Positions 1 through 64,000 of a DNA stretch of 64,000 bases are shown one piece after another. Both the position numbers and the translations under genes were made by a program. A model generated the notes under the pieces. The model was given only the letters and a program-made list of their open reading frames with translations, was not told the origin of the DNA and ran no database searches. Source of the DNA: Zancudomyces culisetae HAW-14-8 (taxonomy: Eukaryota; Fungi; Kickxellomycota); NCBI GenBank assembly GCA_052426225.1, contig JBNJNM010000024.1, forward strand, positions 52,274-116,273, given 5' to 3'. How positions within the stretch are numbered: position 1 is the stretch's first letter; each line of letters begins with the position of its first letter.

Positions 1-936
1 ATAAAACTAAAAAATATATATAAAATAACAGATTATGATAGTTTGCGAAATGCTAAAGATAATATATATAATATTTCAGCAAAAATAGACGGTGTTATAT
101 TGACCAATGAAAAGGGTTATTATAATACAGTGTATAAATCTAAACCAAATCCTACAGTTGATTTACAATATATTAATGGATATTTATATTTAGCTAGAGA
201 AACCAATTCGCAAAGAATATCTCATATCGAGCTGGAAGAAGGATGTATATATGAGTTTGATATAAATTTAAATCCAATTAGAAAAAGAGAAGATAAACTT
301 ATTCCAAATTATTATATGCCGGTTAAAGATGATGTTATTGATAATATATGCACAGGACATGGTATTCCATGTCTAAGATATCACCATAACAAAATAAAGC
401 TTATTATGCTAAAAAAATTTAATGGAATATTATTAGATATAGGTTCTGGATTGGGTGGTGATATATCTAAGTGGGATCATTTCACTAAAGTGTATGCTAT
501 AGATCCCGAGACCAGGCTTAGAAATGTATCGGCAAATATAACATTTCTAAGATGTAAAGTTCAAGATATAAAAAATATATATTTTGATATAGTAAGCATA
601 TTTTTCGTACCATGGTGTAACGATTTCATCAAATTCATGCTCCGATCTAAACATGCTCTACTTATTATTATGGATAAACCTTCCGATCTAGATAGTGATA
701 ATATAAAAATTACCAAATTGGAAAACAACATGGTAAATATAAATATACCCAATACTAGTACAGCTTCGAATATAACGGAGGAAATACCAGATATAAAAAA
801 TATAGATAATATTATGATTGGAAACGGATATAAAAAACATGATTTGACTCATAAATATAACATATCATTTGCGACTAAAGAGGAAAAAGAACTCTCCAAA
901 ATGTACACATATATAATATACTCCAAAATAATGTAA
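1..936 (+). CDS. mRNA capping enzyme, 3' part (inverted copy, truncated by window start)
   Basis: Identical to the C-terminal half of 11934..13748; the TTG 'start' at 43 is an internal Leu. Confidence 0.9.
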   Translation: MKLKNIYKITDYDSLRNAKDNIYNISAKIDGVILTNEKGYYNTVYKSKPNPTVDLQYINGYLYLARETNSQRISHIELEEGCIYEFDINLNPIRKREDKLIPNYYMPVKDDVIDNICTGHGIPCLRYHHNKIKLIMLKKFNGILLDIGSGLGGDISKWDHFTKVYAIDPETRLRNVSANITFLRCKVQDIKNIYFDIVSIFFVPWCNDFIKFMLRSKHALLIIMDKPSDLDSDNIKITKLENNMVNINIPNTSTASNITEEIPDIKNIDNIMIGNGYKKHDLTHKYNISFATKEEKELSKMYTYIIYSKIM

Positions 937-974
937 TAAATATTTTATGATGTTTTTATATTAAAAATAATATT
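1..974 (+). repeat. Inverted copy of 11896-12869 (large segment in flipped orientation)
   Basis: Position x matches the reverse complement of 12870-x; same capping-enzyme 3' half and downstream sequence. Confidence 0.95.
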
Positions 975-1115
975 TATTTTTCGAATAACAAAAAATATGT
1001 ATACTAATATTATCGAAATATATATATTGTATATAGGAATATAGCATATCATCAAATAACAATATATAAAAAAAGTTTTAAAACTATTTTTATTTAAATA
1101 ACTAACTATTTAAAA
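975..1115 (+). repeat. Inverted repeat IR-A (141 bp), recombinant junction copy
   Basis: Reverse complement of 11756-11895 except for one T indel and one A/G change near the inner end. Confidence 0.92.
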
Positions 1116-1154
1116 CTCTCGCATATTATCAATTAACGATATAAATAAAATAAA

Positions 1155-2078
1155 TCATTTTCTCATTTTCGATATTTTATTTTTAATATCATCGGGGATT
1201 ATATCTTTATATCTATCCAATAATAGATCTATTCTATTTAGACCGGGATCTATTTTGTAAGTTTGCATCGGTTTGCGTGTGTATGTAGGTGATGGTTTTG
1301 GTTTCGTGTATGATGTATTCACACCGTCAATATACGTATTTAATTTATCTTCATTTTTAGCTTCTGGTGTTATTTTTGGTGTTTTTTTCTTATTTAATAT
1401 TTCTCTATAATTAACAGCTTTACTACTTACGCCATTCGCATATATCTTTGTTTTCGCGGGCTTATTATTTTTTCTGTTAGTCTTTTTATCATTTTTATCA
1501 TTTTTATCATTTTTATCTCTTTTATCATTTTTATTAGCTTCGCGATGGATACGAACCTTTGTTCTCGCGGATGAGGCTGTATTTATATATTTTTTACCAT
1601 TTATATTTGTTACATTGAAATTCAATATATCATTACTCCATGATAGACAATCATTATTTGACATCTGACACTGTGTGTTATTTAATCCGGAATTATTTAT
1701 TTTGGAAGGGTATAACATATTTTCATTTTTTTGTATGAAGAATTCTTCCTCGAAATATAAACAATCACTTTCATAATCAGCATTCAATATACCATAATGG
1801 GTAAATGTAGTATTTAAGTTTTTTATAGCATATTTATTATCACCCATATTATCAAAAACTAGTAAAGGATCTGTAACCATATCATCATTTATAATTTTAT
1901 ATGTACTTCTGATTACATGTCTATCATCCGCTGTAACCCCCTTGTATAAATTAACCCCGTTGATACTATAACATAGATAAGATAAATTATCCTCTATATC
2001 ATTCATTAGTAGAAAGAAGACGGTATCACCAGCATGTATACCGCATAAAAATAAAATATATAATAATATATCTCTCAT
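1155..2078 (-). CDS. Putative secreted protein with basic low-complexity C-terminus
   Basis: Signal-peptide-like MRDILLYILFLCGIHA; NDK repeats and Lys/Pro-rich tail. Confidence 0.7.
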   Translation of the reverse strand: MRDILLYILFLCGIHAGDTVFFLLMNDIEDNLSYLCYSINGVNLYKGVTADDRHVIRSTYKIINDDMVTDPLLVFDNMGDNKYAIKNLNTTFTHYGILNADYESDCLYFEEEFFIQKNENMLYPSKINNSGLNNTQCQMSNNDCLSWSNDILNFNVTNINGKKYINTASSARTKVRIHREANKNDKRDKNDKNDKNDKKTNRKNNKPAKTKIYANGVSSKAVNYREILNKKKTPKITPEAKNEDKLNTYIDGVNTSYTKPKPSPTYTRKPMQTYKIDPGLNRIDLLLDRYKDIIPDDIKNKISKMRK

Positions 2079-2225
2079 TTCAATTATATTCTATTTTATA
2101 TTGGTATATTCTATTTTTATATTGGTATATAATATTTATATTTATTAGACAATGTTCAAATATGATTCTTTATTAATCTAATTAAAATATATATCATAAA
2201 TATATCATAAATATATTATATAAGT

Positions 2226-5200
2226 ATGCTAGCGTTATTTATTATTGGTATTTTATTTATACCAAACATTAACAGTTATTGCAGCAAATGTCAAGATTGG
2301 GCATTAGGCGTATCTATCGTATCATACAGTGGTACATATAAAGCTGTTGATCAATACAACTCATTATCAACTTCTGGTTGGGATAGTATGAGCTTTGGTA
2401 ACTATAAACTAAACATTAGACGTGATGGATATTTTATTTTGTCCGACAAAGATTCTGGTGTATGGTGGAGTGGTACTTCGGGTTCGGCTAGTAAGTATGA
2501 TGTTGTGATGCAGCCTGATGGTAATCTGGTATTATATGCAGATGGTAATAAAGCTACATGGGCTTCTAACACTGCCAACAGAGGAACGGGTCCGTATTGT
2601 GCTATGCTTCAACGTGATAGAAACTTTGTTATTTATGATAATAATTGTTCAGCTACGTGGGCTAGCAATACAGTAAAACCTGATCCAACTCCGGATAAAG
2701 ATGGCAATTGTTATTTTATAACAGTGCAACCTGGTGATTGGTGTCAGAAAATTATAGATGACGCTGGCATTTCGTCAACTCAGTTATTCGATTATAATAA
2801 AAGTACATGGAAATGGGATGGGTGTGATAAACTATACCCTGGTCAGAAATTATGTATATCTCCTGGTAAACCTCCTATTCCAACTCCAGATCCCAATGCA
2901 GAATGTGGTCCTTTAGCACCCGGAGATAAGTATAATACCGATTGTCCTTTAAACGCTTGCTGTGGTGAATGGGGTTATTGTGGCATTACCGAAGACTTCT
3001 GTAAAAAGAAAAACAGTACAACTAACGCTCCAGGCACTACAGGTTGTTATAGTAATTGTGTTATCGAATACGTAATGTCCGAACCCCCTTCTAATTTTAG
3101 AAAAATTGCTTATTATGAAACATGGAATCAAAACTGGCCATGCTTGAACAAACGTATTGACGAAATAGACTGGTCTCAATATACCCATCTTCATTATGCA
3201 TTTGCCGATATTGTTGATTATAATGTCCAAATGGATTTCAGAGCTAGAGAGCAATTCGAAGCTTTTAAATCTCTTAGAGGTATTAAGAGAATATTAAGTA
3301 TAGGTGGTTGGGGTATAAGTACAGATAGTGGTACATATAATAATCTTAGAAAAGCTGTAGCTAATTGGGAAGTATCTGCTGCAAATGTGGCCAAATTTAT
3401 TATCGATAATAATCTGGATGGTGTAGATATAGATTGGGAATATCCAGGAGCTACTGATATTCCAGGTGTTCCAATTGGTGATTCTTATGATCCAATATAT
3501 TATACATTGTTTGTTTATGAATTATTTATTAAACTTTATCCATTAGGTAAGACTGTATCTATAGCGGCACCAGCTAGTTATTGGTATCTTAAGAATTTTA
3601 TAATAGATATAATGTCGGAATTTACAGATTATATAGTATTTATGACTTATGATTTGCACGGACAATGGGATTATACCAATTTATGGACAGGTAATTATCT
3701 TAAGTCGCACGTAAATATGACTGAAACTTTAGAAATGCTAGCTTTGATAACACATGCAGGCGTAAAATCCAATAAAGTTTTATTAGGTATTGCTAAGTAT
3801 GGTAGAACTTTTGGCATGGAAGATCCCAACTGCTACGGTCCAGATTGTAGATTTGCCGGTATAGAATCAAAAGCAAAACCGGGTAAATGTACAAATACAC
3901 CTGGTTATTTAGCTTTGGGGGAAATTAGAGATATTCTGAAAAGCGAAACTATAAGAAAACATTATGATGACGATCTATCTCAGATTCTGGTATATGGTAC
4001 AGATCAATGGGTTTCTTATCTTACAGATGAACAAATTAGCTTCAGAAATGATCTAGCCTCATTCGCCAATATGGGGGGTACTGTTACGTGGGCAGAGGAT
4101 CTAGATGCCGGAAATAAAATATCATGCGACACATCAGATATATACGATTTCAATACACTACTGTCATCATCATGTACGCGTAACTATTTAAGAGATATTA
4201 TGGTTGATTATATAAAAGGTGTAATATCATACTGGAGAAGCAATGCATCTTTAACTTATGATAGTGATATAAAACAATTCAAAGATAAATTCAATATAGT
4301 ATATTCTATAAGTTCAAAAGCCGATTATGATGAATTATTTACAAAAATGGATAAGTTTATAACTAATATAGATGTTAAAAATGATAATAACTACGCCATA
4401 TTATATTTTTATTATAAGAGATGTATCGTATTTGGTTCTTCCATTAATTATAATAATAAAAAGAGAGGATTAAATGAACCCTTTGTTGGAATGATAAATA
4501 CTTCAGCTATTGGTGTTTTTGTTTATACTGGAGTTCAAGTGTATACAAGTGGGTTACAAGCTGCTTTATTGGCGATATCAATACCAGGGCTAGCTTCTGG
4601 TGTAGTTGTCGGAGCAATTTCACTTGGTTTACTCGCTATCGCCACGATAATAGCAAATTATAATAAAGACACATTTCCCATCCCCGATGATCTAATGAAA
4701 ATTATTAATAGTAATCAAGCGAATTTAGAACATACAATAGAATTAATAAATAATCCCACAAATTCAAAGTATCCTGTTGATTTTGTAATAAATGATGATT
4801 TAATAGGGTATGATATGGAAAAATATCAGGATCAGTATAGTATTCAACCGGTAAGTGATATGCCTATGATTTTACAACATAAAGCTTATTTTAACTGGTA
4901 TAAAAAAGCTACGAGTCCGCAAAATTATTGTGTTAGAAATCCCAATATAGATGATGATTATAATATATTTACGAAAACTATAACAGAAAATAATGATGGA
5001 GATGATGAGCCGATATACTATGTAAACTTTCACGGTCGGAGCGTAGGTGTAGCATGCAATGCTTATATTTATTTCGTGTTTACAGAAATTAATAGACTTA
5101 GACTTATTAATGGGGATGATGATGCAATAGATGTCCCGCAAGAACTACTACCCGTTGCATATAATACATTTACACGTCGACCAGACGGTCGAAAGAATGA

Positions 5201-5675
5201 CGACCCTTATCTAGATCAGCATTCGTGCGTTAATCTACCCGGTCGAATAATTAATCGAAGTGATAACAAAACAATGGTAATACCAGATTATCAAAGAGAT
5301 GAATTTCCATTTGGAAGTATGAGTGAAGGAATGAATAACATAACAAATCCGGACGAATATTATATTTCTGTTAGATGCGTTTATAAAAGTGAAAATACAT
5401 ATGACGGTATACAATTTCGCCATTTTTTAAATGCGACTGGAATTTGGAAAAAAAACGACATATTAAATCCTTTATCATCTCCTCGCGTTGGACCTATACC
5501 TCCCGGGGGGGCTTTTCGAGTATATTTATTAAATTTCAACCCAACTCTATGTCAGCAATCAGCTATTATTCCTGTGAGAACAGGATTACGACAAGGAGTA
5601 AGAAATTATTTCAATGAGTTTTTTCCTGTTAGTAACGAGCCTGTAATTATACAGCAAAGAAAAAAAGGAATATGA
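2226..5675 (+). CDS. Killer-toxin (zymocin alpha/beta-like) precursor: B-lectin, LysM, CBM18, GH18 chitinase, hydrophobic segment, NucA/NucB-like nuclease
   Basis: Signal peptide; QPDGNLVLY and QRDRNFVIY lectin motifs; TVQPGDWC..LYPGQKLCIS LysM; CPLNACCGEWGYCG hevein; LDGVDIDWEYP GH18 catalytic motif; KKR; Gly/Ala-rich hydrophobic stretch; RDEFPFGSMSEG..SVRCV..SEN. Confidence 0.9.
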   Translation: MLALFIIGILFIPNINSYCSKCQDWALGVSIVSYSGTYKAVDQYNSLSTSGWDSMSFGNYKLNIRRDGYFILSDKDSGVWWSGTSGSASKYDVVMQPDGNLVLYADGNKATWASNTANRGTGPYCAMLQRDRNFVIYDNNCSATWASNTVKPDPTPDKDGNCYFITVQPGDWCQKIIDDAGISSTQLFDYNKSTWKWDGCDKLYPGQKLCISPGKPPIPTPDPNAECGPLAPGDKYNTDCPLNACCGEWGYCGITEDFCKKKNSTTNAPGTTGCYSNCVIEYVMSEPPSNFRKIAYYETWNQNWPCLNKRIDEIDWSQYTHLHYAFADIVDYNVQMDFRAREQFEAFKSLRGIKRILSIGGWGISTDSGTYNNLRKAVANWEVSAANVAKFIIDNNLDGVDIDWEYPGATDIPGVPIGDSYDPIYYTLFVYELFIKLYPLGKTVSIAAPASYWYLKNFIIDIMSEFTDYIVFMTYDLHGQWDYTNLWTGNYLKSHVNMTETLEMLALITHAGVKSNKVLLGIAKYGRTFGMEDPNCYGPDCRFAGIESKAKPGKCTNTPGYLALGEIRDILKSETIRKHYDDDLSQILVYGTDQWVSYLTDEQISFRNDLASFANMGGTVTWAEDLDAGNKISCDTSDIYDFNTLLSSSCTRNYLRDIMVDYIKGVISYWRSNASLTYDSDIKQFKDKFNIVYSISSKADYDELFTKMDKFITNIDVKNDNNYAILYFYYKRCIVFGSSINYNNKKRGLNEPFVGMINTSAIGVFVYTGVQVYTSGLQAALLAISIPGLASGVVVGAISLGLLAIATIIANYNKDTFPIPDDLMKIINSNQANLEHTIELINNPTNSKYPVDFVINDDLIGYDMEKYQDQYSIQPVSDMPMILQHKAYFNWYKKATSPQNYCVRNPNIDDDYNIFTKTITENNDGDDEPIYYVNFHGRSVGVACNAYIYFVFTEINRLRLINGDDDAIDVPQELLPVAYNTFTRRPDGRKNDDPYLDQHSCVNLPGRIINRSDNKTMVIPDYQRDEFPFGSMSEGMNNITNPDEYYISVRCVYKSENTYDGIQFRHFLNATGIWKKNDILNPLSSPRVGPIPPGGAFRVYLLNFNPTLCQQSAIIPVRTGLRQGVRNYFNEFFPVSNEPVIIQQRKKGI

Positions 5676-6139
5676 AATATTTATTTTTTAAAATGTCTAG
5701 TATAGAAATTAATAATCTGAAAGAATTATTTTTCAATTCATCTGATAAATATAAAAATAACAGTATAGCTATTTTATGCTGTCATTATTCGGGTTTAAAT
5801 TTGTCAAATGGTTATATAAGAAGAACAATAACATCAACTAAGCGTGCCGTGAAATATCATAAATCAGATATTATACAATATGTAGAAGATATAAATATAC
5901 ATAAAAATATAATAGCTATATTATGTACGCCTTTAATATCTAATAGTGATGAAGATGATAAATTAATGATGCACTTTCTTAAAATACTTAATTGCTCTAA
6001 AGCTATGATTATATATCCAAGTTCTGTAAGAATTTTTTCTATGAATAATGAAGGTACGAATATATATCAATTTTTCAGTTTTGATGCATCAACACAATTA
6101 ACCGATCTGATATCATATTTAAGGGATTTGAGACATTGA
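5672..6139 (+). CDS. Hypothetical protein, candidate toxin immunity factor
   Basis: 155-aa ORF overlapping the toxin stop (ATGA), no signal peptide; function inferred from position only. Confidence 0.6.
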   Translation: MKYLFFKMSSIEINNLKELFFNSSDKYKNNSIAILCCHYSGLNLSNGYIRRTITSTKRAVKYHKSDIIQYVEDINIHKNIIAILCTPLISNSDEDDKLMMHFLKILNCSKAMIIYPSSVRIFSMNNEGTNIYQFFSFDASTQLTDLISYLRDLRH

Positions 6140-6200
6140 AGCATCACCTATTATTATATGAATATATAACTCATTTTAAAATATTTAAATTAATATTAAA

Positions 6201-7121
6201 ATGAATATAGACGAATACAACCCTTTAAGCAGTATTGTTTGTAATTATGCAAATTTTAAATTCATAATACCTGGTGAGTTTAAATCTGTATCTATCGATG
6301 ACAATATTTTCTGTATAAAAAATGAACATCACTCTTTGGGAGAAGAATTTAGCATATTATTAAATGAAAATGGAGATAAAATGTATATTGCGCATAATAA
6401 TAAATATTTATGCATGATGAACGATAAAATGGGTGCGTGTGATCATTTAAATGATAATATAATTATTCTGGATAAAGTATTTAATGACTACAGATTTTGT
6501 GATGTATATAGAATAAAGTGTGGAGATCTATATTTAAATAAAAGTATGACTTTTGAATATTCCGATAAAAATGCAATTATATTACAACTGGACTCGTCTA
6601 ATATGATAAATACTGATAATTTGTCCAATTTTGCATCTGACACGCAAGATGTAATAACAATGAATGGTATCAGTATTCGAAATAAAGGTGCATTTTTTAT
6701 GCGTTTAGCTCATGAGGGTGAAACTGCTTATATTACTATAAACATAGATGACGACATTCCGAATGAAAATGATATAGGAAAAGTGTATATATTTGATGAT
6801 AAATTTTATAACTCACCATTTGGAATATTTTTTGAATTCTATAAAGATGATATTGATGATAAAGAAAAGACTTATCTAAAAGTTATGGATCTTATCAGTA
6901 GAGAGGAATATTATATAAATTCATATTTTAAACTATCTATAAATCGTATAGATGACGGTATTGAGTTTGTAGAATCTAAATATAAAAGCGCATATTATAT
7001 AAAAAATATAAAATACAACACATATTATGCTATAGAAGACATTAATTTCGGGCATCCATATGAAATAAAAAATATTGATGATATAAAAGATGCGTTATTA
7101 TTTCAGTTTATTCATTTTTAA
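6201..7121 (+). CDS. Hypothetical acidic, beta-rich protein
   Basis: 306-aa ORF; its C-terminal ~60 aa are paralogous to 7530..7724. Confidence 0.7.
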   Translation: MNIDEYNPLSSIVCNYANFKFIIPGEFKSVSIDDNIFCIKNEHHSLGEEFSILLNENGDKMYIAHNNKYLCMMNDKMGACDHLNDNIIILDKVFNDYRFCDVYRIKCGDLYLNKSMTFEYSDKNAIILQLDSSNMINTDNLSNFASDTQDVITMNGISIRNKGAFFMRLAHEGETAYITINIDDDIPNENDIGKVYIFDDKFYNSPFGIFFEFYKDDIDDKEKTYLKVMDLISREEYYINSYFKLSINRIDDGIEFVESKYKSAYYIKNIKYNTYYAIEDINFGHPYEIKNIDDIKDALLFQFIHF

Positions 7122-7147
7122 TATTTTAAAGTTTTAAAATTTTTAAT

Positions 7148-7561
7148 TTATTGAACTTCATTATTAAACCAATTTATGCATGCTCCAAAAGCATTATCGC
7201 AGAATGTCTGGCAGTATACCGACGAGTAAAGATCATAACAATCAAAATTAAGTTTATAGCCATTACCTTTACACGTGTAGAATGGCGTGGTATTTATTTT
7301 ATATGTGCCATTGGAAAAATCAATGTTTAAATCACCTATTCCCAGTTCGACATGATAATTTCCTTCATAGAATCCCATAGTTTTAACTCCTAAAGCAAAA
7401 CTGTCGTATTGTTTCATTTTCACATCATTGTATAAATAGACACATGCCGAACCTACATTGTGAAATGGTTTGGATTTATATCCTGATAGTATAAATAAGC
7501 ATGAATCAACCTTTAAAACAAATAAAATATTAAAAATAAATAAACTGAAATAATAACGCAT
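7148..7561 (-). CDS. Small secreted cysteine-containing protein (effector/toxin-like)
   Basis: Hydrophobic N-terminus MRYYFSLFIFNILFVLKVDS-C; 7 Cys in 137 aa. Confidence 0.7.
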   Translation of the reverse strand: MRYYFSLFIFNILFVLKVDSCLFILSGYKSKPFHNVGSACVYLYNDVKMKQYDSFALGVKTMGFYEGNYHVELGIGDLNIDFSNGTYKINTTPFYTCKGNGYKLNFDCYDLYSSVYCQTFCDNAFGACINWFNNEVQ

Positions 7562-7724
7562 CTTTTATATTTTTAGTATTGGATATAAATATAGGGAAAC
7601 TATAATTTTCATCATTTATATTATAATATGTGTTATGAATCACATTTTTTATAAAATACATACCTTTATATTTAGATTCTACAAATTCAATACCATCATC
7701 TATACGATTTATAGATAGTTTCAT
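7530..7724 (-). CDS. 64-aa paralog (or remnant) of the C-terminus of 6201..7121
   Basis: Shares KLSINRIDDGIEFVESKYK and IKDALLFQFIxF. Confidence 0.55.
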   Translation of the reverse strand: MKLSINRIDDGIEFVESKYKGMYFIKNVIHNTYYNINDENYSFPIFISNTKNIKDALLFQFIYF

Positions 7725-7865
7725 TTCTTGATCGGGATAATAACTTTCATTATTTTCATAATTAAATATTGTAAGTTATATGTATTATTTTTATTTTTTC
7801 AATTTTGCTATATTAGAATATATTTTAAATATAAAACTACTTAATATAGTAAAACGTTGAAAATA

Positions 7866-9062
7866 TTAAATACTTTCCGACGATTCGATTAATTCTGACG
7901 ATGTAGCCAATGGAAGTATACCAGTATTCCCATCTTTAATATAGCTATAAAATGTTACAACCCTCCCAAATAATTCCATAATTTTATATAGAAAATGTCT
8001 ACATTCGACATTAGCTATTATTTCATCAGTATCATCGAAAACGACTAATTCATTCAAGACGCATATATTTTCCAAATTATACAACTCATTTTTTAATTCA
8101 ATTTCTCGTTCTATTTCATAATTAGTTTTATTAACATTTTTTTTATACAATTCTAATTCTTTATAACATTTATGATTTACTAATATTTTTTTTATATTTT
8201 CAGGTGTAAATTTTATATAATAAAATCTGGGTATTAACCCCATAAATAAAATACCAAAAATCATATCATCCTTAAAATCTTCCGAAGTAAAACCATCTTT
8301 ACCTATACGTTTGAAATATAACAATAACATTTCTCCAAATAATTGAGCTCTAGCTTTCCCTATAAGTGTAGACGAATTAGTAACATTAGTTGACTTTTTA
8401 TTTTCTATAGCAATGTTAGCATAATTCTTTCTATCAGTTATTCCTATATCAATTTCAGATGAAAATTCTAAAAGATGATTATTTATATTTATGGTAAATT
8501 TGCCAATAGCGAATGAATTGTCTGGGGCAAATCTAAATATACTAAGCAGTTTGGCCACATAAGAATCAACAATATTCTCGCTAACGTATGCATCACGCAT
8601 AAAAATATATAAATCCAAAACAAATTCAAGTATTTTGAATTCTTTAAGCATAGTGTTCATTTCATCCCTAGTTCTAAAATCATCTTTATACAAAATATCG
8701 GTATATGTTTTTAACGCATCTATATATTCTGGCTTCATGATATTTTTTGCTTTAACAATTTCAATATAATCATTCAAACTACACTTGATTATATTATCCA
8801 ATTCTTTTATACCGATAGTATTTATGAATTTTTCGAAAAGAGAATATCTATAATGAATGCTATCTATACTTCTATTAAATTCTATAGATGCAAATCTAAC
8901 ATTTAATCCAGATTTTATGTATTTATCCGACCAATGACTTGCAGAATCGAATATATAAGTATCATTATCATCAAAAAATTGACTCTGATGTTTTCTTTTA
9001 CTGGCTGATGAAGGTGATATTGAAGCTTGGTTGTTATTATCGGGCGAAATTGATTCATCCAT
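7866..9062 (-). CDS. PD-(D/E)xK restriction-endonuclease-fold protein
   Basis: SENIVD...EIDIGI..IAIENKK...RAQLFGEML...IFGILFMG pattern, typical of eukaryotic REase-fold effector-like proteins. Confidence 0.65.
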   Translation of the reverse strand: MDESISPDNNNQASISPSSASKRKHQSQFFDDNDTYIFDSASHWSDKYIKSGLNVRFASIEFNRSIDSIHYRYSLFEKFINTIGIKELDNIIKCSLNDYIEIVKAKNIMKPEYIDALKTYTDILYKDDFRTRDEMNTMLKEFKILEFVLDLYIFMRDAYVSENIVDSYVAKLLSIFRFAPDNSFAIGKFTININNHLLEFSSEIDIGITDRKNYANIAIENKKSTNVTNSSTLIGKARAQLFGEMLLLYFKRIGKDGFTSEDFKDDMIFGILFMGLIPRFYYIKFTPENIKKILVNHKCYKELELYKKNVNKTNYEIEREIELKNELYNLENICVLNELVVFDDTDEIIANVECRHFLYKIMELFGRVVTFYSYIKDGNTGILPLATSSELIESSESI

Positions 9063-9393
9063 TATTTATATGTTATATTTTTTGATATATACTCGATATA
9101 TGTTTAGTTCCATTAATAATTACAAATCAAATAGTATATTATTAATAGCATGTATATTATACTGTTAATCAATATATATTTATAAAAATACGTGATAATA
9201 GTATCAATCAAAACATATTTTTAATCCTAATAAAAAGATAATATTTTTTTATCCTTTATAGTATTCAATGGATATTATTTGTTATAACGAAAAAAATGAT
9301 TTCGGATTAAAATTATTCAAGTTGAATAAAAAATAACAAATTGATAATATATATTTAAAATAGTAATATTCGACTTTTAAAAATATTGGATTA

Positions 9394-11487
9394 TTATATA
9401 TTGTTTACCATTCTAAACACTTTACCGGATGCTTCCATCACCGAATCTATTGATTTAGAAATGTTATTTAAATACCACTTATAATCAATGGGGTCGGTAT
9501 TATCAATGGGTCTTAGTTTATCTCCGAGATTATTTTTACCATTTTCCGTAGTTGATACGAATACAAAAAATGTTTCACCTTTTTTTAATGGTCCGTATTT
9601 TCTATTATATACTTCTAATGGATAATTATCCATTTTATAAGGTCCATTGTATATTTTCTTTATAATAAATTCGGATTTATCTAAAGTATGAATATTTGAT
9701 ATCAGCATTCTACAGTGATCTCTAAACAATATATCATTCATTACTCTATATGTTATATCTTTATATATACTAACTGCAAATTTGCATCTATCTCTTCTAA
9801 CAGCTACTACTCCTTTATATTTAATATTATTATCATAATCCAATGTTATATACATTTTCTTACCTAATGAAAGAAATTTTTTATATCTACATTCAAACTT
9901 CATTTTTATCGGATCTGGAAATAGATTAGTAACTTCATCAGCTAGTTTTATATGCATTTCATCATTCATTTCCACATCGTTTGTATATATACACGAATCT
10001 GTATCGCCATATATTACATCAAAACCTTTATCAGTTAAAAAAGTTATAGATTTTTCCAGATTTATTCTACCTATATAAGTTATCCTGGATGCAGCTTGTG
10101 TAAAACATAACTCACCAGCAGAACCAAAAATTCCATATACAGAATTTGCACATATTTTTAATGCATTAGCATATGGTTTATTATTTTTATATTTAACTCT
10201 AGCATCAACTAATTTTTTTACCATGTTGGGAATAATACCAAATTTAGTTTTATCAAAGAATTTACCATTCCATGTACTATAGCATATATTTTCGGAAATT
10301 ATAATAGAAGGATATAATGATGTGAAGTCCATACATGCAGCATGTTTATATAATTTTGGTTTGCATTCTACAACTATAGCTCCTTTATATTCATCTTTAT
10401 CATATTTGTTAAATTCCATATGATAATTATACTTTTTACATTCGATATATAACATATTTTTCATTCTTATCTGCTGCCCCCTAGTAAATAATTCTTCAAC
10501 ATTGGTATATGTTATATTAGATAAAGAAATGATGCTTTCCAGCATGGAACATTTTTTTGCGATATCCATGACCAATAGACAATCTTTGACGCAATATTTT
10601 ACTATATCGGATATTTTATCTGGATTTTTATGTATGTTATCCCATAAATCCCACATTTCATAAGAATTTAAATCTTCTTTATATCCGCAGTTGAAAAAAT
10701 TGGAAACGGTATTTAATCTATAATCGTCTATATTAAATGTACGTTTACAGTAATGATATAGATCTACACATAATATACCATCTATACTAGGGTAGCTTAT
10801 ATCATTATTGGTGTATGCAGAACTACTCCATGTAATTTCAATCATTTTTGAATCTAGTGGATGTCTAGCATTTATATATCTCCAGTCGAAACCGTGTGTA
10901 TTATAACCAATTAATATATTTGCAGATTTTATATAATTGTAAAAATTGATAATTAATTCATCTTCGCTATTGCAATATTTAATGTTGGTAGATTTTATAT
11001 CTATATTGGTATTAATAAATGTTATATTATCGCATTTATTAGATACGACACTTATGCATATAATTGAATCTTCTTTTTTCTTAGGATCTGGGAATGTTCT
11101 ATCGCGAGAATAGACTTCTATATCAAAACTCATTATATGCAATTCGGGAATTATATCTATGGATAAATAATATATATCATGCATAGATAAATTTTCCAGA
11201 TCATTATTAATTAATTTGATCCAGCAACATTGTTTCAAACCTTTAATATAAAGAAATTCCAGTACACTATTCTTATGTTTTCTAGTTTGTATATCTACCA
11301 TTACATCTTTTGACATTATAAGAGATTTTTTTCTTAAATTGCAACCTTTCACTTCTACAGTGGGATAAAAATCTTTTATAATTATATAAACATTATCTTT
11401 ATCTTTATTAGCGATACCGTATCCATATATCCAATTATTTTTATATTCCCATTTATAGATAAAAATTTTCATTGTTTCTTTATCCAT
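9394..11487 (-). CDS. polB: Family B DNA polymerase (RNA-primed, delta/NCLDV-like)
   Basis: ExoI SFDIEV, ExoII GYNTHGFDWRYI, ExoIII YCVKD, DFTSLYPSII, KICANSVYG, YGDTDS, KKMY, KGVVAVRRD. Confidence 0.97.
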   Translation of the reverse strand: MDKETMKIFIYKWEYKNNWIYGYGIANKDKDNVYIIIKDFYPTVEVKGCNLRKKSLIMSKDVMVDIQTRKHKNSVLEFLYIKGLKQCCWIKLINNDLENLSMHDIYYLSIDIIPELHIMSFDIEVYSRDRTFPDPKKKEDSIICISVVSNKCDNITFINTNIDIKSTNIKYCNSEDELIINFYNYIKSANILIGYNTHGFDWRYINARHPLDSKMIEITWSSSAYTNNDISYPSIDGILCVDLYHYCKRTFNIDDYRLNTVSNFFNCGYKEDLNSYEMWDLWDNIHKNPDKISDIVKYCVKDCLLVMDIAKKCSMLESIISLSNITYTNVEELFTRGQQIRMKNMLYIECKKYNYHMEFNKYDKDEYKGAIVVECKPKLYKHAACMDFTSLYPSIIISENICYSTWNGKFFDKTKFGIIPNMVKKLVDARVKYKNNKPYANALKICANSVYGIFGSAGELCFTQAASRITYIGRINLEKSITFLTDKGFDVIYGDTDSCIYTNDVEMNDEMHIKLADEVTNLFPDPIKMKFECRYKKFLSLGKKMYITLDYDNNIKYKGVVAVRRDRCKFAVSIYKDITYRVMNDILFRDHCRMLISNIHTLDKSEFIIKKIYNGPYKMDNYPLEVYNRKYGPLKKGETFFVFVSTTENGKNNLGDKLRPIDNTDPIDYKWYLNNISKSIDSVMEASGKVFRMVNNI

Positions 11488-11572
11488 TGTCTCTGAATAC
11501 TATTAAGGATTTTTATTTATAAAATTTAGATATTTTTTAATTGTGATTGACTAATTACAAATTAAATCAAAT

Positions 11573-11755
11573 ATGCATAATAAGAAAATATACAATAATG
11601 TCTCTATAATTATAGAAGAAGGATTAACATGGGAGGATAGCAAAAAGAGATTCTGTATATTAGAAGGTAATATACAAAAAGTATATATAAGATATATTAT
11701 AAAAAAGTATGGTTTCGACGCTGCTATGAAATTAGTATTCAAAGGAGACAAATAA
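11573..11755 (+). CDS. Small hypothetical protein (60 aa)
   Basis: Fills the gap between PolB and IR-B; stop codon abuts IR-B; purine-rich codons like other genes. Confidence 0.55.
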   Translation: MHNKKIYNNVSIIIEEGLTWEDSKKRFCILEGNIQKVYIRYIIKKYGFDAAMKLVFKGDK

Positions 11756-11895
11756 TTTTAAATAGTTAGCTATTTAAATAAAATAGTTTTAAAACTTTTT
11801 TTATATATTGTTATTTGATGATATGCTATATTCCTATATACAATATATATATTTCGATAATATTAGTATACATATTTTTTGTTATTCGAAAAATA
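11756..11895 (-). repeat. Inverted repeat IR-B (140 bp)
   Basis: Reverse complement of 975-1115 and of 27007-27147. Confidence 0.92.
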
Positions 11896-11933
11896 AATAT
11901 TATTTTTAATATAAAAACATCATAAAATATTTA

Positions 11934-13748
11934 TTACATTATTTTGGAGTATATTATATATGTGTACATTTTGGAGAGTTCTTTTTCCTCTTTAGTCGCA
12001 AATGATATGTTATATTTATGAGTCAAATCATGTTTTTTATATCCGTTTCCAATCATAATATTATCTATATTTTTTATATCTGGTATTTCCTCCGTTATAT
12101 TCGAAGCTGTACTAGTATTGGGTATATTTATATTTACCATGTTGTTTTCCAATTTGGTAATTTTTATATTATCACTATCTAGATCGGAAGGTTTATCCAT
12201 AATAATAAGTAGAGCATGTTTAGATCGGAGCATGAATTTGATGAAATCGTTACACCATGGTACGAAAAATATGCTTACTATATCAAAATATATATTTTTT
12301 ATATCTTGAACTTTACATCTTAGAAATGTTATATTTGCCGATACATTTCTAAGCCTGGTCTCGGGATCTATAGCATACACTTTAGTGAAATGATCCCACT
12401 TAGATATATCACCACCCAATCCAGAACCTATATCTAATAATATTCCATTAAATTTTTTTAGCATAATAAGCTTTATTTTGTTATGGTGATATCTTAGACA
12501 TGGAATACCATGTCCTGTGCATATATTATCAATAACATCATCTTTAACCGGCATATAATAATTTGGAATAAGTTTATCTTCTCTTTTTCTAATTGGATTT
12601 AAATTTATATCAAACTCATATATACATCCTTCTTCCAGCTCGATATGAGATATTCTTTGCGAATTGGTTTCTCTAGCTAAATATAAATATCCATTAATAT
12701 ATTGTAAATCAACTGTAGGATTTGGTTTAGATTTATACACTGTATTATAATAACCCTTTTCATTGGTCAATATAACACCGTCTATTTTTGCTGAAATATT
12801 ATATATATTATCTTTAGCATTTCGCAAACTATCATAATCTGTTATTTTATATATATTTTTTAGTTTTATCGAACATATATTTTCAGGTATACGTTCATTC
12901 TTTATTATATCAGCGGATATATATTTCCGAGTTTCTTCATTATATACTATATAATTATGAGTTATATCTTGTATATATTTTGCATATTTTAATCTATCTA
13001 AATAATTATTATCTGTTAACTTGACATTTTTATACATCATTATATCCAATATAAATATGTCGGTATTTACCAATTCAACTTCATAAACAGTATCAAAATT
13101 ATCCAATGAATTGCTCATGTTTATCTCTCCATTATCTTTAATTATACATATTACCCTTGTTTCAGTATCGAGATACATAACAGCATGTTCGCCATCATAT
13201 TTAGGCGATATATATAATATATTATTATCTATATTAGATAATATTTCTGATGCGTAAGCATCTTGTGGTTTTACACACGGCCAAAATGGTACAGAATAAC
13301 TATTCAATATATCTATTGTCTCGGATAGTGTATCTCTCTCAAATTCAACTTCCAACATATATATATTATTTTCTCTATTTATAACTACTAATGGATTATC
13401 TTGTATTTTGAGCCTGTCGATTTTTCTTAATATGTGTTTATTTAATATATAATCAAAATTTCTATATCTTTTCTCTACAGAACATACTATATTAATATTT
13501 TCTATAATAACTCTATCGACTAGTTCTTTTGTTTCTATATAATCCTTTCCATATTCCTTTCGTATAGTTAATGTTGGTAAATCTTGAGATTTATAATATT
13601 GAATTGTTATAGTCTCATAATCTATAAAGTTTGTAGGTGGGGGTATACACATTCTAGCTTCCAATTCTATATTAGTATGTAATACATTACATTGTATAGA
13701 TTCGAATACATTTAATATATTCTCGATTTTTTGTATTTTATCATCCAT
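11934..13748 (-). CDS. Trifunctional mRNA capping enzyme (triphosphatase, guanylyltransferase, N7-methyltransferase)
   Basis: ELEAR and EVEFE tunnel motifs; PKYDG; EVELV; DGVIL; YKSKP; LLDIGSGLGGDISKW SAM-binding motif. Confidence 0.93.
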   Translation of the reverse strand: MDDKIQKIENILNVFESIQCNVLHTNIELEARMCIPPPTNFIDYETITIQYYKSQDLPTLTIRKEYGKDYIETKELVDRVIIENINIVCSVEKRYRNFDYILNKHILRKIDRLKIQDNPLVVINRENNIYMLEVEFERDTLSETIDILNSYSVPFWPCVKPQDAYASEILSNIDNNILYISPKYDGEHAVMYLDTETRVICIIKDNGEINMSNSLDNFDTVYEVELVNTDIFILDIMMYKNVKLTDNNYLDRLKYAKYIQDITHNYIVYNEETRKYISADIIKNERIPENICSIKLKNIYKITDYDSLRNAKDNIYNISAKIDGVILTNEKGYYNTVYKSKPNPTVDLQYINGYLYLARETNSQRISHIELEEGCIYEFDINLNPIRKREDKLIPNYYMPVKDDVIDNICTGHGIPCLRYHHNKIKLIMLKKFNGILLDIGSGLGGDISKWDHFTKVYAIDPETRLRNVSANITFLRCKVQDIKNIYFDIVSIFFVPWCNDFIKFMLRSKHALLIIMDKPSDLDSDNIKITKLENNMVNINIPNTSTASNITEEIPDIKNIDNIMIGNGYKKHDLTHKYNISFATKEEKELSKMYTYIIYSKIM

Positions 13749-13945
13749 TATATAATGTTAGATTGTTTTTTATTTTTTATCATCGATGTTTTTTTATAAT
13801 AAATATATATCATATATGATTCTTTAGGATTTCAAAATATAAAAATTGATATTAATATCGAGAATATATTGATATACGAATTATCACATAAAAAATTAGG
13901 ACAACTATTTTGCTCAAATCAAACCAGTAAAATCGAATATAAAAA

Positions 13946-15049
13946 ATGTGTATAGCAAAAACTTTATCAGGGGTTAAATGTGCATATAAGCCACTTATTA
14001 ACTATGAAGTATGTGGTAAGCATATAAGTAGTGATACTCATATAGAAGGTAGATGTTCTTATATAATGAAAAATAAACTATATTGTAATAGAAGTATAAA
14101 AAAACAGGGTAATGAAAAATGCGGAATACATAGCAAAATAAGGAGTAATATTAAGTCCGAGATTAATATTAAGTCCGAGATTAATATTAAGTCTGAGATT
14201 AATATTAAATGTAACGCTTTAACCAAAAAAGGATTAAATTGCAAATACAAAGCATTGGATGGATATGAAACATGTGGTATTCATACAAAAAGTAAAGCTC
14301 ATATAGATGGTCGTTGTATAGTAAAATCTAAAGATAGCATCACTTATTGTAATAGAATGATAAAGAATTTAGATGAACAAGAGATAGGTAAGAGATCATT
14401 ATTATTGTGCGGATTACATAAAAGATTCTCTATAAATAAAAGAATTAAAGCTCGCACATGTATATGGTTAGATGGAGTTTTCTGTTTAGATAAAAGAGGT
14501 TCATCGGTATTTTGCAATAAACATTACGAAGATAAACTTATAGTATTCGCCAAAAAAGAGAAAGATTCTTATGAGTATCCGAATAAGAAACAGAGATATA
14601 TGCGTGTAATTTATAATATCAAACCCACTCAAGAACTTAAACCTATCCAAGAAGCTAAACCCACTCAAGAACTTGAAATATTATCAGATAGCGGTGATGA
14701 TGGTATAAATCACGATATTGATATAAGAAATGTAAAAACAGGATTTGGTAAAGATAGTCTAAATAGAGATACATGGCGTGGTCAACTAATAACACCAGAA
14801 ATGCAAATACAGTTTGATAAATATAGAATGCAAGCTAAGGAAAGAGAAGAAATAGAAGAATTTAGTAGAAAATTTAAAGAAGAACAAGCTATTGAGAAGA
14901 TGAGATACGAAAAAGAACAAGAAAAAAAAGACATTCGTCATAAAATGCTAATGGAGCAAGCTAGATTAAGATCATTGAATGAAACCAAAAATAAAAATAA
15001 AAATAAAAATAAAAATAAAAATAAAAATAAAATAAAAGATAATATATAG
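13946..15049 (+). CDS. Protein with repeated C-x9/10-C-x9/10-CGxH zinc-finger-like motifs and a charged coiled-coil tail
   Basis: CIAKTLSGVKC..CGKH, CSYIMKNKLYC..CGIH, CNALTKKGLNC..CGIH etc.; motif type common in large DNA viruses. Confidence 0.75.
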   Translation: MCIAKTLSGVKCAYKPLINYEVCGKHISSDTHIEGRCSYIMKNKLYCNRSIKKQGNEKCGIHSKIRSNIKSEINIKSEINIKSEINIKCNALTKKGLNCKYKALDGYETCGIHTKSKAHIDGRCIVKSKDSITYCNRMIKNLDEQEIGKRSLLLCGLHKRFSINKRIKARTCIWLDGVFCLDKRGSSVFCNKHYEDKLIVFAKKEKDSYEYPNKKQRYMRVIYNIKPTQELKPIQEAKPTQELEILSDSGDDGINHDIDIRNVKTGFGKDSLNRDTWRGQLITPEMQIQFDKYRMQAKEREEIEEFSRKFKEEQAIEKMRYEKEQEKKDIRHKMLMEQARLRSLNETKNKNKNKNKNKNKNKIKDNI

Positions 15050-15106
15050 CTATTTATATTTTATATAGCTATTTATATTTTATATAGCTATATATTATAA
15101 AAAAAG

Positions 15107-15139
15107 AAGCCCCCCGTCAGTATATGGGGGGCTTTTTTT
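15107..15139 (+). terminator. GC-rich stem-loop followed by a T-run
   Basis: AAGCCCCCC-gtcagtatat-GGGGGGCTT-TTTTT, about 60 bp after the 367-aa ORF. Confidence 0.65.
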
Positions 15140-15367
15140 GCCTTTTTATATACCAAATATGAATAATATATTTTCAGAATCTAAACAATCACATTGCCAT
15201 TTTACATATAGCATATTCGGTATTTTATACTATATATAGCACTATATTTAATATATATTAAACATAAGTATTCATTCTAATCCAGTCCTGACAATACTAT
15301 TCTTAAAGACATTCATATAATATTCATTTATTAATAACATTTCAAGATATAAAAAACAATTAATATT

Positions 15368-17131
15368 ATGAATATTCCAATATATTACGAAGATAACCCT
15401 CATAACTGCATCGAAAATGTATCATTTACCACAACAACCCCGGAACAAAATTTTGTTTTATCATATATGCATCCTAAAACACCATATAGAAGTCTACTAC
15501 TATCATTTCAGTTGGGAATTGGAAAAACTTACTGCGCAGCTGCCTTATCATATTTATTCAATATCAATGGTTTTGATGTCATTTTCATATCGCATAACAC
15601 AAATACAATAACAAATTTTAAGAATGAATATAAAATTTTTATAAATGAGAATAGATTAAATAGTAAAAGTATGAATATAAAATATTACGGTTTAACAAGC
15701 TTCTCGAGAAATAAAGTGAATATAGACAATTCTTTGGTAATTATAGATGAAGCTCACAATATGAGAGAAAATGCTAGCAGATATACATATATAAAAAAGA
15801 AAATGCATGATTCCACCAACTCGAAACTTCTTATAATATCAGCCACGCCAATGATAGATAATCCTAACGAATTGAAATCATTATGCAATATGCTACCCAT
15901 AGAAACGCCAATAGCTTATGCCGAAAACACGTTTAAATACGGATATGGTGTTTATATACTAAATAAAGATATAAAATATTCGAATAATTCGGAAAAAGAT
16001 ATAATCAATAACAATATGCTATTCGCGACCGAAATGAAAGGTTTACAGTTAAAAAAATATAATGATGAAAAAGGTAAAAAATGCAAAGATATATATACAA
16101 CATTACGTCAGCTAACATTAAGTACCGGTGTTTATAACAAAAATATTCCTTTAGAAGAACAGTCAGCCAAAATAAATTTTCTTATAAATAACATACCAGA
16201 AAATGAATTGGTTGTAGTTTTTGTTTATTATATAAAAAGAGGGATTACGTTTTTATGCGATGTTTTAAATCATTTAGGTTGGACAACAGTAAGAGGTCAG
16301 GAGAAATCTTATGCTGTAATAAATGGTAATGTATCTACCGAAGAAATAAATAATATATTGCGGGATTTCAATAGCTTGCAAAATTATAACGGAAAAGTAA
16401 TACGTCTTTTGATAGGAAGTAACGTGCTTAACGAATCTATAACTTTGAAAAACGTAACAAATGTACATATATTAACACCGTATTGGAATTACGGATATAT
16501 AAATCAGGCTATAGGCCGTGTTATACGAAAAGGTTCTCATACATCCAATGTACAAATAAAAATATATAAGCATGTATGCTTAAATTCTATAGATATTGAT
16601 ATGTACAAAATAGCATACGATAAAAATATAAAGATATTGGAAGTTATGAATGATATTAAAACAGAAAACGTATGCAAACCTCTAGCCGAGATATTCAATC
16701 CACCAATACCCGATAATATACAAATATTTCAAATTGATGATTTTATATGGGATTTTAGGAAATGCTTCGATATAAATGAAAATAAAATATCATGGTGCAA
16801 TGTATATCCGGATAAAGCTGAGTGTTATGATATCGTAAATCGAAAGAAATCTATAAGCGTATGCTCGGATATGAACATATTTACAACTCGCGATTATCCA
16901 AACACTCCACTTATATGGAGAAGTTGTGTAGATAGAAGATTAAGATTTACATATATAGATATAACGAAGAATAAAAAATTTCAAAGAAGAGGTAAACTTA
17001 TAGATAATATGAATCGTGATGAATGGGAAATAATAAAACAAACACTCAAAATTGATAAAAATATCAACATAATAGACTATATTTCAAAAAATAACTACTA
17101 TTTTGAAGAGCAAATATATCTCAAAGAATAA
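15368..17131 (+). CDS. SF2 DExH helicase, poxvirus D6/D11 (VETF small subunit/NPH-I)-like
   Basis: RSLLLSFQLGIGKT, IIDEAHN, ISATPM, ESITLKNV..VHILTPYWN..QAIGRVIRKGSH. Confidence 0.9.
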   Translation: MNIPIYYEDNPHNCIENVSFTTTTPEQNFVLSYMHPKTPYRSLLLSFQLGIGKTYCAAALSYLFNINGFDVIFISHNTNTITNFKNEYKIFINENRLNSKSMNIKYYGLTSFSRNKVNIDNSLVIIDEAHNMRENASRYTYIKKKMHDSTNSKLLIISATPMIDNPNELKSLCNMLPIETPIAYAENTFKYGYGVYILNKDIKYSNNSEKDIINNNMLFATEMKGLQLKKYNDEKGKKCKDIYTTLRQLTLSTGVYNKNIPLEEQSAKINFLINNIPENELVVVFVYYIKRGITFLCDVLNHLGWTTVRGQEKSYAVINGNVSTEEINNILRDFNSLQNYNGKVIRLLIGSNVLNESITLKNVTNVHILTPYWNYGYINQAIGRVIRKGSHTSNVQIKIYKHVCLNSIDIDMYKIAYDKNIKILEVMNDIKTENVCKPLAEIFNPPIPDNIQIFQIDDFIWDFRKCFDINENKISWCNVYPDKAECYDIVNRKKSISVCSDMNIFTTRDYPNTPLIWRSCVDRRLRFTYIDITKNKKFQRRGKLIDNMNRDEWEIIKQTLKIDKNINIIDYISKNNYYFEEQIYLKE

Positions 17132-17173
17132 AAATAGTAATAATAATAAAAAAAGAAAGTCGAAGATCAAAAA

Positions 17174-17689
17174 ATGATATATAATAGCATAGATAAAACA
17201 TTGATAAGTTTATCCGACGATAAAAGAAAATTGGGTGAGGGATTTCTAATCGATATATACTATGATGGAGGGATTCTACAGATATCAGAGAAAAACAAAT
17301 TCATGATAATAGATGGTATAACAACAACTAAATATAACAAGAGACAAATTTTGTTGAAATCTAAAGTTCTAACAAAGATGATAAATGATATAATAGATTC
17401 AATATCAGAAAAATATGACATAACAGTAACTGATCCTTTTTATGACGGCAACATTAAAATAAACATAAATGATAAAACAAGAATAACTGATGTAAAAACT
17501 AGAAAAATTCTAAATACCGATTTAACCGGTAAAATTTTCTACGCATGTATATCAATTACTGTCCAATCCATTTTCCAAATGAATACAAAAACTACTATTC
17601 AGTTAAATGCTAATGAAATAGTAATATGCAAAGTAAAAGATAGTGATCTGGAAATAGATATATCTAAACTCACATTATCCGAAATTTAA
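17174..17689 (+). CDS. Probable single-stranded DNA-binding protein (OB-fold, NCLDV-type)
   Basis: 171 aa; beta-strand pattern ACISITVQSIF..TIQLNANEIVI and acidic tail; adjacent to the helicase. Confidence 0.45.
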   Translation: MIYNSIDKTLISLSDDKRKLGEGFLIDIYYDGGILQISEKNKFMIIDGITTTKYNKRQILLKSKVLTKMINDIIDSISEKYDITVTDPFYDGNIKININDKTRITDVKTRKILNTDLTGKIFYACISITVQSIFQMNTKTTIQLNANEIVICKVKDSDLEIDISKLTLSEI

Positions 17690-17753
17690 TATTGGGTTGT
17701 TTCTATCTATATAATATCACTAAAGCTGCTAAATCCGTATTGATTTTTATTTT

Positions 17754-17818
17754 ATACATCTTTTAAAACATAAATATAATACATCTTTTAAAACATAAAT
17801 ATAATACATCTTTTAAAA
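17754..17818. repeat. 25-bp tandem repeat x2.6
   Basis: ATACATCTTTTAAAACATAAATATA between convergent genes. Confidence 0.85.
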
Positions 17819-17834
17819 TACTACCGATGTAATA

Positions 17835-19172
17835 TTATACATTTATAGTATTTATTCTTTTATTGAATAACTTAAAACTCGGTACTTGCGCTTGCGGATG
17901 AAAATCTCTAATAAAAGCAATCAATCCTTCGTAGCTATTACTACTGAATCTATTTTGTTTTATATATTTAATTATAATATCATTCTCGTCTTGTACGGCT
18001 CTTGTTGATTCTTCTATCTCTTTACATTCCAACAATCCTTCATTTATATATCTACGCGCTTCTTCAATCATTATTTCCATAAATGAACCGGCATATGTTC
18101 TTAACTTACCACCTAACATTTTATCTACAGGTAAATCATTAGGGAGTATTATTTTATCTGTAAAATTGGATATAAATGGTAAAACAACTATTCTATTCCA
18201 TATAGCTTCTTCCAATACTGCTATATTATCTGTTGTATTTACTATATATATTATTTTCGCAAGCACATTTATATTCGAACCTTCTTTATATAGTCCTCTT
18301 ACATATATGGTATCATTTCCTGTGAGTTCTTTAACTATCCCTATATTTAACTTCTCATCATGAGACGGTTCTTGTAGAAATGCTACCAATTTTTTTTCCA
18401 ATAGAGCCAGTTCTGGTGTGGCTCCAGACGATATTGTTCTTTTACCAGTTACAAGAGATGTCGGTAATTTTATAGAATATTCTCCCATAGCCAACTCGAT
18501 TAATCTCGCCAATATAGATTTGCCATTATTACCTATACCATTCCAAATCATGAATATTTTATCTTTATTTCCAGGTATTAACAATGAGCCGGCATATCTT
18601 AAGAAATATTTCATTATATTTTCTTGAGGGAATATATCTTTTAGCATACGCAATACTTTCTCTTTATAATCTATATTTAAAGGCATGTGAGTATTTATAG
18701 AACAGTAATCATTGGGATAACCATCTCTCAGATTGCCGTTAAATACATCAAATGATACATTCCCAATTCTAATAGATTTAAAATTGCTTAATTTCTCTGT
18801 AAATTTTTTATTATAAGAATGTAGTGCTATATCATTTATAAAACTCTTTCTTTTATTGAAATTACTACCGCAAGATGGATAGAAATTTATAATATATTTA
18901 ATCAAACATATATTACCATGATCAATTTCCCATATACCGTTATTGAAAACGTAAAATATTTTTCTATCGCAGTCTATACATACGAATTTATCTTTATATA
19001 ACAATGAAAATTTATTAGCTTTATCGTAATTTGTTGTTGCTTCTATGTTTCTTATTTTTTCATCATAGATTTCTCTTGTGTTTGAAATGTTTAACTGATG
19101 AAAGATATCTATTATATCACACTCGAAAGAATAATTCGGAATTATATTTTTTATTATTTGATATTCATCCAT
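17835..19172 (-). CDS. D5-like / P4-type SF3 helicase without a primase domain
   Basis: D5_N-like FYVFNNGIW; Walker A GIGNNGKS; ATPELA, QEP, VKELTGNDTIYVRGLY, AIWNRIVVLPFISNF. Confidence 0.93.
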   Translation of the reverse strand: MDEYQIIKNIIPNYSFECDIIDIFHQLNISNTREIYDEKIRNIEATTNYDKANKFSLLYKDKFVCIDCDRKIFYVFNNGIWEIDHGNICLIKYIINFYPSCGSNFNKRKSFINDIALHSYNKKFTEKLSNFKSIRIGNVSFDVFNGNLRDGYPNDYCSINTHMPLNIDYKEKVLRMLKDIFPQENIMKYFLRYAGSLLIPGNKDKIFMIWNGIGNNGKSILARLIELAMGEYSIKLPTSLVTGKRTISSGATPELALLEKKLVAFLQEPSHDEKLNIGIVKELTGNDTIYVRGLYKEGSNINVLAKIIYIVNTTDNIAVLEEAIWNRIVVLPFISNFTDKIILPNDLPVDKMLGGKLRTYAGSFMEIMIEEARRYINEGLLECKEIEESTRAVQDENDIIIKYIKQNRFSSNSYEGLIAFIRDFHPQAQVPSFKLFNKRINTINV

Positions 19173-19462
19173 ATTGACTATATTTTTTCGGTGATAATTT
19201 GGATACGGTAAATTTGAATATTCTGAATTATATTCATATATATTTATATTTTCAACAATGGTTTTAAATCCGTATTATATACTATTTTAAACCTATTTAT
19301 AATATTTAAAAAAAGTTATCAATAATAACTGGACAGTTATGCCGCGAAATAAACATAAATATAAAAAATATCCATATCTCCCAGATTTATATTTTTCTGT
19401 TAGATGAAATTATTAAATATAATATCGCTTAAAAAATATAATATCGCATAGGGTCATATAAT

Positions 19463-19516
19463 ATATTTAATACTTTTACAATTATAATAGTATGTTATTT
19501 GTAAAGTATTAAATAT
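19463..19516. repeat. AT-rich imperfect palindrome (18-bp arms)
   Basis: ATATTTAATACTT(T)TACAA ... TTGTAAAGTATTAAATAT. Confidence 0.75.
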
Positions 19517-19685
19517 TACATTCGATAAAAATATACCATGTATAAAGCTTGGTTAGATAGATATTTTATATGAGTATTTTTTATAGTTTTATGCTATAAC
19601 TATTTAATAAAATCATCGTGTAAAGCTAACAGATATATTATATATACTATTTACCAAATAAAATCGGCTGACAAAAAAATATTTG

Positions 19686-20141
19686 TCAATTGCGTTTAAA
19701 AAATATATGTTCAGTTATTTTATCAATTTTTTTTCTATCGCATTTCAAATTATCAATATTCTTTGAACTATATATTTTGGATATATTACTTTCTTTTCTA
19801 TTTAAAGCATCTATAACGACCGAATGTTTTCTTAAATTATCAGTATCTTTGGTATAATATTTTGTAGTGTATATATCTTTTATATCAACTATATCTGTAT
19901 CACCCGTATCAAAAAATCTTTTAACCTTCCCCCCTTCAATTTCTTCAGCAGTAATTAATATCATAGTTTTTTCGCTAATTGCTAATTTTAGAGAATTAAT
20001 TTCATCATAAACATCAGAATCTAAACCGGCTCTATGAAAAGCGCTTAAAGTTTTCTGTGTTATTTCCGAAAAATAATCCATGTTTTCCATTAACATATTG
20101 TTCTTTTTGCAATTTGTTTCCAGGCATATAGCACACTTCAT
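19686..20141 (-). CDS. RNA polymerase small subunit (beta'/Rpb1 C-terminal, trigger-loop region)
   Basis: FSEITQKTLSAFHRAG resembles Rpb1 region G (GEPATQMTLNTFHFAG); N-terminal CxxC. Confidence 0.75.
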   Translation of the reverse strand: MKCAICLETNCKKNNMLMENMDYFSEITQKTLSAFHRAGLDSDVYDEINSLKLAISEKTMILITAEEIEGGKVKRFFDTGDTDIVDIKDIYTTKYYTKDTDNLRKHSVVIDALNRKESNISKIYSSKNIDNLKCDRKKIDKITEHIFFKRN

Positions 20142-20445
20142 TTTCTTTAACGTTATCCACTATGCATTCAATTTCAAATGTATCAATGACATCAAATGAT
20201 GTAATCCATCTGATGGGTGGTAGTATGTAAACTCCTTCTTGAATCAGATTTCTATTGGCCTCGAGTTTAAGTCTTAATTTACCTATTTTATCGCAATTTG
20301 CTCCTAATATATGTGATATTAGTAACTTATAAGGTACGCTGAAAGATTTATATGATATCAATCTTACAGCTACAATGGTGGGAATTTCAGTCATTAGATG
20401 GTTATTGGAATTTGAATATGAAGAAATAAATCCTCTTATATTCAT
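20032..20445 (-). CDS. Hypothetical protein, possibly Rpb7-like (likely start 20394)
   Basis: GANCDKIG...FEIECIVDNVKENEV...GLFF loosely follows the Rpb7/RpoE' pattern; overlaps the RNAP small subunit gene. Confidence 0.35.
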   Translation of the reverse strand: MNIRGFISSYSNSNNHLMTEIPTIVAVRLISYKSFSVPYKLLISHILGANCDKIGKLRLKLEANRNLIQEGVYILPPIRWITSFDVIDTFEIECIVDNVKENEVCYMPGNKLQKEQYVNGKHGLFFGNNTENFKRFS

Positions 20446-21793
20446 AGATAATTTTAATATGTCAGAATTATGGCCTTATATATCTATTAAAAATGTATCG
20501 TTGGGATATAACGGGAAATCACCACAGATAAATAAGGATAAAGAATCAGATTTTTTTATGTTTAGTAAATATAGAATTTATAGAATGAATAAAAATAAAG
20601 GATCTGTTATCACATATGACATAATTTCAGCTTTATCTAGCCTTTCAAATATAATAAATATAACAAAAACTACATCATTAGCACATACAGTATTATACAG
20701 ATGGAATTTCGATTTTCATATATTGTTAAATATTATAGAAATGATGGAAGATATGGAAATATTGGAAGACAATAAACCATGTTTAACAAGAGCAACAGTT
20801 AGATACAAAAAGATGGAAATGGATATAGTATCTGGTGTTATATCGCATTCATCATCCAACCAAGAAGAACATGATGAAATGGATAAATTATGCGCAGAGT
20901 TGGAAGAACAATATAATCGAGAAGCTGATAATTATATTAAAATATTCGATATGCTAGATAAGCCAAGTATAGATCCGGCAAGTATACATCAATCTATAGA
21001 TTATGAGGTTTGGTATAAAGCTCGTAGAGAAAATCAGAGAGAATGGCCTATGATATCAAAAAAACCTTTAAATAAGAGTTCTATAGAATTCAGAGGTAAT
21101 TATTATTCGAATCCAGATACAAATAAATATGTGAGATTGAAAGAAAGATATGATGATAATCCTTATATATATTTACCGAGATTATATTCTACTTATCAGA
21201 GTACCGATAAATATATATCGAAAAAAAATACAATACCGGTAATTGTAAGAAGAATATGCGAAGAAAATGGAACATTTTTGAAACAACGTAAACACAATAC
21301 GGAAGCATCGATATATATTGATGCGAGAGGAAAATTTATATCAACAGATATAAATCCTAAATATATCGTAATGGATGGTATTATAATAAGCACTTTTGAT
21401 AAAAGAATAGATATACATAAGTATCATGCTGATATATGTGCTCAAGTTCTTGATTCAGACTGGAATATATCAAAGATATATATAAAATGTATTAAAGATG
21501 AATATGAAAACGAATATAACTACGAGGAAAAAATAGTAAACGGAGTTAGGATAAACAATATACCAGTATTGCCTTATTATTATAAAGAAATAATCCATGA
21601 TTATAATTATTTAAATAGATTGAGATATGGGCCATTGATGGATTTGAGTTATATAGGAATAGTGAAGCCTAATGATAATGATATAATAACATTCCCATTC
21701 GATAAGAAGCGTACGATATACTGTAGTGGTATGTTGGAGACACATAGATTAAAAACTTTTAAGTATAAAAAGAGCGTATATGAATTTAGATGA
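20375..21793 (+). CDS. Probable early transcription factor large subunit (VETF-L/A7-like), reduced (likely start 20459)
   Basis: YKARRENQREWPMI..FRGNYYSNPDTNKYVRL..NPYIYLPRLY..Q resembles the conserved VETF-L block without its cysteines. Confidence 0.5.
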   Translation: MVGISVIRWLLEFEYEEINPLIFIDNFNMSELWPYISIKNVSLGYNGKSPQINKDKESDFFMFSKYRIYRMNKNKGSVITYDIISALSSLSNIINITKTTSLAHTVLYRWNFDFHILLNIIEMMEDMEILEDNKPCLTRATVRYKKMEMDIVSGVISHSSSNQEEHDEMDKLCAELEEQYNREADNYIKIFDMLDKPSIDPASIHQSIDYEVWYKARRENQREWPMISKKPLNKSSIEFRGNYYSNPDTNKYVRLKERYDDNPYIYLPRLYSTYQSTDKYISKKNTIPVIVRRICEENGTFLKQRKHNTEASIYIDARGKFISTDINPKYIVMDGIIISTFDKRIDIHKYHADICAQVLDSDWNISKIYIKCIKDEYENEYNYEEKIVNGVRINNIPVLPYYYKEIIHDYNYLNRLRYGPLMDLSYIGIVKPNDNDIITFPFDKKRTIYCSGMLETHRLKTFKYKKSVYEFR

Positions 21794-22223
21794 TGACTGC
21801 AAATTTAATATATATTATTTTTATATAAGCAGAATAATATTAATAAAAATGAGTAAAAGAATTCAAAAGGAATTGAGAGATGCTATAAGAGATGAGACAA
21901 TTGATGAAATTATAGATAAATTAGATAATTATAATGAAGATGTGGATATATCTACTCTTATTAATATGTTGGATGATATGAAATTATCGAATATAAAATC
22001 GACAAAAAGCAAGAAGGTTATCAGTGAAGAAAACAGATGTACTAGAAGAAAGAAGAATGATCAACAATGTATGGCACCTAAAAGTAACGAATACAGTTGC
22101 TGGTCTCATATGTCACAGGATGAGAGAGAGGTACATACAAGAGATAAAAAAACTAAATCTGTTAAGATAGAAAAATTGAGTAAAGAGGAGAAACAATTAA
22201 TTGAAAATTTATCGAACGAATAA
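21780..22223 (+). CDS. Small CCCH-motif protein (likely start 21849)
   Basis: RCTRRKKNDQQC..SCWSH, same motif class as the 367-aa protein. Confidence 0.65.
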   Translation: MNLDDDCKFNIYYFYISRIILIKMSKRIQKELRDAIRDETIDEIIDKLDNYNEDVDISTLINMLDDMKLSNIKSTKSKKVISEENRCTRRKKNDQQCMAPKSNEYSCWSHMSQDEREVHTRDKKTKSVKIEKLSKEEKQLIENLSNE

Positions 22224-22599
22224 AGTAATATCAATGTTAATAAAATCGAGCATATTTCAAAGAGTATAAAATAAAAAATAGATATAATATTGCATATAAT
22301 AAGTATATATAATCTGTAATTTTATATTTTTTAAAATTATTCATCTATCAATATACTTTAAAACCACTATCGATTTTTATATCTAATATGATAATACTGA
22401 TTGATCATCATGTATTATATATTTTAAGCTTCGGATAGAATGTAATATAGTATTTAACTTAGTTTTGAATAAGTTGTAATATATTATATTTTTTAATTGT
22501 TTTTGTATATATTTTTAAAAAAATGAAATATTAATATGTGAATAATTAAAGATGGTTTTGTAAATTTTTTGTTTAATATTATAGTTATAATATTAAAAA

Positions 22600-25500
22600 A
22601 TGTCATCATACGACTATACAAGTTTTGGACAAATTGAAATATATAATATATATTATCCATATAATACGAATATAACTATATTGAATAATCCATCTCAATG
22701 TATAAATAATAAATTGAGTTATGTAGCAATTATAGAAAATAAGAGAATACCAATAATGATTGGTTCAGATATTCATTTATCTATACATAAAAATGATAAC
22801 CCCATAGAAATGTATGGATATTTTATTATTGATGGTATATGCAAATCATTATCTCTAATTCTTATGATGAGCAATACTTTATATACTAAAGATAGAGCTT
22901 ATATTTCCGAAAGTAGAAGAATAAGCATTATTTCTATGGGTAACTACGAGCTAACACTAAAAGGTAAAACTACCAAATGGAATTTGCCTATTAATTACGA
23001 TTTGATATATCGCAAATCAGTGGATATGCATAAGTTAAAAACTCATCTAGATTTAGTGGCTAAAACTAAGAAGACTAAATTTTCTAAAGAAATATCAGAA
23101 GATGATGCCGTCATATTATGTTATATGTTTGAAAACTGGCTTGGTATAACTAATAATGTTAATATTAAGAGAAGATTGATAACGCCCGGTGAGCTGATTT
23201 ATGATTGCATCAAACATGAATATGATGTTGTTAAATTTTTCCGTACACACAACTGGGTTATAAAAAATATACAGAACGTTACTTCTATATCGGAAGATAT
23301 GAAACATTATTCTATTTTAGGAGATATAGAATCTATAAGACGTATAACATTTCCCACGGCAAGAGAACATATGTCTATGAAAGAAAGATTGGTTAAAGAT
23401 GAATATAAATATCTGATATGTCCTGTGCAAACTTCTGATGGTTCTTTATGCGGTACAATTTTATATTTATCTAAAGATGCTAGAATAACTCATAAGAATA
23501 CAGATTATGAAATCATCCATAACGATGCATCAAATTGTAATAATATTCATAATATTCATAATAATATCCAAACAAATGAATGGGTATTTAATTATAACGC
23601 ATCATCAACTATTGATGAGTATTATCTTTTTATCGATGGTAAATTCAACGGTAAAGTCAAAGATGTAAAAGTGTCAAATAATGATAACATATACAAAGAT
23701 GATAGAATAATAATAGTATGGACACATAACGGTAGAATTTATAATCCTATTAAAGATAGATATGTATCTGTAACAGCTGATTATATTCCATTTATAACAC
23801 ATAATCCAGCTGTTAGAGCGATGTTTACTTGTAGTATGATTAAACAAGCTCTAACTGTTGATAATAGATTAAAACTACCGTTTAATGATGTTAAATGGCT
23901 TATAAAAGGTGAGCAACCAATAATTGGTAAATCTTTTCCAACTCCGTATGGTTGGAATCTAAAAACGGCTATAATGCCATGGTATGGATTTAATATAGAG
24001 GATGCTGTTGTTATAAGTAAATCTACCAGTAAAAAATATATGAGTGTTAAACAAAATTGTTATTCATGTAGATTGGAAAGTTCCGAAGATAGAATTTTAA
24101 ATGTGTATGTTAAAGTTGGAGATTATGTCAGCAAAGGTAGCGAATTGTTTAAATCGTTTAAACCGTCACAAATAACTACTATTGAAAATGTTAGGTCTAA
24201 TCACGTAGGTATAGTATCTTCTATTTTATATAATCCAAAATGTTTTACCATAGTTGTTAGGAATTACAGAAATATCAAAATTGGCGATAAAATGTCCAAT
24301 AGACATGGTCAAAAGGGTATTGTAAGCTTAATACTTGATGATGAATATATGCCTCAATATTATGATGATTCGGAGAATGCATGGATTAATATAGATTTGT
24401 TAATAAATCCACATGCATTTCCGGGTAGAATGACTTACGGACAGATAAAGGAAATGGGGGAAAAAGAATATAATGTCAGATTTAATGATGGTAATGGTAA
24501 TATAAAAAATGTAAAAAATAAAATTTTGGTTGGTATATGTTATTACATGGCTTTAAGACATCAAGTAGATGATAAAATACAATATAGAGATTTCGGACAA
24601 ATTGATAATATAACAAAACAAGCCAAATCAGGCAAATCGAAAAATGGAGGTTTAAGATTTGGTAGTATGGAAAGAGATATTATGATAGCCATAGGATGTC
24701 ATGATATACTAGAAGAGATATATAAGATGGATAAGACTATAGCGTATTCTTGCTCAATATGCGGGTTTATATCGACTCATATAATTAATAAATATTGCGA
24801 TGGGTTTAAAGATTGTTTAACGAATTCGCCAAACAATAAAAAAGACGTGAATGAAGATGACAAGTGTACATTTGTCAAGATAAACTGCAATCAATATCTA
24901 CTAATTTGTTGCTCTTTGCTGAGATCCAATGGTTATGATATACGATATTGGTATGACGCGAATGAATATTCTATAGTTGATTATTCCGAAAATGAATATA
25001 ATAAGACCAATGATTTATTCTTCGGCGATACAGATTTATTAGATGTGCGATTCTATAAAAACACACCGGTACTACCATGCATATTGAGATCTACATATTT
25101 AAATAATCTATATAGTAGATTTGGTGCGGGTAAAAAAATTATTAAAGAACATAAAAGATTATTATTTGGAAAAAATGGAGCTTATCATAGATTAGTTGAA
25201 GGTCATAAGATAAATCACTGTCTAAGATCAGTTATTGTACCAAATCCAGAACTGCCTATTGATACAATAGAAATACCATTTGGATCCGATATTGGTACGA
25301 GTTATGGGTTATTGAATAGACAGCCATCATTAAGTTATAAATCGATAATGTCGGTTAAATTAGTGATTGGTAATACACAATGTATACGCATAAATCCTTT
25401 ATTATGTAGTTCTTTTAATGCCGATTTTGATGGGGATGAGATGTGTGTTTATGGTATGAATAAGATATATACCGAGTTACCAGTAAGGCCTATATATATA

Positions 25501-25884
25501 CAAGATTATATATTGGGTATATCTTGCTCTTCAGATAATAATCATAGTCAACTTTTATCAATACCCGATAATAAAAAAGAGTATAGATATCCAAAACATA
25601 TAACAGAAGATGGTTTAACAGCCAACAAAGAAGGTATATACACTATGATAAATAATAAAAGCAAAGGTAAAGATTTCAATTTTAAGTTTATATACGAAAG
25701 AATTGGAGACGTTATAGTTCAGAATGAAAAAATCGGTACTATAGAAAGTTGTTATCAGAAAGGATTATCAGATGATGAGTGGTATTTGCAAGCTAAAGCT
25801 GCTAGAGAAGCCGCATCTACTATTGGTATATATACTCCTTATACAGGAGAATTGAATTCTATATGCAATAAGAAATCAATATAA
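22600..25884 (+). CDS. DNA-directed RNA polymerase, fused beta (Rpb2) + beta' (Rpb1) catalytic regions
   Basis: GYFIIDG, CPVQTSDG, GFNIEDA, GDKMSNRHGQKG, NPHAFPGRMT, GGLRFGSMERD, then RSVIVP, LLNRQPSL, FNADFDGDEM and a bridge-helix-like GLSDDEW..AAREA. Confidence 0.95.
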   Translation: MSSYDYTSFGQIEIYNIYYPYNTNITILNNPSQCINNKLSYVAIIENKRIPIMIGSDIHLSIHKNDNPIEMYGYFIIDGICKSLSLILMMSNTLYTKDRAYISESRRISIISMGNYELTLKGKTTKWNLPINYDLIYRKSVDMHKLKTHLDLVAKTKKTKFSKEISEDDAVILCYMFENWLGITNNVNIKRRLITPGELIYDCIKHEYDVVKFFRTHNWVIKNIQNVTSISEDMKHYSILGDIESIRRITFPTAREHMSMKERLVKDEYKYLICPVQTSDGSLCGTILYLSKDARITHKNTDYEIIHNDASNCNNIHNIHNNIQTNEWVFNYNASSTIDEYYLFIDGKFNGKVKDVKVSNNDNIYKDDRIIIVWTHNGRIYNPIKDRYVSVTADYIPFITHNPAVRAMFTCSMIKQALTVDNRLKLPFNDVKWLIKGEQPIIGKSFPTPYGWNLKTAIMPWYGFNIEDAVVISKSTSKKYMSVKQNCYSCRLESSEDRILNVYVKVGDYVSKGSELFKSFKPSQITTIENVRSNHVGIVSSILYNPKCFTIVVRNYRNIKIGDKMSNRHGQKGIVSLILDDEYMPQYYDDSENAWINIDLLINPHAFPGRMTYGQIKEMGEKEYNVRFNDGNGNIKNVKNKILVGICYYMALRHQVDDKIQYRDFGQIDNITKQAKSGKSKNGGLRFGSMERDIMIAIGCHDILEEIYKMDKTIAYSCSICGFISTHIINKYCDGFKDCLTNSPNNKKDVNEDDKCTFVKINCNQYLLICCSLLRSNGYDIRYWYDANEYSIVDYSENEYNKTNDLFFGDTDLLDVRFYKNTPVLPCILRSTYLNNLYSRFGAGKKIIKEHKRLLFGKNGAYHRLVEGHKINHCLRSVIVPNPELPIDTIEIPFGSDIGTSYGLLNRQPSLSYKSIMSVKLVIGNTQCIRINPLLCSSFNADFDGDEMCVYGMNKIYTELPVRPIYIQDYILGISCSSDNNHSQLLSIPDNKKEYRYPKHITEDGLTANKEGIYTMINNKSKGKDFNFKFIYERIGDVIVQNEKIGTIESCYQKGLSDDEWYLQAKAAREAASTIGIYTPYTGELNSICNKKSI

Positions 25885-26062
25885 CCAATTCAATATAATG
25901 TTTAAATATTTTTTGCTACGATTTATCGCTGATGCATCATTCGTCATTCGATAAAAAATACATTGTTGTTATATAATTTGAATGCACTTTTTAAAATATA
26001 AATTACACTCAATTTGCCTGTAATTACATTGTTCTGATATATTTTAATATCAATTTGTAAGA

Positions 26063-26965
26063 ATGATATGGTATAAAAATCTATCATCGGTACCTAACAA
26101 TTCAATAATAATAGCTAGAGATATAAATAGTAAAGGATGTAAAGAATATTCATTTATAGATAGTATAGATTCACTTATAAAGCTTATAGATGAAACAGAT
26201 AATCCTTGCTATTATCAAATGATAGCTGATGAAGATAGATGGACAGAAATATATGATTTTGATGGTAAAAATATTGACATCGGTGAAGATGTAATTGTAA
26301 ATAATTTTATTTCGACATATACAAAAATATTTGGTATATCCGATATAAATATAAAAACATGCAGTACTAACAAACATATATCTCTACATTTTATTATACA
26401 TAACATATTAAATATAAAAGATATGATAAATAAATTCGATATACTTACTTCTTCCAACGATTTAATACTATCTAAAAGATACGATAGATCTATATATACA
26501 AAAAATAGATTGATTAGAACATTAGGCTCTGATAAACATTTTTCCAATAGAAAATTTCGCATGTTTAAAAATAACAACTTATTAGATAGATATAAATATT
26601 TTATACTTCCTACATCGATTAAAGATAACAGCCTTTCATATAATTATAAAAATTCTATATCATCAATACCCAATAAAAATAATAGTTTGCAATCATACAA
26701 ATGGGGAAAACAAATTAGTAAAAATATATTTAGATTGGATAGGAGTGAACCATCTATGTGTTTAATATGTTGTAGAATACATGATAATGATAATGCGTAT
26801 ATCAACATTGAAAAAATAACATACGGTTGCTTTAGATCTAATTCGGAAATTGAAATAGATTCTGATAGAATAGTTTTGAGTAAATCTAAATTGATTGCTA
26901 TGCTTAGGAATTTAGATATAAATGATGTCAATATTGAATATATATTATCAAGAAGTAAATATTGA
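26063..26965 (+). CDS. Archaeo-eukaryotic primase (PrimPol/UL52-like) with C-terminal Zn finger
   Basis: YYQMI, YDFD, KHISLH, DRSIYTKNRLIRTLGSDK, CLICCRIHDNDN..YGCFR. Confidence 0.88.
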   Translation: MIWYKNLSSVPNNSIIIARDINSKGCKEYSFIDSIDSLIKLIDETDNPCYYQMIADEDRWTEIYDFDGKNIDIGEDVIVNNFISTYTKIFGISDINIKTCSTNKHISLHFIIHNILNIKDMINKFDILTSSNDLILSKRYDRSIYTKNRLIRTLGSDKHFSNRKFRMFKNNNLLDRYKYFILPTSIKDNSLSYNYKNSISSIPNKNNSLQSYKWGKQISKNIFRLDRSEPSMCLICCRIHDNDNAYINIEKITYGCFRSNSEIEIDSDRIVLSKSKLIAMLRNLDINDVNIEYILSRSKY

Positions 26966-27006
26966 ACAACGGCATGTATATACTATTTTTATTATTTTTT
27001 ATATAA

Positions 27007-27147
27007 TATTTTTCGAATAACAAAAAATATGTATACTAATATTATCGAAATATATATATTGTATATAGGAATATAGCATATCATCAAATAACAATATATA
27101 AAAAAAGTTTTAAAACTATTTTTATTTAAATAACTAACTATTTAAAA
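27007..27147 (+). repeat. Inverted repeat IR-A
   Basis: Same sequence as 975-1115, but preceded by the primase gene end. Confidence 0.92.
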
Positions 27148-27186
27148 CTCTCGCATATTATCAATTAACGATATAAATAAAATAAA

Positions 27187-28110
27187 TCATTTTCTCATTT
27201 TCGATATTTTATTTTTAATATCATCGGGGATTATATCTTTATATCTATCCAATAATAGATCTATTCTATTTAGACCGGGATCTATTTTGTAAGTTTGCAT
27301 CGGTTTGCGTGTGTATGTAGGTGATGGTTTTGGTTTCGTGTATGATGTATTCACACCGTCAATATACGTATTTAATTTATCTTCATTTTTAGCTTCTGGT
27401 GTTATTTTTGGTGTTTTTTTCTTATTTAATATTTCTCTATAATTAACAGCTTTACTACTTACGCCATTCGCATATATCTTTGTTTTCGCGGGCTTATTAT
27501 TTTTTCTGTTAGTCTTTTTATCATTTTTATCATTTTTATCATTTTTATCTCTTTTATCATTTTTATTAGCTTCGCGATGGATACGAACCTTTGTTCTCGC
27601 GGATGAGGCTGTATTTATATATTTTTTACCATTTATATTTGTTACATTGAAATTCAATATATCATTACTCCATGATAGACAATCATTATTTGACATCTGA
27701 CACTGTGTGTTATTTAATCCGGAATTATTTATTTTGGAAGGGTATAACATATTTTCATTTTTTTGTATGAAGAATTCTTCCTCGAAATATAAACAATCAC
27801 TTTCATAATCAGCATTCAATATACCATAATGGGTAAATGTAGTATTTAAGTTTTTTATAGCATATTTATTATCACCCATATTATCAAAAACTAGTAAAGG
27901 ATCTGTAACCATATCATCATTTATAATTTTATATGTACTTCTGATTACATGTCTATCATCCGCTGTAACCCCCTTGTATAAATTAACCCCGTTGATACTA
28001 TAACATAGATAAGATAAATTATCCTCTATATCATTCATTAGTAGAAAGAAGACGGTATCACCAGCATGTATACCGCATAAAAATAAAATATATAATAATA
28101 TATCTCTCAT
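27187..28110 (-). CDS. Putative secreted protein (copy 2)
   Basis: Identical to 1155..2078. Confidence 0.7.
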   Translation of the reverse strand: MRDILLYILFLCGIHAGDTVFFLLMNDIEDNLSYLCYSINGVNLYKGVTADDRHVIRSTYKIINDDMVTDPLLVFDNMGDNKYAIKNLNTTFTHYGILNADYESDCLYFEEEFFIQKNENMLYPSKINNSGLNNTQCQMSNNDCLSWSNDILNFNVTNINGKKYINTASSARTKVRIHREANKNDKRDKNDKNDKNDKKTNRKNNKPAKTKIYANGVSSKAVNYREILNKKKTPKITPEAKNEDKLNTYIDGVNTSYTKPKPSPTYTRKPMQTYKIDPGLNRIDLLLDRYKDIIPDDIKNKISKMRK

Positions 28111-28257
28111 TTCAATTATATTCTATTTTATATTGGTATATTCTATTTTTATATTGGTATATAATATTTATATTTATTAGACAATGTTCAAATATGATTC
28201 TTTATTAATCTAATTAAAATATATATCATAAATATATCATAAATATATTATATAAGT

Positions 28258-31200
28258 ATGCTAGCGTTATTTATTATTGGTATTTTATTTATACCAAACA
28301 TTAACAGTTATTGCAGCAAATGTCAAGATTGGGCATTAGGCGTATCTATCGTATCATACAGTGGTACATATAAAGCTGTTGATCAATACAACTCATTATC
28401 AACTTCTGGTTGGGATAGTATGAGCTTTGGTAACTATAAACTAAACATTAGACGTGATGGATATTTTATTTTGTCCGACAAAGATTCTGGTGTATGGTGG
28501 AGTGGTACTTCGGGTTCGGCTAGTAAGTATGATGTTGTGATGCAGCCTGATGGTAATCTGGTATTATATGCAGATGGTAATAAAGCTACATGGGCTTCTA
28601 ACACTGCCAACAGAGGAACGGGTCCGTATTGTGCTATGCTTCAACGTGATAGAAACTTTGTTATTTATGATAATAATTGTTCAGCTACGTGGGCTAGCAA
28701 TACAGTAAAACCTGATCCAACTCCGGATAAAGATGGCAATTGTTATTTTATAACAGTGCAACCTGGTGATTGGTGTCAGAAAATTATAGATGACGCTGGC
28801 ATTTCGTCAACTCAGTTATTCGATTATAATAAAAGTACATGGAAATGGGATGGGTGTGATAAACTATACCCTGGTCAGAAATTATGTATATCTCCTGGTA
28901 AACCTCCTATTCCAACTCCAGATCCCAATGCAGAATGTGGTCCTTTAGCACCCGGAGATAAGTATAATACCGATTGTCCTTTAAACGCTTGCTGTGGTGA
29001 ATGGGGTTATTGTGGCATTACCGAAGACTTCTGTAAAAAGAAAAACAGTACAACTAACGCTCCAGGCACTACAGGTTGTTATAGTAATTGTGTTATCGAA
29101 TACGTAATGTCCGAACCCCCTTCTAATTTTAGAAAAATTGCTTATTATGAAACATGGAATCAAAACTGGCCATGCTTGAACAAACGTATTGACGAAATAG
29201 ACTGGTCTCAATATACCCATCTTCATTATGCATTTGCCGATATTGTTGATTATAATGTCCAAATGGATTTCAGAGCTAGAGAGCAATTCGAAGCTTTTAA
29301 ATCTCTTAGAGGTATTAAGAGAATATTAAGTATAGGTGGTTGGGGTATAAGTACAGATAGTGGTACATATAATAATCTTAGAAAAGCTGTAGCTAATTGG
29401 GAAGTATCTGCTGCAAATGTGGCCAAATTTATTATCGATAATAATCTGGATGGTGTAGATATAGATTGGGAATATCCAGGAGCTACTGATATTCCAGGTG
29501 TTCCAATTGGTGATTCTTATGATCCAATATATTATACATTGTTTGTTTATGAATTATTTATTAAACTTTATCCATTAGGTAAGACTGTATCTATAGCGGC
29601 ACCAGCTAGTTATTGGTATCTTAAGAATTTTATAATAGATATAATGTCGGAATTTACAGATTATATAGTATTTATGACTTATGATTTGCACGGACAATGG
29701 GATTATACCAATTTATGGACAGGTAATTATCTTAAGTCGCACGTAAATATGACTGAAACTTTAGAAATGCTAGCTTTGATAACACATGCAGGCGTAAAAT
29801 CCAATAAAGTTTTATTAGGTATTGCTAAGTATGGTAGAACTTTTGGCATGGAAGATCCCAACTGCTACGGTCCAGATTGTAGATTTGCCGGTATAGAATC
29901 AAAAGCAAAACCGGGTAAATGTACAAATACACCTGGTTATTTAGCTTTGGGGGAAATTAGAGATATTCTGAAAAGCGAAACTATAAGAAAACATTATGAT
30001 GACGATCTATCTCAGATTCTGGTATATGGTACAGATCAATGGGTTTCTTATCTTACAGATGAACAAATTAGCTTCAGAAATGATCTAGCCTCATTCGCCA
30101 ATATGGGGGGTACTGTTACGTGGGCAGAGGATCTAGATGCCGGAAATAAAATATCATGCGACACATCAGATATATACGATTTCAATACACTACTGTCATC
30201 ATCATGTACGCGTAACTATTTAAGAGATATTATGGTTGATTATATAAAAGGTGTAATATCATACTGGAGAAGCAATGCATCTTTAACTTATGATAGTGAT
30301 ATAAAACAATTCAAAGATAAATTCAATATAGTATATTCTATAAGTTCAAAAGCCGATTATGATGAATTATTTACAAAAATGGATAAGTTTATAACTAATA
30401 TAGATGTTAAAAATGATAATAACTACGCCATATTATATTTTTATTATAAGAGATGTATCGTATTTGGTTCTTCCATTAATTATAATAATAAAAAGAGAGG
30501 ATTAAATGAACCCTTTGTTGGAATGATAAATACTTCAGCTATTGGTGTTTTTGTTTATACTGGAGTTCAAGTGTATACAAGTGGGTTACAAGCTGCTTTA
30601 TTGGCGATATCAATACCAGGGCTAGCTTCTGGTGTAGTTGTCGGAGCAATTTCACTTGGTTTACTCGCTATCGCCACGATAATAGCAAATTATAATAAAG
30701 ACACATTTCCCATCCCCGATGATCTAATGAAAATTATTAATAGTAATCAAGCGAATTTAGAACATACAATAGAATTAATAAATAATCCCACAAATTCAAA
30801 GTATCCTGTTGATTTTGTAATAAATGATGATTTAATAGGGTATGATATGGAAAAATATCAGGATCAGTATAGTATTCAACCGGTAAGTGATATGCCTATG
30901 ATTTTACAACATAAAGCTTATTTTAACTGGTATAAAAAAGCTACGAGTCCGCAAAATTATTGTGTTAGAAATCCCAATATAGATGATGATTATAATATAT
31001 TTACGAAAACTATAACAGAAAATAATGATGGAGATGATGAGCCGATATACTATGTAAACTTTCACGGTCGGAGCGTAGGTGTAGCATGCAATGCTTATAT
31101 TTATTTCGTGTTTACAGAAATTAATAGACTTAGACTTATTAATGGGGATGATGATGCAATAGATGTCCCGCAAGAACTACTACCCGTTGCATATAATACA

Positions 31201-31707
31201 TTTACACGTCGACCAGACGGTCGAAAGAATGACGACCCTTATCTAGATCAGCATTCGTGCGTTAATCTACCCGGTCGAATAATTAATCGAAGTGATAACA
31301 AAACAATGGTAATACCAGATTATCAAAGAGATGAATTTCCATTTGGAAGTATGAGTGAAGGAATGAATAACATAACAAATCCGGACGAATATTATATTTC
31401 TGTTAGATGCGTTTATAAAAGTGAAAATACATATGACGGTATACAATTTCGCCATTTTTTAAATGCGACTGGAATTTGGAAAAAAAACGACATATTAAAT
31501 CCTTTATCATCTCCTCGCGTTGGACCTATACCTCCCGGGGGGGCTTTTCGAGTATATTTATTAAATTTCAACCCAACTCTATGTCAGCAATCAGCTATTA
31601 TTCCTGTGAGAACAGGATTACGACAAGGAGTAAGAAATTATTTCAATGAGTTTTTTCCTGTTAGTAACGAGCCTGTAATTATACAGCAAAGAAAAAAAGG
31701 AATATGA
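28258..31707 (+). CDS. Killer-toxin GH18 chitinase/nuclease precursor (copy 2)
   Basis: Identical to 2226..5675. Confidence 0.9.
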   Translation: MLALFIIGILFIPNINSYCSKCQDWALGVSIVSYSGTYKAVDQYNSLSTSGWDSMSFGNYKLNIRRDGYFILSDKDSGVWWSGTSGSASKYDVVMQPDGNLVLYADGNKATWASNTANRGTGPYCAMLQRDRNFVIYDNNCSATWASNTVKPDPTPDKDGNCYFITVQPGDWCQKIIDDAGISSTQLFDYNKSTWKWDGCDKLYPGQKLCISPGKPPIPTPDPNAECGPLAPGDKYNTDCPLNACCGEWGYCGITEDFCKKKNSTTNAPGTTGCYSNCVIEYVMSEPPSNFRKIAYYETWNQNWPCLNKRIDEIDWSQYTHLHYAFADIVDYNVQMDFRAREQFEAFKSLRGIKRILSIGGWGISTDSGTYNNLRKAVANWEVSAANVAKFIIDNNLDGVDIDWEYPGATDIPGVPIGDSYDPIYYTLFVYELFIKLYPLGKTVSIAAPASYWYLKNFIIDIMSEFTDYIVFMTYDLHGQWDYTNLWTGNYLKSHVNMTETLEMLALITHAGVKSNKVLLGIAKYGRTFGMEDPNCYGPDCRFAGIESKAKPGKCTNTPGYLALGEIRDILKSETIRKHYDDDLSQILVYGTDQWVSYLTDEQISFRNDLASFANMGGTVTWAEDLDAGNKISCDTSDIYDFNTLLSSSCTRNYLRDIMVDYIKGVISYWRSNASLTYDSDIKQFKDKFNIVYSISSKADYDELFTKMDKFITNIDVKNDNNYAILYFYYKRCIVFGSSINYNNKKRGLNEPFVGMINTSAIGVFVYTGVQVYTSGLQAALLAISIPGLASGVVVGAISLGLLAIATIIANYNKDTFPIPDDLMKIINSNQANLEHTIELINNPTNSKYPVDFVINDDLIGYDMEKYQDQYSIQPVSDMPMILQHKAYFNWYKKATSPQNYCVRNPNIDDDYNIFTKTITENNDGDDEPIYYVNFHGRSVGVACNAYIYFVFTEINRLRLINGDDDAIDVPQELLPVAYNTFTRRPDGRKNDDPYLDQHSCVNLPGRIINRSDNKTMVIPDYQRDEFPFGSMSEGMNNITNPDEYYISVRCVYKSENTYDGIQFRHFLNATGIWKKNDILNPLSSPRVGPIPPGGAFRVYLLNFNPTLCQQSAIIPVRTGLRQGVRNYFNEFFPVSNEPVIIQQRKKGI

Positions 31708-32171
31708 AATATTTATTTTTTAAAATGTCTAGTATAGAAATTAATAATCTGAAAGAATTATTTTTCAATTCATCTGATAAATATAAAAATAACAGTATAG
31801 CTATTTTATGCTGTCATTATTCGGGTTTAAATTTGTCAAATGGTTATATAAGAAGAACAATAACATCAACTAAGCGTGCCGTGAAATATCATAAATCAGA
31901 TATTATACAATATGTAGAAGATATAAATATACATAAAAATATAATAGCTATATTATGTACGCCTTTAATATCTAATAGTGATGAAGATGATAAATTAATG
32001 ATGCACTTTCTTAAAATACTTAATTGCTCTAAAGCTATGATTATATATCCAAGTTCTGTAAGAATTTTTTCTATGAATAATGAAGGTACGAATATATATC
32101 AATTTTTCAGTTTTGATGCATCAACACAATTAACCGATCTGATATCATATTTAAGGGATTTGAGACATTGA
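31704..32171 (+). CDS. Candidate immunity protein (copy 2)
   Basis: Identical to 5672..6139. Confidence 0.6.
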   Translation: MKYLFFKMSSIEINNLKELFFNSSDKYKNNSIAILCCHYSGLNLSNGYIRRTITSTKRAVKYHKSDIIQYVEDINIHKNIIAILCTPLISNSDEDDKLMMHFLKILNCSKAMIIYPSSVRIFSMNNEGTNIYQFFSFDASTQLTDLISYLRDLRH

Positions 32172-32232
32172 AGCATCACCTATTATTATATGAATATATA
32201 ACTCATTTTAAAATATTTAAATTAATATTAAA

Positions 32233-33153
32233 ATGAATATAGACGAATACAACCCTTTAAGCAGTATTGTTTGTAATTATGCAAATTTTAAATTCATAAT
32301 ACCTGGTGAGTTTAAATCTGTATCTATCGATGACAATATTTTCTGTATAAAAAATGAACATCACTCTTTGGGAGAAGAATTTAGCATATTATTAAATGAA
32401 AATGGAGATAAAATGTATATTGCGCATAATAATAAATATTTATGCATGATGAACGATAAAATGGGTGCGTGTGATCATTTAAATGATAATATAATTATTC
32501 TGGATAAAGTATTTAATGACTACAGATTTTGTGATGTATATAGAATAAAGTGTGGAGATCTATATTTAAATAAAAGTATGACTTTTGAATATTCCGATAA
32601 AAATGCAATTATATTACAACTGGACTCGTCTAATATGATAAATACTGATAATTTGTCCAATTTTGCATCTGACACGCAAGATGTAATAACAATGAATGGT
32701 ATCAGTATTCGAAATAAAGGTGCATTTTTTATGCGTTTAGCTCATGAGGGTGAAACTGCTTATATTACTATAAACATAGATGACGACATTCCGAATGAAA
32801 ATGATATAGGAAAAGTGTATATATTTGATGATAAATTTTATAACTCACCATTTGGAATATTTTTTGAATTCTATAAAGATGATATTGATGATAAAGAAAA
32901 GACTTATCTAAAAGTTATGGATCTTATCAGTAGAGAGGAATATTATATAAATTCATATTTTAAACTATCTATAAATCGTATAGATGACGGTATTGAGTTT
33001 GTAGAATCTAAATATAAAAGCGCATATTATATAAAAAATATAAAATACAACACATATTATGCTATAGAAGACATTAATTTCGGGCATCCATATGAAATAA
33101 AAAATATTGATGATATAAAAGATGCGTTATTATTTCAGTTTATTCATTTTTAA
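32233..33153 (+). CDS. Hypothetical protein (copy 2)
   Basis: Identical to 6201..7121. Confidence 0.7.
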   Translation: MNIDEYNPLSSIVCNYANFKFIIPGEFKSVSIDDNIFCIKNEHHSLGEEFSILLNENGDKMYIAHNNKYLCMMNDKMGACDHLNDNIIILDKVFNDYRFCDVYRIKCGDLYLNKSMTFEYSDKNAIILQLDSSNMINTDNLSNFASDTQDVITMNGISIRNKGAFFMRLAHEGETAYITINIDDDIPNENDIGKVYIFDDKFYNSPFGIFFEFYKDDIDDKEKTYLKVMDLISREEYYINSYFKLSINRIDDGIEFVESKYKSAYYIKNIKYNTYYAIEDINFGHPYEIKNIDDIKDALLFQFIHF

Positions 33154-33179
33154 TATTTTAAAGTTTTAAAATTTTTAAT

Positions 33180-33593
33180 TTATTGAACTTCATTATTAAA
33201 CCAATTTATGCATGCTCCAAAAGCATTATCGCAGAATGTCTGGCAGTATACCGACGAGTAAAGATCATAACAATCAAAATTAAGTTTATAGCCATTACCT
33301 TTACACGTGTAGAATGGCGTGGTATTTATTTTATATGTGCCATTGGAAAAATCAATGTTTAAATCACCTATTCCCAGTTCGACATGATAATTTCCTTCAT
33401 AGAATCCCATAGTTTTAACTCCTAAAGCAAAACTGTCGTATTGTTTCATTTTCACATCATTGTATAAATAGACACATGCCGAACCTACATTGTGAAATGG
33501 TTTGGATTTATATCCTGATAGTATAAATAAGCATGAATCAACCTTTAAAACAAATAAAATATTAAAAATAAATAAACTGAAATAATAACGCAT
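33180..33593 (-). CDS. Small secreted Cys protein (copy 2)
   Basis: Identical to 7148..7561. Confidence 0.7.
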   Translation of the reverse strand: MRYYFSLFIFNILFVLKVDSCLFILSGYKSKPFHNVGSACVYLYNDVKMKQYDSFALGVKTMGFYEGNYHVELGIGDLNIDFSNGTYKINTTPFYTCKGNGYKLNFDCYDLYSSVYCQTFCDNAFGACINWFNNEVQ

Positions 33594-33756
33594 CTTTTAT
33601 ATTTTTAGTATTGGATATAAATATAGGGAAACTATAATTTTCATCATTTATATTATAATATGTGTTATGAATCACATTTTTTATAAAATACATACCTTTA
33701 TATTTAGATTCTACAAATTCAATACCATCATCTATACGATTTATAGATAGTTTCAT
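33562..33756 (-). CDS. 64-aa paralog fragment (copy 2)
   Basis: Identical to 7530..7724. Confidence 0.55.
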   Translation of the reverse strand: MKLSINRIDDGIEFVESKYKGMYFIKNVIHNTYYNINDENYSFPIFISNTKNIKDALLFQFIYF

Positions 33757-33897
33757 TTCTTGATCGGGATAATAACTTTCATTATTTTCATAATTAAATA
33801 TTGTAAGTTATATGTATTATTTTTATTTTTTCAATTTTGCTATATTAGAATATATTTTAAATATAAAACTACTTAATATAGTAAAACGTTGAAAATA

Positions 33898-35094
33898 TTA
33901 AATACTTTCCGACGATTCGATTAATTCTGACGATGTAGCCAATGGAAGTATACCAGTATTCCCATCTTTAATATAGCTATAAAATGTTACAACCCTCCCA
34001 AATAATTCCATAATTTTATATAGAAAATGTCTACATTCGACATTAGCTATTATTTCATCAGTATCATCGAAAACGACTAATTCATTCAAGACGCATATAT
34101 TTTCCAAATTATACAACTCATTTTTTAATTCAATTTCTCGTTCTATTTCATAATTAGTTTTATTAACATTTTTTTTATACAATTCTAATTCTTTATAACA
34201 TTTATGATTTACTAATATTTTTTTTATATTTTCAGGTGTAAATTTTATATAATAAAATCTGGGTATTAACCCCATAAATAAAATACCAAAAATCATATCA
34301 TCCTTAAAATCTTCCGAAGTAAAACCATCTTTACCTATACGTTTGAAATATAACAATAACATTTCTCCAAATAATTGAGCTCTAGCTTTCCCTATAAGTG
34401 TAGACGAATTAGTAACATTAGTTGACTTTTTATTTTCTATAGCAATGTTAGCATAATTCTTTCTATCAGTTATTCCTATATCAATTTCAGATGAAAATTC
34501 TAAAAGATGATTATTTATATTTATGGTAAATTTGCCAATAGCGAATGAATTGTCTGGGGCAAATCTAAATATACTAAGCAGTTTGGCCACATAAGAATCA
34601 ACAATATTCTCGCTAACGTATGCATCACGCATAAAAATATATAAATCCAAAACAAATTCAAGTATTTTGAATTCTTTAAGCATAGTGTTCATTTCATCCC
34701 TAGTTCTAAAATCATCTTTATACAAAATATCGGTATATGTTTTTAACGCATCTATATATTCTGGCTTCATGATATTTTTTGCTTTAACAATTTCAATATA
34801 ATCATTCAAACTACACTTGATTATATTATCCAATTCTTTTATACCGATAGTATTTATGAATTTTTCGAAAAGAGAATATCTATAATGAATGCTATCTATA
34901 CTTCTATTAAATTCTATAGATGCAAATCTAACATTTAATCCAGATTTTATGTATTTATCCGACCAATGACTTGCAGAATCGAATATATAAGTATCATTAT
35001 CATCAAAAAATTGACTCTGATGTTTTCTTTTACTGGCTGATGAAGGTGATATTGAAGCTTGGTTGTTATTATCGGGCGAAATTGATTCATCCAT
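33898..35094 (-). CDS. PD-(D/E)xK nuclease-fold protein (copy 2)
   Basis: Identical to 7866..9062. Confidence 0.65.
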   Translation of the reverse strand: MDESISPDNNNQASISPSSASKRKHQSQFFDDNDTYIFDSASHWSDKYIKSGLNVRFASIEFNRSIDSIHYRYSLFEKFINTIGIKELDNIIKCSLNDYIEIVKAKNIMKPEYIDALKTYTDILYKDDFRTRDEMNTMLKEFKILEFVLDLYIFMRDAYVSENIVDSYVAKLLSIFRFAPDNSFAIGKFTININNHLLEFSSEIDIGITDRKNYANIAIENKKSTNVTNSSTLIGKARAQLFGEMLLLYFKRIGKDGFTSEDFKDDMIFGILFMGLIPRFYYIKFTPENIKKILVNHKCYKELELYKKNVNKTNYEIEREIELKNELYNLENICVLNELVVFDDTDEIIANVECRHFLYKIMELFGRVVTFYSYIKDGNTGILPLATSSELIESSESI

Positions 35095-35425
35095 TATTTA
35101 TATGTTATATTTTTTGATATATACTCGATATATGTTTAGTTCCATTAATAATTACAAATCAAATAGTATATTATTAATAGCATGTATATTATACTGTTAA
35201 TCAATATATATTTATAAAAATACGTGATAATAGTATCAATCAAAACATATTTTTAATCCTAATAAAAAGATAATATTTTTTTATCCTTTATAGTATTCAA
35301 TGGATATTATTTGTTATAACGAAAAAAATGATTTCGGATTAAAATTATTCAAGTTGAATAAAAAATAACAAATTGATAATATATATTTAAAATAGTAATA
35401 TTCGACTTTTAAAAATATTGGATTA

Positions 35426-37519
35426 TTATATATTGTTTACCATTCTAAACACTTTACCGGATGCTTCCATCACCGAATCTATTGATTTAGAAATGTTATT
35501 TAAATACCACTTATAATCAATGGGGTCGGTATTATCAATGGGTCTTAGTTTATCTCCGAGATTATTTTTACCATTTTCCGTAGTTGATACGAATACAAAA
35601 AATGTTTCACCTTTTTTTAATGGTCCGTATTTTCTATTATATACTTCTAATGGATAATTATCCATTTTATAAGGTCCATTGTATATTTTCTTTATAATAA
35701 ATTCGGATTTATCTAAAGTATGAATATTTGATATCAGCATTCTACAGTGATCTCTAAACAATATATCATTCATTACTCTATATGTTATATCTTTATATAT
35801 ACTAACTGCAAATTTGCATCTATCTCTTCTAACAGCTACTACTCCTTTATATTTAATATTATTATCATAATCCAATGTTATATACATTTTCTTACCTAAT
35901 GAAAGAAATTTTTTATATCTACATTCAAACTTCATTTTTATCGGATCTGGAAATAGATTAGTAACTTCATCAGCTAGTTTTATATGCATTTCATCATTCA
36001 TTTCCACATCGTTTGTATATATACACGAATCTGTATCGCCATATATTACATCAAAACCTTTATCAGTTAAAAAAGTTATAGATTTTTCCAGATTTATTCT
36101 ACCTATATAAGTTATCCTGGATGCAGCTTGTGTAAAACATAACTCACCAGCAGAACCAAAAATTCCATATACAGAATTTGCACATATTTTTAATGCATTA
36201 GCATATGGTTTATTATTTTTATATTTAACTCTAGCATCAACTAATTTTTTTACCATGTTGGGAATAATACCAAATTTAGTTTTATCAAAGAATTTACCAT
36301 TCCATGTACTATAGCATATATTTTCGGAAATTATAATAGAAGGATATAATGATGTGAAGTCCATACATGCAGCATGTTTATATAATTTTGGTTTGCATTC
36401 TACAACTATAGCTCCTTTATATTCATCTTTATCATATTTGTTAAATTCCATATGATAATTATACTTTTTACATTCGATATATAACATATTTTTCATTCTT
36501 ATCTGCTGCCCCCTAGTAAATAATTCTTCAACATTGGTATATGTTATATTAGATAAAGAAATGATGCTTTCCAGCATGGAACATTTTTTTGCGATATCCA
36601 TGACCAATAGACAATCTTTGACGCAATATTTTACTATATCGGATATTTTATCTGGATTTTTATGTATGTTATCCCATAAATCCCACATTTCATAAGAATT
36701 TAAATCTTCTTTATATCCGCAGTTGAAAAAATTGGAAACGGTATTTAATCTATAATCGTCTATATTAAATGTACGTTTACAGTAATGATATAGATCTACA
36801 CATAATATACCATCTATACTAGGGTAGCTTATATCATTATTGGTGTATGCAGAACTACTCCATGTAATTTCAATCATTTTTGAATCTAGTGGATGTCTAG
36901 CATTTATATATCTCCAGTCGAAACCGTGTGTATTATAACCAATTAATATATTTGCAGATTTTATATAATTGTAAAAATTGATAATTAATTCATCTTCGCT
37001 ATTGCAATATTTAATGTTGGTAGATTTTATATCTATATTGGTATTAATAAATGTTATATTATCGCATTTATTAGATACGACACTTATGCATATAATTGAA
37101 TCTTCTTTTTTCTTAGGATCTGGGAATGTTCTATCGCGAGAATAGACTTCTATATCAAAACTCATTATATGCAATTCGGGAATTATATCTATGGATAAAT
37201 AATATATATCATGCATAGATAAATTTTCCAGATCATTATTAATTAATTTGATCCAGCAACATTGTTTCAAACCTTTAATATAAAGAAATTCCAGTACACT
37301 ATTCTTATGTTTTCTAGTTTGTATATCTACCATTACATCTTTTGACATTATAAGAGATTTTTTTCTTAAATTGCAACCTTTCACTTCTACAGTGGGATAA
37401 AAATCTTTTATAATTATATAAACATTATCTTTATCTTTATTAGCGATACCGTATCCATATATCCAATTATTTTTATATTCCCATTTATAGATAAAAATTT
37501 TCATTGTTTCTTTATCCAT
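35426..37519 (-). CDS. polB: Family B DNA polymerase (copy 2)
   Basis: Identical to 9394..11487. Confidence 0.97.
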   Translation of the reverse strand: MDKETMKIFIYKWEYKNNWIYGYGIANKDKDNVYIIIKDFYPTVEVKGCNLRKKSLIMSKDVMVDIQTRKHKNSVLEFLYIKGLKQCCWIKLINNDLENLSMHDIYYLSIDIIPELHIMSFDIEVYSRDRTFPDPKKKEDSIICISVVSNKCDNITFINTNIDIKSTNIKYCNSEDELIINFYNYIKSANILIGYNTHGFDWRYINARHPLDSKMIEITWSSSAYTNNDISYPSIDGILCVDLYHYCKRTFNIDDYRLNTVSNFFNCGYKEDLNSYEMWDLWDNIHKNPDKISDIVKYCVKDCLLVMDIAKKCSMLESIISLSNITYTNVEELFTRGQQIRMKNMLYIECKKYNYHMEFNKYDKDEYKGAIVVECKPKLYKHAACMDFTSLYPSIIISENICYSTWNGKFFDKTKFGIIPNMVKKLVDARVKYKNNKPYANALKICANSVYGIFGSAGELCFTQAASRITYIGRINLEKSITFLTDKGFDVIYGDTDSCIYTNDVEMNDEMHIKLADEVTNLFPDPIKMKFECRYKKFLSLGKKMYITLDYDNNIKYKGVVAVRRDRCKFAVSIYKDITYRVMNDILFRDHCRMLISNIHTLDKSEFIIKKIYNGPYKMDNYPLEVYNRKYGPLKKGETFFVFVSTTENGKNNLGDKLRPIDNTDPIDYKWYLNNISKSIDSVMEASGKVFRMVNNI

Positions 37520-37604
37520 TGTCTCTGAATACTATTAAGGATTTTTATTTATAAAATTTAGATATTTTTTAATTGTGATTGACTAATTACAAATTAAATC
37601 AAAT

Positions 37605-37787
37605 ATGCATAATAAGAAAATATACAATAATGTCTCTATAATTATAGAAGAAGGATTAACATGGGAGGATAGCAAAAAGAGATTCTGTATATTAGAAGGT
37701 AATATACAAAAAGTATATATAAGATATATTATAAAAAAGTATGGTTTCGACGCTGCTATGAAATTAGTATTCAAAGGAGACAAATAA
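37605..37787 (+). CDS. Small hypothetical protein (copy 2)
   Basis: Identical to 11573..11755. Confidence 0.55.
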   Translation: MHNKKIYNNVSIIIEEGLTWEDSKKRFCILEGNIQKVYIRYIIKKYGFDAAMKLVFKGDK

Positions 37788-37927
37788 TTTTAAATAGTTA
37801 GCTATTTAAATAAAATAGTTTTAAAACTTTTTTTATATATTGTTATTTGATGATATGCTATATTCCTATATACAATATATATATTTCGATAATATTAGTA
37901 TACATATTTTTTGTTATTCGAAAAATA
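37788..37927 (-). repeat. Inverted repeat IR-B
   Basis: Copy of 11756-11895. Confidence 0.92.
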
Positions 37928-37965
37928 AATATTATTTTTAATATAAAAACATCATAAAATATTTA

Positions 37966-39780
37966 TTACATTATTTTGGAGTATATTATATATGTGTACA
38001 TTTTGGAGAGTTCTTTTTCCTCTTTAGTCGCAAATGATATGTTATATTTATGAGTCAAATCATGTTTTTTATATCCGTTTCCAATCATAATATTATCTAT
38101 ATTTTTTATATCTGGTATTTCCTCCGTTATATTCGAAGCTGTACTAGTATTGGGTATATTTATATTTACCATGTTGTTTTCCAATTTGGTAATTTTTATA
38201 TTATCACTATCTAGATCGGAAGGTTTATCCATAATAATAAGTAGAGCATGTTTAGATCGGAGCATGAATTTGATGAAATCGTTACACCATGGTACGAAAA
38301 ATATGCTTACTATATCAAAATATATATTTTTTATATCTTGAACTTTACATCTTAGAAATGTTATATTTGCCGATACATTTCTAAGCCTGGTCTCGGGATC
38401 TATAGCATACACTTTAGTGAAATGATCCCACTTAGATATATCACCACCCAATCCAGAACCTATATCTAATAATATTCCATTAAATTTTTTTAGCATAATA
38501 AGCTTTATTTTGTTATGGTGATATCTTAGACATGGAATACCATGTCCTGTGCATATATTATCAATAACATCATCTTTAACCGGCATATAATAATTTGGAA
38601 TAAGTTTATCTTCTCTTTTTCTAATTGGATTTAAATTTATATCAAACTCATATATACATCCTTCTTCCAGCTCGATATGAGATATTCTTTGCGAATTGGT
38701 TTCTCTAGCTAAATATAAATATCCATTAATATATTGTAAATCAACTGTAGGATTTGGTTTAGATTTATACACTGTATTATAATAACCCTTTTCATTGGTC
38801 AATATAACACCGTCTATTTTTGCTGAAATATTATATATATTATCTTTAGCATTTCGCAAACTATCATAATCTGTTATTTTATATATATTTTTTAGTTTTA
38901 TCGAACATATATTTTCAGGTATACGTTCATTCTTTATTATATCAGCGGATATATATTTCCGAGTTTCTTCATTATATACTATATAATTATGAGTTATATC
39001 TTGTATATATTTTGCATATTTTAATCTATCTAAATAATTATTATCTGTTAACTTGACATTTTTATACATCATTATATCCAATATAAATATGTCGGTATTT
39101 ACCAATTCAACTTCATAAACAGTATCAAAATTATCCAATGAATTGCTCATGTTTATCTCTCCATTATCTTTAATTATACATATTACCCTTGTTTCAGTAT
39201 CGAGATACATAACAGCATGTTCGCCATCATATTTAGGCGATATATATAATATATTATTATCTATATTAGATAATATTTCTGATGCGTAAGCATCTTGTGG
39301 TTTTACACACGGCCAAAATGGTACAGAATAACTATTCAATATATCTATTGTCTCGGATAGTGTATCTCTCTCAAATTCAACTTCCAACATATATATATTA
39401 TTTTCTCTATTTATAACTACTAATGGATTATCTTGTATTTTGAGCCTGTCGATTTTTCTTAATATGTGTTTATTTAATATATAATCAAAATTTCTATATC
39501 TTTTCTCTACAGAACATACTATATTAATATTTTCTATAATAACTCTATCGACTAGTTCTTTTGTTTCTATATAATCCTTTCCATATTCCTTTCGTATAGT
39601 TAATGTTGGTAAATCTTGAGATTTATAATATTGAATTGTTATAGTCTCATAATCTATAAAGTTTGTAGGTGGGGGTATACACATTCTAGCTTCCAATTCT
39701 ATATTAGTATGTAATACATTACATTGTATAGATTCGAATACATTTAATATATTCTCGATTTTTTGTATTTTATCATCCAT
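37966..39780 (-). CDS. mRNA capping enzyme (copy 2)
   Basis: Identical to 11934..13748. Confidence 0.93.
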   Translation of the reverse strand: MDDKIQKIENILNVFESIQCNVLHTNIELEARMCIPPPTNFIDYETITIQYYKSQDLPTLTIRKEYGKDYIETKELVDRVIIENINIVCSVEKRYRNFDYILNKHILRKIDRLKIQDNPLVVINRENNIYMLEVEFERDTLSETIDILNSYSVPFWPCVKPQDAYASEILSNIDNNILYISPKYDGEHAVMYLDTETRVICIIKDNGEINMSNSLDNFDTVYEVELVNTDIFILDIMMYKNVKLTDNNYLDRLKYAKYIQDITHNYIVYNEETRKYISADIIKNERIPENICSIKLKNIYKITDYDSLRNAKDNIYNISAKIDGVILTNEKGYYNTVYKSKPNPTVDLQYINGYLYLARETNSQRISHIELEEGCIYEFDINLNPIRKREDKLIPNYYMPVKDDVIDNICTGHGIPCLRYHHNKIKLIMLKKFNGILLDIGSGLGGDISKWDHFTKVYAIDPETRLRNVSANITFLRCKVQDIKNIYFDIVSIFFVPWCNDFIKFMLRSKHALLIIMDKPSDLDSDNIKITKLENNMVNINIPNTSTASNITEEIPDIKNIDNIMIGNGYKKHDLTHKYNISFATKEEKELSKMYTYIIYSKIM

Positions 39781-39977
39781 TATATAATGTTAGATTGTTT
39801 TTTATTTTTTATCATCGATGTTTTTTTATAATAAATATATATCATATATGATTCTTTAGGATTTCAAAATATAAAAATTGATATTAATATCGAGAATATA
39901 TTGATATACGAATTATCACATAAAAAATTAGGACAACTATTTTGCTCAAATCAAACCAGTAAAATCGAATATAAAAA

Positions 39978-41081
39978 ATGTGTATAGCAAAAACTTTATC
40001 AGGGGTTAAATGTGCATATAAGCCACTTATTAACTATGAAGTATGTGGTAAGCATATAAGTAGTGATACTCATATAGAAGGTAGATGTTCTTATATAATG
40101 AAAAATAAACTATATTGTAATAGAAGTATAAAAAAACAGGGTAATGAAAAATGCGGAATACATAGCAAAATAAGGAGTAATATTAAGTCCGAGATTAATA
40201 TTAAGTCCGAGATTAATATTAAGTCTGAGATTAATATTAAATGTAACGCTTTAACCAAAAAAGGATTAAATTGCAAATACAAAGCATTGGATGGATATGA
40301 AACATGTGGTATTCATACAAAAAGTAAAGCTCATATAGATGGTCGTTGTATAGTAAAATCTAAAGATAGCATCACTTATTGTAATAGAATGATAAAGAAT
40401 TTAGATGAACAAGAGATAGGTAAGAGATCATTATTATTGTGCGGATTACATAAAAGATTCTCTATAAATAAAAGAATTAAAGCTCGCACATGTATATGGT
40501 TAGATGGAGTTTTCTGTTTAGATAAAAGAGGTTCATCGGTATTTTGCAATAAACATTACGAAGATAAACTTATAGTATTCGCCAAAAAAGAGAAAGATTC
40601 TTATGAGTATCCGAATAAGAAACAGAGATATATGCGTGTAATTTATAATATCAAACCCACTCAAGAACTTAAACCTATCCAAGAAGCTAAACCCACTCAA
40701 GAACTTGAAATATTATCAGATAGCGGTGATGATGGTATAAATCACGATATTGATATAAGAAATGTAAAAACAGGATTTGGTAAAGATAGTCTAAATAGAG
40801 ATACATGGCGTGGTCAACTAATAACACCAGAAATGCAAATACAGTTTGATAAATATAGAATGCAAGCTAAGGAAAGAGAAGAAATAGAAGAATTTAGTAG
40901 AAAATTTAAAGAAGAACAAGCTATTGAGAAGATGAGATACGAAAAAGAACAAGAAAAAAAAGACATTCGTCATAAAATGCTAATGGAGCAAGCTAGATTA
41001 AGATCATTGAATGAAACCAAAAATAAAAATAAAAATAAAAATAAAAATAAAAATAAAAATAAAATAAAAGATAATATATAG
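39978..41081 (+). CDS. Zinc-finger-like repeat protein (copy 2)
   Basis: Identical to 13946..15049. Confidence 0.75.
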   Translation: MCIAKTLSGVKCAYKPLINYEVCGKHISSDTHIEGRCSYIMKNKLYCNRSIKKQGNEKCGIHSKIRSNIKSEINIKSEINIKSEINIKCNALTKKGLNCKYKALDGYETCGIHTKSKAHIDGRCIVKSKDSITYCNRMIKNLDEQEIGKRSLLLCGLHKRFSINKRIKARTCIWLDGVFCLDKRGSSVFCNKHYEDKLIVFAKKEKDSYEYPNKKQRYMRVIYNIKPTQELKPIQEAKPTQELEILSDSGDDGINHDIDIRNVKTGFGKDSLNRDTWRGQLITPEMQIQFDKYRMQAKEREEIEEFSRKFKEEQAIEKMRYEKEQEKKDIRHKMLMEQARLRSLNETKNKNKNKNKNKNKNKIKDNI

Positions 41082-41138
41082 CTATTTATATTTTATATAG
41101 CTATTTATATTTTATATAGCTATATATTATAAAAAAAG

Positions 41139-41171
41139 AAGCCCCCCGTCAGTATATGGGGGGCTTTTTTT
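41139..41171 (+). terminator. GC-rich stem-loop plus T-run (copy 2)
   Basis: Identical to 15107..15139. Confidence 0.65.
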
Positions 41172-41399
41172 GCCTTTTTATATACCAAATATGAATAATA
41201 TATTTTCAGAATCTAAACAATCACATTGCCATTTTACATATAGCATATTCGGTATTTTATACTATATATAGCACTATATTTAATATATATTAAACATAAG
41301 TATTCATTCTAATCCAGTCCTGACAATACTATTCTTAAAGACATTCATATAATATTCATTTATTAATAACATTTCAAGATATAAAAAACAATTAATATT

Positions 41400-43163
41400 A
41401 TGAATATTCCAATATATTACGAAGATAACCCTCATAACTGCATCGAAAATGTATCATTTACCACAACAACCCCGGAACAAAATTTTGTTTTATCATATAT
41501 GCATCCTAAAACACCATATAGAAGTCTACTACTATCATTTCAGTTGGGAATTGGAAAAACTTACTGCGCAGCTGCCTTATCATATTTATTCAATATCAAT
41601 GGTTTTGATGTCATTTTCATATCGCATAACACAAATACAATAACAAATTTTAAGAATGAATATAAAATTTTTATAAATGAGAATAGATTAAATAGTAAAA
41701 GTATGAATATAAAATATTACGGTTTAACAAGCTTCTCGAGAAATAAAGTGAATATAGACAATTCTTTGGTAATTATAGATGAAGCTCACAATATGAGAGA
41801 AAATGCTAGCAGATATACATATATAAAAAAGAAAATGCATGATTCCACCAACTCGAAACTTCTTATAATATCAGCCACGCCAATGATAGATAATCCTAAC
41901 GAATTGAAATCATTATGCAATATGCTACCCATAGAAACGCCAATAGCTTATGCCGAAAACACGTTTAAATACGGATATGGTGTTTATATACTAAATAAAG
42001 ATATAAAATATTCGAATAATTCGGAAAAAGATATAATCAATAACAATATGCTATTCGCGACCGAAATGAAAGGTTTACAGTTAAAAAAATATAATGATGA
42101 AAAAGGTAAAAAATGCAAAGATATATATACAACATTACGTCAGCTAACATTAAGTACCGGTGTTTATAACAAAAATATTCCTTTAGAAGAACAGTCAGCC
42201 AAAATAAATTTTCTTATAAATAACATACCAGAAAATGAATTGGTTGTAGTTTTTGTTTATTATATAAAAAGAGGGATTACGTTTTTATGCGATGTTTTAA
42301 ATCATTTAGGTTGGACAACAGTAAGAGGTCAGGAGAAATCTTATGCTGTAATAAATGGTAATGTATCTACCGAAGAAATAAATAATATATTGCGGGATTT
42401 CAATAGCTTGCAAAATTATAACGGAAAAGTAATACGTCTTTTGATAGGAAGTAACGTGCTTAACGAATCTATAACTTTGAAAAACGTAACAAATGTACAT
42501 ATATTAACACCGTATTGGAATTACGGATATATAAATCAGGCTATAGGCCGTGTTATACGAAAAGGTTCTCATACATCCAATGTACAAATAAAAATATATA
42601 AGCATGTATGCTTAAATTCTATAGATATTGATATGTACAAAATAGCATACGATAAAAATATAAAGATATTGGAAGTTATGAATGATATTAAAACAGAAAA
42701 CGTATGCAAACCTCTAGCCGAGATATTCAATCCACCAATACCCGATAATATACAAATATTTCAAATTGATGATTTTATATGGGATTTTAGGAAATGCTTC
42801 GATATAAATGAAAATAAAATATCATGGTGCAATGTATATCCGGATAAAGCTGAGTGTTATGATATCGTAAATCGAAAGAAATCTATAAGCGTATGCTCGG
42901 ATATGAACATATTTACAACTCGCGATTATCCAAACACTCCACTTATATGGAGAAGTTGTGTAGATAGAAGATTAAGATTTACATATATAGATATAACGAA
43001 GAATAAAAAATTTCAAAGAAGAGGTAAACTTATAGATAATATGAATCGTGATGAATGGGAAATAATAAAACAAACACTCAAAATTGATAAAAATATCAAC
43101 ATAATAGACTATATTTCAAAAAATAACTACTATTTTGAAGAGCAAATATATCTCAAAGAATAA
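41400..43163 (+). CDS. D6/D11-like SF2 helicase (copy 2)
   Basis: Identical to 15368..17131. Confidence 0.9.
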   Translation: MNIPIYYEDNPHNCIENVSFTTTTPEQNFVLSYMHPKTPYRSLLLSFQLGIGKTYCAAALSYLFNINGFDVIFISHNTNTITNFKNEYKIFINENRLNSKSMNIKYYGLTSFSRNKVNIDNSLVIIDEAHNMRENASRYTYIKKKMHDSTNSKLLIISATPMIDNPNELKSLCNMLPIETPIAYAENTFKYGYGVYILNKDIKYSNNSEKDIINNNMLFATEMKGLQLKKYNDEKGKKCKDIYTTLRQLTLSTGVYNKNIPLEEQSAKINFLINNIPENELVVVFVYYIKRGITFLCDVLNHLGWTTVRGQEKSYAVINGNVSTEEINNILRDFNSLQNYNGKVIRLLIGSNVLNESITLKNVTNVHILTPYWNYGYINQAIGRVIRKGSHTSNVQIKIYKHVCLNSIDIDMYKIAYDKNIKILEVMNDIKTENVCKPLAEIFNPPIPDNIQIFQIDDFIWDFRKCFDINENKISWCNVYPDKAECYDIVNRKKSISVCSDMNIFTTRDYPNTPLIWRSCVDRRLRFTYIDITKNKKFQRRGKLIDNMNRDEWEIIKQTLKIDKNINIIDYISKNNYYFEEQIYLKE

Positions 43164-43205
43164 AAATAGTAATAATAATAAAAAAAGAAAGTCGAAGATC
43201 AAAAA

Positions 43206-43721
43206 ATGATATATAATAGCATAGATAAAACATTGATAAGTTTATCCGACGATAAAAGAAAATTGGGTGAGGGATTTCTAATCGATATATACTATGATGG
43301 AGGGATTCTACAGATATCAGAGAAAAACAAATTCATGATAATAGATGGTATAACAACAACTAAATATAACAAGAGACAAATTTTGTTGAAATCTAAAGTT
43401 CTAACAAAGATGATAAATGATATAATAGATTCAATATCAGAAAAATATGACATAACAGTAACTGATCCTTTTTATGACGGCAACATTAAAATAAACATAA
43501 ATGATAAAACAAGAATAACTGATGTAAAAACTAGAAAAATTCTAAATACCGATTTAACCGGTAAAATTTTCTACGCATGTATATCAATTACTGTCCAATC
43601 CATTTTCCAAATGAATACAAAAACTACTATTCAGTTAAATGCTAATGAAATAGTAATATGCAAAGTAAAAGATAGTGATCTGGAAATAGATATATCTAAA
43701 CTCACATTATCCGAAATTTAA
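43206..43721 (+). CDS. Probable SSB (copy 2)
   Basis: Identical to 17174..17689. Confidence 0.45.
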   Translation: MIYNSIDKTLISLSDDKRKLGEGFLIDIYYDGGILQISEKNKFMIIDGITTTKYNKRQILLKSKVLTKMINDIIDSISEKYDITVTDPFYDGNIKININDKTRITDVKTRKILNTDLTGKIFYACISITVQSIFQMNTKTTIQLNANEIVICKVKDSDLEIDISKLTLSEI

Positions 43722-43866
43722 TATTGGGTTGTTTCTATCTATATAATATCACTAAAGCTGCTAAATCCGTATTGATTTTTATTTTATACATCTTTTAAAA
43801 CATAAATATAATACATCTTTTAAAACATAAATATAATACATCTTTTAAAATACTACCGATGTAATA

Positions 43867-45204
43867 TTATACATTTATAGTATTTATTCTTTTATTGAAT
43901 AACTTAAAACTCGGTACTTGCGCTTGCGGATGAAAATCTCTAATAAAAGCAATCAATCCTTCGTAGCTATTACTACTGAATCTATTTTGTTTTATATATT
44001 TAATTATAATATCATTCTCGTCTTGTACGGCTCTTGTTGATTCTTCTATCTCTTTACATTCCAACAATCCTTCATTTATATATCTACGCGCTTCTTCAAT
44101 CATTATTTCCATAAATGAACCGGCATATGTTCTTAACTTACCACCTAACATTTTATCTACAGGTAAATCATTAGGGAGTATTATTTTATCTGTAAAATTG
44201 GATATAAATGGTAAAACAACTATTCTATTCCATATAGCTTCTTCCAATACTGCTATATTATCTGTTGTATTTACTATATATATTATTTTCGCAAGCACAT
44301 TTATATTCGAACCTTCTTTATATAGTCCTCTTACATATATGGTATCATTTCCTGTGAGTTCTTTAACTATCCCTATATTTAACTTCTCATCATGAGACGG
44401 TTCTTGTAGAAATGCTACCAATTTTTTTTCCAATAGAGCCAGTTCTGGTGTGGCTCCAGACGATATTGTTCTTTTACCAGTTACAAGAGATGTCGGTAAT
44501 TTTATAGAATATTCTCCCATAGCCAACTCGATTAATCTCGCCAATATAGATTTGCCATTATTACCTATACCATTCCAAATCATGAATATTTTATCTTTAT
44601 TTCCAGGTATTAACAATGAGCCGGCATATCTTAAGAAATATTTCATTATATTTTCTTGAGGGAATATATCTTTTAGCATACGCAATACTTTCTCTTTATA
44701 ATCTATATTTAAAGGCATGTGAGTATTTATAGAACAGTAATCATTGGGATAACCATCTCTCAGATTGCCGTTAAATACATCAAATGATACATTCCCAATT
44801 CTAATAGATTTAAAATTGCTTAATTTCTCTGTAAATTTTTTATTATAAGAATGTAGTGCTATATCATTTATAAAACTCTTTCTTTTATTGAAATTACTAC
44901 CGCAAGATGGATAGAAATTTATAATATATTTAATCAAACATATATTACCATGATCAATTTCCCATATACCGTTATTGAAAACGTAAAATATTTTTCTATC
45001 GCAGTCTATACATACGAATTTATCTTTATATAACAATGAAAATTTATTAGCTTTATCGTAATTTGTTGTTGCTTCTATGTTTCTTATTTTTTCATCATAG
45101 ATTTCTCTTGTGTTTGAAATGTTTAACTGATGAAAGATATCTATTATATCACACTCGAAAGAATAATTCGGAATTATATTTTTTATTATTTGATATTCAT
45201 CCAT
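43867..45204 (-). CDS. D5-like SF3 helicase (copy 2)
   Basis: Identical to 17835..19172. Confidence 0.93.
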   Translation of the reverse strand: MDEYQIIKNIIPNYSFECDIIDIFHQLNISNTREIYDEKIRNIEATTNYDKANKFSLLYKDKFVCIDCDRKIFYVFNNGIWEIDHGNICLIKYIINFYPSCGSNFNKRKSFINDIALHSYNKKFTEKLSNFKSIRIGNVSFDVFNGNLRDGYPNDYCSINTHMPLNIDYKEKVLRMLKDIFPQENIMKYFLRYAGSLLIPGNKDKIFMIWNGIGNNGKSILARLIELAMGEYSIKLPTSLVTGKRTISSGATPELALLEKKLVAFLQEPSHDEKLNIGIVKELTGNDTIYVRGLYKEGSNINVLAKIIYIVNTTDNIAVLEEAIWNRIVVLPFISNFTDKIILPNDLPVDKMLGGKLRTYAGSFMEIMIEEARRYINEGLLECKEIEESTRAVQDENDIIIKYIKQNRFSSNSYEGLIAFIRDFHPQAQVPSFKLFNKRINTINV

Positions 45205-45717
45205 ATTGACTATATTTTTTCGGTGATAATTTGGATACGGTAAATTTGAATATTCTGAATTATATTCATATATATTTATATTTTCAACAATGGTTTTAAA
45301 TCCGTATTATATACTATTTTAAACCTATTTATAATATTTAAAAAAAGTTATCAATAATAACTGGACAGTTATGCCGCGAAATAAACATAAATATAAAAAA
45401 TATCCATATCTCCCAGATTTATATTTTTCTGTTAGATGAAATTATTAAATATAATATCGCTTAAAAAATATAATATCGCATAGGGTCATATAATATATTT
45501 AATACTTTTACAATTATAATAGTATGTTATTTGTAAAGTATTAAATATTACATTCGATAAAAATATACCATGTATAAAGCTTGGTTAGATAGATATTTTA
45601 TATGAGTATTTTTTATAGTTTTATGCTATAACTATTTAATAAAATCATCGTGTAAAGCTAACAGATATATTATATATACTATTTACCAAATAAAATCGGC
45701 TGACAAAAAAATATTTG

Positions 45718-46173
45718 TCAATTGCGTTTAAAAAATATATGTTCAGTTATTTTATCAATTTTTTTTCTATCGCATTTCAAATTATCAATATTCTTTGAAC
45801 TATATATTTTGGATATATTACTTTCTTTTCTATTTAAAGCATCTATAACGACCGAATGTTTTCTTAAATTATCAGTATCTTTGGTATAATATTTTGTAGT
45901 GTATATATCTTTTATATCAACTATATCTGTATCACCCGTATCAAAAAATCTTTTAACCTTCCCCCCTTCAATTTCTTCAGCAGTAATTAATATCATAGTT
46001 TTTTCGCTAATTGCTAATTTTAGAGAATTAATTTCATCATAAACATCAGAATCTAAACCGGCTCTATGAAAAGCGCTTAAAGTTTTCTGTGTTATTTCCG
46101 AAAAATAATCCATGTTTTCCATTAACATATTGTTCTTTTTGCAATTTGTTTCCAGGCATATAGCACACTTCAT
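45718..46173 (-). CDS. RNA polymerase small subunit (copy 2)
   Basis: Identical to 19686..20141. Confidence 0.75.
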   Translation of the reverse strand: MKCAICLETNCKKNNMLMENMDYFSEITQKTLSAFHRAGLDSDVYDEINSLKLAISEKTMILITAEEIEGGKVKRFFDTGDTDIVDIKDIYTTKYYTKDTDNLRKHSVVIDALNRKESNISKIYSSKNIDNLKCDRKKIDKITEHIFFKRN

Positions 46174-46477
46174 TTTCTTTAACGTTATCCACTATGCATT
46201 CAATTTCAAATGTATCAATGACATCAAATGATGTAATCCATCTGATGGGTGGTAGTATGTAAACTCCTTCTTGAATCAGATTTCTATTGGCCTCGAGTTT
46301 AAGTCTTAATTTACCTATTTTATCGCAATTTGCTCCTAATATATGTGATATTAGTAACTTATAAGGTACGCTGAAAGATTTATATGATATCAATCTTACA
46401 GCTACAATGGTGGGAATTTCAGTCATTAGATGGTTATTGGAATTTGAATATGAAGAAATAAATCCTCTTATATTCAT
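46064..46477 (-). CDS. Possible Rpb7-like protein (copy 2)
   Basis: Identical to 20032..20445. Confidence 0.35.
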   Translation of the reverse strand: MNIRGFISSYSNSNNHLMTEIPTIVAVRLISYKSFSVPYKLLISHILGANCDKIGKLRLKLEANRNLIQEGVYILPPIRWITSFDVIDTFEIECIVDNVKENEVCYMPGNKLQKEQYVNGKHGLFFGNNTENFKRFS

Positions 46478-47825
46478 AGATAATTTTAATATGTCAGAAT
46501 TATGGCCTTATATATCTATTAAAAATGTATCGTTGGGATATAACGGGAAATCACCACAGATAAATAAGGATAAAGAATCAGATTTTTTTATGTTTAGTAA
46601 ATATAGAATTTATAGAATGAATAAAAATAAAGGATCTGTTATCACATATGACATAATTTCAGCTTTATCTAGCCTTTCAAATATAATAAATATAACAAAA
46701 ACTACATCATTAGCACATACAGTATTATACAGATGGAATTTCGATTTTCATATATTGTTAAATATTATAGAAATGATGGAAGATATGGAAATATTGGAAG
46801 ACAATAAACCATGTTTAACAAGAGCAACAGTTAGATACAAAAAGATGGAAATGGATATAGTATCTGGTGTTATATCGCATTCATCATCCAACCAAGAAGA
46901 ACATGATGAAATGGATAAATTATGCGCAGAGTTGGAAGAACAATATAATCGAGAAGCTGATAATTATATTAAAATATTCGATATGCTAGATAAGCCAAGT
47001 ATAGATCCGGCAAGTATACATCAATCTATAGATTATGAGGTTTGGTATAAAGCTCGTAGAGAAAATCAGAGAGAATGGCCTATGATATCAAAAAAACCTT
47101 TAAATAAGAGTTCTATAGAATTCAGAGGTAATTATTATTCGAATCCAGATACAAATAAATATGTGAGATTGAAAGAAAGATATGATGATAATCCTTATAT
47201 ATATTTACCGAGATTATATTCTACTTATCAGAGTACCGATAAATATATATCGAAAAAAAATACAATACCGGTAATTGTAAGAAGAATATGCGAAGAAAAT
47301 GGAACATTTTTGAAACAACGTAAACACAATACGGAAGCATCGATATATATTGATGCGAGAGGAAAATTTATATCAACAGATATAAATCCTAAATATATCG
47401 TAATGGATGGTATTATAATAAGCACTTTTGATAAAAGAATAGATATACATAAGTATCATGCTGATATATGTGCTCAAGTTCTTGATTCAGACTGGAATAT
47501 ATCAAAGATATATATAAAATGTATTAAAGATGAATATGAAAACGAATATAACTACGAGGAAAAAATAGTAAACGGAGTTAGGATAAACAATATACCAGTA
47601 TTGCCTTATTATTATAAAGAAATAATCCATGATTATAATTATTTAAATAGATTGAGATATGGGCCATTGATGGATTTGAGTTATATAGGAATAGTGAAGC
47701 CTAATGATAATGATATAATAACATTCCCATTCGATAAGAAGCGTACGATATACTGTAGTGGTATGTTGGAGACACATAGATTAAAAACTTTTAAGTATAA
47801 AAAGAGCGTATATGAATTTAGATGA
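46407..47825 (+). CDS. Probable VETF-L-like protein (copy 2)
   Basis: Identical to 20375..21793. Confidence 0.5.
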   Translation: MVGISVIRWLLEFEYEEINPLIFIDNFNMSELWPYISIKNVSLGYNGKSPQINKDKESDFFMFSKYRIYRMNKNKGSVITYDIISALSSLSNIINITKTTSLAHTVLYRWNFDFHILLNIIEMMEDMEILEDNKPCLTRATVRYKKMEMDIVSGVISHSSSNQEEHDEMDKLCAELEEQYNREADNYIKIFDMLDKPSIDPASIHQSIDYEVWYKARRENQREWPMISKKPLNKSSIEFRGNYYSNPDTNKYVRLKERYDDNPYIYLPRLYSTYQSTDKYISKKNTIPVIVRRICEENGTFLKQRKHNTEASIYIDARGKFISTDINPKYIVMDGIIISTFDKRIDIHKYHADICAQVLDSDWNISKIYIKCIKDEYENEYNYEEKIVNGVRINNIPVLPYYYKEIIHDYNYLNRLRYGPLMDLSYIGIVKPNDNDIITFPFDKKRTIYCSGMLETHRLKTFKYKKSVYEFR

Positions 47826-48255
47826 TGACTGCAAATTTAATATATATTATTTTTATATAAGCAGAATAATATTAATAAAAATGAGTAAAAGAATTCAAAA
47901 GGAATTGAGAGATGCTATAAGAGATGAGACAATTGATGAAATTATAGATAAATTAGATAATTATAATGAAGATGTGGATATATCTACTCTTATTAATATG
48001 TTGGATGATATGAAATTATCGAATATAAAATCGACAAAAAGCAAGAAGGTTATCAGTGAAGAAAACAGATGTACTAGAAGAAAGAAGAATGATCAACAAT
48101 GTATGGCACCTAAAAGTAACGAATACAGTTGCTGGTCTCATATGTCACAGGATGAGAGAGAGGTACATACAAGAGATAAAAAAACTAAATCTGTTAAGAT
48201 AGAAAAATTGAGTAAAGAGGAGAAACAATTAATTGAAAATTTATCGAACGAATAA
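47812..48255 (+). CDS. Small CCCH-motif protein (copy 2)
   Basis: Identical to 21780..22223. Confidence 0.65.
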   Translation: MNLDDDCKFNIYYFYISRIILIKMSKRIQKELRDAIRDETIDEIIDKLDNYNEDVDISTLINMLDDMKLSNIKSTKSKKVISEENRCTRRKKNDQQCMAPKSNEYSCWSHMSQDEREVHTRDKKTKSVKIEKLSKEEKQLIENLSNE

Positions 48256-48631
48256 AGTAATATCAATGTTAATAAAATCGAGCATATTTCAAAGAGTATA
48301 AAATAAAAAATAGATATAATATTGCATATAATAAGTATATATAATCTGTAATTTTATATTTTTTAAAATTATTCATCTATCAATATACTTTAAAACCACT
48401 ATCGATTTTTATATCTAATATGATAATACTGATTGATCATCATGTATTATATATTTTAAGCTTCGGATAGAATGTAATATAGTATTTAACTTAGTTTTGA
48501 ATAAGTTGTAATATATTATATTTTTTAATTGTTTTTGTATATATTTTTAAAAAAATGAAATATTAATATGTGAATAATTAAAGATGGTTTTGTAAATTTT
48601 TTGTTTAATATTATAGTTATAATATTAAAAA

Positions 48632-51600
48632 ATGTCATCATACGACTATACAAGTTTTGGACAAATTGAAATATATAATATATATTATCCATATAATACG
48701 AATATAACTATATTGAATAATCCATCTCAATGTATAAATAATAAATTGAGTTATGTAGCAATTATAGAAAATAAGAGAATACCAATAATGATTGGTTCAG
48801 ATATTCATTTATCTATACATAAAAATGATAACCCCATAGAAATGTATGGATATTTTATTATTGATGGTATATGCAAATCATTATCTCTAATTCTTATGAT
48901 GAGCAATACTTTATATACTAAAGATAGAGCTTATATTTCCGAAAGTAGAAGAATAAGCATTATTTCTATGGGTAACTACGAGCTAACACTAAAAGGTAAA
49001 ACTACCAAATGGAATTTGCCTATTAATTACGATTTGATATATCGCAAATCAGTGGATATGCATAAGTTAAAAACTCATCTAGATTTAGTGGCTAAAACTA
49101 AGAAGACTAAATTTTCTAAAGAAATATCAGAAGATGATGCCGTCATATTATGTTATATGTTTGAAAACTGGCTTGGTATAACTAATAATGTTAATATTAA
49201 GAGAAGATTGATAACGCCCGGTGAGCTGATTTATGATTGCATCAAACATGAATATGATGTTGTTAAATTTTTCCGTACACACAACTGGGTTATAAAAAAT
49301 ATACAGAACGTTACTTCTATATCGGAAGATATGAAACATTATTCTATTTTAGGAGATATAGAATCTATAAGACGTATAACATTTCCCACGGCAAGAGAAC
49401 ATATGTCTATGAAAGAAAGATTGGTTAAAGATGAATATAAATATCTGATATGTCCTGTGCAAACTTCTGATGGTTCTTTATGCGGTACAATTTTATATTT
49501 ATCTAAAGATGCTAGAATAACTCATAAGAATACAGATTATGAAATCATCCATAACGATGCATCAAATTGTAATAATATTCATAATATTCATAATAATATC
49601 CAAACAAATGAATGGGTATTTAATTATAACGCATCATCAACTATTGATGAGTATTATCTTTTTATCGATGGTAAATTCAACGGTAAAGTCAAAGATGTAA
49701 AAGTGTCAAATAATGATAACATATACAAAGATGATAGAATAATAATAGTATGGACACATAACGGTAGAATTTATAATCCTATTAAAGATAGATATGTATC
49801 TGTAACAGCTGATTATATTCCATTTATAACACATAATCCAGCTGTTAGAGCGATGTTTACTTGTAGTATGATTAAACAAGCTCTAACTGTTGATAATAGA
49901 TTAAAACTACCGTTTAATGATGTTAAATGGCTTATAAAAGGTGAGCAACCAATAATTGGTAAATCTTTTCCAACTCCGTATGGTTGGAATCTAAAAACGG
50001 CTATAATGCCATGGTATGGATTTAATATAGAGGATGCTGTTGTTATAAGTAAATCTACCAGTAAAAAATATATGAGTGTTAAACAAAATTGTTATTCATG
50101 TAGATTGGAAAGTTCCGAAGATAGAATTTTAAATGTGTATGTTAAAGTTGGAGATTATGTCAGCAAAGGTAGCGAATTGTTTAAATCGTTTAAACCGTCA
50201 CAAATAACTACTATTGAAAATGTTAGGTCTAATCACGTAGGTATAGTATCTTCTATTTTATATAATCCAAAATGTTTTACCATAGTTGTTAGGAATTACA
50301 GAAATATCAAAATTGGCGATAAAATGTCCAATAGACATGGTCAAAAGGGTATTGTAAGCTTAATACTTGATGATGAATATATGCCTCAATATTATGATGA
50401 TTCGGAGAATGCATGGATTAATATAGATTTGTTAATAAATCCACATGCATTTCCGGGTAGAATGACTTACGGACAGATAAAGGAAATGGGGGAAAAAGAA
50501 TATAATGTCAGATTTAATGATGGTAATGGTAATATAAAAAATGTAAAAAATAAAATTTTGGTTGGTATATGTTATTACATGGCTTTAAGACATCAAGTAG
50601 ATGATAAAATACAATATAGAGATTTCGGACAAATTGATAATATAACAAAACAAGCCAAATCAGGCAAATCGAAAAATGGAGGTTTAAGATTTGGTAGTAT
50701 GGAAAGAGATATTATGATAGCCATAGGATGTCATGATATACTAGAAGAGATATATAAGATGGATAAGACTATAGCGTATTCTTGCTCAATATGCGGGTTT
50801 ATATCGACTCATATAATTAATAAATATTGCGATGGGTTTAAAGATTGTTTAACGAATTCGCCAAACAATAAAAAAGACGTGAATGAAGATGACAAGTGTA
50901 CATTTGTCAAGATAAACTGCAATCAATATCTACTAATTTGTTGCTCTTTGCTGAGATCCAATGGTTATGATATACGATATTGGTATGACGCGAATGAATA
51001 TTCTATAGTTGATTATTCCGAAAATGAATATAATAAGACCAATGATTTATTCTTCGGCGATACAGATTTATTAGATGTGCGATTCTATAAAAACACACCG
51101 GTACTACCATGCATATTGAGATCTACATATTTAAATAATCTATATAGTAGATTTGGTGCGGGTAAAAAAATTATTAAAGAACATAAAAGATTATTATTTG
51201 GAAAAAATGGAGCTTATCATAGATTAGTTGAAGGTCATAAGATAAATCACTGTCTAAGATCAGTTATTGTACCAAATCCAGAACTGCCTATTGATACAAT
51301 AGAAATACCATTTGGATCCGATATTGGTACGAGTTATGGGTTATTGAATAGACAGCCATCATTAAGTTATAAATCGATAATGTCGGTTAAATTAGTGATT
51401 GGTAATACACAATGTATACGCATAAATCCTTTATTATGTAGTTCTTTTAATGCCGATTTTGATGGGGATGAGATGTGTGTTTATGGTATGAATAAGATAT
51501 ATACCGAGTTACCAGTAAGGCCTATATATATACAAGATTATATATTGGGTATATCTTGCTCTTCAGATAATAATCATAGTCAACTTTTATCAATACCCGA

Positions 51601-51916
51601 TAATAAAAAAGAGTATAGATATCCAAAACATATAACAGAAGATGGTTTAACAGCCAACAAAGAAGGTATATACACTATGATAAATAATAAAAGCAAAGGT
51701 AAAGATTTCAATTTTAAGTTTATATACGAAAGAATTGGAGACGTTATAGTTCAGAATGAAAAAATCGGTACTATAGAAAGTTGTTATCAGAAAGGATTAT
51801 CAGATGATGAGTGGTATTTGCAAGCTAAAGCTGCTAGAGAAGCCGCATCTACTATTGGTATATATACTCCTTATACAGGAGAATTGAATTCTATATGCAA
51901 TAAGAAATCAATATAA
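48632..51916 (+). CDS. Fused beta/beta' RNA polymerase (copy 2)
   Basis: Identical to 22600..25884. Confidence 0.95.
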   Translation: MSSYDYTSFGQIEIYNIYYPYNTNITILNNPSQCINNKLSYVAIIENKRIPIMIGSDIHLSIHKNDNPIEMYGYFIIDGICKSLSLILMMSNTLYTKDRAYISESRRISIISMGNYELTLKGKTTKWNLPINYDLIYRKSVDMHKLKTHLDLVAKTKKTKFSKEISEDDAVILCYMFENWLGITNNVNIKRRLITPGELIYDCIKHEYDVVKFFRTHNWVIKNIQNVTSISEDMKHYSILGDIESIRRITFPTAREHMSMKERLVKDEYKYLICPVQTSDGSLCGTILYLSKDARITHKNTDYEIIHNDASNCNNIHNIHNNIQTNEWVFNYNASSTIDEYYLFIDGKFNGKVKDVKVSNNDNIYKDDRIIIVWTHNGRIYNPIKDRYVSVTADYIPFITHNPAVRAMFTCSMIKQALTVDNRLKLPFNDVKWLIKGEQPIIGKSFPTPYGWNLKTAIMPWYGFNIEDAVVISKSTSKKYMSVKQNCYSCRLESSEDRILNVYVKVGDYVSKGSELFKSFKPSQITTIENVRSNHVGIVSSILYNPKCFTIVVRNYRNIKIGDKMSNRHGQKGIVSLILDDEYMPQYYDDSENAWINIDLLINPHAFPGRMTYGQIKEMGEKEYNVRFNDGNGNIKNVKNKILVGICYYMALRHQVDDKIQYRDFGQIDNITKQAKSGKSKNGGLRFGSMERDIMIAIGCHDILEEIYKMDKTIAYSCSICGFISTHIINKYCDGFKDCLTNSPNNKKDVNEDDKCTFVKINCNQYLLICCSLLRSNGYDIRYWYDANEYSIVDYSENEYNKTNDLFFGDTDLLDVRFYKNTPVLPCILRSTYLNNLYSRFGAGKKIIKEHKRLLFGKNGAYHRLVEGHKINHCLRSVIVPNPELPIDTIEIPFGSDIGTSYGLLNRQPSLSYKSIMSVKLVIGNTQCIRINPLLCSSFNADFDGDEMCVYGMNKIYTELPVRPIYIQDYILGISCSSDNNHSQLLSIPDNKKEYRYPKHITEDGLTANKEGIYTMINNKSKGKDFNFKFIYERIGDVIVQNEKIGTIESCYQKGLSDDEWYLQAKAAREAASTIGIYTPYTGELNSICNKKSI

Positions 51917-52094
51917 CCAATTCAATATAATGTTTAAATATTTTTTGCTACGATTTATCGCTGATGCATCATTCGTCATTCGATAAAAAATACATTGTTG
52001 TTATATAATTTGAATGCACTTTTTAAAATATAAATTACACTCAATTTGCCTGTAATTACATTGTTCTGATATATTTTAATATCAATTTGTAAGA

Positions 52095-52997
52095 ATGATA
52101 TGGTATAAAAATCTATCATCGGTACCTAACAATTCAATAATAATAGCTAGAGATATAAATAGTAAAGGATGTAAAGAATATTCATTTATAGATAGTATAG
52201 ATTCACTTATAAAGCTTATAGATGAAACAGATAATCCTTGCTATTATCAAATGATAGCTGATGAAGATAGATGGACAGAAATATATGATTTTGATGGTAA
52301 AAATATTGACATCGGTGAAGATGTAATTGTAAATAATTTTATTTCGACATATACAAAAATATTTGGTATATCCGATATAAATATAAAAACATGCAGTACT
52401 AACAAACATATATCTCTACATTTTATTATACATAACATATTAAATATAAAAGATATGATAAATAAATTCGATATACTTACTTCTTCCAACGATTTAATAC
52501 TATCTAAAAGATACGATAGATCTATATATACAAAAAATAGATTGATTAGAACATTAGGCTCTGATAAACATTTTTCCAATAGAAAATTTCGCATGTTTAA
52601 AAATAACAACTTATTAGATAGATATAAATATTTTATACTTCCTACATCGATTAAAGATAACAGCCTTTCATATAATTATAAAAATTCTATATCATCAATA
52701 CCCAATAAAAATAATAGTTTGCAATCATACAAATGGGGAAAACAAATTAGTAAAAATATATTTAGATTGGATAGGAGTGAACCATCTATGTGTTTAATAT
52801 GTTGTAGAATACATGATAATGATAATGCGTATATCAACATTGAAAAAATAACATACGGTTGCTTTAGATCTAATTCGGAAATTGAAATAGATTCTGATAG
52901 AATAGTTTTGAGTAAATCTAAATTGATTGCTATGCTTAGGAATTTAGATATAAATGATGTCAATATTGAATATATATTATCAAGAAGTAAATATTGA
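52095..52997 (+). CDS. AEP primase (copy 2)
   Basis: Identical to 26063..26965. Confidence 0.88.
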   Translation: MIWYKNLSSVPNNSIIIARDINSKGCKEYSFIDSIDSLIKLIDETDNPCYYQMIADEDRWTEIYDFDGKNIDIGEDVIVNNFISTYTKIFGISDINIKTCSTNKHISLHFIIHNILNIKDMINKFDILTSSNDLILSKRYDRSIYTKNRLIRTLGSDKHFSNRKFRMFKNNNLLDRYKYFILPTSIKDNSLSYNYKNSISSIPNKNNSLQSYKWGKQISKNIFRLDRSEPSMCLICCRIHDNDNAYINIEKITYGCFRSNSEIEIDSDRIVLSKSKLIAMLRNLDINDVNIEYILSRSKY

Positions 52998-53038
52998 ACA
53001 ACGGCATGTATATACTATTTTTATTATTTTTTATATAA

Positions 53039-53179
53039 TATTTTTCGAATAACAAAAAATATGTATACTAATATTATCGAAATATATATATTGTATATAG
53101 GAATATAGCATATCATCAAATAACAATATATAAAAAAAGTTTTAAAACTATTTTTATTTAAATAACTAACTATTTAAAA
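53039..53179 (+). repeat. Inverted repeat IR-A
   Basis: Copy of 27007-27147. Confidence 0.92.
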
Positions 53180-53218
53180 CTCTCGCATATTATCAATTAA
53201 CGATATAAATAAAATAAA

Positions 53219-54142
53219 TCATTTTCTCATTTTCGATATTTTATTTTTAATATCATCGGGGATTATATCTTTATATCTATCCAATAATAGATCTATTCTA
53301 TTTAGACCGGGATCTATTTTGTAAGTTTGCATCGGTTTGCGTGTGTATGTAGGTGATGGTTTTGGTTTCGTGTATGATGTATTCACACCGTCAATATACG
53401 TATTTAATTTATCTTCATTTTTAGCTTCTGGTGTTATTTTTGGTGTTTTTTTCTTATTTAATATTTCTCTATAATTAACAGCTTTACTACTTACGCCATT
53501 CGCATATATCTTTGTTTTCGCGGGCTTATTATTTTTTCTGTTAGTCTTTTTATCATTTTTATCATTTTTATCATTTTTATCTCTTTTATCATTTTTATTA
53601 GCTTCGCGATGGATACGAACCTTTGTTCTCGCGGATGAGGCTGTATTTATATATTTTTTACCATTTATATTTGTTACATTGAAATTCAATATATCATTAC
53701 TCCATGATAGACAATCATTATTTGACATCTGACACTGTGTGTTATTTAATCCGGAATTATTTATTTTGGAAGGGTATAACATATTTTCATTTTTTTGTAT
53801 GAAGAATTCTTCCTCGAAATATAAACAATCACTTTCATAATCAGCATTCAATATACCATAATGGGTAAATGTAGTATTTAAGTTTTTTATAGCATATTTA
53901 TTATCACCCATATTATCAAAAACTAGTAAAGGATCTGTAACCATATCATCATTTATAATTTTATATGTACTTCTGATTACATGTCTATCATCCGCTGTAA
54001 CCCCCTTGTATAAATTAACCCCGTTGATACTATAACATAGATAAGATAAATTATCCTCTATATCATTCATTAGTAGAAAGAAGACGGTATCACCAGCATG
54101 TATACCGCATAAAAATAAAATATATAATAATATATCTCTCAT
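53219..54142 (-). CDS. Putative secreted protein (copy 3)
   Basis: Identical to 1155..2078. Confidence 0.7.
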   Translation of the reverse strand: MRDILLYILFLCGIHAGDTVFFLLMNDIEDNLSYLCYSINGVNLYKGVTADDRHVIRSTYKIINDDMVTDPLLVFDNMGDNKYAIKNLNTTFTHYGILNADYESDCLYFEEEFFIQKNENMLYPSKINNSGLNNTQCQMSNNDCLSWSNDILNFNVTNINGKKYINTASSARTKVRIHREANKNDKRDKNDKNDKNDKKTNRKNNKPAKTKIYANGVSSKAVNYREILNKKKTPKITPEAKNEDKLNTYIDGVNTSYTKPKPSPTYTRKPMQTYKIDPGLNRIDLLLDRYKDIIPDDIKNKISKMRK

Positions 54143-54289
54143 TTCAATTATATTCTATTTTATATTGGTATATTCTATTTTTATATTGGTATATAATATT
54201 TATATTTATTAGACAATGTTCAAATATGATTCTTTATTAATCTAATTAAAATATATATCATAAATATATCATAAATATATTATATAAGT

Positions 54290-57200
54290 ATGCTAGCGTT
54301 ATTTATTATTGGTATTTTATTTATACCAAACATTAACAGTTATTGCAGCAAATGTCAAGATTGGGCATTAGGCGTATCTATCGTATCATACAGTGGTACA
54401 TATAAAGCTGTTGATCAATACAACTCATTATCAACTTCTGGTTGGGATAGTATGAGCTTTGGTAACTATAAACTAAACATTAGACGTGATGGATATTTTA
54501 TTTTGTCCGACAAAGATTCTGGTGTATGGTGGAGTGGTACTTCGGGTTCGGCTAGTAAGTATGATGTTGTGATGCAGCCTGATGGTAATCTGGTATTATA
54601 TGCAGATGGTAATAAAGCTACATGGGCTTCTAACACTGCCAACAGAGGAACGGGTCCGTATTGTGCTATGCTTCAACGTGATAGAAACTTTGTTATTTAT
54701 GATAATAATTGTTCAGCTACGTGGGCTAGCAATACAGTAAAACCTGATCCAACTCCGGATAAAGATGGCAATTGTTATTTTATAACAGTGCAACCTGGTG
54801 ATTGGTGTCAGAAAATTATAGATGACGCTGGCATTTCGTCAACTCAGTTATTCGATTATAATAAAAGTACATGGAAATGGGATGGGTGTGATAAACTATA
54901 CCCTGGTCAGAAATTATGTATATCTCCTGGTAAACCTCCTATTCCAACTCCAGATCCCAATGCAGAATGTGGTCCTTTAGCACCCGGAGATAAGTATAAT
55001 ACCGATTGTCCTTTAAACGCTTGCTGTGGTGAATGGGGTTATTGTGGCATTACCGAAGACTTCTGTAAAAAGAAAAACAGTACAACTAACGCTCCAGGCA
55101 CTACAGGTTGTTATAGTAATTGTGTTATCGAATACGTAATGTCCGAACCCCCTTCTAATTTTAGAAAAATTGCTTATTATGAAACATGGAATCAAAACTG
55201 GCCATGCTTGAACAAACGTATTGACGAAATAGACTGGTCTCAATATACCCATCTTCATTATGCATTTGCCGATATTGTTGATTATAATGTCCAAATGGAT
55301 TTCAGAGCTAGAGAGCAATTCGAAGCTTTTAAATCTCTTAGAGGTATTAAGAGAATATTAAGTATAGGTGGTTGGGGTATAAGTACAGATAGTGGTACAT
55401 ATAATAATCTTAGAAAAGCTGTAGCTAATTGGGAAGTATCTGCTGCAAATGTGGCCAAATTTATTATCGATAATAATCTGGATGGTGTAGATATAGATTG
55501 GGAATATCCAGGAGCTACTGATATTCCAGGTGTTCCAATTGGTGATTCTTATGATCCAATATATTATACATTGTTTGTTTATGAATTATTTATTAAACTT
55601 TATCCATTAGGTAAGACTGTATCTATAGCGGCACCAGCTAGTTATTGGTATCTTAAGAATTTTATAATAGATATAATGTCGGAATTTACAGATTATATAG
55701 TATTTATGACTTATGATTTGCACGGACAATGGGATTATACCAATTTATGGACAGGTAATTATCTTAAGTCGCACGTAAATATGACTGAAACTTTAGAAAT
55801 GCTAGCTTTGATAACACATGCAGGCGTAAAATCCAATAAAGTTTTATTAGGTATTGCTAAGTATGGTAGAACTTTTGGCATGGAAGATCCCAACTGCTAC
55901 GGTCCAGATTGTAGATTTGCCGGTATAGAATCAAAAGCAAAACCGGGTAAATGTACAAATACACCTGGTTATTTAGCTTTGGGGGAAATTAGAGATATTC
56001 TGAAAAGCGAAACTATAAGAAAACATTATGATGACGATCTATCTCAGATTCTGGTATATGGTACAGATCAATGGGTTTCTTATCTTACAGATGAACAAAT
56101 TAGCTTCAGAAATGATCTAGCCTCATTCGCCAATATGGGGGGTACTGTTACGTGGGCAGAGGATCTAGATGCCGGAAATAAAATATCATGCGACACATCA
56201 GATATATACGATTTCAATACACTACTGTCATCATCATGTACGCGTAACTATTTAAGAGATATTATGGTTGATTATATAAAAGGTGTAATATCATACTGGA
56301 GAAGCAATGCATCTTTAACTTATGATAGTGATATAAAACAATTCAAAGATAAATTCAATATAGTATATTCTATAAGTTCAAAAGCCGATTATGATGAATT
56401 ATTTACAAAAATGGATAAGTTTATAACTAATATAGATGTTAAAAATGATAATAACTACGCCATATTATATTTTTATTATAAGAGATGTATCGTATTTGGT
56501 TCTTCCATTAATTATAATAATAAAAAGAGAGGATTAAATGAACCCTTTGTTGGAATGATAAATACTTCAGCTATTGGTGTTTTTGTTTATACTGGAGTTC
56601 AAGTGTATACAAGTGGGTTACAAGCTGCTTTATTGGCGATATCAATACCAGGGCTAGCTTCTGGTGTAGTTGTCGGAGCAATTTCACTTGGTTTACTCGC
56701 TATCGCCACGATAATAGCAAATTATAATAAAGACACATTTCCCATCCCCGATGATCTAATGAAAATTATTAATAGTAATCAAGCGAATTTAGAACATACA
56801 ATAGAATTAATAAATAATCCCACAAATTCAAAGTATCCTGTTGATTTTGTAATAAATGATGATTTAATAGGGTATGATATGGAAAAATATCAGGATCAGT
56901 ATAGTATTCAACCGGTAAGTGATATGCCTATGATTTTACAACATAAAGCTTATTTTAACTGGTATAAAAAAGCTACGAGTCCGCAAAATTATTGTGTTAG
57001 AAATCCCAATATAGATGATGATTATAATATATTTACGAAAACTATAACAGAAAATAATGATGGAGATGATGAGCCGATATACTATGTAAACTTTCACGGT
57101 CGGAGCGTAGGTGTAGCATGCAATGCTTATATTTATTTCGTGTTTACAGAAATTAATAGACTTAGACTTATTAATGGGGATGATGATGCAATAGATGTCC

Positions 57201-57739
57201 CGCAAGAACTACTACCCGTTGCATATAATACATTTACACGTCGACCAGACGGTCGAAAGAATGACGACCCTTATCTAGATCAGCATTCGTGCGTTAATCT
57301 ACCCGGTCGAATAATTAATCGAAGTGATAACAAAACAATGGTAATACCAGATTATCAAAGAGATGAATTTCCATTTGGAAGTATGAGTGAAGGAATGAAT
57401 AACATAACAAATCCGGACGAATATTATATTTCTGTTAGATGCGTTTATAAAAGTGAAAATACATATGACGGTATACAATTTCGCCATTTTTTAAATGCGA
57501 CTGGAATTTGGAAAAAAAACGACATATTAAATCCTTTATCATCTCCTCGCGTTGGACCTATACCTCCCGGGGGGGCTTTTCGAGTATATTTATTAAATTT
57601 CAACCCAACTCTATGTCAGCAATCAGCTATTATTCCTGTGAGAACAGGATTACGACAAGGAGTAAGAAATTATTTCAATGAGTTTTTTCCTGTTAGTAAC
57701 GAGCCTGTAATTATACAGCAAAGAAAAAAAGGAATATGA
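54290..57739 (+). CDS. Killer-toxin GH18 chitinase/nuclease precursor (copy 3)
   Basis: Identical to 2226..5675. Confidence 0.9.
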   Translation: MLALFIIGILFIPNINSYCSKCQDWALGVSIVSYSGTYKAVDQYNSLSTSGWDSMSFGNYKLNIRRDGYFILSDKDSGVWWSGTSGSASKYDVVMQPDGNLVLYADGNKATWASNTANRGTGPYCAMLQRDRNFVIYDNNCSATWASNTVKPDPTPDKDGNCYFITVQPGDWCQKIIDDAGISSTQLFDYNKSTWKWDGCDKLYPGQKLCISPGKPPIPTPDPNAECGPLAPGDKYNTDCPLNACCGEWGYCGITEDFCKKKNSTTNAPGTTGCYSNCVIEYVMSEPPSNFRKIAYYETWNQNWPCLNKRIDEIDWSQYTHLHYAFADIVDYNVQMDFRAREQFEAFKSLRGIKRILSIGGWGISTDSGTYNNLRKAVANWEVSAANVAKFIIDNNLDGVDIDWEYPGATDIPGVPIGDSYDPIYYTLFVYELFIKLYPLGKTVSIAAPASYWYLKNFIIDIMSEFTDYIVFMTYDLHGQWDYTNLWTGNYLKSHVNMTETLEMLALITHAGVKSNKVLLGIAKYGRTFGMEDPNCYGPDCRFAGIESKAKPGKCTNTPGYLALGEIRDILKSETIRKHYDDDLSQILVYGTDQWVSYLTDEQISFRNDLASFANMGGTVTWAEDLDAGNKISCDTSDIYDFNTLLSSSCTRNYLRDIMVDYIKGVISYWRSNASLTYDSDIKQFKDKFNIVYSISSKADYDELFTKMDKFITNIDVKNDNNYAILYFYYKRCIVFGSSINYNNKKRGLNEPFVGMINTSAIGVFVYTGVQVYTSGLQAALLAISIPGLASGVVVGAISLGLLAIATIIANYNKDTFPIPDDLMKIINSNQANLEHTIELINNPTNSKYPVDFVINDDLIGYDMEKYQDQYSIQPVSDMPMILQHKAYFNWYKKATSPQNYCVRNPNIDDDYNIFTKTITENNDGDDEPIYYVNFHGRSVGVACNAYIYFVFTEINRLRLINGDDDAIDVPQELLPVAYNTFTRRPDGRKNDDPYLDQHSCVNLPGRIINRSDNKTMVIPDYQRDEFPFGSMSEGMNNITNPDEYYISVRCVYKSENTYDGIQFRHFLNATGIWKKNDILNPLSSPRVGPIPPGGAFRVYLLNFNPTLCQQSAIIPVRTGLRQGVRNYFNEFFPVSNEPVIIQQRKKGI

Positions 57740-58203
57740 AATATTTATTTTTTAAAATGTCTAGTATAGAAATTAATAATCTGAAAGAATTATTTTTCAA
57801 TTCATCTGATAAATATAAAAATAACAGTATAGCTATTTTATGCTGTCATTATTCGGGTTTAAATTTGTCAAATGGTTATATAAGAAGAACAATAACATCA
57901 ACTAAGCGTGCCGTGAAATATCATAAATCAGATATTATACAATATGTAGAAGATATAAATATACATAAAAATATAATAGCTATATTATGTACGCCTTTAA
58001 TATCTAATAGTGATGAAGATGATAAATTAATGATGCACTTTCTTAAAATACTTAATTGCTCTAAAGCTATGATTATATATCCAAGTTCTGTAAGAATTTT
58101 TTCTATGAATAATGAAGGTACGAATATATATCAATTTTTCAGTTTTGATGCATCAACACAATTAACCGATCTGATATCATATTTAAGGGATTTGAGACAT
58201 TGA
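57736..58203 (+). CDS. Candidate immunity protein (copy 3)
   Basis: Identical to 5672..6139. Confidence 0.6.
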   Translation: MKYLFFKMSSIEINNLKELFFNSSDKYKNNSIAILCCHYSGLNLSNGYIRRTITSTKRAVKYHKSDIIQYVEDINIHKNIIAILCTPLISNSDEDDKLMMHFLKILNCSKAMIIYPSSVRIFSMNNEGTNIYQFFSFDASTQLTDLISYLRDLRH

Positions 58204-58264
58204 AGCATCACCTATTATTATATGAATATATAACTCATTTTAAAATATTTAAATTAATATTAAA

Positions 58265-59185
58265 ATGAATATAGACGAATACAACCCTTTAAGCAGTATT
58301 GTTTGTAATTATGCAAATTTTAAATTCATAATACCTGGTGAGTTTAAATCTGTATCTATCGATGACAATATTTTCTGTATAAAAAATGAACATCACTCTT
58401 TGGGAGAAGAATTTAGCATATTATTAAATGAAAATGGAGATAAAATGTATATTGCGCATAATAATAAATATTTATGCATGATGAACGATAAAATGGGTGC
58501 GTGTGATCATTTAAATGATAATATAATTATTCTGGATAAAGTATTTAATGACTACAGATTTTGTGATGTATATAGAATAAAGTGTGGAGATCTATATTTA
58601 AATAAAAGTATGACTTTTGAATATTCCGATAAAAATGCAATTATATTACAACTGGACTCGTCTAATATGATAAATACTGATAATTTGTCCAATTTTGCAT
58701 CTGACACGCAAGATGTAATAACAATGAATGGTATCAGTATTCGAAATAAAGGTGCATTTTTTATGCGTTTAGCTCATGAGGGTGAAACTGCTTATATTAC
58801 TATAAACATAGATGACGACATTCCGAATGAAAATGATATAGGAAAAGTGTATATATTTGATGATAAATTTTATAACTCACCATTTGGAATATTTTTTGAA
58901 TTCTATAAAGATGATATTGATGATAAAGAAAAGACTTATCTAAAAGTTATGGATCTTATCAGTAGAGAGGAATATTATATAAATTCATATTTTAAACTAT
59001 CTATAAATCGTATAGATGACGGTATTGAGTTTGTAGAATCTAAATATAAAAGCGCATATTATATAAAAAATATAAAATACAACACATATTATGCTATAGA
59101 AGACATTAATTTCGGGCATCCATATGAAATAAAAAATATTGATGATATAAAAGATGCGTTATTATTTCAGTTTATTCATTTTTAA
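58265..59185 (+). CDS. Hypothetical protein (copy 3)
   Basis: Identical to 6201..7121. Confidence 0.7.
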   Translation: MNIDEYNPLSSIVCNYANFKFIIPGEFKSVSIDDNIFCIKNEHHSLGEEFSILLNENGDKMYIAHNNKYLCMMNDKMGACDHLNDNIIILDKVFNDYRFCDVYRIKCGDLYLNKSMTFEYSDKNAIILQLDSSNMINTDNLSNFASDTQDVITMNGISIRNKGAFFMRLAHEGETAYITINIDDDIPNENDIGKVYIFDDKFYNSPFGIFFEFYKDDIDDKEKTYLKVMDLISREEYYINSYFKLSINRIDDGIEFVESKYKSAYYIKNIKYNTYYAIEDINFGHPYEIKNIDDIKDALLFQFIHF

Positions 59186-59211
59186 TATTTTAAAGTTTTA
59201 AAATTTTTAAT

Positions 59212-59625
59212 TTATTGAACTTCATTATTAAACCAATTTATGCATGCTCCAAAAGCATTATCGCAGAATGTCTGGCAGTATACCGACGAGTAAAGATCAT
59301 AACAATCAAAATTAAGTTTATAGCCATTACCTTTACACGTGTAGAATGGCGTGGTATTTATTTTATATGTGCCATTGGAAAAATCAATGTTTAAATCACC
59401 TATTCCCAGTTCGACATGATAATTTCCTTCATAGAATCCCATAGTTTTAACTCCTAAAGCAAAACTGTCGTATTGTTTCATTTTCACATCATTGTATAAA
59501 TAGACACATGCCGAACCTACATTGTGAAATGGTTTGGATTTATATCCTGATAGTATAAATAAGCATGAATCAACCTTTAAAACAAATAAAATATTAAAAA
59601 TAAATAAACTGAAATAATAACGCAT
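59212..59625 (-). CDS. Small secreted Cys protein (copy 3)
   Basis: Identical to 7148..7561. Confidence 0.7.
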   Translation of the reverse strand: MRYYFSLFIFNILFVLKVDSCLFILSGYKSKPFHNVGSACVYLYNDVKMKQYDSFALGVKTMGFYEGNYHVELGIGDLNIDFSNGTYKINTTPFYTCKGNGYKLNFDCYDLYSSVYCQTFCDNAFGACINWFNNEVQ

Positions 59626-59788
59626 CTTTTATATTTTTAGTATTGGATATAAATATAGGGAAACTATAATTTTCATCATTTATATTATAATATGTGTTAT
59701 GAATCACATTTTTTATAAAATACATACCTTTATATTTAGATTCTACAAATTCAATACCATCATCTATACGATTTATAGATAGTTTCAT
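59594..59788 (-). CDS. 64-aa paralog fragment (copy 3)
   Basis: Identical to 7530..7724. Confidence 0.55.
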   Translation of the reverse strand: MKLSINRIDDGIEFVESKYKGMYFIKNVIHNTYYNINDENYSFPIFISNTKNIKDALLFQFIYF

Positions 59789-59929
59789 TTCTTGATCGGG
59801 ATAATAACTTTCATTATTTTCATAATTAAATATTGTAAGTTATATGTATTATTTTTATTTTTTCAATTTTGCTATATTAGAATATATTTTAAATATAAAA
59901 CTACTTAATATAGTAAAACGTTGAAAATA

Positions 59930-61126
59930 TTAAATACTTTCCGACGATTCGATTAATTCTGACGATGTAGCCAATGGAAGTATACCAGTATTCCCATCTT
60001 TAATATAGCTATAAAATGTTACAACCCTCCCAAATAATTCCATAATTTTATATAGAAAATGTCTACATTCGACATTAGCTATTATTTCATCAGTATCATC
60101 GAAAACGACTAATTCATTCAAGACGCATATATTTTCCAAATTATACAACTCATTTTTTAATTCAATTTCTCGTTCTATTTCATAATTAGTTTTATTAACA
60201 TTTTTTTTATACAATTCTAATTCTTTATAACATTTATGATTTACTAATATTTTTTTTATATTTTCAGGTGTAAATTTTATATAATAAAATCTGGGTATTA
60301 ACCCCATAAATAAAATACCAAAAATCATATCATCCTTAAAATCTTCCGAAGTAAAACCATCTTTACCTATACGTTTGAAATATAACAATAACATTTCTCC
60401 AAATAATTGAGCTCTAGCTTTCCCTATAAGTGTAGACGAATTAGTAACATTAGTTGACTTTTTATTTTCTATAGCAATGTTAGCATAATTCTTTCTATCA
60501 GTTATTCCTATATCAATTTCAGATGAAAATTCTAAAAGATGATTATTTATATTTATGGTAAATTTGCCAATAGCGAATGAATTGTCTGGGGCAAATCTAA
60601 ATATACTAAGCAGTTTGGCCACATAAGAATCAACAATATTCTCGCTAACGTATGCATCACGCATAAAAATATATAAATCCAAAACAAATTCAAGTATTTT
60701 GAATTCTTTAAGCATAGTGTTCATTTCATCCCTAGTTCTAAAATCATCTTTATACAAAATATCGGTATATGTTTTTAACGCATCTATATATTCTGGCTTC
60801 ATGATATTTTTTGCTTTAACAATTTCAATATAATCATTCAAACTACACTTGATTATATTATCCAATTCTTTTATACCGATAGTATTTATGAATTTTTCGA
60901 AAAGAGAATATCTATAATGAATGCTATCTATACTTCTATTAAATTCTATAGATGCAAATCTAACATTTAATCCAGATTTTATGTATTTATCCGACCAATG
61001 ACTTGCAGAATCGAATATATAAGTATCATTATCATCAAAAAATTGACTCTGATGTTTTCTTTTACTGGCTGATGAAGGTGATATTGAAGCTTGGTTGTTA
61101 TTATCGGGCGAAATTGATTCATCCAT
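59930..61126 (-). CDS. PD-(D/E)xK nuclease-fold protein (copy 3)
   Basis: Identical to 7866..9062. Confidence 0.65.
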   Translation of the reverse strand: MDESISPDNNNQASISPSSASKRKHQSQFFDDNDTYIFDSASHWSDKYIKSGLNVRFASIEFNRSIDSIHYRYSLFEKFINTIGIKELDNIIKCSLNDYIEIVKAKNIMKPEYIDALKTYTDILYKDDFRTRDEMNTMLKEFKILEFVLDLYIFMRDAYVSENIVDSYVAKLLSIFRFAPDNSFAIGKFTININNHLLEFSSEIDIGITDRKNYANIAIENKKSTNVTNSSTLIGKARAQLFGEMLLLYFKRIGKDGFTSEDFKDDMIFGILFMGLIPRFYYIKFTPENIKKILVNHKCYKELELYKKNVNKTNYEIEREIELKNELYNLENICVLNELVVFDDTDEIIANVECRHFLYKIMELFGRVVTFYSYIKDGNTGILPLATSSELIESSESI

Positions 61127-61457
61127 TATTTATATGTTATATTTTTTGATATATACTCGATATATGTTTAGTTCCATTAATAATTACAAATCAAATAGTA
61201 TATTATTAATAGCATGTATATTATACTGTTAATCAATATATATTTATAAAAATACGTGATAATAGTATCAATCAAAACATATTTTTAATCCTAATAAAAA
61301 GATAATATTTTTTTATCCTTTATAGTATTCAATGGATATTATTTGTTATAACGAAAAAAATGATTTCGGATTAAAATTATTCAAGTTGAATAAAAAATAA
61401 CAAATTGATAATATATATTTAAAATAGTAATATTCGACTTTTAAAAATATTGGATTA

Positions 61458-63551
61458 TTATATATTGTTTACCATTCTAAACACTTTACCGGATGCTTCC
61501 ATCACCGAATCTATTGATTTAGAAATGTTATTTAAATACCACTTATAATCAATGGGGTCGGTATTATCAATGGGTCTTAGTTTATCTCCGAGATTATTTT
61601 TACCATTTTCCGTAGTTGATACGAATACAAAAAATGTTTCACCTTTTTTTAATGGTCCGTATTTTCTATTATATACTTCTAATGGATAATTATCCATTTT
61701 ATAAGGTCCATTGTATATTTTCTTTATAATAAATTCGGATTTATCTAAAGTATGAATATTTGATATCAGCATTCTACAGTGATCTCTAAACAATATATCA
61801 TTCATTACTCTATATGTTATATCTTTATATATACTAACTGCAAATTTGCATCTATCTCTTCTAACAGCTACTACTCCTTTATATTTAATATTATTATCAT
61901 AATCCAATGTTATATACATTTTCTTACCTAATGAAAGAAATTTTTTATATCTACATTCAAACTTCATTTTTATCGGATCTGGAAATAGATTAGTAACTTC
62001 ATCAGCTAGTTTTATATGCATTTCATCATTCATTTCCACATCGTTTGTATATATACACGAATCTGTATCGCCATATATTACATCAAAACCTTTATCAGTT
62101 AAAAAAGTTATAGATTTTTCCAGATTTATTCTACCTATATAAGTTATCCTGGATGCAGCTTGTGTAAAACATAACTCACCAGCAGAACCAAAAATTCCAT
62201 ATACAGAATTTGCACATATTTTTAATGCATTAGCATATGGTTTATTATTTTTATATTTAACTCTAGCATCAACTAATTTTTTTACCATGTTGGGAATAAT
62301 ACCAAATTTAGTTTTATCAAAGAATTTACCATTCCATGTACTATAGCATATATTTTCGGAAATTATAATAGAAGGATATAATGATGTGAAGTCCATACAT
62401 GCAGCATGTTTATATAATTTTGGTTTGCATTCTACAACTATAGCTCCTTTATATTCATCTTTATCATATTTGTTAAATTCCATATGATAATTATACTTTT
62501 TACATTCGATATATAACATATTTTTCATTCTTATCTGCTGCCCCCTAGTAAATAATTCTTCAACATTGGTATATGTTATATTAGATAAAGAAATGATGCT
62601 TTCCAGCATGGAACATTTTTTTGCGATATCCATGACCAATAGACAATCTTTGACGCAATATTTTACTATATCGGATATTTTATCTGGATTTTTATGTATG
62701 TTATCCCATAAATCCCACATTTCATAAGAATTTAAATCTTCTTTATATCCGCAGTTGAAAAAATTGGAAACGGTATTTAATCTATAATCGTCTATATTAA
62801 ATGTACGTTTACAGTAATGATATAGATCTACACATAATATACCATCTATACTAGGGTAGCTTATATCATTATTGGTGTATGCAGAACTACTCCATGTAAT
62901 TTCAATCATTTTTGAATCTAGTGGATGTCTAGCATTTATATATCTCCAGTCGAAACCGTGTGTATTATAACCAATTAATATATTTGCAGATTTTATATAA
63001 TTGTAAAAATTGATAATTAATTCATCTTCGCTATTGCAATATTTAATGTTGGTAGATTTTATATCTATATTGGTATTAATAAATGTTATATTATCGCATT
63101 TATTAGATACGACACTTATGCATATAATTGAATCTTCTTTTTTCTTAGGATCTGGGAATGTTCTATCGCGAGAATAGACTTCTATATCAAAACTCATTAT
63201 ATGCAATTCGGGAATTATATCTATGGATAAATAATATATATCATGCATAGATAAATTTTCCAGATCATTATTAATTAATTTGATCCAGCAACATTGTTTC
63301 AAACCTTTAATATAAAGAAATTCCAGTACACTATTCTTATGTTTTCTAGTTTGTATATCTACCATTACATCTTTTGACATTATAAGAGATTTTTTTCTTA
63401 AATTGCAACCTTTCACTTCTACAGTGGGATAAAAATCTTTTATAATTATATAAACATTATCTTTATCTTTATTAGCGATACCGTATCCATATATCCAATT
63501 ATTTTTATATTCCCATTTATAGATAAAAATTTTCATTGTTTCTTTATCCAT
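61458..63551 (-). CDS. polB: Family B DNA polymerase (copy 3)
   Basis: Identical to 9394..11487. Confidence 0.97.
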   Translation of the reverse strand: MDKETMKIFIYKWEYKNNWIYGYGIANKDKDNVYIIIKDFYPTVEVKGCNLRKKSLIMSKDVMVDIQTRKHKNSVLEFLYIKGLKQCCWIKLINNDLENLSMHDIYYLSIDIIPELHIMSFDIEVYSRDRTFPDPKKKEDSIICISVVSNKCDNITFINTNIDIKSTNIKYCNSEDELIINFYNYIKSANILIGYNTHGFDWRYINARHPLDSKMIEITWSSSAYTNNDISYPSIDGILCVDLYHYCKRTFNIDDYRLNTVSNFFNCGYKEDLNSYEMWDLWDNIHKNPDKISDIVKYCVKDCLLVMDIAKKCSMLESIISLSNITYTNVEELFTRGQQIRMKNMLYIECKKYNYHMEFNKYDKDEYKGAIVVECKPKLYKHAACMDFTSLYPSIIISENICYSTWNGKFFDKTKFGIIPNMVKKLVDARVKYKNNKPYANALKICANSVYGIFGSAGELCFTQAASRITYIGRINLEKSITFLTDKGFDVIYGDTDSCIYTNDVEMNDEMHIKLADEVTNLFPDPIKMKFECRYKKFLSLGKKMYITLDYDNNIKYKGVVAVRRDRCKFAVSIYKDITYRVMNDILFRDHCRMLISNIHTLDKSEFIIKKIYNGPYKMDNYPLEVYNRKYGPLKKGETFFVFVSTTENGKNNLGDKLRPIDNTDPIDYKWYLNNISKSIDSVMEASGKVFRMVNNI

Positions 63552-63636
63552 TGTCTCTGAATACTATTAAGGATTTTTATTTATAAAATTTAGATATTTT
63601 TTAATTGTGATTGACTAATTACAAATTAAATCAAAT

Positions 63637-63819
63637 ATGCATAATAAGAAAATATACAATAATGTCTCTATAATTATAGAAGAAGGATTAACATGGGAGG
63701 ATAGCAAAAAGAGATTCTGTATATTAGAAGGTAATATACAAAAAGTATATATAAGATATATTATAAAAAAGTATGGTTTCGACGCTGCTATGAAATTAGT
63801 ATTCAAAGGAGACAAATAA
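63637..63819 (+). CDS. Small hypothetical protein (copy 3)
   Basis: Identical to 11573..11755. Confidence 0.55.
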   Translation: MHNKKIYNNVSIIIEEGLTWEDSKKRFCILEGNIQKVYIRYIIKKYGFDAAMKLVFKGDK

Positions 63820-63959
63820 TTTTAAATAGTTAGCTATTTAAATAAAATAGTTTTAAAACTTTTTTTATATATTGTTATTTGATGATATGCTATATTCCTA
63901 TATACAATATATATATTTCGATAATATTAGTATACATATTTTTTGTTATTCGAAAAATA
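63820..63959 (-). repeat. Inverted repeat IR-B
   Basis: Copy of 11756-11895. Confidence 0.92.

Positions 63960-64000: not shown

Follow-up and report, generated by a model that had tools for sequence, protein, structure and literature searches.

Where does toxicity reside in a zymocin-type plasmid chitinase that has no working toxin gene beside it? Two recent surveys describe many fungal linear plasmids that encode zymocin-type chitinase carriers and lack a functional toxin gene; those of budding yeasts are called "cryptic" plasmids, and those from outside the Dikarya encode gamma candidates that proved nontoxic in yeast. We address this question with a locus from Zancudomyces culisetae in which a chitinase carrier and a NucA/NucB-type tail are encoded by a single ORF (Table 1).

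In the window, by which we mean the whole 64,000-nucleotide stretch that was analyzed, a 26,032-bp unit is repeated to 2.46 copies, which is why the precursor gene recurs in identical form at 28258-31707 and 54290-57739. The unit combines a family-B DNA polymerase with helper YKP genes, as expected for a cytoplasmic linear-plasmid-type element: DNA polymerase B is joined by a helicase, DUF5474, DUF5482, DUF5483, and an RNA polymerase, and ATNTGA hexamers lie 64-87 nt upstream of 10 of the 18 ORFs. We interpret the locus as the toxin module of a fungal cytoplasmic linear plasmid (virus-like element) of the zymocin type.

Table 1. Features of the precursor, its neighbors, and the plasmid unit, with nucleotide positions in the window
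Feature	Positions	Strand	Details
Carrier-plus-nuclease precursor ORF	2226-5675	+	1149 aa, complete, intact
Signal peptide, predicted	2226-2279	+	~aa 1-18, hydrophobic core LALFIIGILFI; sequence reading and hydropathy peak
Bulb-type (monocot mannose-binding) lectin	2364-2672	+	aa 47-149
LysM	2718-2858	+	aa 165-211; Pfam 25.1 versus cutoff 20.9
Hevein-type chitin-binding domain (Chitin_bind_1)	2931-3011	+	aa 236-262; Pfam 29.6 bits versus cutoff 27.8
GH18 chitinase domain	3105-4106	+	aa 294-627; Pfam E 5e-42
KKR, Kex2-type dibasic site	4458-4466	+	aa 745-747, directly before hydrophobic segment
Hydrophobic Gly/Ala-rich segment	4479-4655	+	aa 752-810, ~60 residues
NucA/NucB-like beta-beta-alpha-metal nuclease domain	5010-5612	+	aa 929-1129, PIYYVN...GVACN to VRNYF
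D1025-E1026	5298-5303	+	Counterparts of the NucB metal ligand Asp93 and general base Glu94 in the alignment
N1057	5394-5396	+	Aligned with NucB metal ligand Asn117
155-aa ORF	5672-6139	+	No signal peptide; ATG overlaps chitinase stop (ATGA)
307-aa ORF, divergently transcribed	1155-2078	-	Signal-peptide-like N terminus, Lys/Asn-rich basic tail; upstream of chitinase
Secreted Cys-rich partner	7148-7561	-	137 aa; invariant Y69-H70-x-E72
Family-B DNA polymerase (linear-plasmid replication)	9394-11487	-	
Helicase (helper module)	15368-17131		
DUF5482 (helper module)	17174-17689		
DUF5483 (helper module)	20375-21793		
Plasmid-type RNA polymerase (helper module)	22600-25884	+	

The precursor is read from 1149 codons with zero interruptions. 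At the base composition of the window, a codon drawn at random would be a stop with a probability of 0.087, so a frame this long would stay open with a probability of ~5e-46. Its order is signal peptide, bulb-type mannose lectin, LysM, hevein-type domain, GH18, KKR, hydrophobic Gly/Ala segment, and tail, and every one of these features, together with the tail motifs, lies where the original prediction had placed it. The lectin scores 26.1 against B_lectin (PF01453), under the cutoff of 32.4; it contains the beta-prism II sugar-binding repeat QxDxNxVxY twice in exact form (aa 96-104 and 129-137) and matches solved bulb-type lectins (SCAfet, E 3e-23; gastrodianin, 3e-22), including the domain of the lectin-like bacteriocin pyocin L1 (~1e-13). 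Pfam scans of the homologs fetched found a lectin domain in none. The GH18 domain carries the catalytic sequence DGVDIDWE (aa 398-405, nt 3417-3440). The proposed dibasic site is kept in relatives before the hydrophobic segment, with KR or RR at the aligned position in the Umbelopsis-type, Coemansia RSA2673, and Dipsacomyces proteins. The segment itself peaks at 2.45 on the Kyte-Doolittle scale at aa 785-803, a strong membrane-type stretch preceded by a weaker one; relatives have just one strongly hydrophobic stretch each, which counts against a translocated nuclease.

The earlier assignment of the tail to the NucA/NucB type holds. The whole protein matches DNase_NucA_NucB (PF14040) at aa 990-1072 with 24.3 bits against a gathering cutoff of 23.8, and the C-terminal 339 aa scanned alone reach 26.6 bits (E 9e-6). 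Relatives that pass are P0004 (31.3), P0006 (30.4), P0007 (32.1), P0002 (27.5), P0041 (25.2), and P0011 (24.6), while some others score under the threshold. When a profile built from 16 family members was compared with 177,635 PDB sequences, NucB 5OMT ranked first (E 0.009), with DEFP opposite DRDE and SEN..DG opposite SDNRG; in the window protein these motifs are RDEFPF (aa 1024-1029, nt 5295-5312) and KSENTYDG (aa 1054-1061, nt 5385-5408). In an alignment of 17 sequences from plasmid, nuclear, dictyostelid, and stand-alone copies, E1026 and N1057 never vary, and the position of D1025 holds D or E. In NucB each of the corresponding residues (D93, E94, and N117) is essential for activity (PMC5758888). 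These results support the tail as a real NucA/NucB-family domain that retains the catalytic D-E and N.

Structure prediction agrees in rank, and the match is weak. An AlphaFold model of aa 919-1149 reached a pLDDT of 74.5 and a pTM of 0.76 (pLDDT 52 in a first, longer model); D-E closes a strand and N opens the next helix, so that the predicted order of strand, hairpin, strand, and helix fits a beta-beta-alpha core. Foldseek placed NucB at the top of the PDB, with the best three matches all NucB (TM by target 0.47-0.58), at a probability of ~0.55 and E-values of 0.24-0.93, which taken by themselves are not significant. Like Bacillus NucB/NucA (PF14040; PDB 5OMT), which is secreted and has a strand-strand-helix core, the tail has DRDE-type and DN.G-type motifs that supply metal ligands and a glutamate general base. 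It differs in length (~200 aa versus 110 aa, with a hairpin loop 8 residues longer), in an N-terminal PVYYIN/GVACN extension, in its cysteine pattern, and in being fused behind a carrier and membrane segment. The four invariant cysteines of the domain (944, 1001, 1051, and 1109) suggest disulfides, and with them a domain better suited to the oxidizing outside than to the cytosol, or alternatively a metal site; they count against a translocated nuclease.

The closest relatives are plasmid chitinases of Umbelopsis and Coemansia, which are 38-42% identical over 85-90% of the length, tail included. Among the Dikarya chitinases fetched, none matched the tail even at E 10. The nuclease domain also occurs in stand-alone secreted form in the mycoparasite Piptocephalis and in nuclear copies without plasmid context in Coemansia and a dictyostelid. 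A search for homologs with swapped C termini, in the manner of polymorphic toxins, found them: homologous LysM/hevein-type/GH18 carriers of the group C-II chitinases end in a necrosis-type Hce2 domain (P0094) or a beta-barrel pore former (BB_PF; P0052). Carriers of this type thus exchange nuclease, Hce2, and pore-forming effector modules at the C terminus.

The precursor was predicted to be a zymocin alpha/beta-type carrier, and its domain set, the linear killer-plasmid-like element, and the plasmid-chitinase relatives bear this out. Like zymocin alpha/beta (Kluyveromyces lactis pGKL1 ORF2) and the PaT, DrT, and PiT carriers, it comes from a cytoplasmic linear plasmid that supplies its own family-B DNA polymerase and helpers, is of the secreted type with chitin-binding domains and a GH18 domain with DxxDxDxE, passes through a dibasic site into a hydrophobic C-terminal part, and has in its vicinity a gene whose small product is secreted. 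Compared by domain architecture, it differs from zymocin in an additional N-terminal mannose lectin and in a NucB-type domain after the hydrophobic segment; its secreted neighbor has 137 aa and no hallmarks of a gamma anticodon nuclease, and no recognizable immunity gene was found. We regard the window protein as a real variant of a known toxin-carrier type and not as a new category.

The pairing of chitinase and NucA/NucB has a precedent. Polomska et al. (2021) annotated chitin-binding, GH18, and transmembrane segments and a NucA/NucB fragment in Debaryomyces hansenii pDH5A ORF2p, and this protein, pDH4B ORF2p, and pDH6A ORF3p resemble the window protein in being plasmid encoded and secreted and in having chitin-binding and GH18 domains, Kex2 motifs, one transmembrane stretch, and the C-terminal fragment; short nonsecreted ORFs lie downstream, as in the window (PMC8472843). 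They differ in their budding-yeast lineage and the absence of a lectin domain, and their NucA/NucB region was described merely as a domain-search "fragment," without catalytic-residue analysis (PMC8472843). A full HMMER scan with the window tail did not retrieve them, so they are at best very distant. The D. hansenii strains with these proteins showed no plasmid-dependent antagonism against two fungi tested (PMC8472843), which weighs against a translocated nuclease. Nearer to the window are the Umbelopsis, Cunninghamella, and Coemansia plasmid chitinases of Heneghan, Salzberg and Wolfe (2026), which share the small secreted neighbor and the arrangement as killer-helper fusion elements with internal inverted repeats; that study does not mention a nuclease tail and looks to the small secreted product as its candidate for the toxin (PMC13348850). 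The window adds a new member to this group, one that is richer in AT and carries a lectin domain besides.

Is the precursor a toxin by itself, as first proposed? The neighboring genes do not support a single-gene system. The gene for the 137-aa Cys-rich secreted partner is kept beside the chitinase in seven loci (L001-L006 and L008) that range from Umbelopsis-type and Coemansia plasmids through to a nuclear copy, and the 307-aa ORF upstream, for which no homologs were found, is possibly a second secreted component. Heneghan et al. (2026) describe a family of "gamma-toxin candidates" of 130-167 aa, and the partner is one of its members. Three such candidates did not inhibit growth when expressed in Saccharomyces cerevisiae, which leaves the toxic moiety open; family members have half the length of known gamma toxins, and the conserved Glu-8 is missing from most of them (PMC13348850). 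By published criteria, a gamma subunit is secreted, has 200-350 aa, and carries a Glu near the mature N terminus and a His and a Cys near the C terminus. The partner is shorter and has no similarity to known gamma toxins, and the 307-aa ORF lacks the C-terminal Cys. The 155-aa ORF behind the chitinase lacks an ATNTGA promoter hexamer of its own and is possibly a cotranscribed immunity or accessory gene; no homologs of it were found, and related loci do not share it. Neither this ORF nor the one at 6201-7121 has a Pfam match or homolog, and the lack of a recognized immunity gene counts against a translocated nuclease.

We propose that the 1149-aa precursor would be secreted and that its lectin, LysM, hevein-type, and GH18 domains would attach to a competitor's mannan/chitin wall and breach it. 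A Kex2-type protease would then cut at KKR747 and free a 45-kDa C-terminal fragment, consisting of the hydrophobic membrane-insertion segment and the NucB-type beta-beta-alpha-metal nuclease; the segment would help the nuclease across the target membrane, and the nuclease would be active and would be the cytotoxic part or one among several. The 137-aa protein would accompany it as a bound partner, whether coreleased inhibitor, chaperone, or second cargo. Nuclease colicins and pyocins (e.g., colicin E9 with Im9) likewise combine, within a single chain, parts for receptor binding and translocation with a beta-beta-alpha-metal nuclease at the C terminus. They are bacterial and their carrier is not homologous to that of the window, so the likeness is one of analogy alone; by that analogy we hypothesize that the partner may be a colicin-style coreleased immunity protein. 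Observed are the order of domains, the family to which the tail belongs, the conserved catalytic residues and dibasic site, the plasmid setting, and the synteny of the partner gene; we infer that the precursor is processed, that the tail is an active enzyme with DNA or RNA as its substrate, that it is translocated and kills, and what the partner does. We hold the proposal as a whole, a plasmid toxin module whose processed, translocated, and active nuclease tail is cytotoxic, with roughly even confidence.

By classical zymocin logic, the partner would be the real toxin in the gamma role, the chitinase precursor would deliver it, and the NucB-like tail would serve the beta subunit in docking or uptake, or would be an accessory enzyme. 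We think this unlikely: docking alone does not account for three catalytic positions that stay fixed in very distant lineages, neither Pfam nor the PDB contains a relative of the partner family, and the published growth, size, and Glu-8 results speak against it. What keeps it in view is the conservation of the partner gene beside the chitinase and the secretion of its product, whose invariant Y69-H70-x-E72 could be a ribonuclease-type acid/base pair; the partner could thus itself be the toxin, which counts against the nuclease as warhead. In L001, moreover, the chitinase lacks the equivalents of Cys733 and Cys902 and the partner that of Cys97, a joint absence compatible with an interchain disulfide like the zymocin beta-gamma link (preprint 10.1101/2024.10.25.620242).

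The tail might instead work outside cells alongside the chitinase, on matrix DNA or DNA that lysed hyphae release, and so serve nutrition or the attack on walls, or the whole protein might defend its producer. Bacillus NucB, after all, degrades extracellular DNA (PMC5758888), the conserved cysteines suit an extracellular protein, the Piptocephalis relatives are secreted and stand alone, and the nuclear copies in Coemansia and a dictyostelid persist free of a plasmid; a defensive "cloaking" role has been proposed for the chitin-binding proteins of cryptic plasmids (Heneghan et al., 2025). The conserved dibasic site and hydrophobic segment sit precisely where carrier and tail join, as in zymocin and AB toxins, a layout for which an outside enzyme would have no need. 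The gene also sits on a selfish plasmid, where the known selected cargo is toxins, and sister carriers have overtly cytotoxic tails, and on balance we judge this explanation improbable. We consider it very improbable that the resemblance to NucA/NucB reflects a degenerate remnant or chance motif and that the tail is catalytically dead: NucA/NucB came first by three independent methods, several relatives lie 4-8 bits over the threshold, and the invariant residues are the catalytic ones, even if the window protein barely passes in Pfam, some relatives fall short, the Foldseek E-values are weak, and NucB is half as large as the domain.

Extended further, the proposal of a nuclease warhead would make the NucB-like tail the actual toxin of an ancient plasmid-toxin clade that includes Mucoromycota, Zoopagomycota, and "cryptic" yeast plasmids such as those of Debaryomyces, with the 137-aa protein as a coreleased inhibitor or chaperone and not the toxin; these would be the first self-delivering, colicin-like fungal nuclease killer toxins. 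We offer this tentatively and regard it as somewhat doubtful. If true, it would explain both the harmlessness of the published gamma candidates and the persistence of "cryptic" plasmids.

A nuclease with intact catalytic residues inside the carrier is a concrete and directly testable candidate for the seat of toxicity. Should the tail be inactive or purely extracellular, the finding would shrink to one more member, newly added, of a chitinase clade already described; should the proposal be true, fungal killer toxins would include, besides cargo proteins that cut RNA, a carrier and nuclease in one chain, like the bacterial nuclease bacteriocins.

The gene at 2226-5675 (+) reads through 1149 codons without interruption, in DNA of 25 to 33% G+C locally; the probability of so long an open frame arising by chance is about 5e-46. 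We have little doubt that it encodes a zymocin-type plasmid carrier with a tail of the NucA/NucB family. The GH18 motif, KKR site, hydrophobic segment, RDEFPF and KSENTYDG were all found where the original prediction had placed them (see table).

Features of the 1149-residue carrier protein (aa, residues of the protein; nt, positions in the window)
Feature	Position	Strand	Source
LysM	aa 165-211	+	Pfam
Chitin_bind_1	aa 236-262	+	Pfam
GH18	aa 294-627	+	Pfam, E 5e-42
DGVDIDWE (GH18 catalytic motif)		+	Sequence
KKR	aa 745-747, nt 4458-4466	+	Sequence
Hydrophobic segment	aa 752-810	+	Hydropathy/sequence
DNase_NucA_NucB	aa 990-1072	+	Pfam, 24.3 bits (gathering score 23.8)
RDEFPF	aa 1024-1029	+	Sequence
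KSENTYDG	aa 1054-1061	+	Sequence

The best matches to the whole protein are the plasmid chitinases of Umbelopsis and Coemansia (38-42% identity over 85-90% of the length). Among the sequences fetched, only the window protein has an N-terminal lectin. This region scores under the Pfam cut-off and contains two exact QxDxNxVxY motifs. Its matches are to bulb-type mannose lectins of solved structure (E 3e-23), to gastrodianin, which is antifungal (3e-22), and to pyocin L1, a lectin-like bacteriocin (about 1e-13). The chitinase gene region (2001-6000) has a G+C content of 31-33%, compared with about 25% in the remaining element.

The tail family is small, since a full HMMER scan of residues 811-1149 against 1.84 billion representatives returned only 12 proteins at E < 1e-3; a word-indexed homolog search with residues 760-1149 found no match. 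These relatives comprise full-length LysM/hevein-type/GH18 proteins of Umbelopsis (the P0001 protein cluster, which includes U. nana) and Coemansia, one dictyostelid gene that is nuclear and has introns (P0012, compared through a single contiguous exon stretch, L007:13212-13808), secreted stand-alone proteins of the mycoparasite Piptocephalis (about 350 aa), and a few metagenome proteins. At E 10 the tail was matched by only 38 of 155 fetched proteins, 37 of them from non-Dikarya organisms or metagenomes; the other, a Chinese hamster repeat protein (P0005), was rejected as a chance low-complexity match, and no Dikarya group C-II chitinase among the 155 matched at this level. A profile search for further stand-alone relatives recovered only the three already known. 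Scanning sequence collections with the tail added one metagenome locus (L009, encoding a 565-aa non-chitinase protein whose NucA/NucB match is below threshold) and gave no match in viral contigs or in bacterial and archaeal genomes. The stand-alone secreted proteins from Piptocephalis and a metagenome (P0004, P0006 and P0007; about 350 aa) carry the same nuclease domain with a basic C-terminal extension.

Homologs with swapped C-termini, which the original prediction had suggested looking for, do occur. In place of the NucB-like domain, a sister carrier from Aspergillus (P0094) ends in an Hce2 domain and one from Polysphondylium violaceum (P0052) in a beta-barrel pore-forming domain; other sister carriers have 350-400 tail residues without any Pfam match. 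These exchanges support the view that the tail position is an effector slot. Social amoebae have genes for this type of carrier that are nuclear and contain introns: one has the NucB-like tail (P0012, at L007:10001-13811 on GL290989.1), another the pore-forming tail (P0052). This suggests either that the gene type is very old or that it moved between fungi and dictyostelids.

Several lines of evidence bear on the identity of the tail. Taken alone, the last 339 residues match DNase_NucA_NucB with 26.6 bits (E 9e-6), and several relatives pass the PF14040 threshold independently, by up to 8 bits. A single tail sequence found no match in the PDB; a 16-member family profile reached B. licheniformis NucB as its first hit (E 0.009), aligning DEFP with the NucB DRDE and SEN..DG with SDNRG. 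In NucB, Asp93, Glu94 and Asn117 are each indispensable, and Glu94 serves as general base in place of the usual histidine (PMC5758888). Their counterparts in the window protein are D1025, E1026 and N1057; the latter two positions are invariant in all 17 aligned sequences, and the first is always D or E. F1027, P1028, G1035, C1051, G1061 and four cysteines are also invariant or nearly so.

The structural check pointed the same way with less force. A first model of 339 aa that included the linker (pLDDT 52) gave meaningless Foldseek matches and was set aside for one trimmed to residues 919-1149 (231 aa; pLDDT 74.5, pTM 0.76). In this AlphaFold model, D-E closes a strand and N opens the next helix, as in beta-beta-alpha-metal nucleases. 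The best three Foldseek matches among 350,542 PDB chains were NucB (TM by target 0.47-0.58), with EXOG and EndoG lower down, but their E values of 0.24-0.93 are not significant alone. Compared with NucB, the tail is about twice the size, with a longer hairpin and an additional N-terminal PVYYIN/GVACN extension. The Pfam matches in relatives, the family profile, the catalytic residues and the model agree on a probable NucB-type tail, and we judge it reasonably likely that this is an active nuclease rather than a dead domain.

Immediately before the hydrophobic segment, at the position of KKR747, the proteins of Umbelopsis type and those of Coemansia RSA2673 and Dipsacomyces have KR or RR, which supports a conserved, putative Kex2-type cut. 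Such a cut would release a 45-kDa fragment made up of the membrane segment and the nuclease. The topology of the tail and its translocation step are inferences. The window protein has one weak and one strong hydrophobic stretch, which could form a hairpin, and the relatives have one strong stretch. Judging by its invariant cysteines, the tail either folds in a luminal or extracellular setting or binds a metal.

The original prediction of a single-gene toxin gave way to a system of at least two genes, because a conserved partner gene adjoins the chitinase gene. On the opposite strand, ORF 7148-7561 encodes a protein of 137 aa with a signal peptide and seven cysteines; homologs (24-43% identity) adjoin the chitinase gene in seven related loci (L001-L006 and L008). 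A Y-H-x-E motif is invariant in this family, for which Pfam and the PDB hold no relative. Three cysteines kept in all other loci are missing from one, L001: the equivalents of Cys733 and Cys902 from the carrier (chitinase 3138-6329) and that of Cys97 from the partner (6357-6785). This may be a trace of disulfides between the two chains, comparable to the zymocin beta-gamma link; it is a single event, and cysteine parity is ambiguous. The parity argument for a tail-partner disulfide is weakened by an odd cysteine count in the alpha-like part too, and we keep it as a lead. An imperfect inverted repeat (6930-7138/7512-7721; 79% identity) flanks the partner gene. Through this repeat, a 64-aa ORF at 7530-7724 (-) duplicates the 3' end of ORF 6201-7121, possibly the result of an earlier inversion or duplication.

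The window is not chromosomal. A 26,032-bp unit (975-27006) recurs exactly, head to tail, to give 2.46 copies, so that the carrier gene is present three times. Positions 1-1115 match the opposite strand of 11756-12869; the first 974 bases, unlike those of later copies, are an inverted copy of 11897-12869, and the toxin half is flanked in copy 1 by an inverted repeat that reaches at least 1.1 kb and in later copies by one of only 141 bp. An assembly artefact could explain this structure, as could a concatemer or flip isomers. Genes in the unit specify a family-B DNA polymerase, a helicase, DUF5482, DUF5483, DUF5474 and a two-domain RNA polymerase; yeast helper plasmids of the pGKL2 type carry this same set. 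Ten of 18 ORFs are preceded, at 64-87 nt, by ATNTGA, the promoter element of those linear plasmids (150 nt upstream scanned, 1-27006; background 2.1 per kb per strand); this is farther from the ATG than in the yeast plasmids. This gene set and these hexamers mark the unit as a killer-helper fusion element, of a kind known from budding yeasts (PMC11848437) and from Umbelopsis, whose 36-kb element, like the window unit, has internal inverted repeats in place of clear terminal ones (PMC13348850). A related 27-kb metagenome element (L002) carries two chitinase genes and, in addition, KilA-N/DUF3627 proteins, F-box-like proteins and an aspartic protease (L002:15791-16678, 20650-21561 and 19393-20451).

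Neighboring ORFs (155, 306, 307, 398 and 300 aa) have no Pfam family and no convincing homologs in related loci. The ATG of the 155-aa ORF 5672-6139 (+) overlaps the chitinase stop (ATGA); its product lacks a signal peptide, and we found neither homologs nor an ATNTGA hexamer in the 150 nt upstream. It is possibly a co-transcribed immunity or accessory gene, or no gene. ORF 43-936 (+) repeats part of a 604-aa ORF (11934-13748, -) as a truncated, inverted copy. The 604-aa ORF, which lies before the gene of the 697-aa DNA polymerase and matches no Pfam family, may encode a separate terminal protein.

At slightly less than even confidence, we put forward the tail as the translocated toxic part. 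It may instead act as an extracellular nuclease or be a dead domain, or the partner may be the true toxin. The partner belongs to the family named candidate gamma toxins (130-167 aa) by Heneghan et al. 2026; three of these, expressed in S. cerevisiae, left growth unaffected, and the paper says nothing of the nuclease tail (PMC13348850).

The pairing of chitinase and NucA/NucB is already known, as annotation. Polomska et al. 2021 described in D. hansenii pDH5A ORF2p (1226 aa) an autolysin fragment, a chitin-binding domain, GH18, Kex2 motifs, one transmembrane region and a "fragment of deoxyribonuclease NucA/NucB"; they raised the idea of killing by DNase and of protection by small downstream ORFs, and D. 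hansenii showed no plasmid-linked antagonism toward two test fungi (PMC8472843). In our literature search, no further paper connected NucB-type domains with chitinases. What is new here is that a tail with fixed catalytic residues is common to the whole non-Dikarya plasmid chitinase clade, that it is linked to a conserved small partner, and that the window member has added a mannose lectin.
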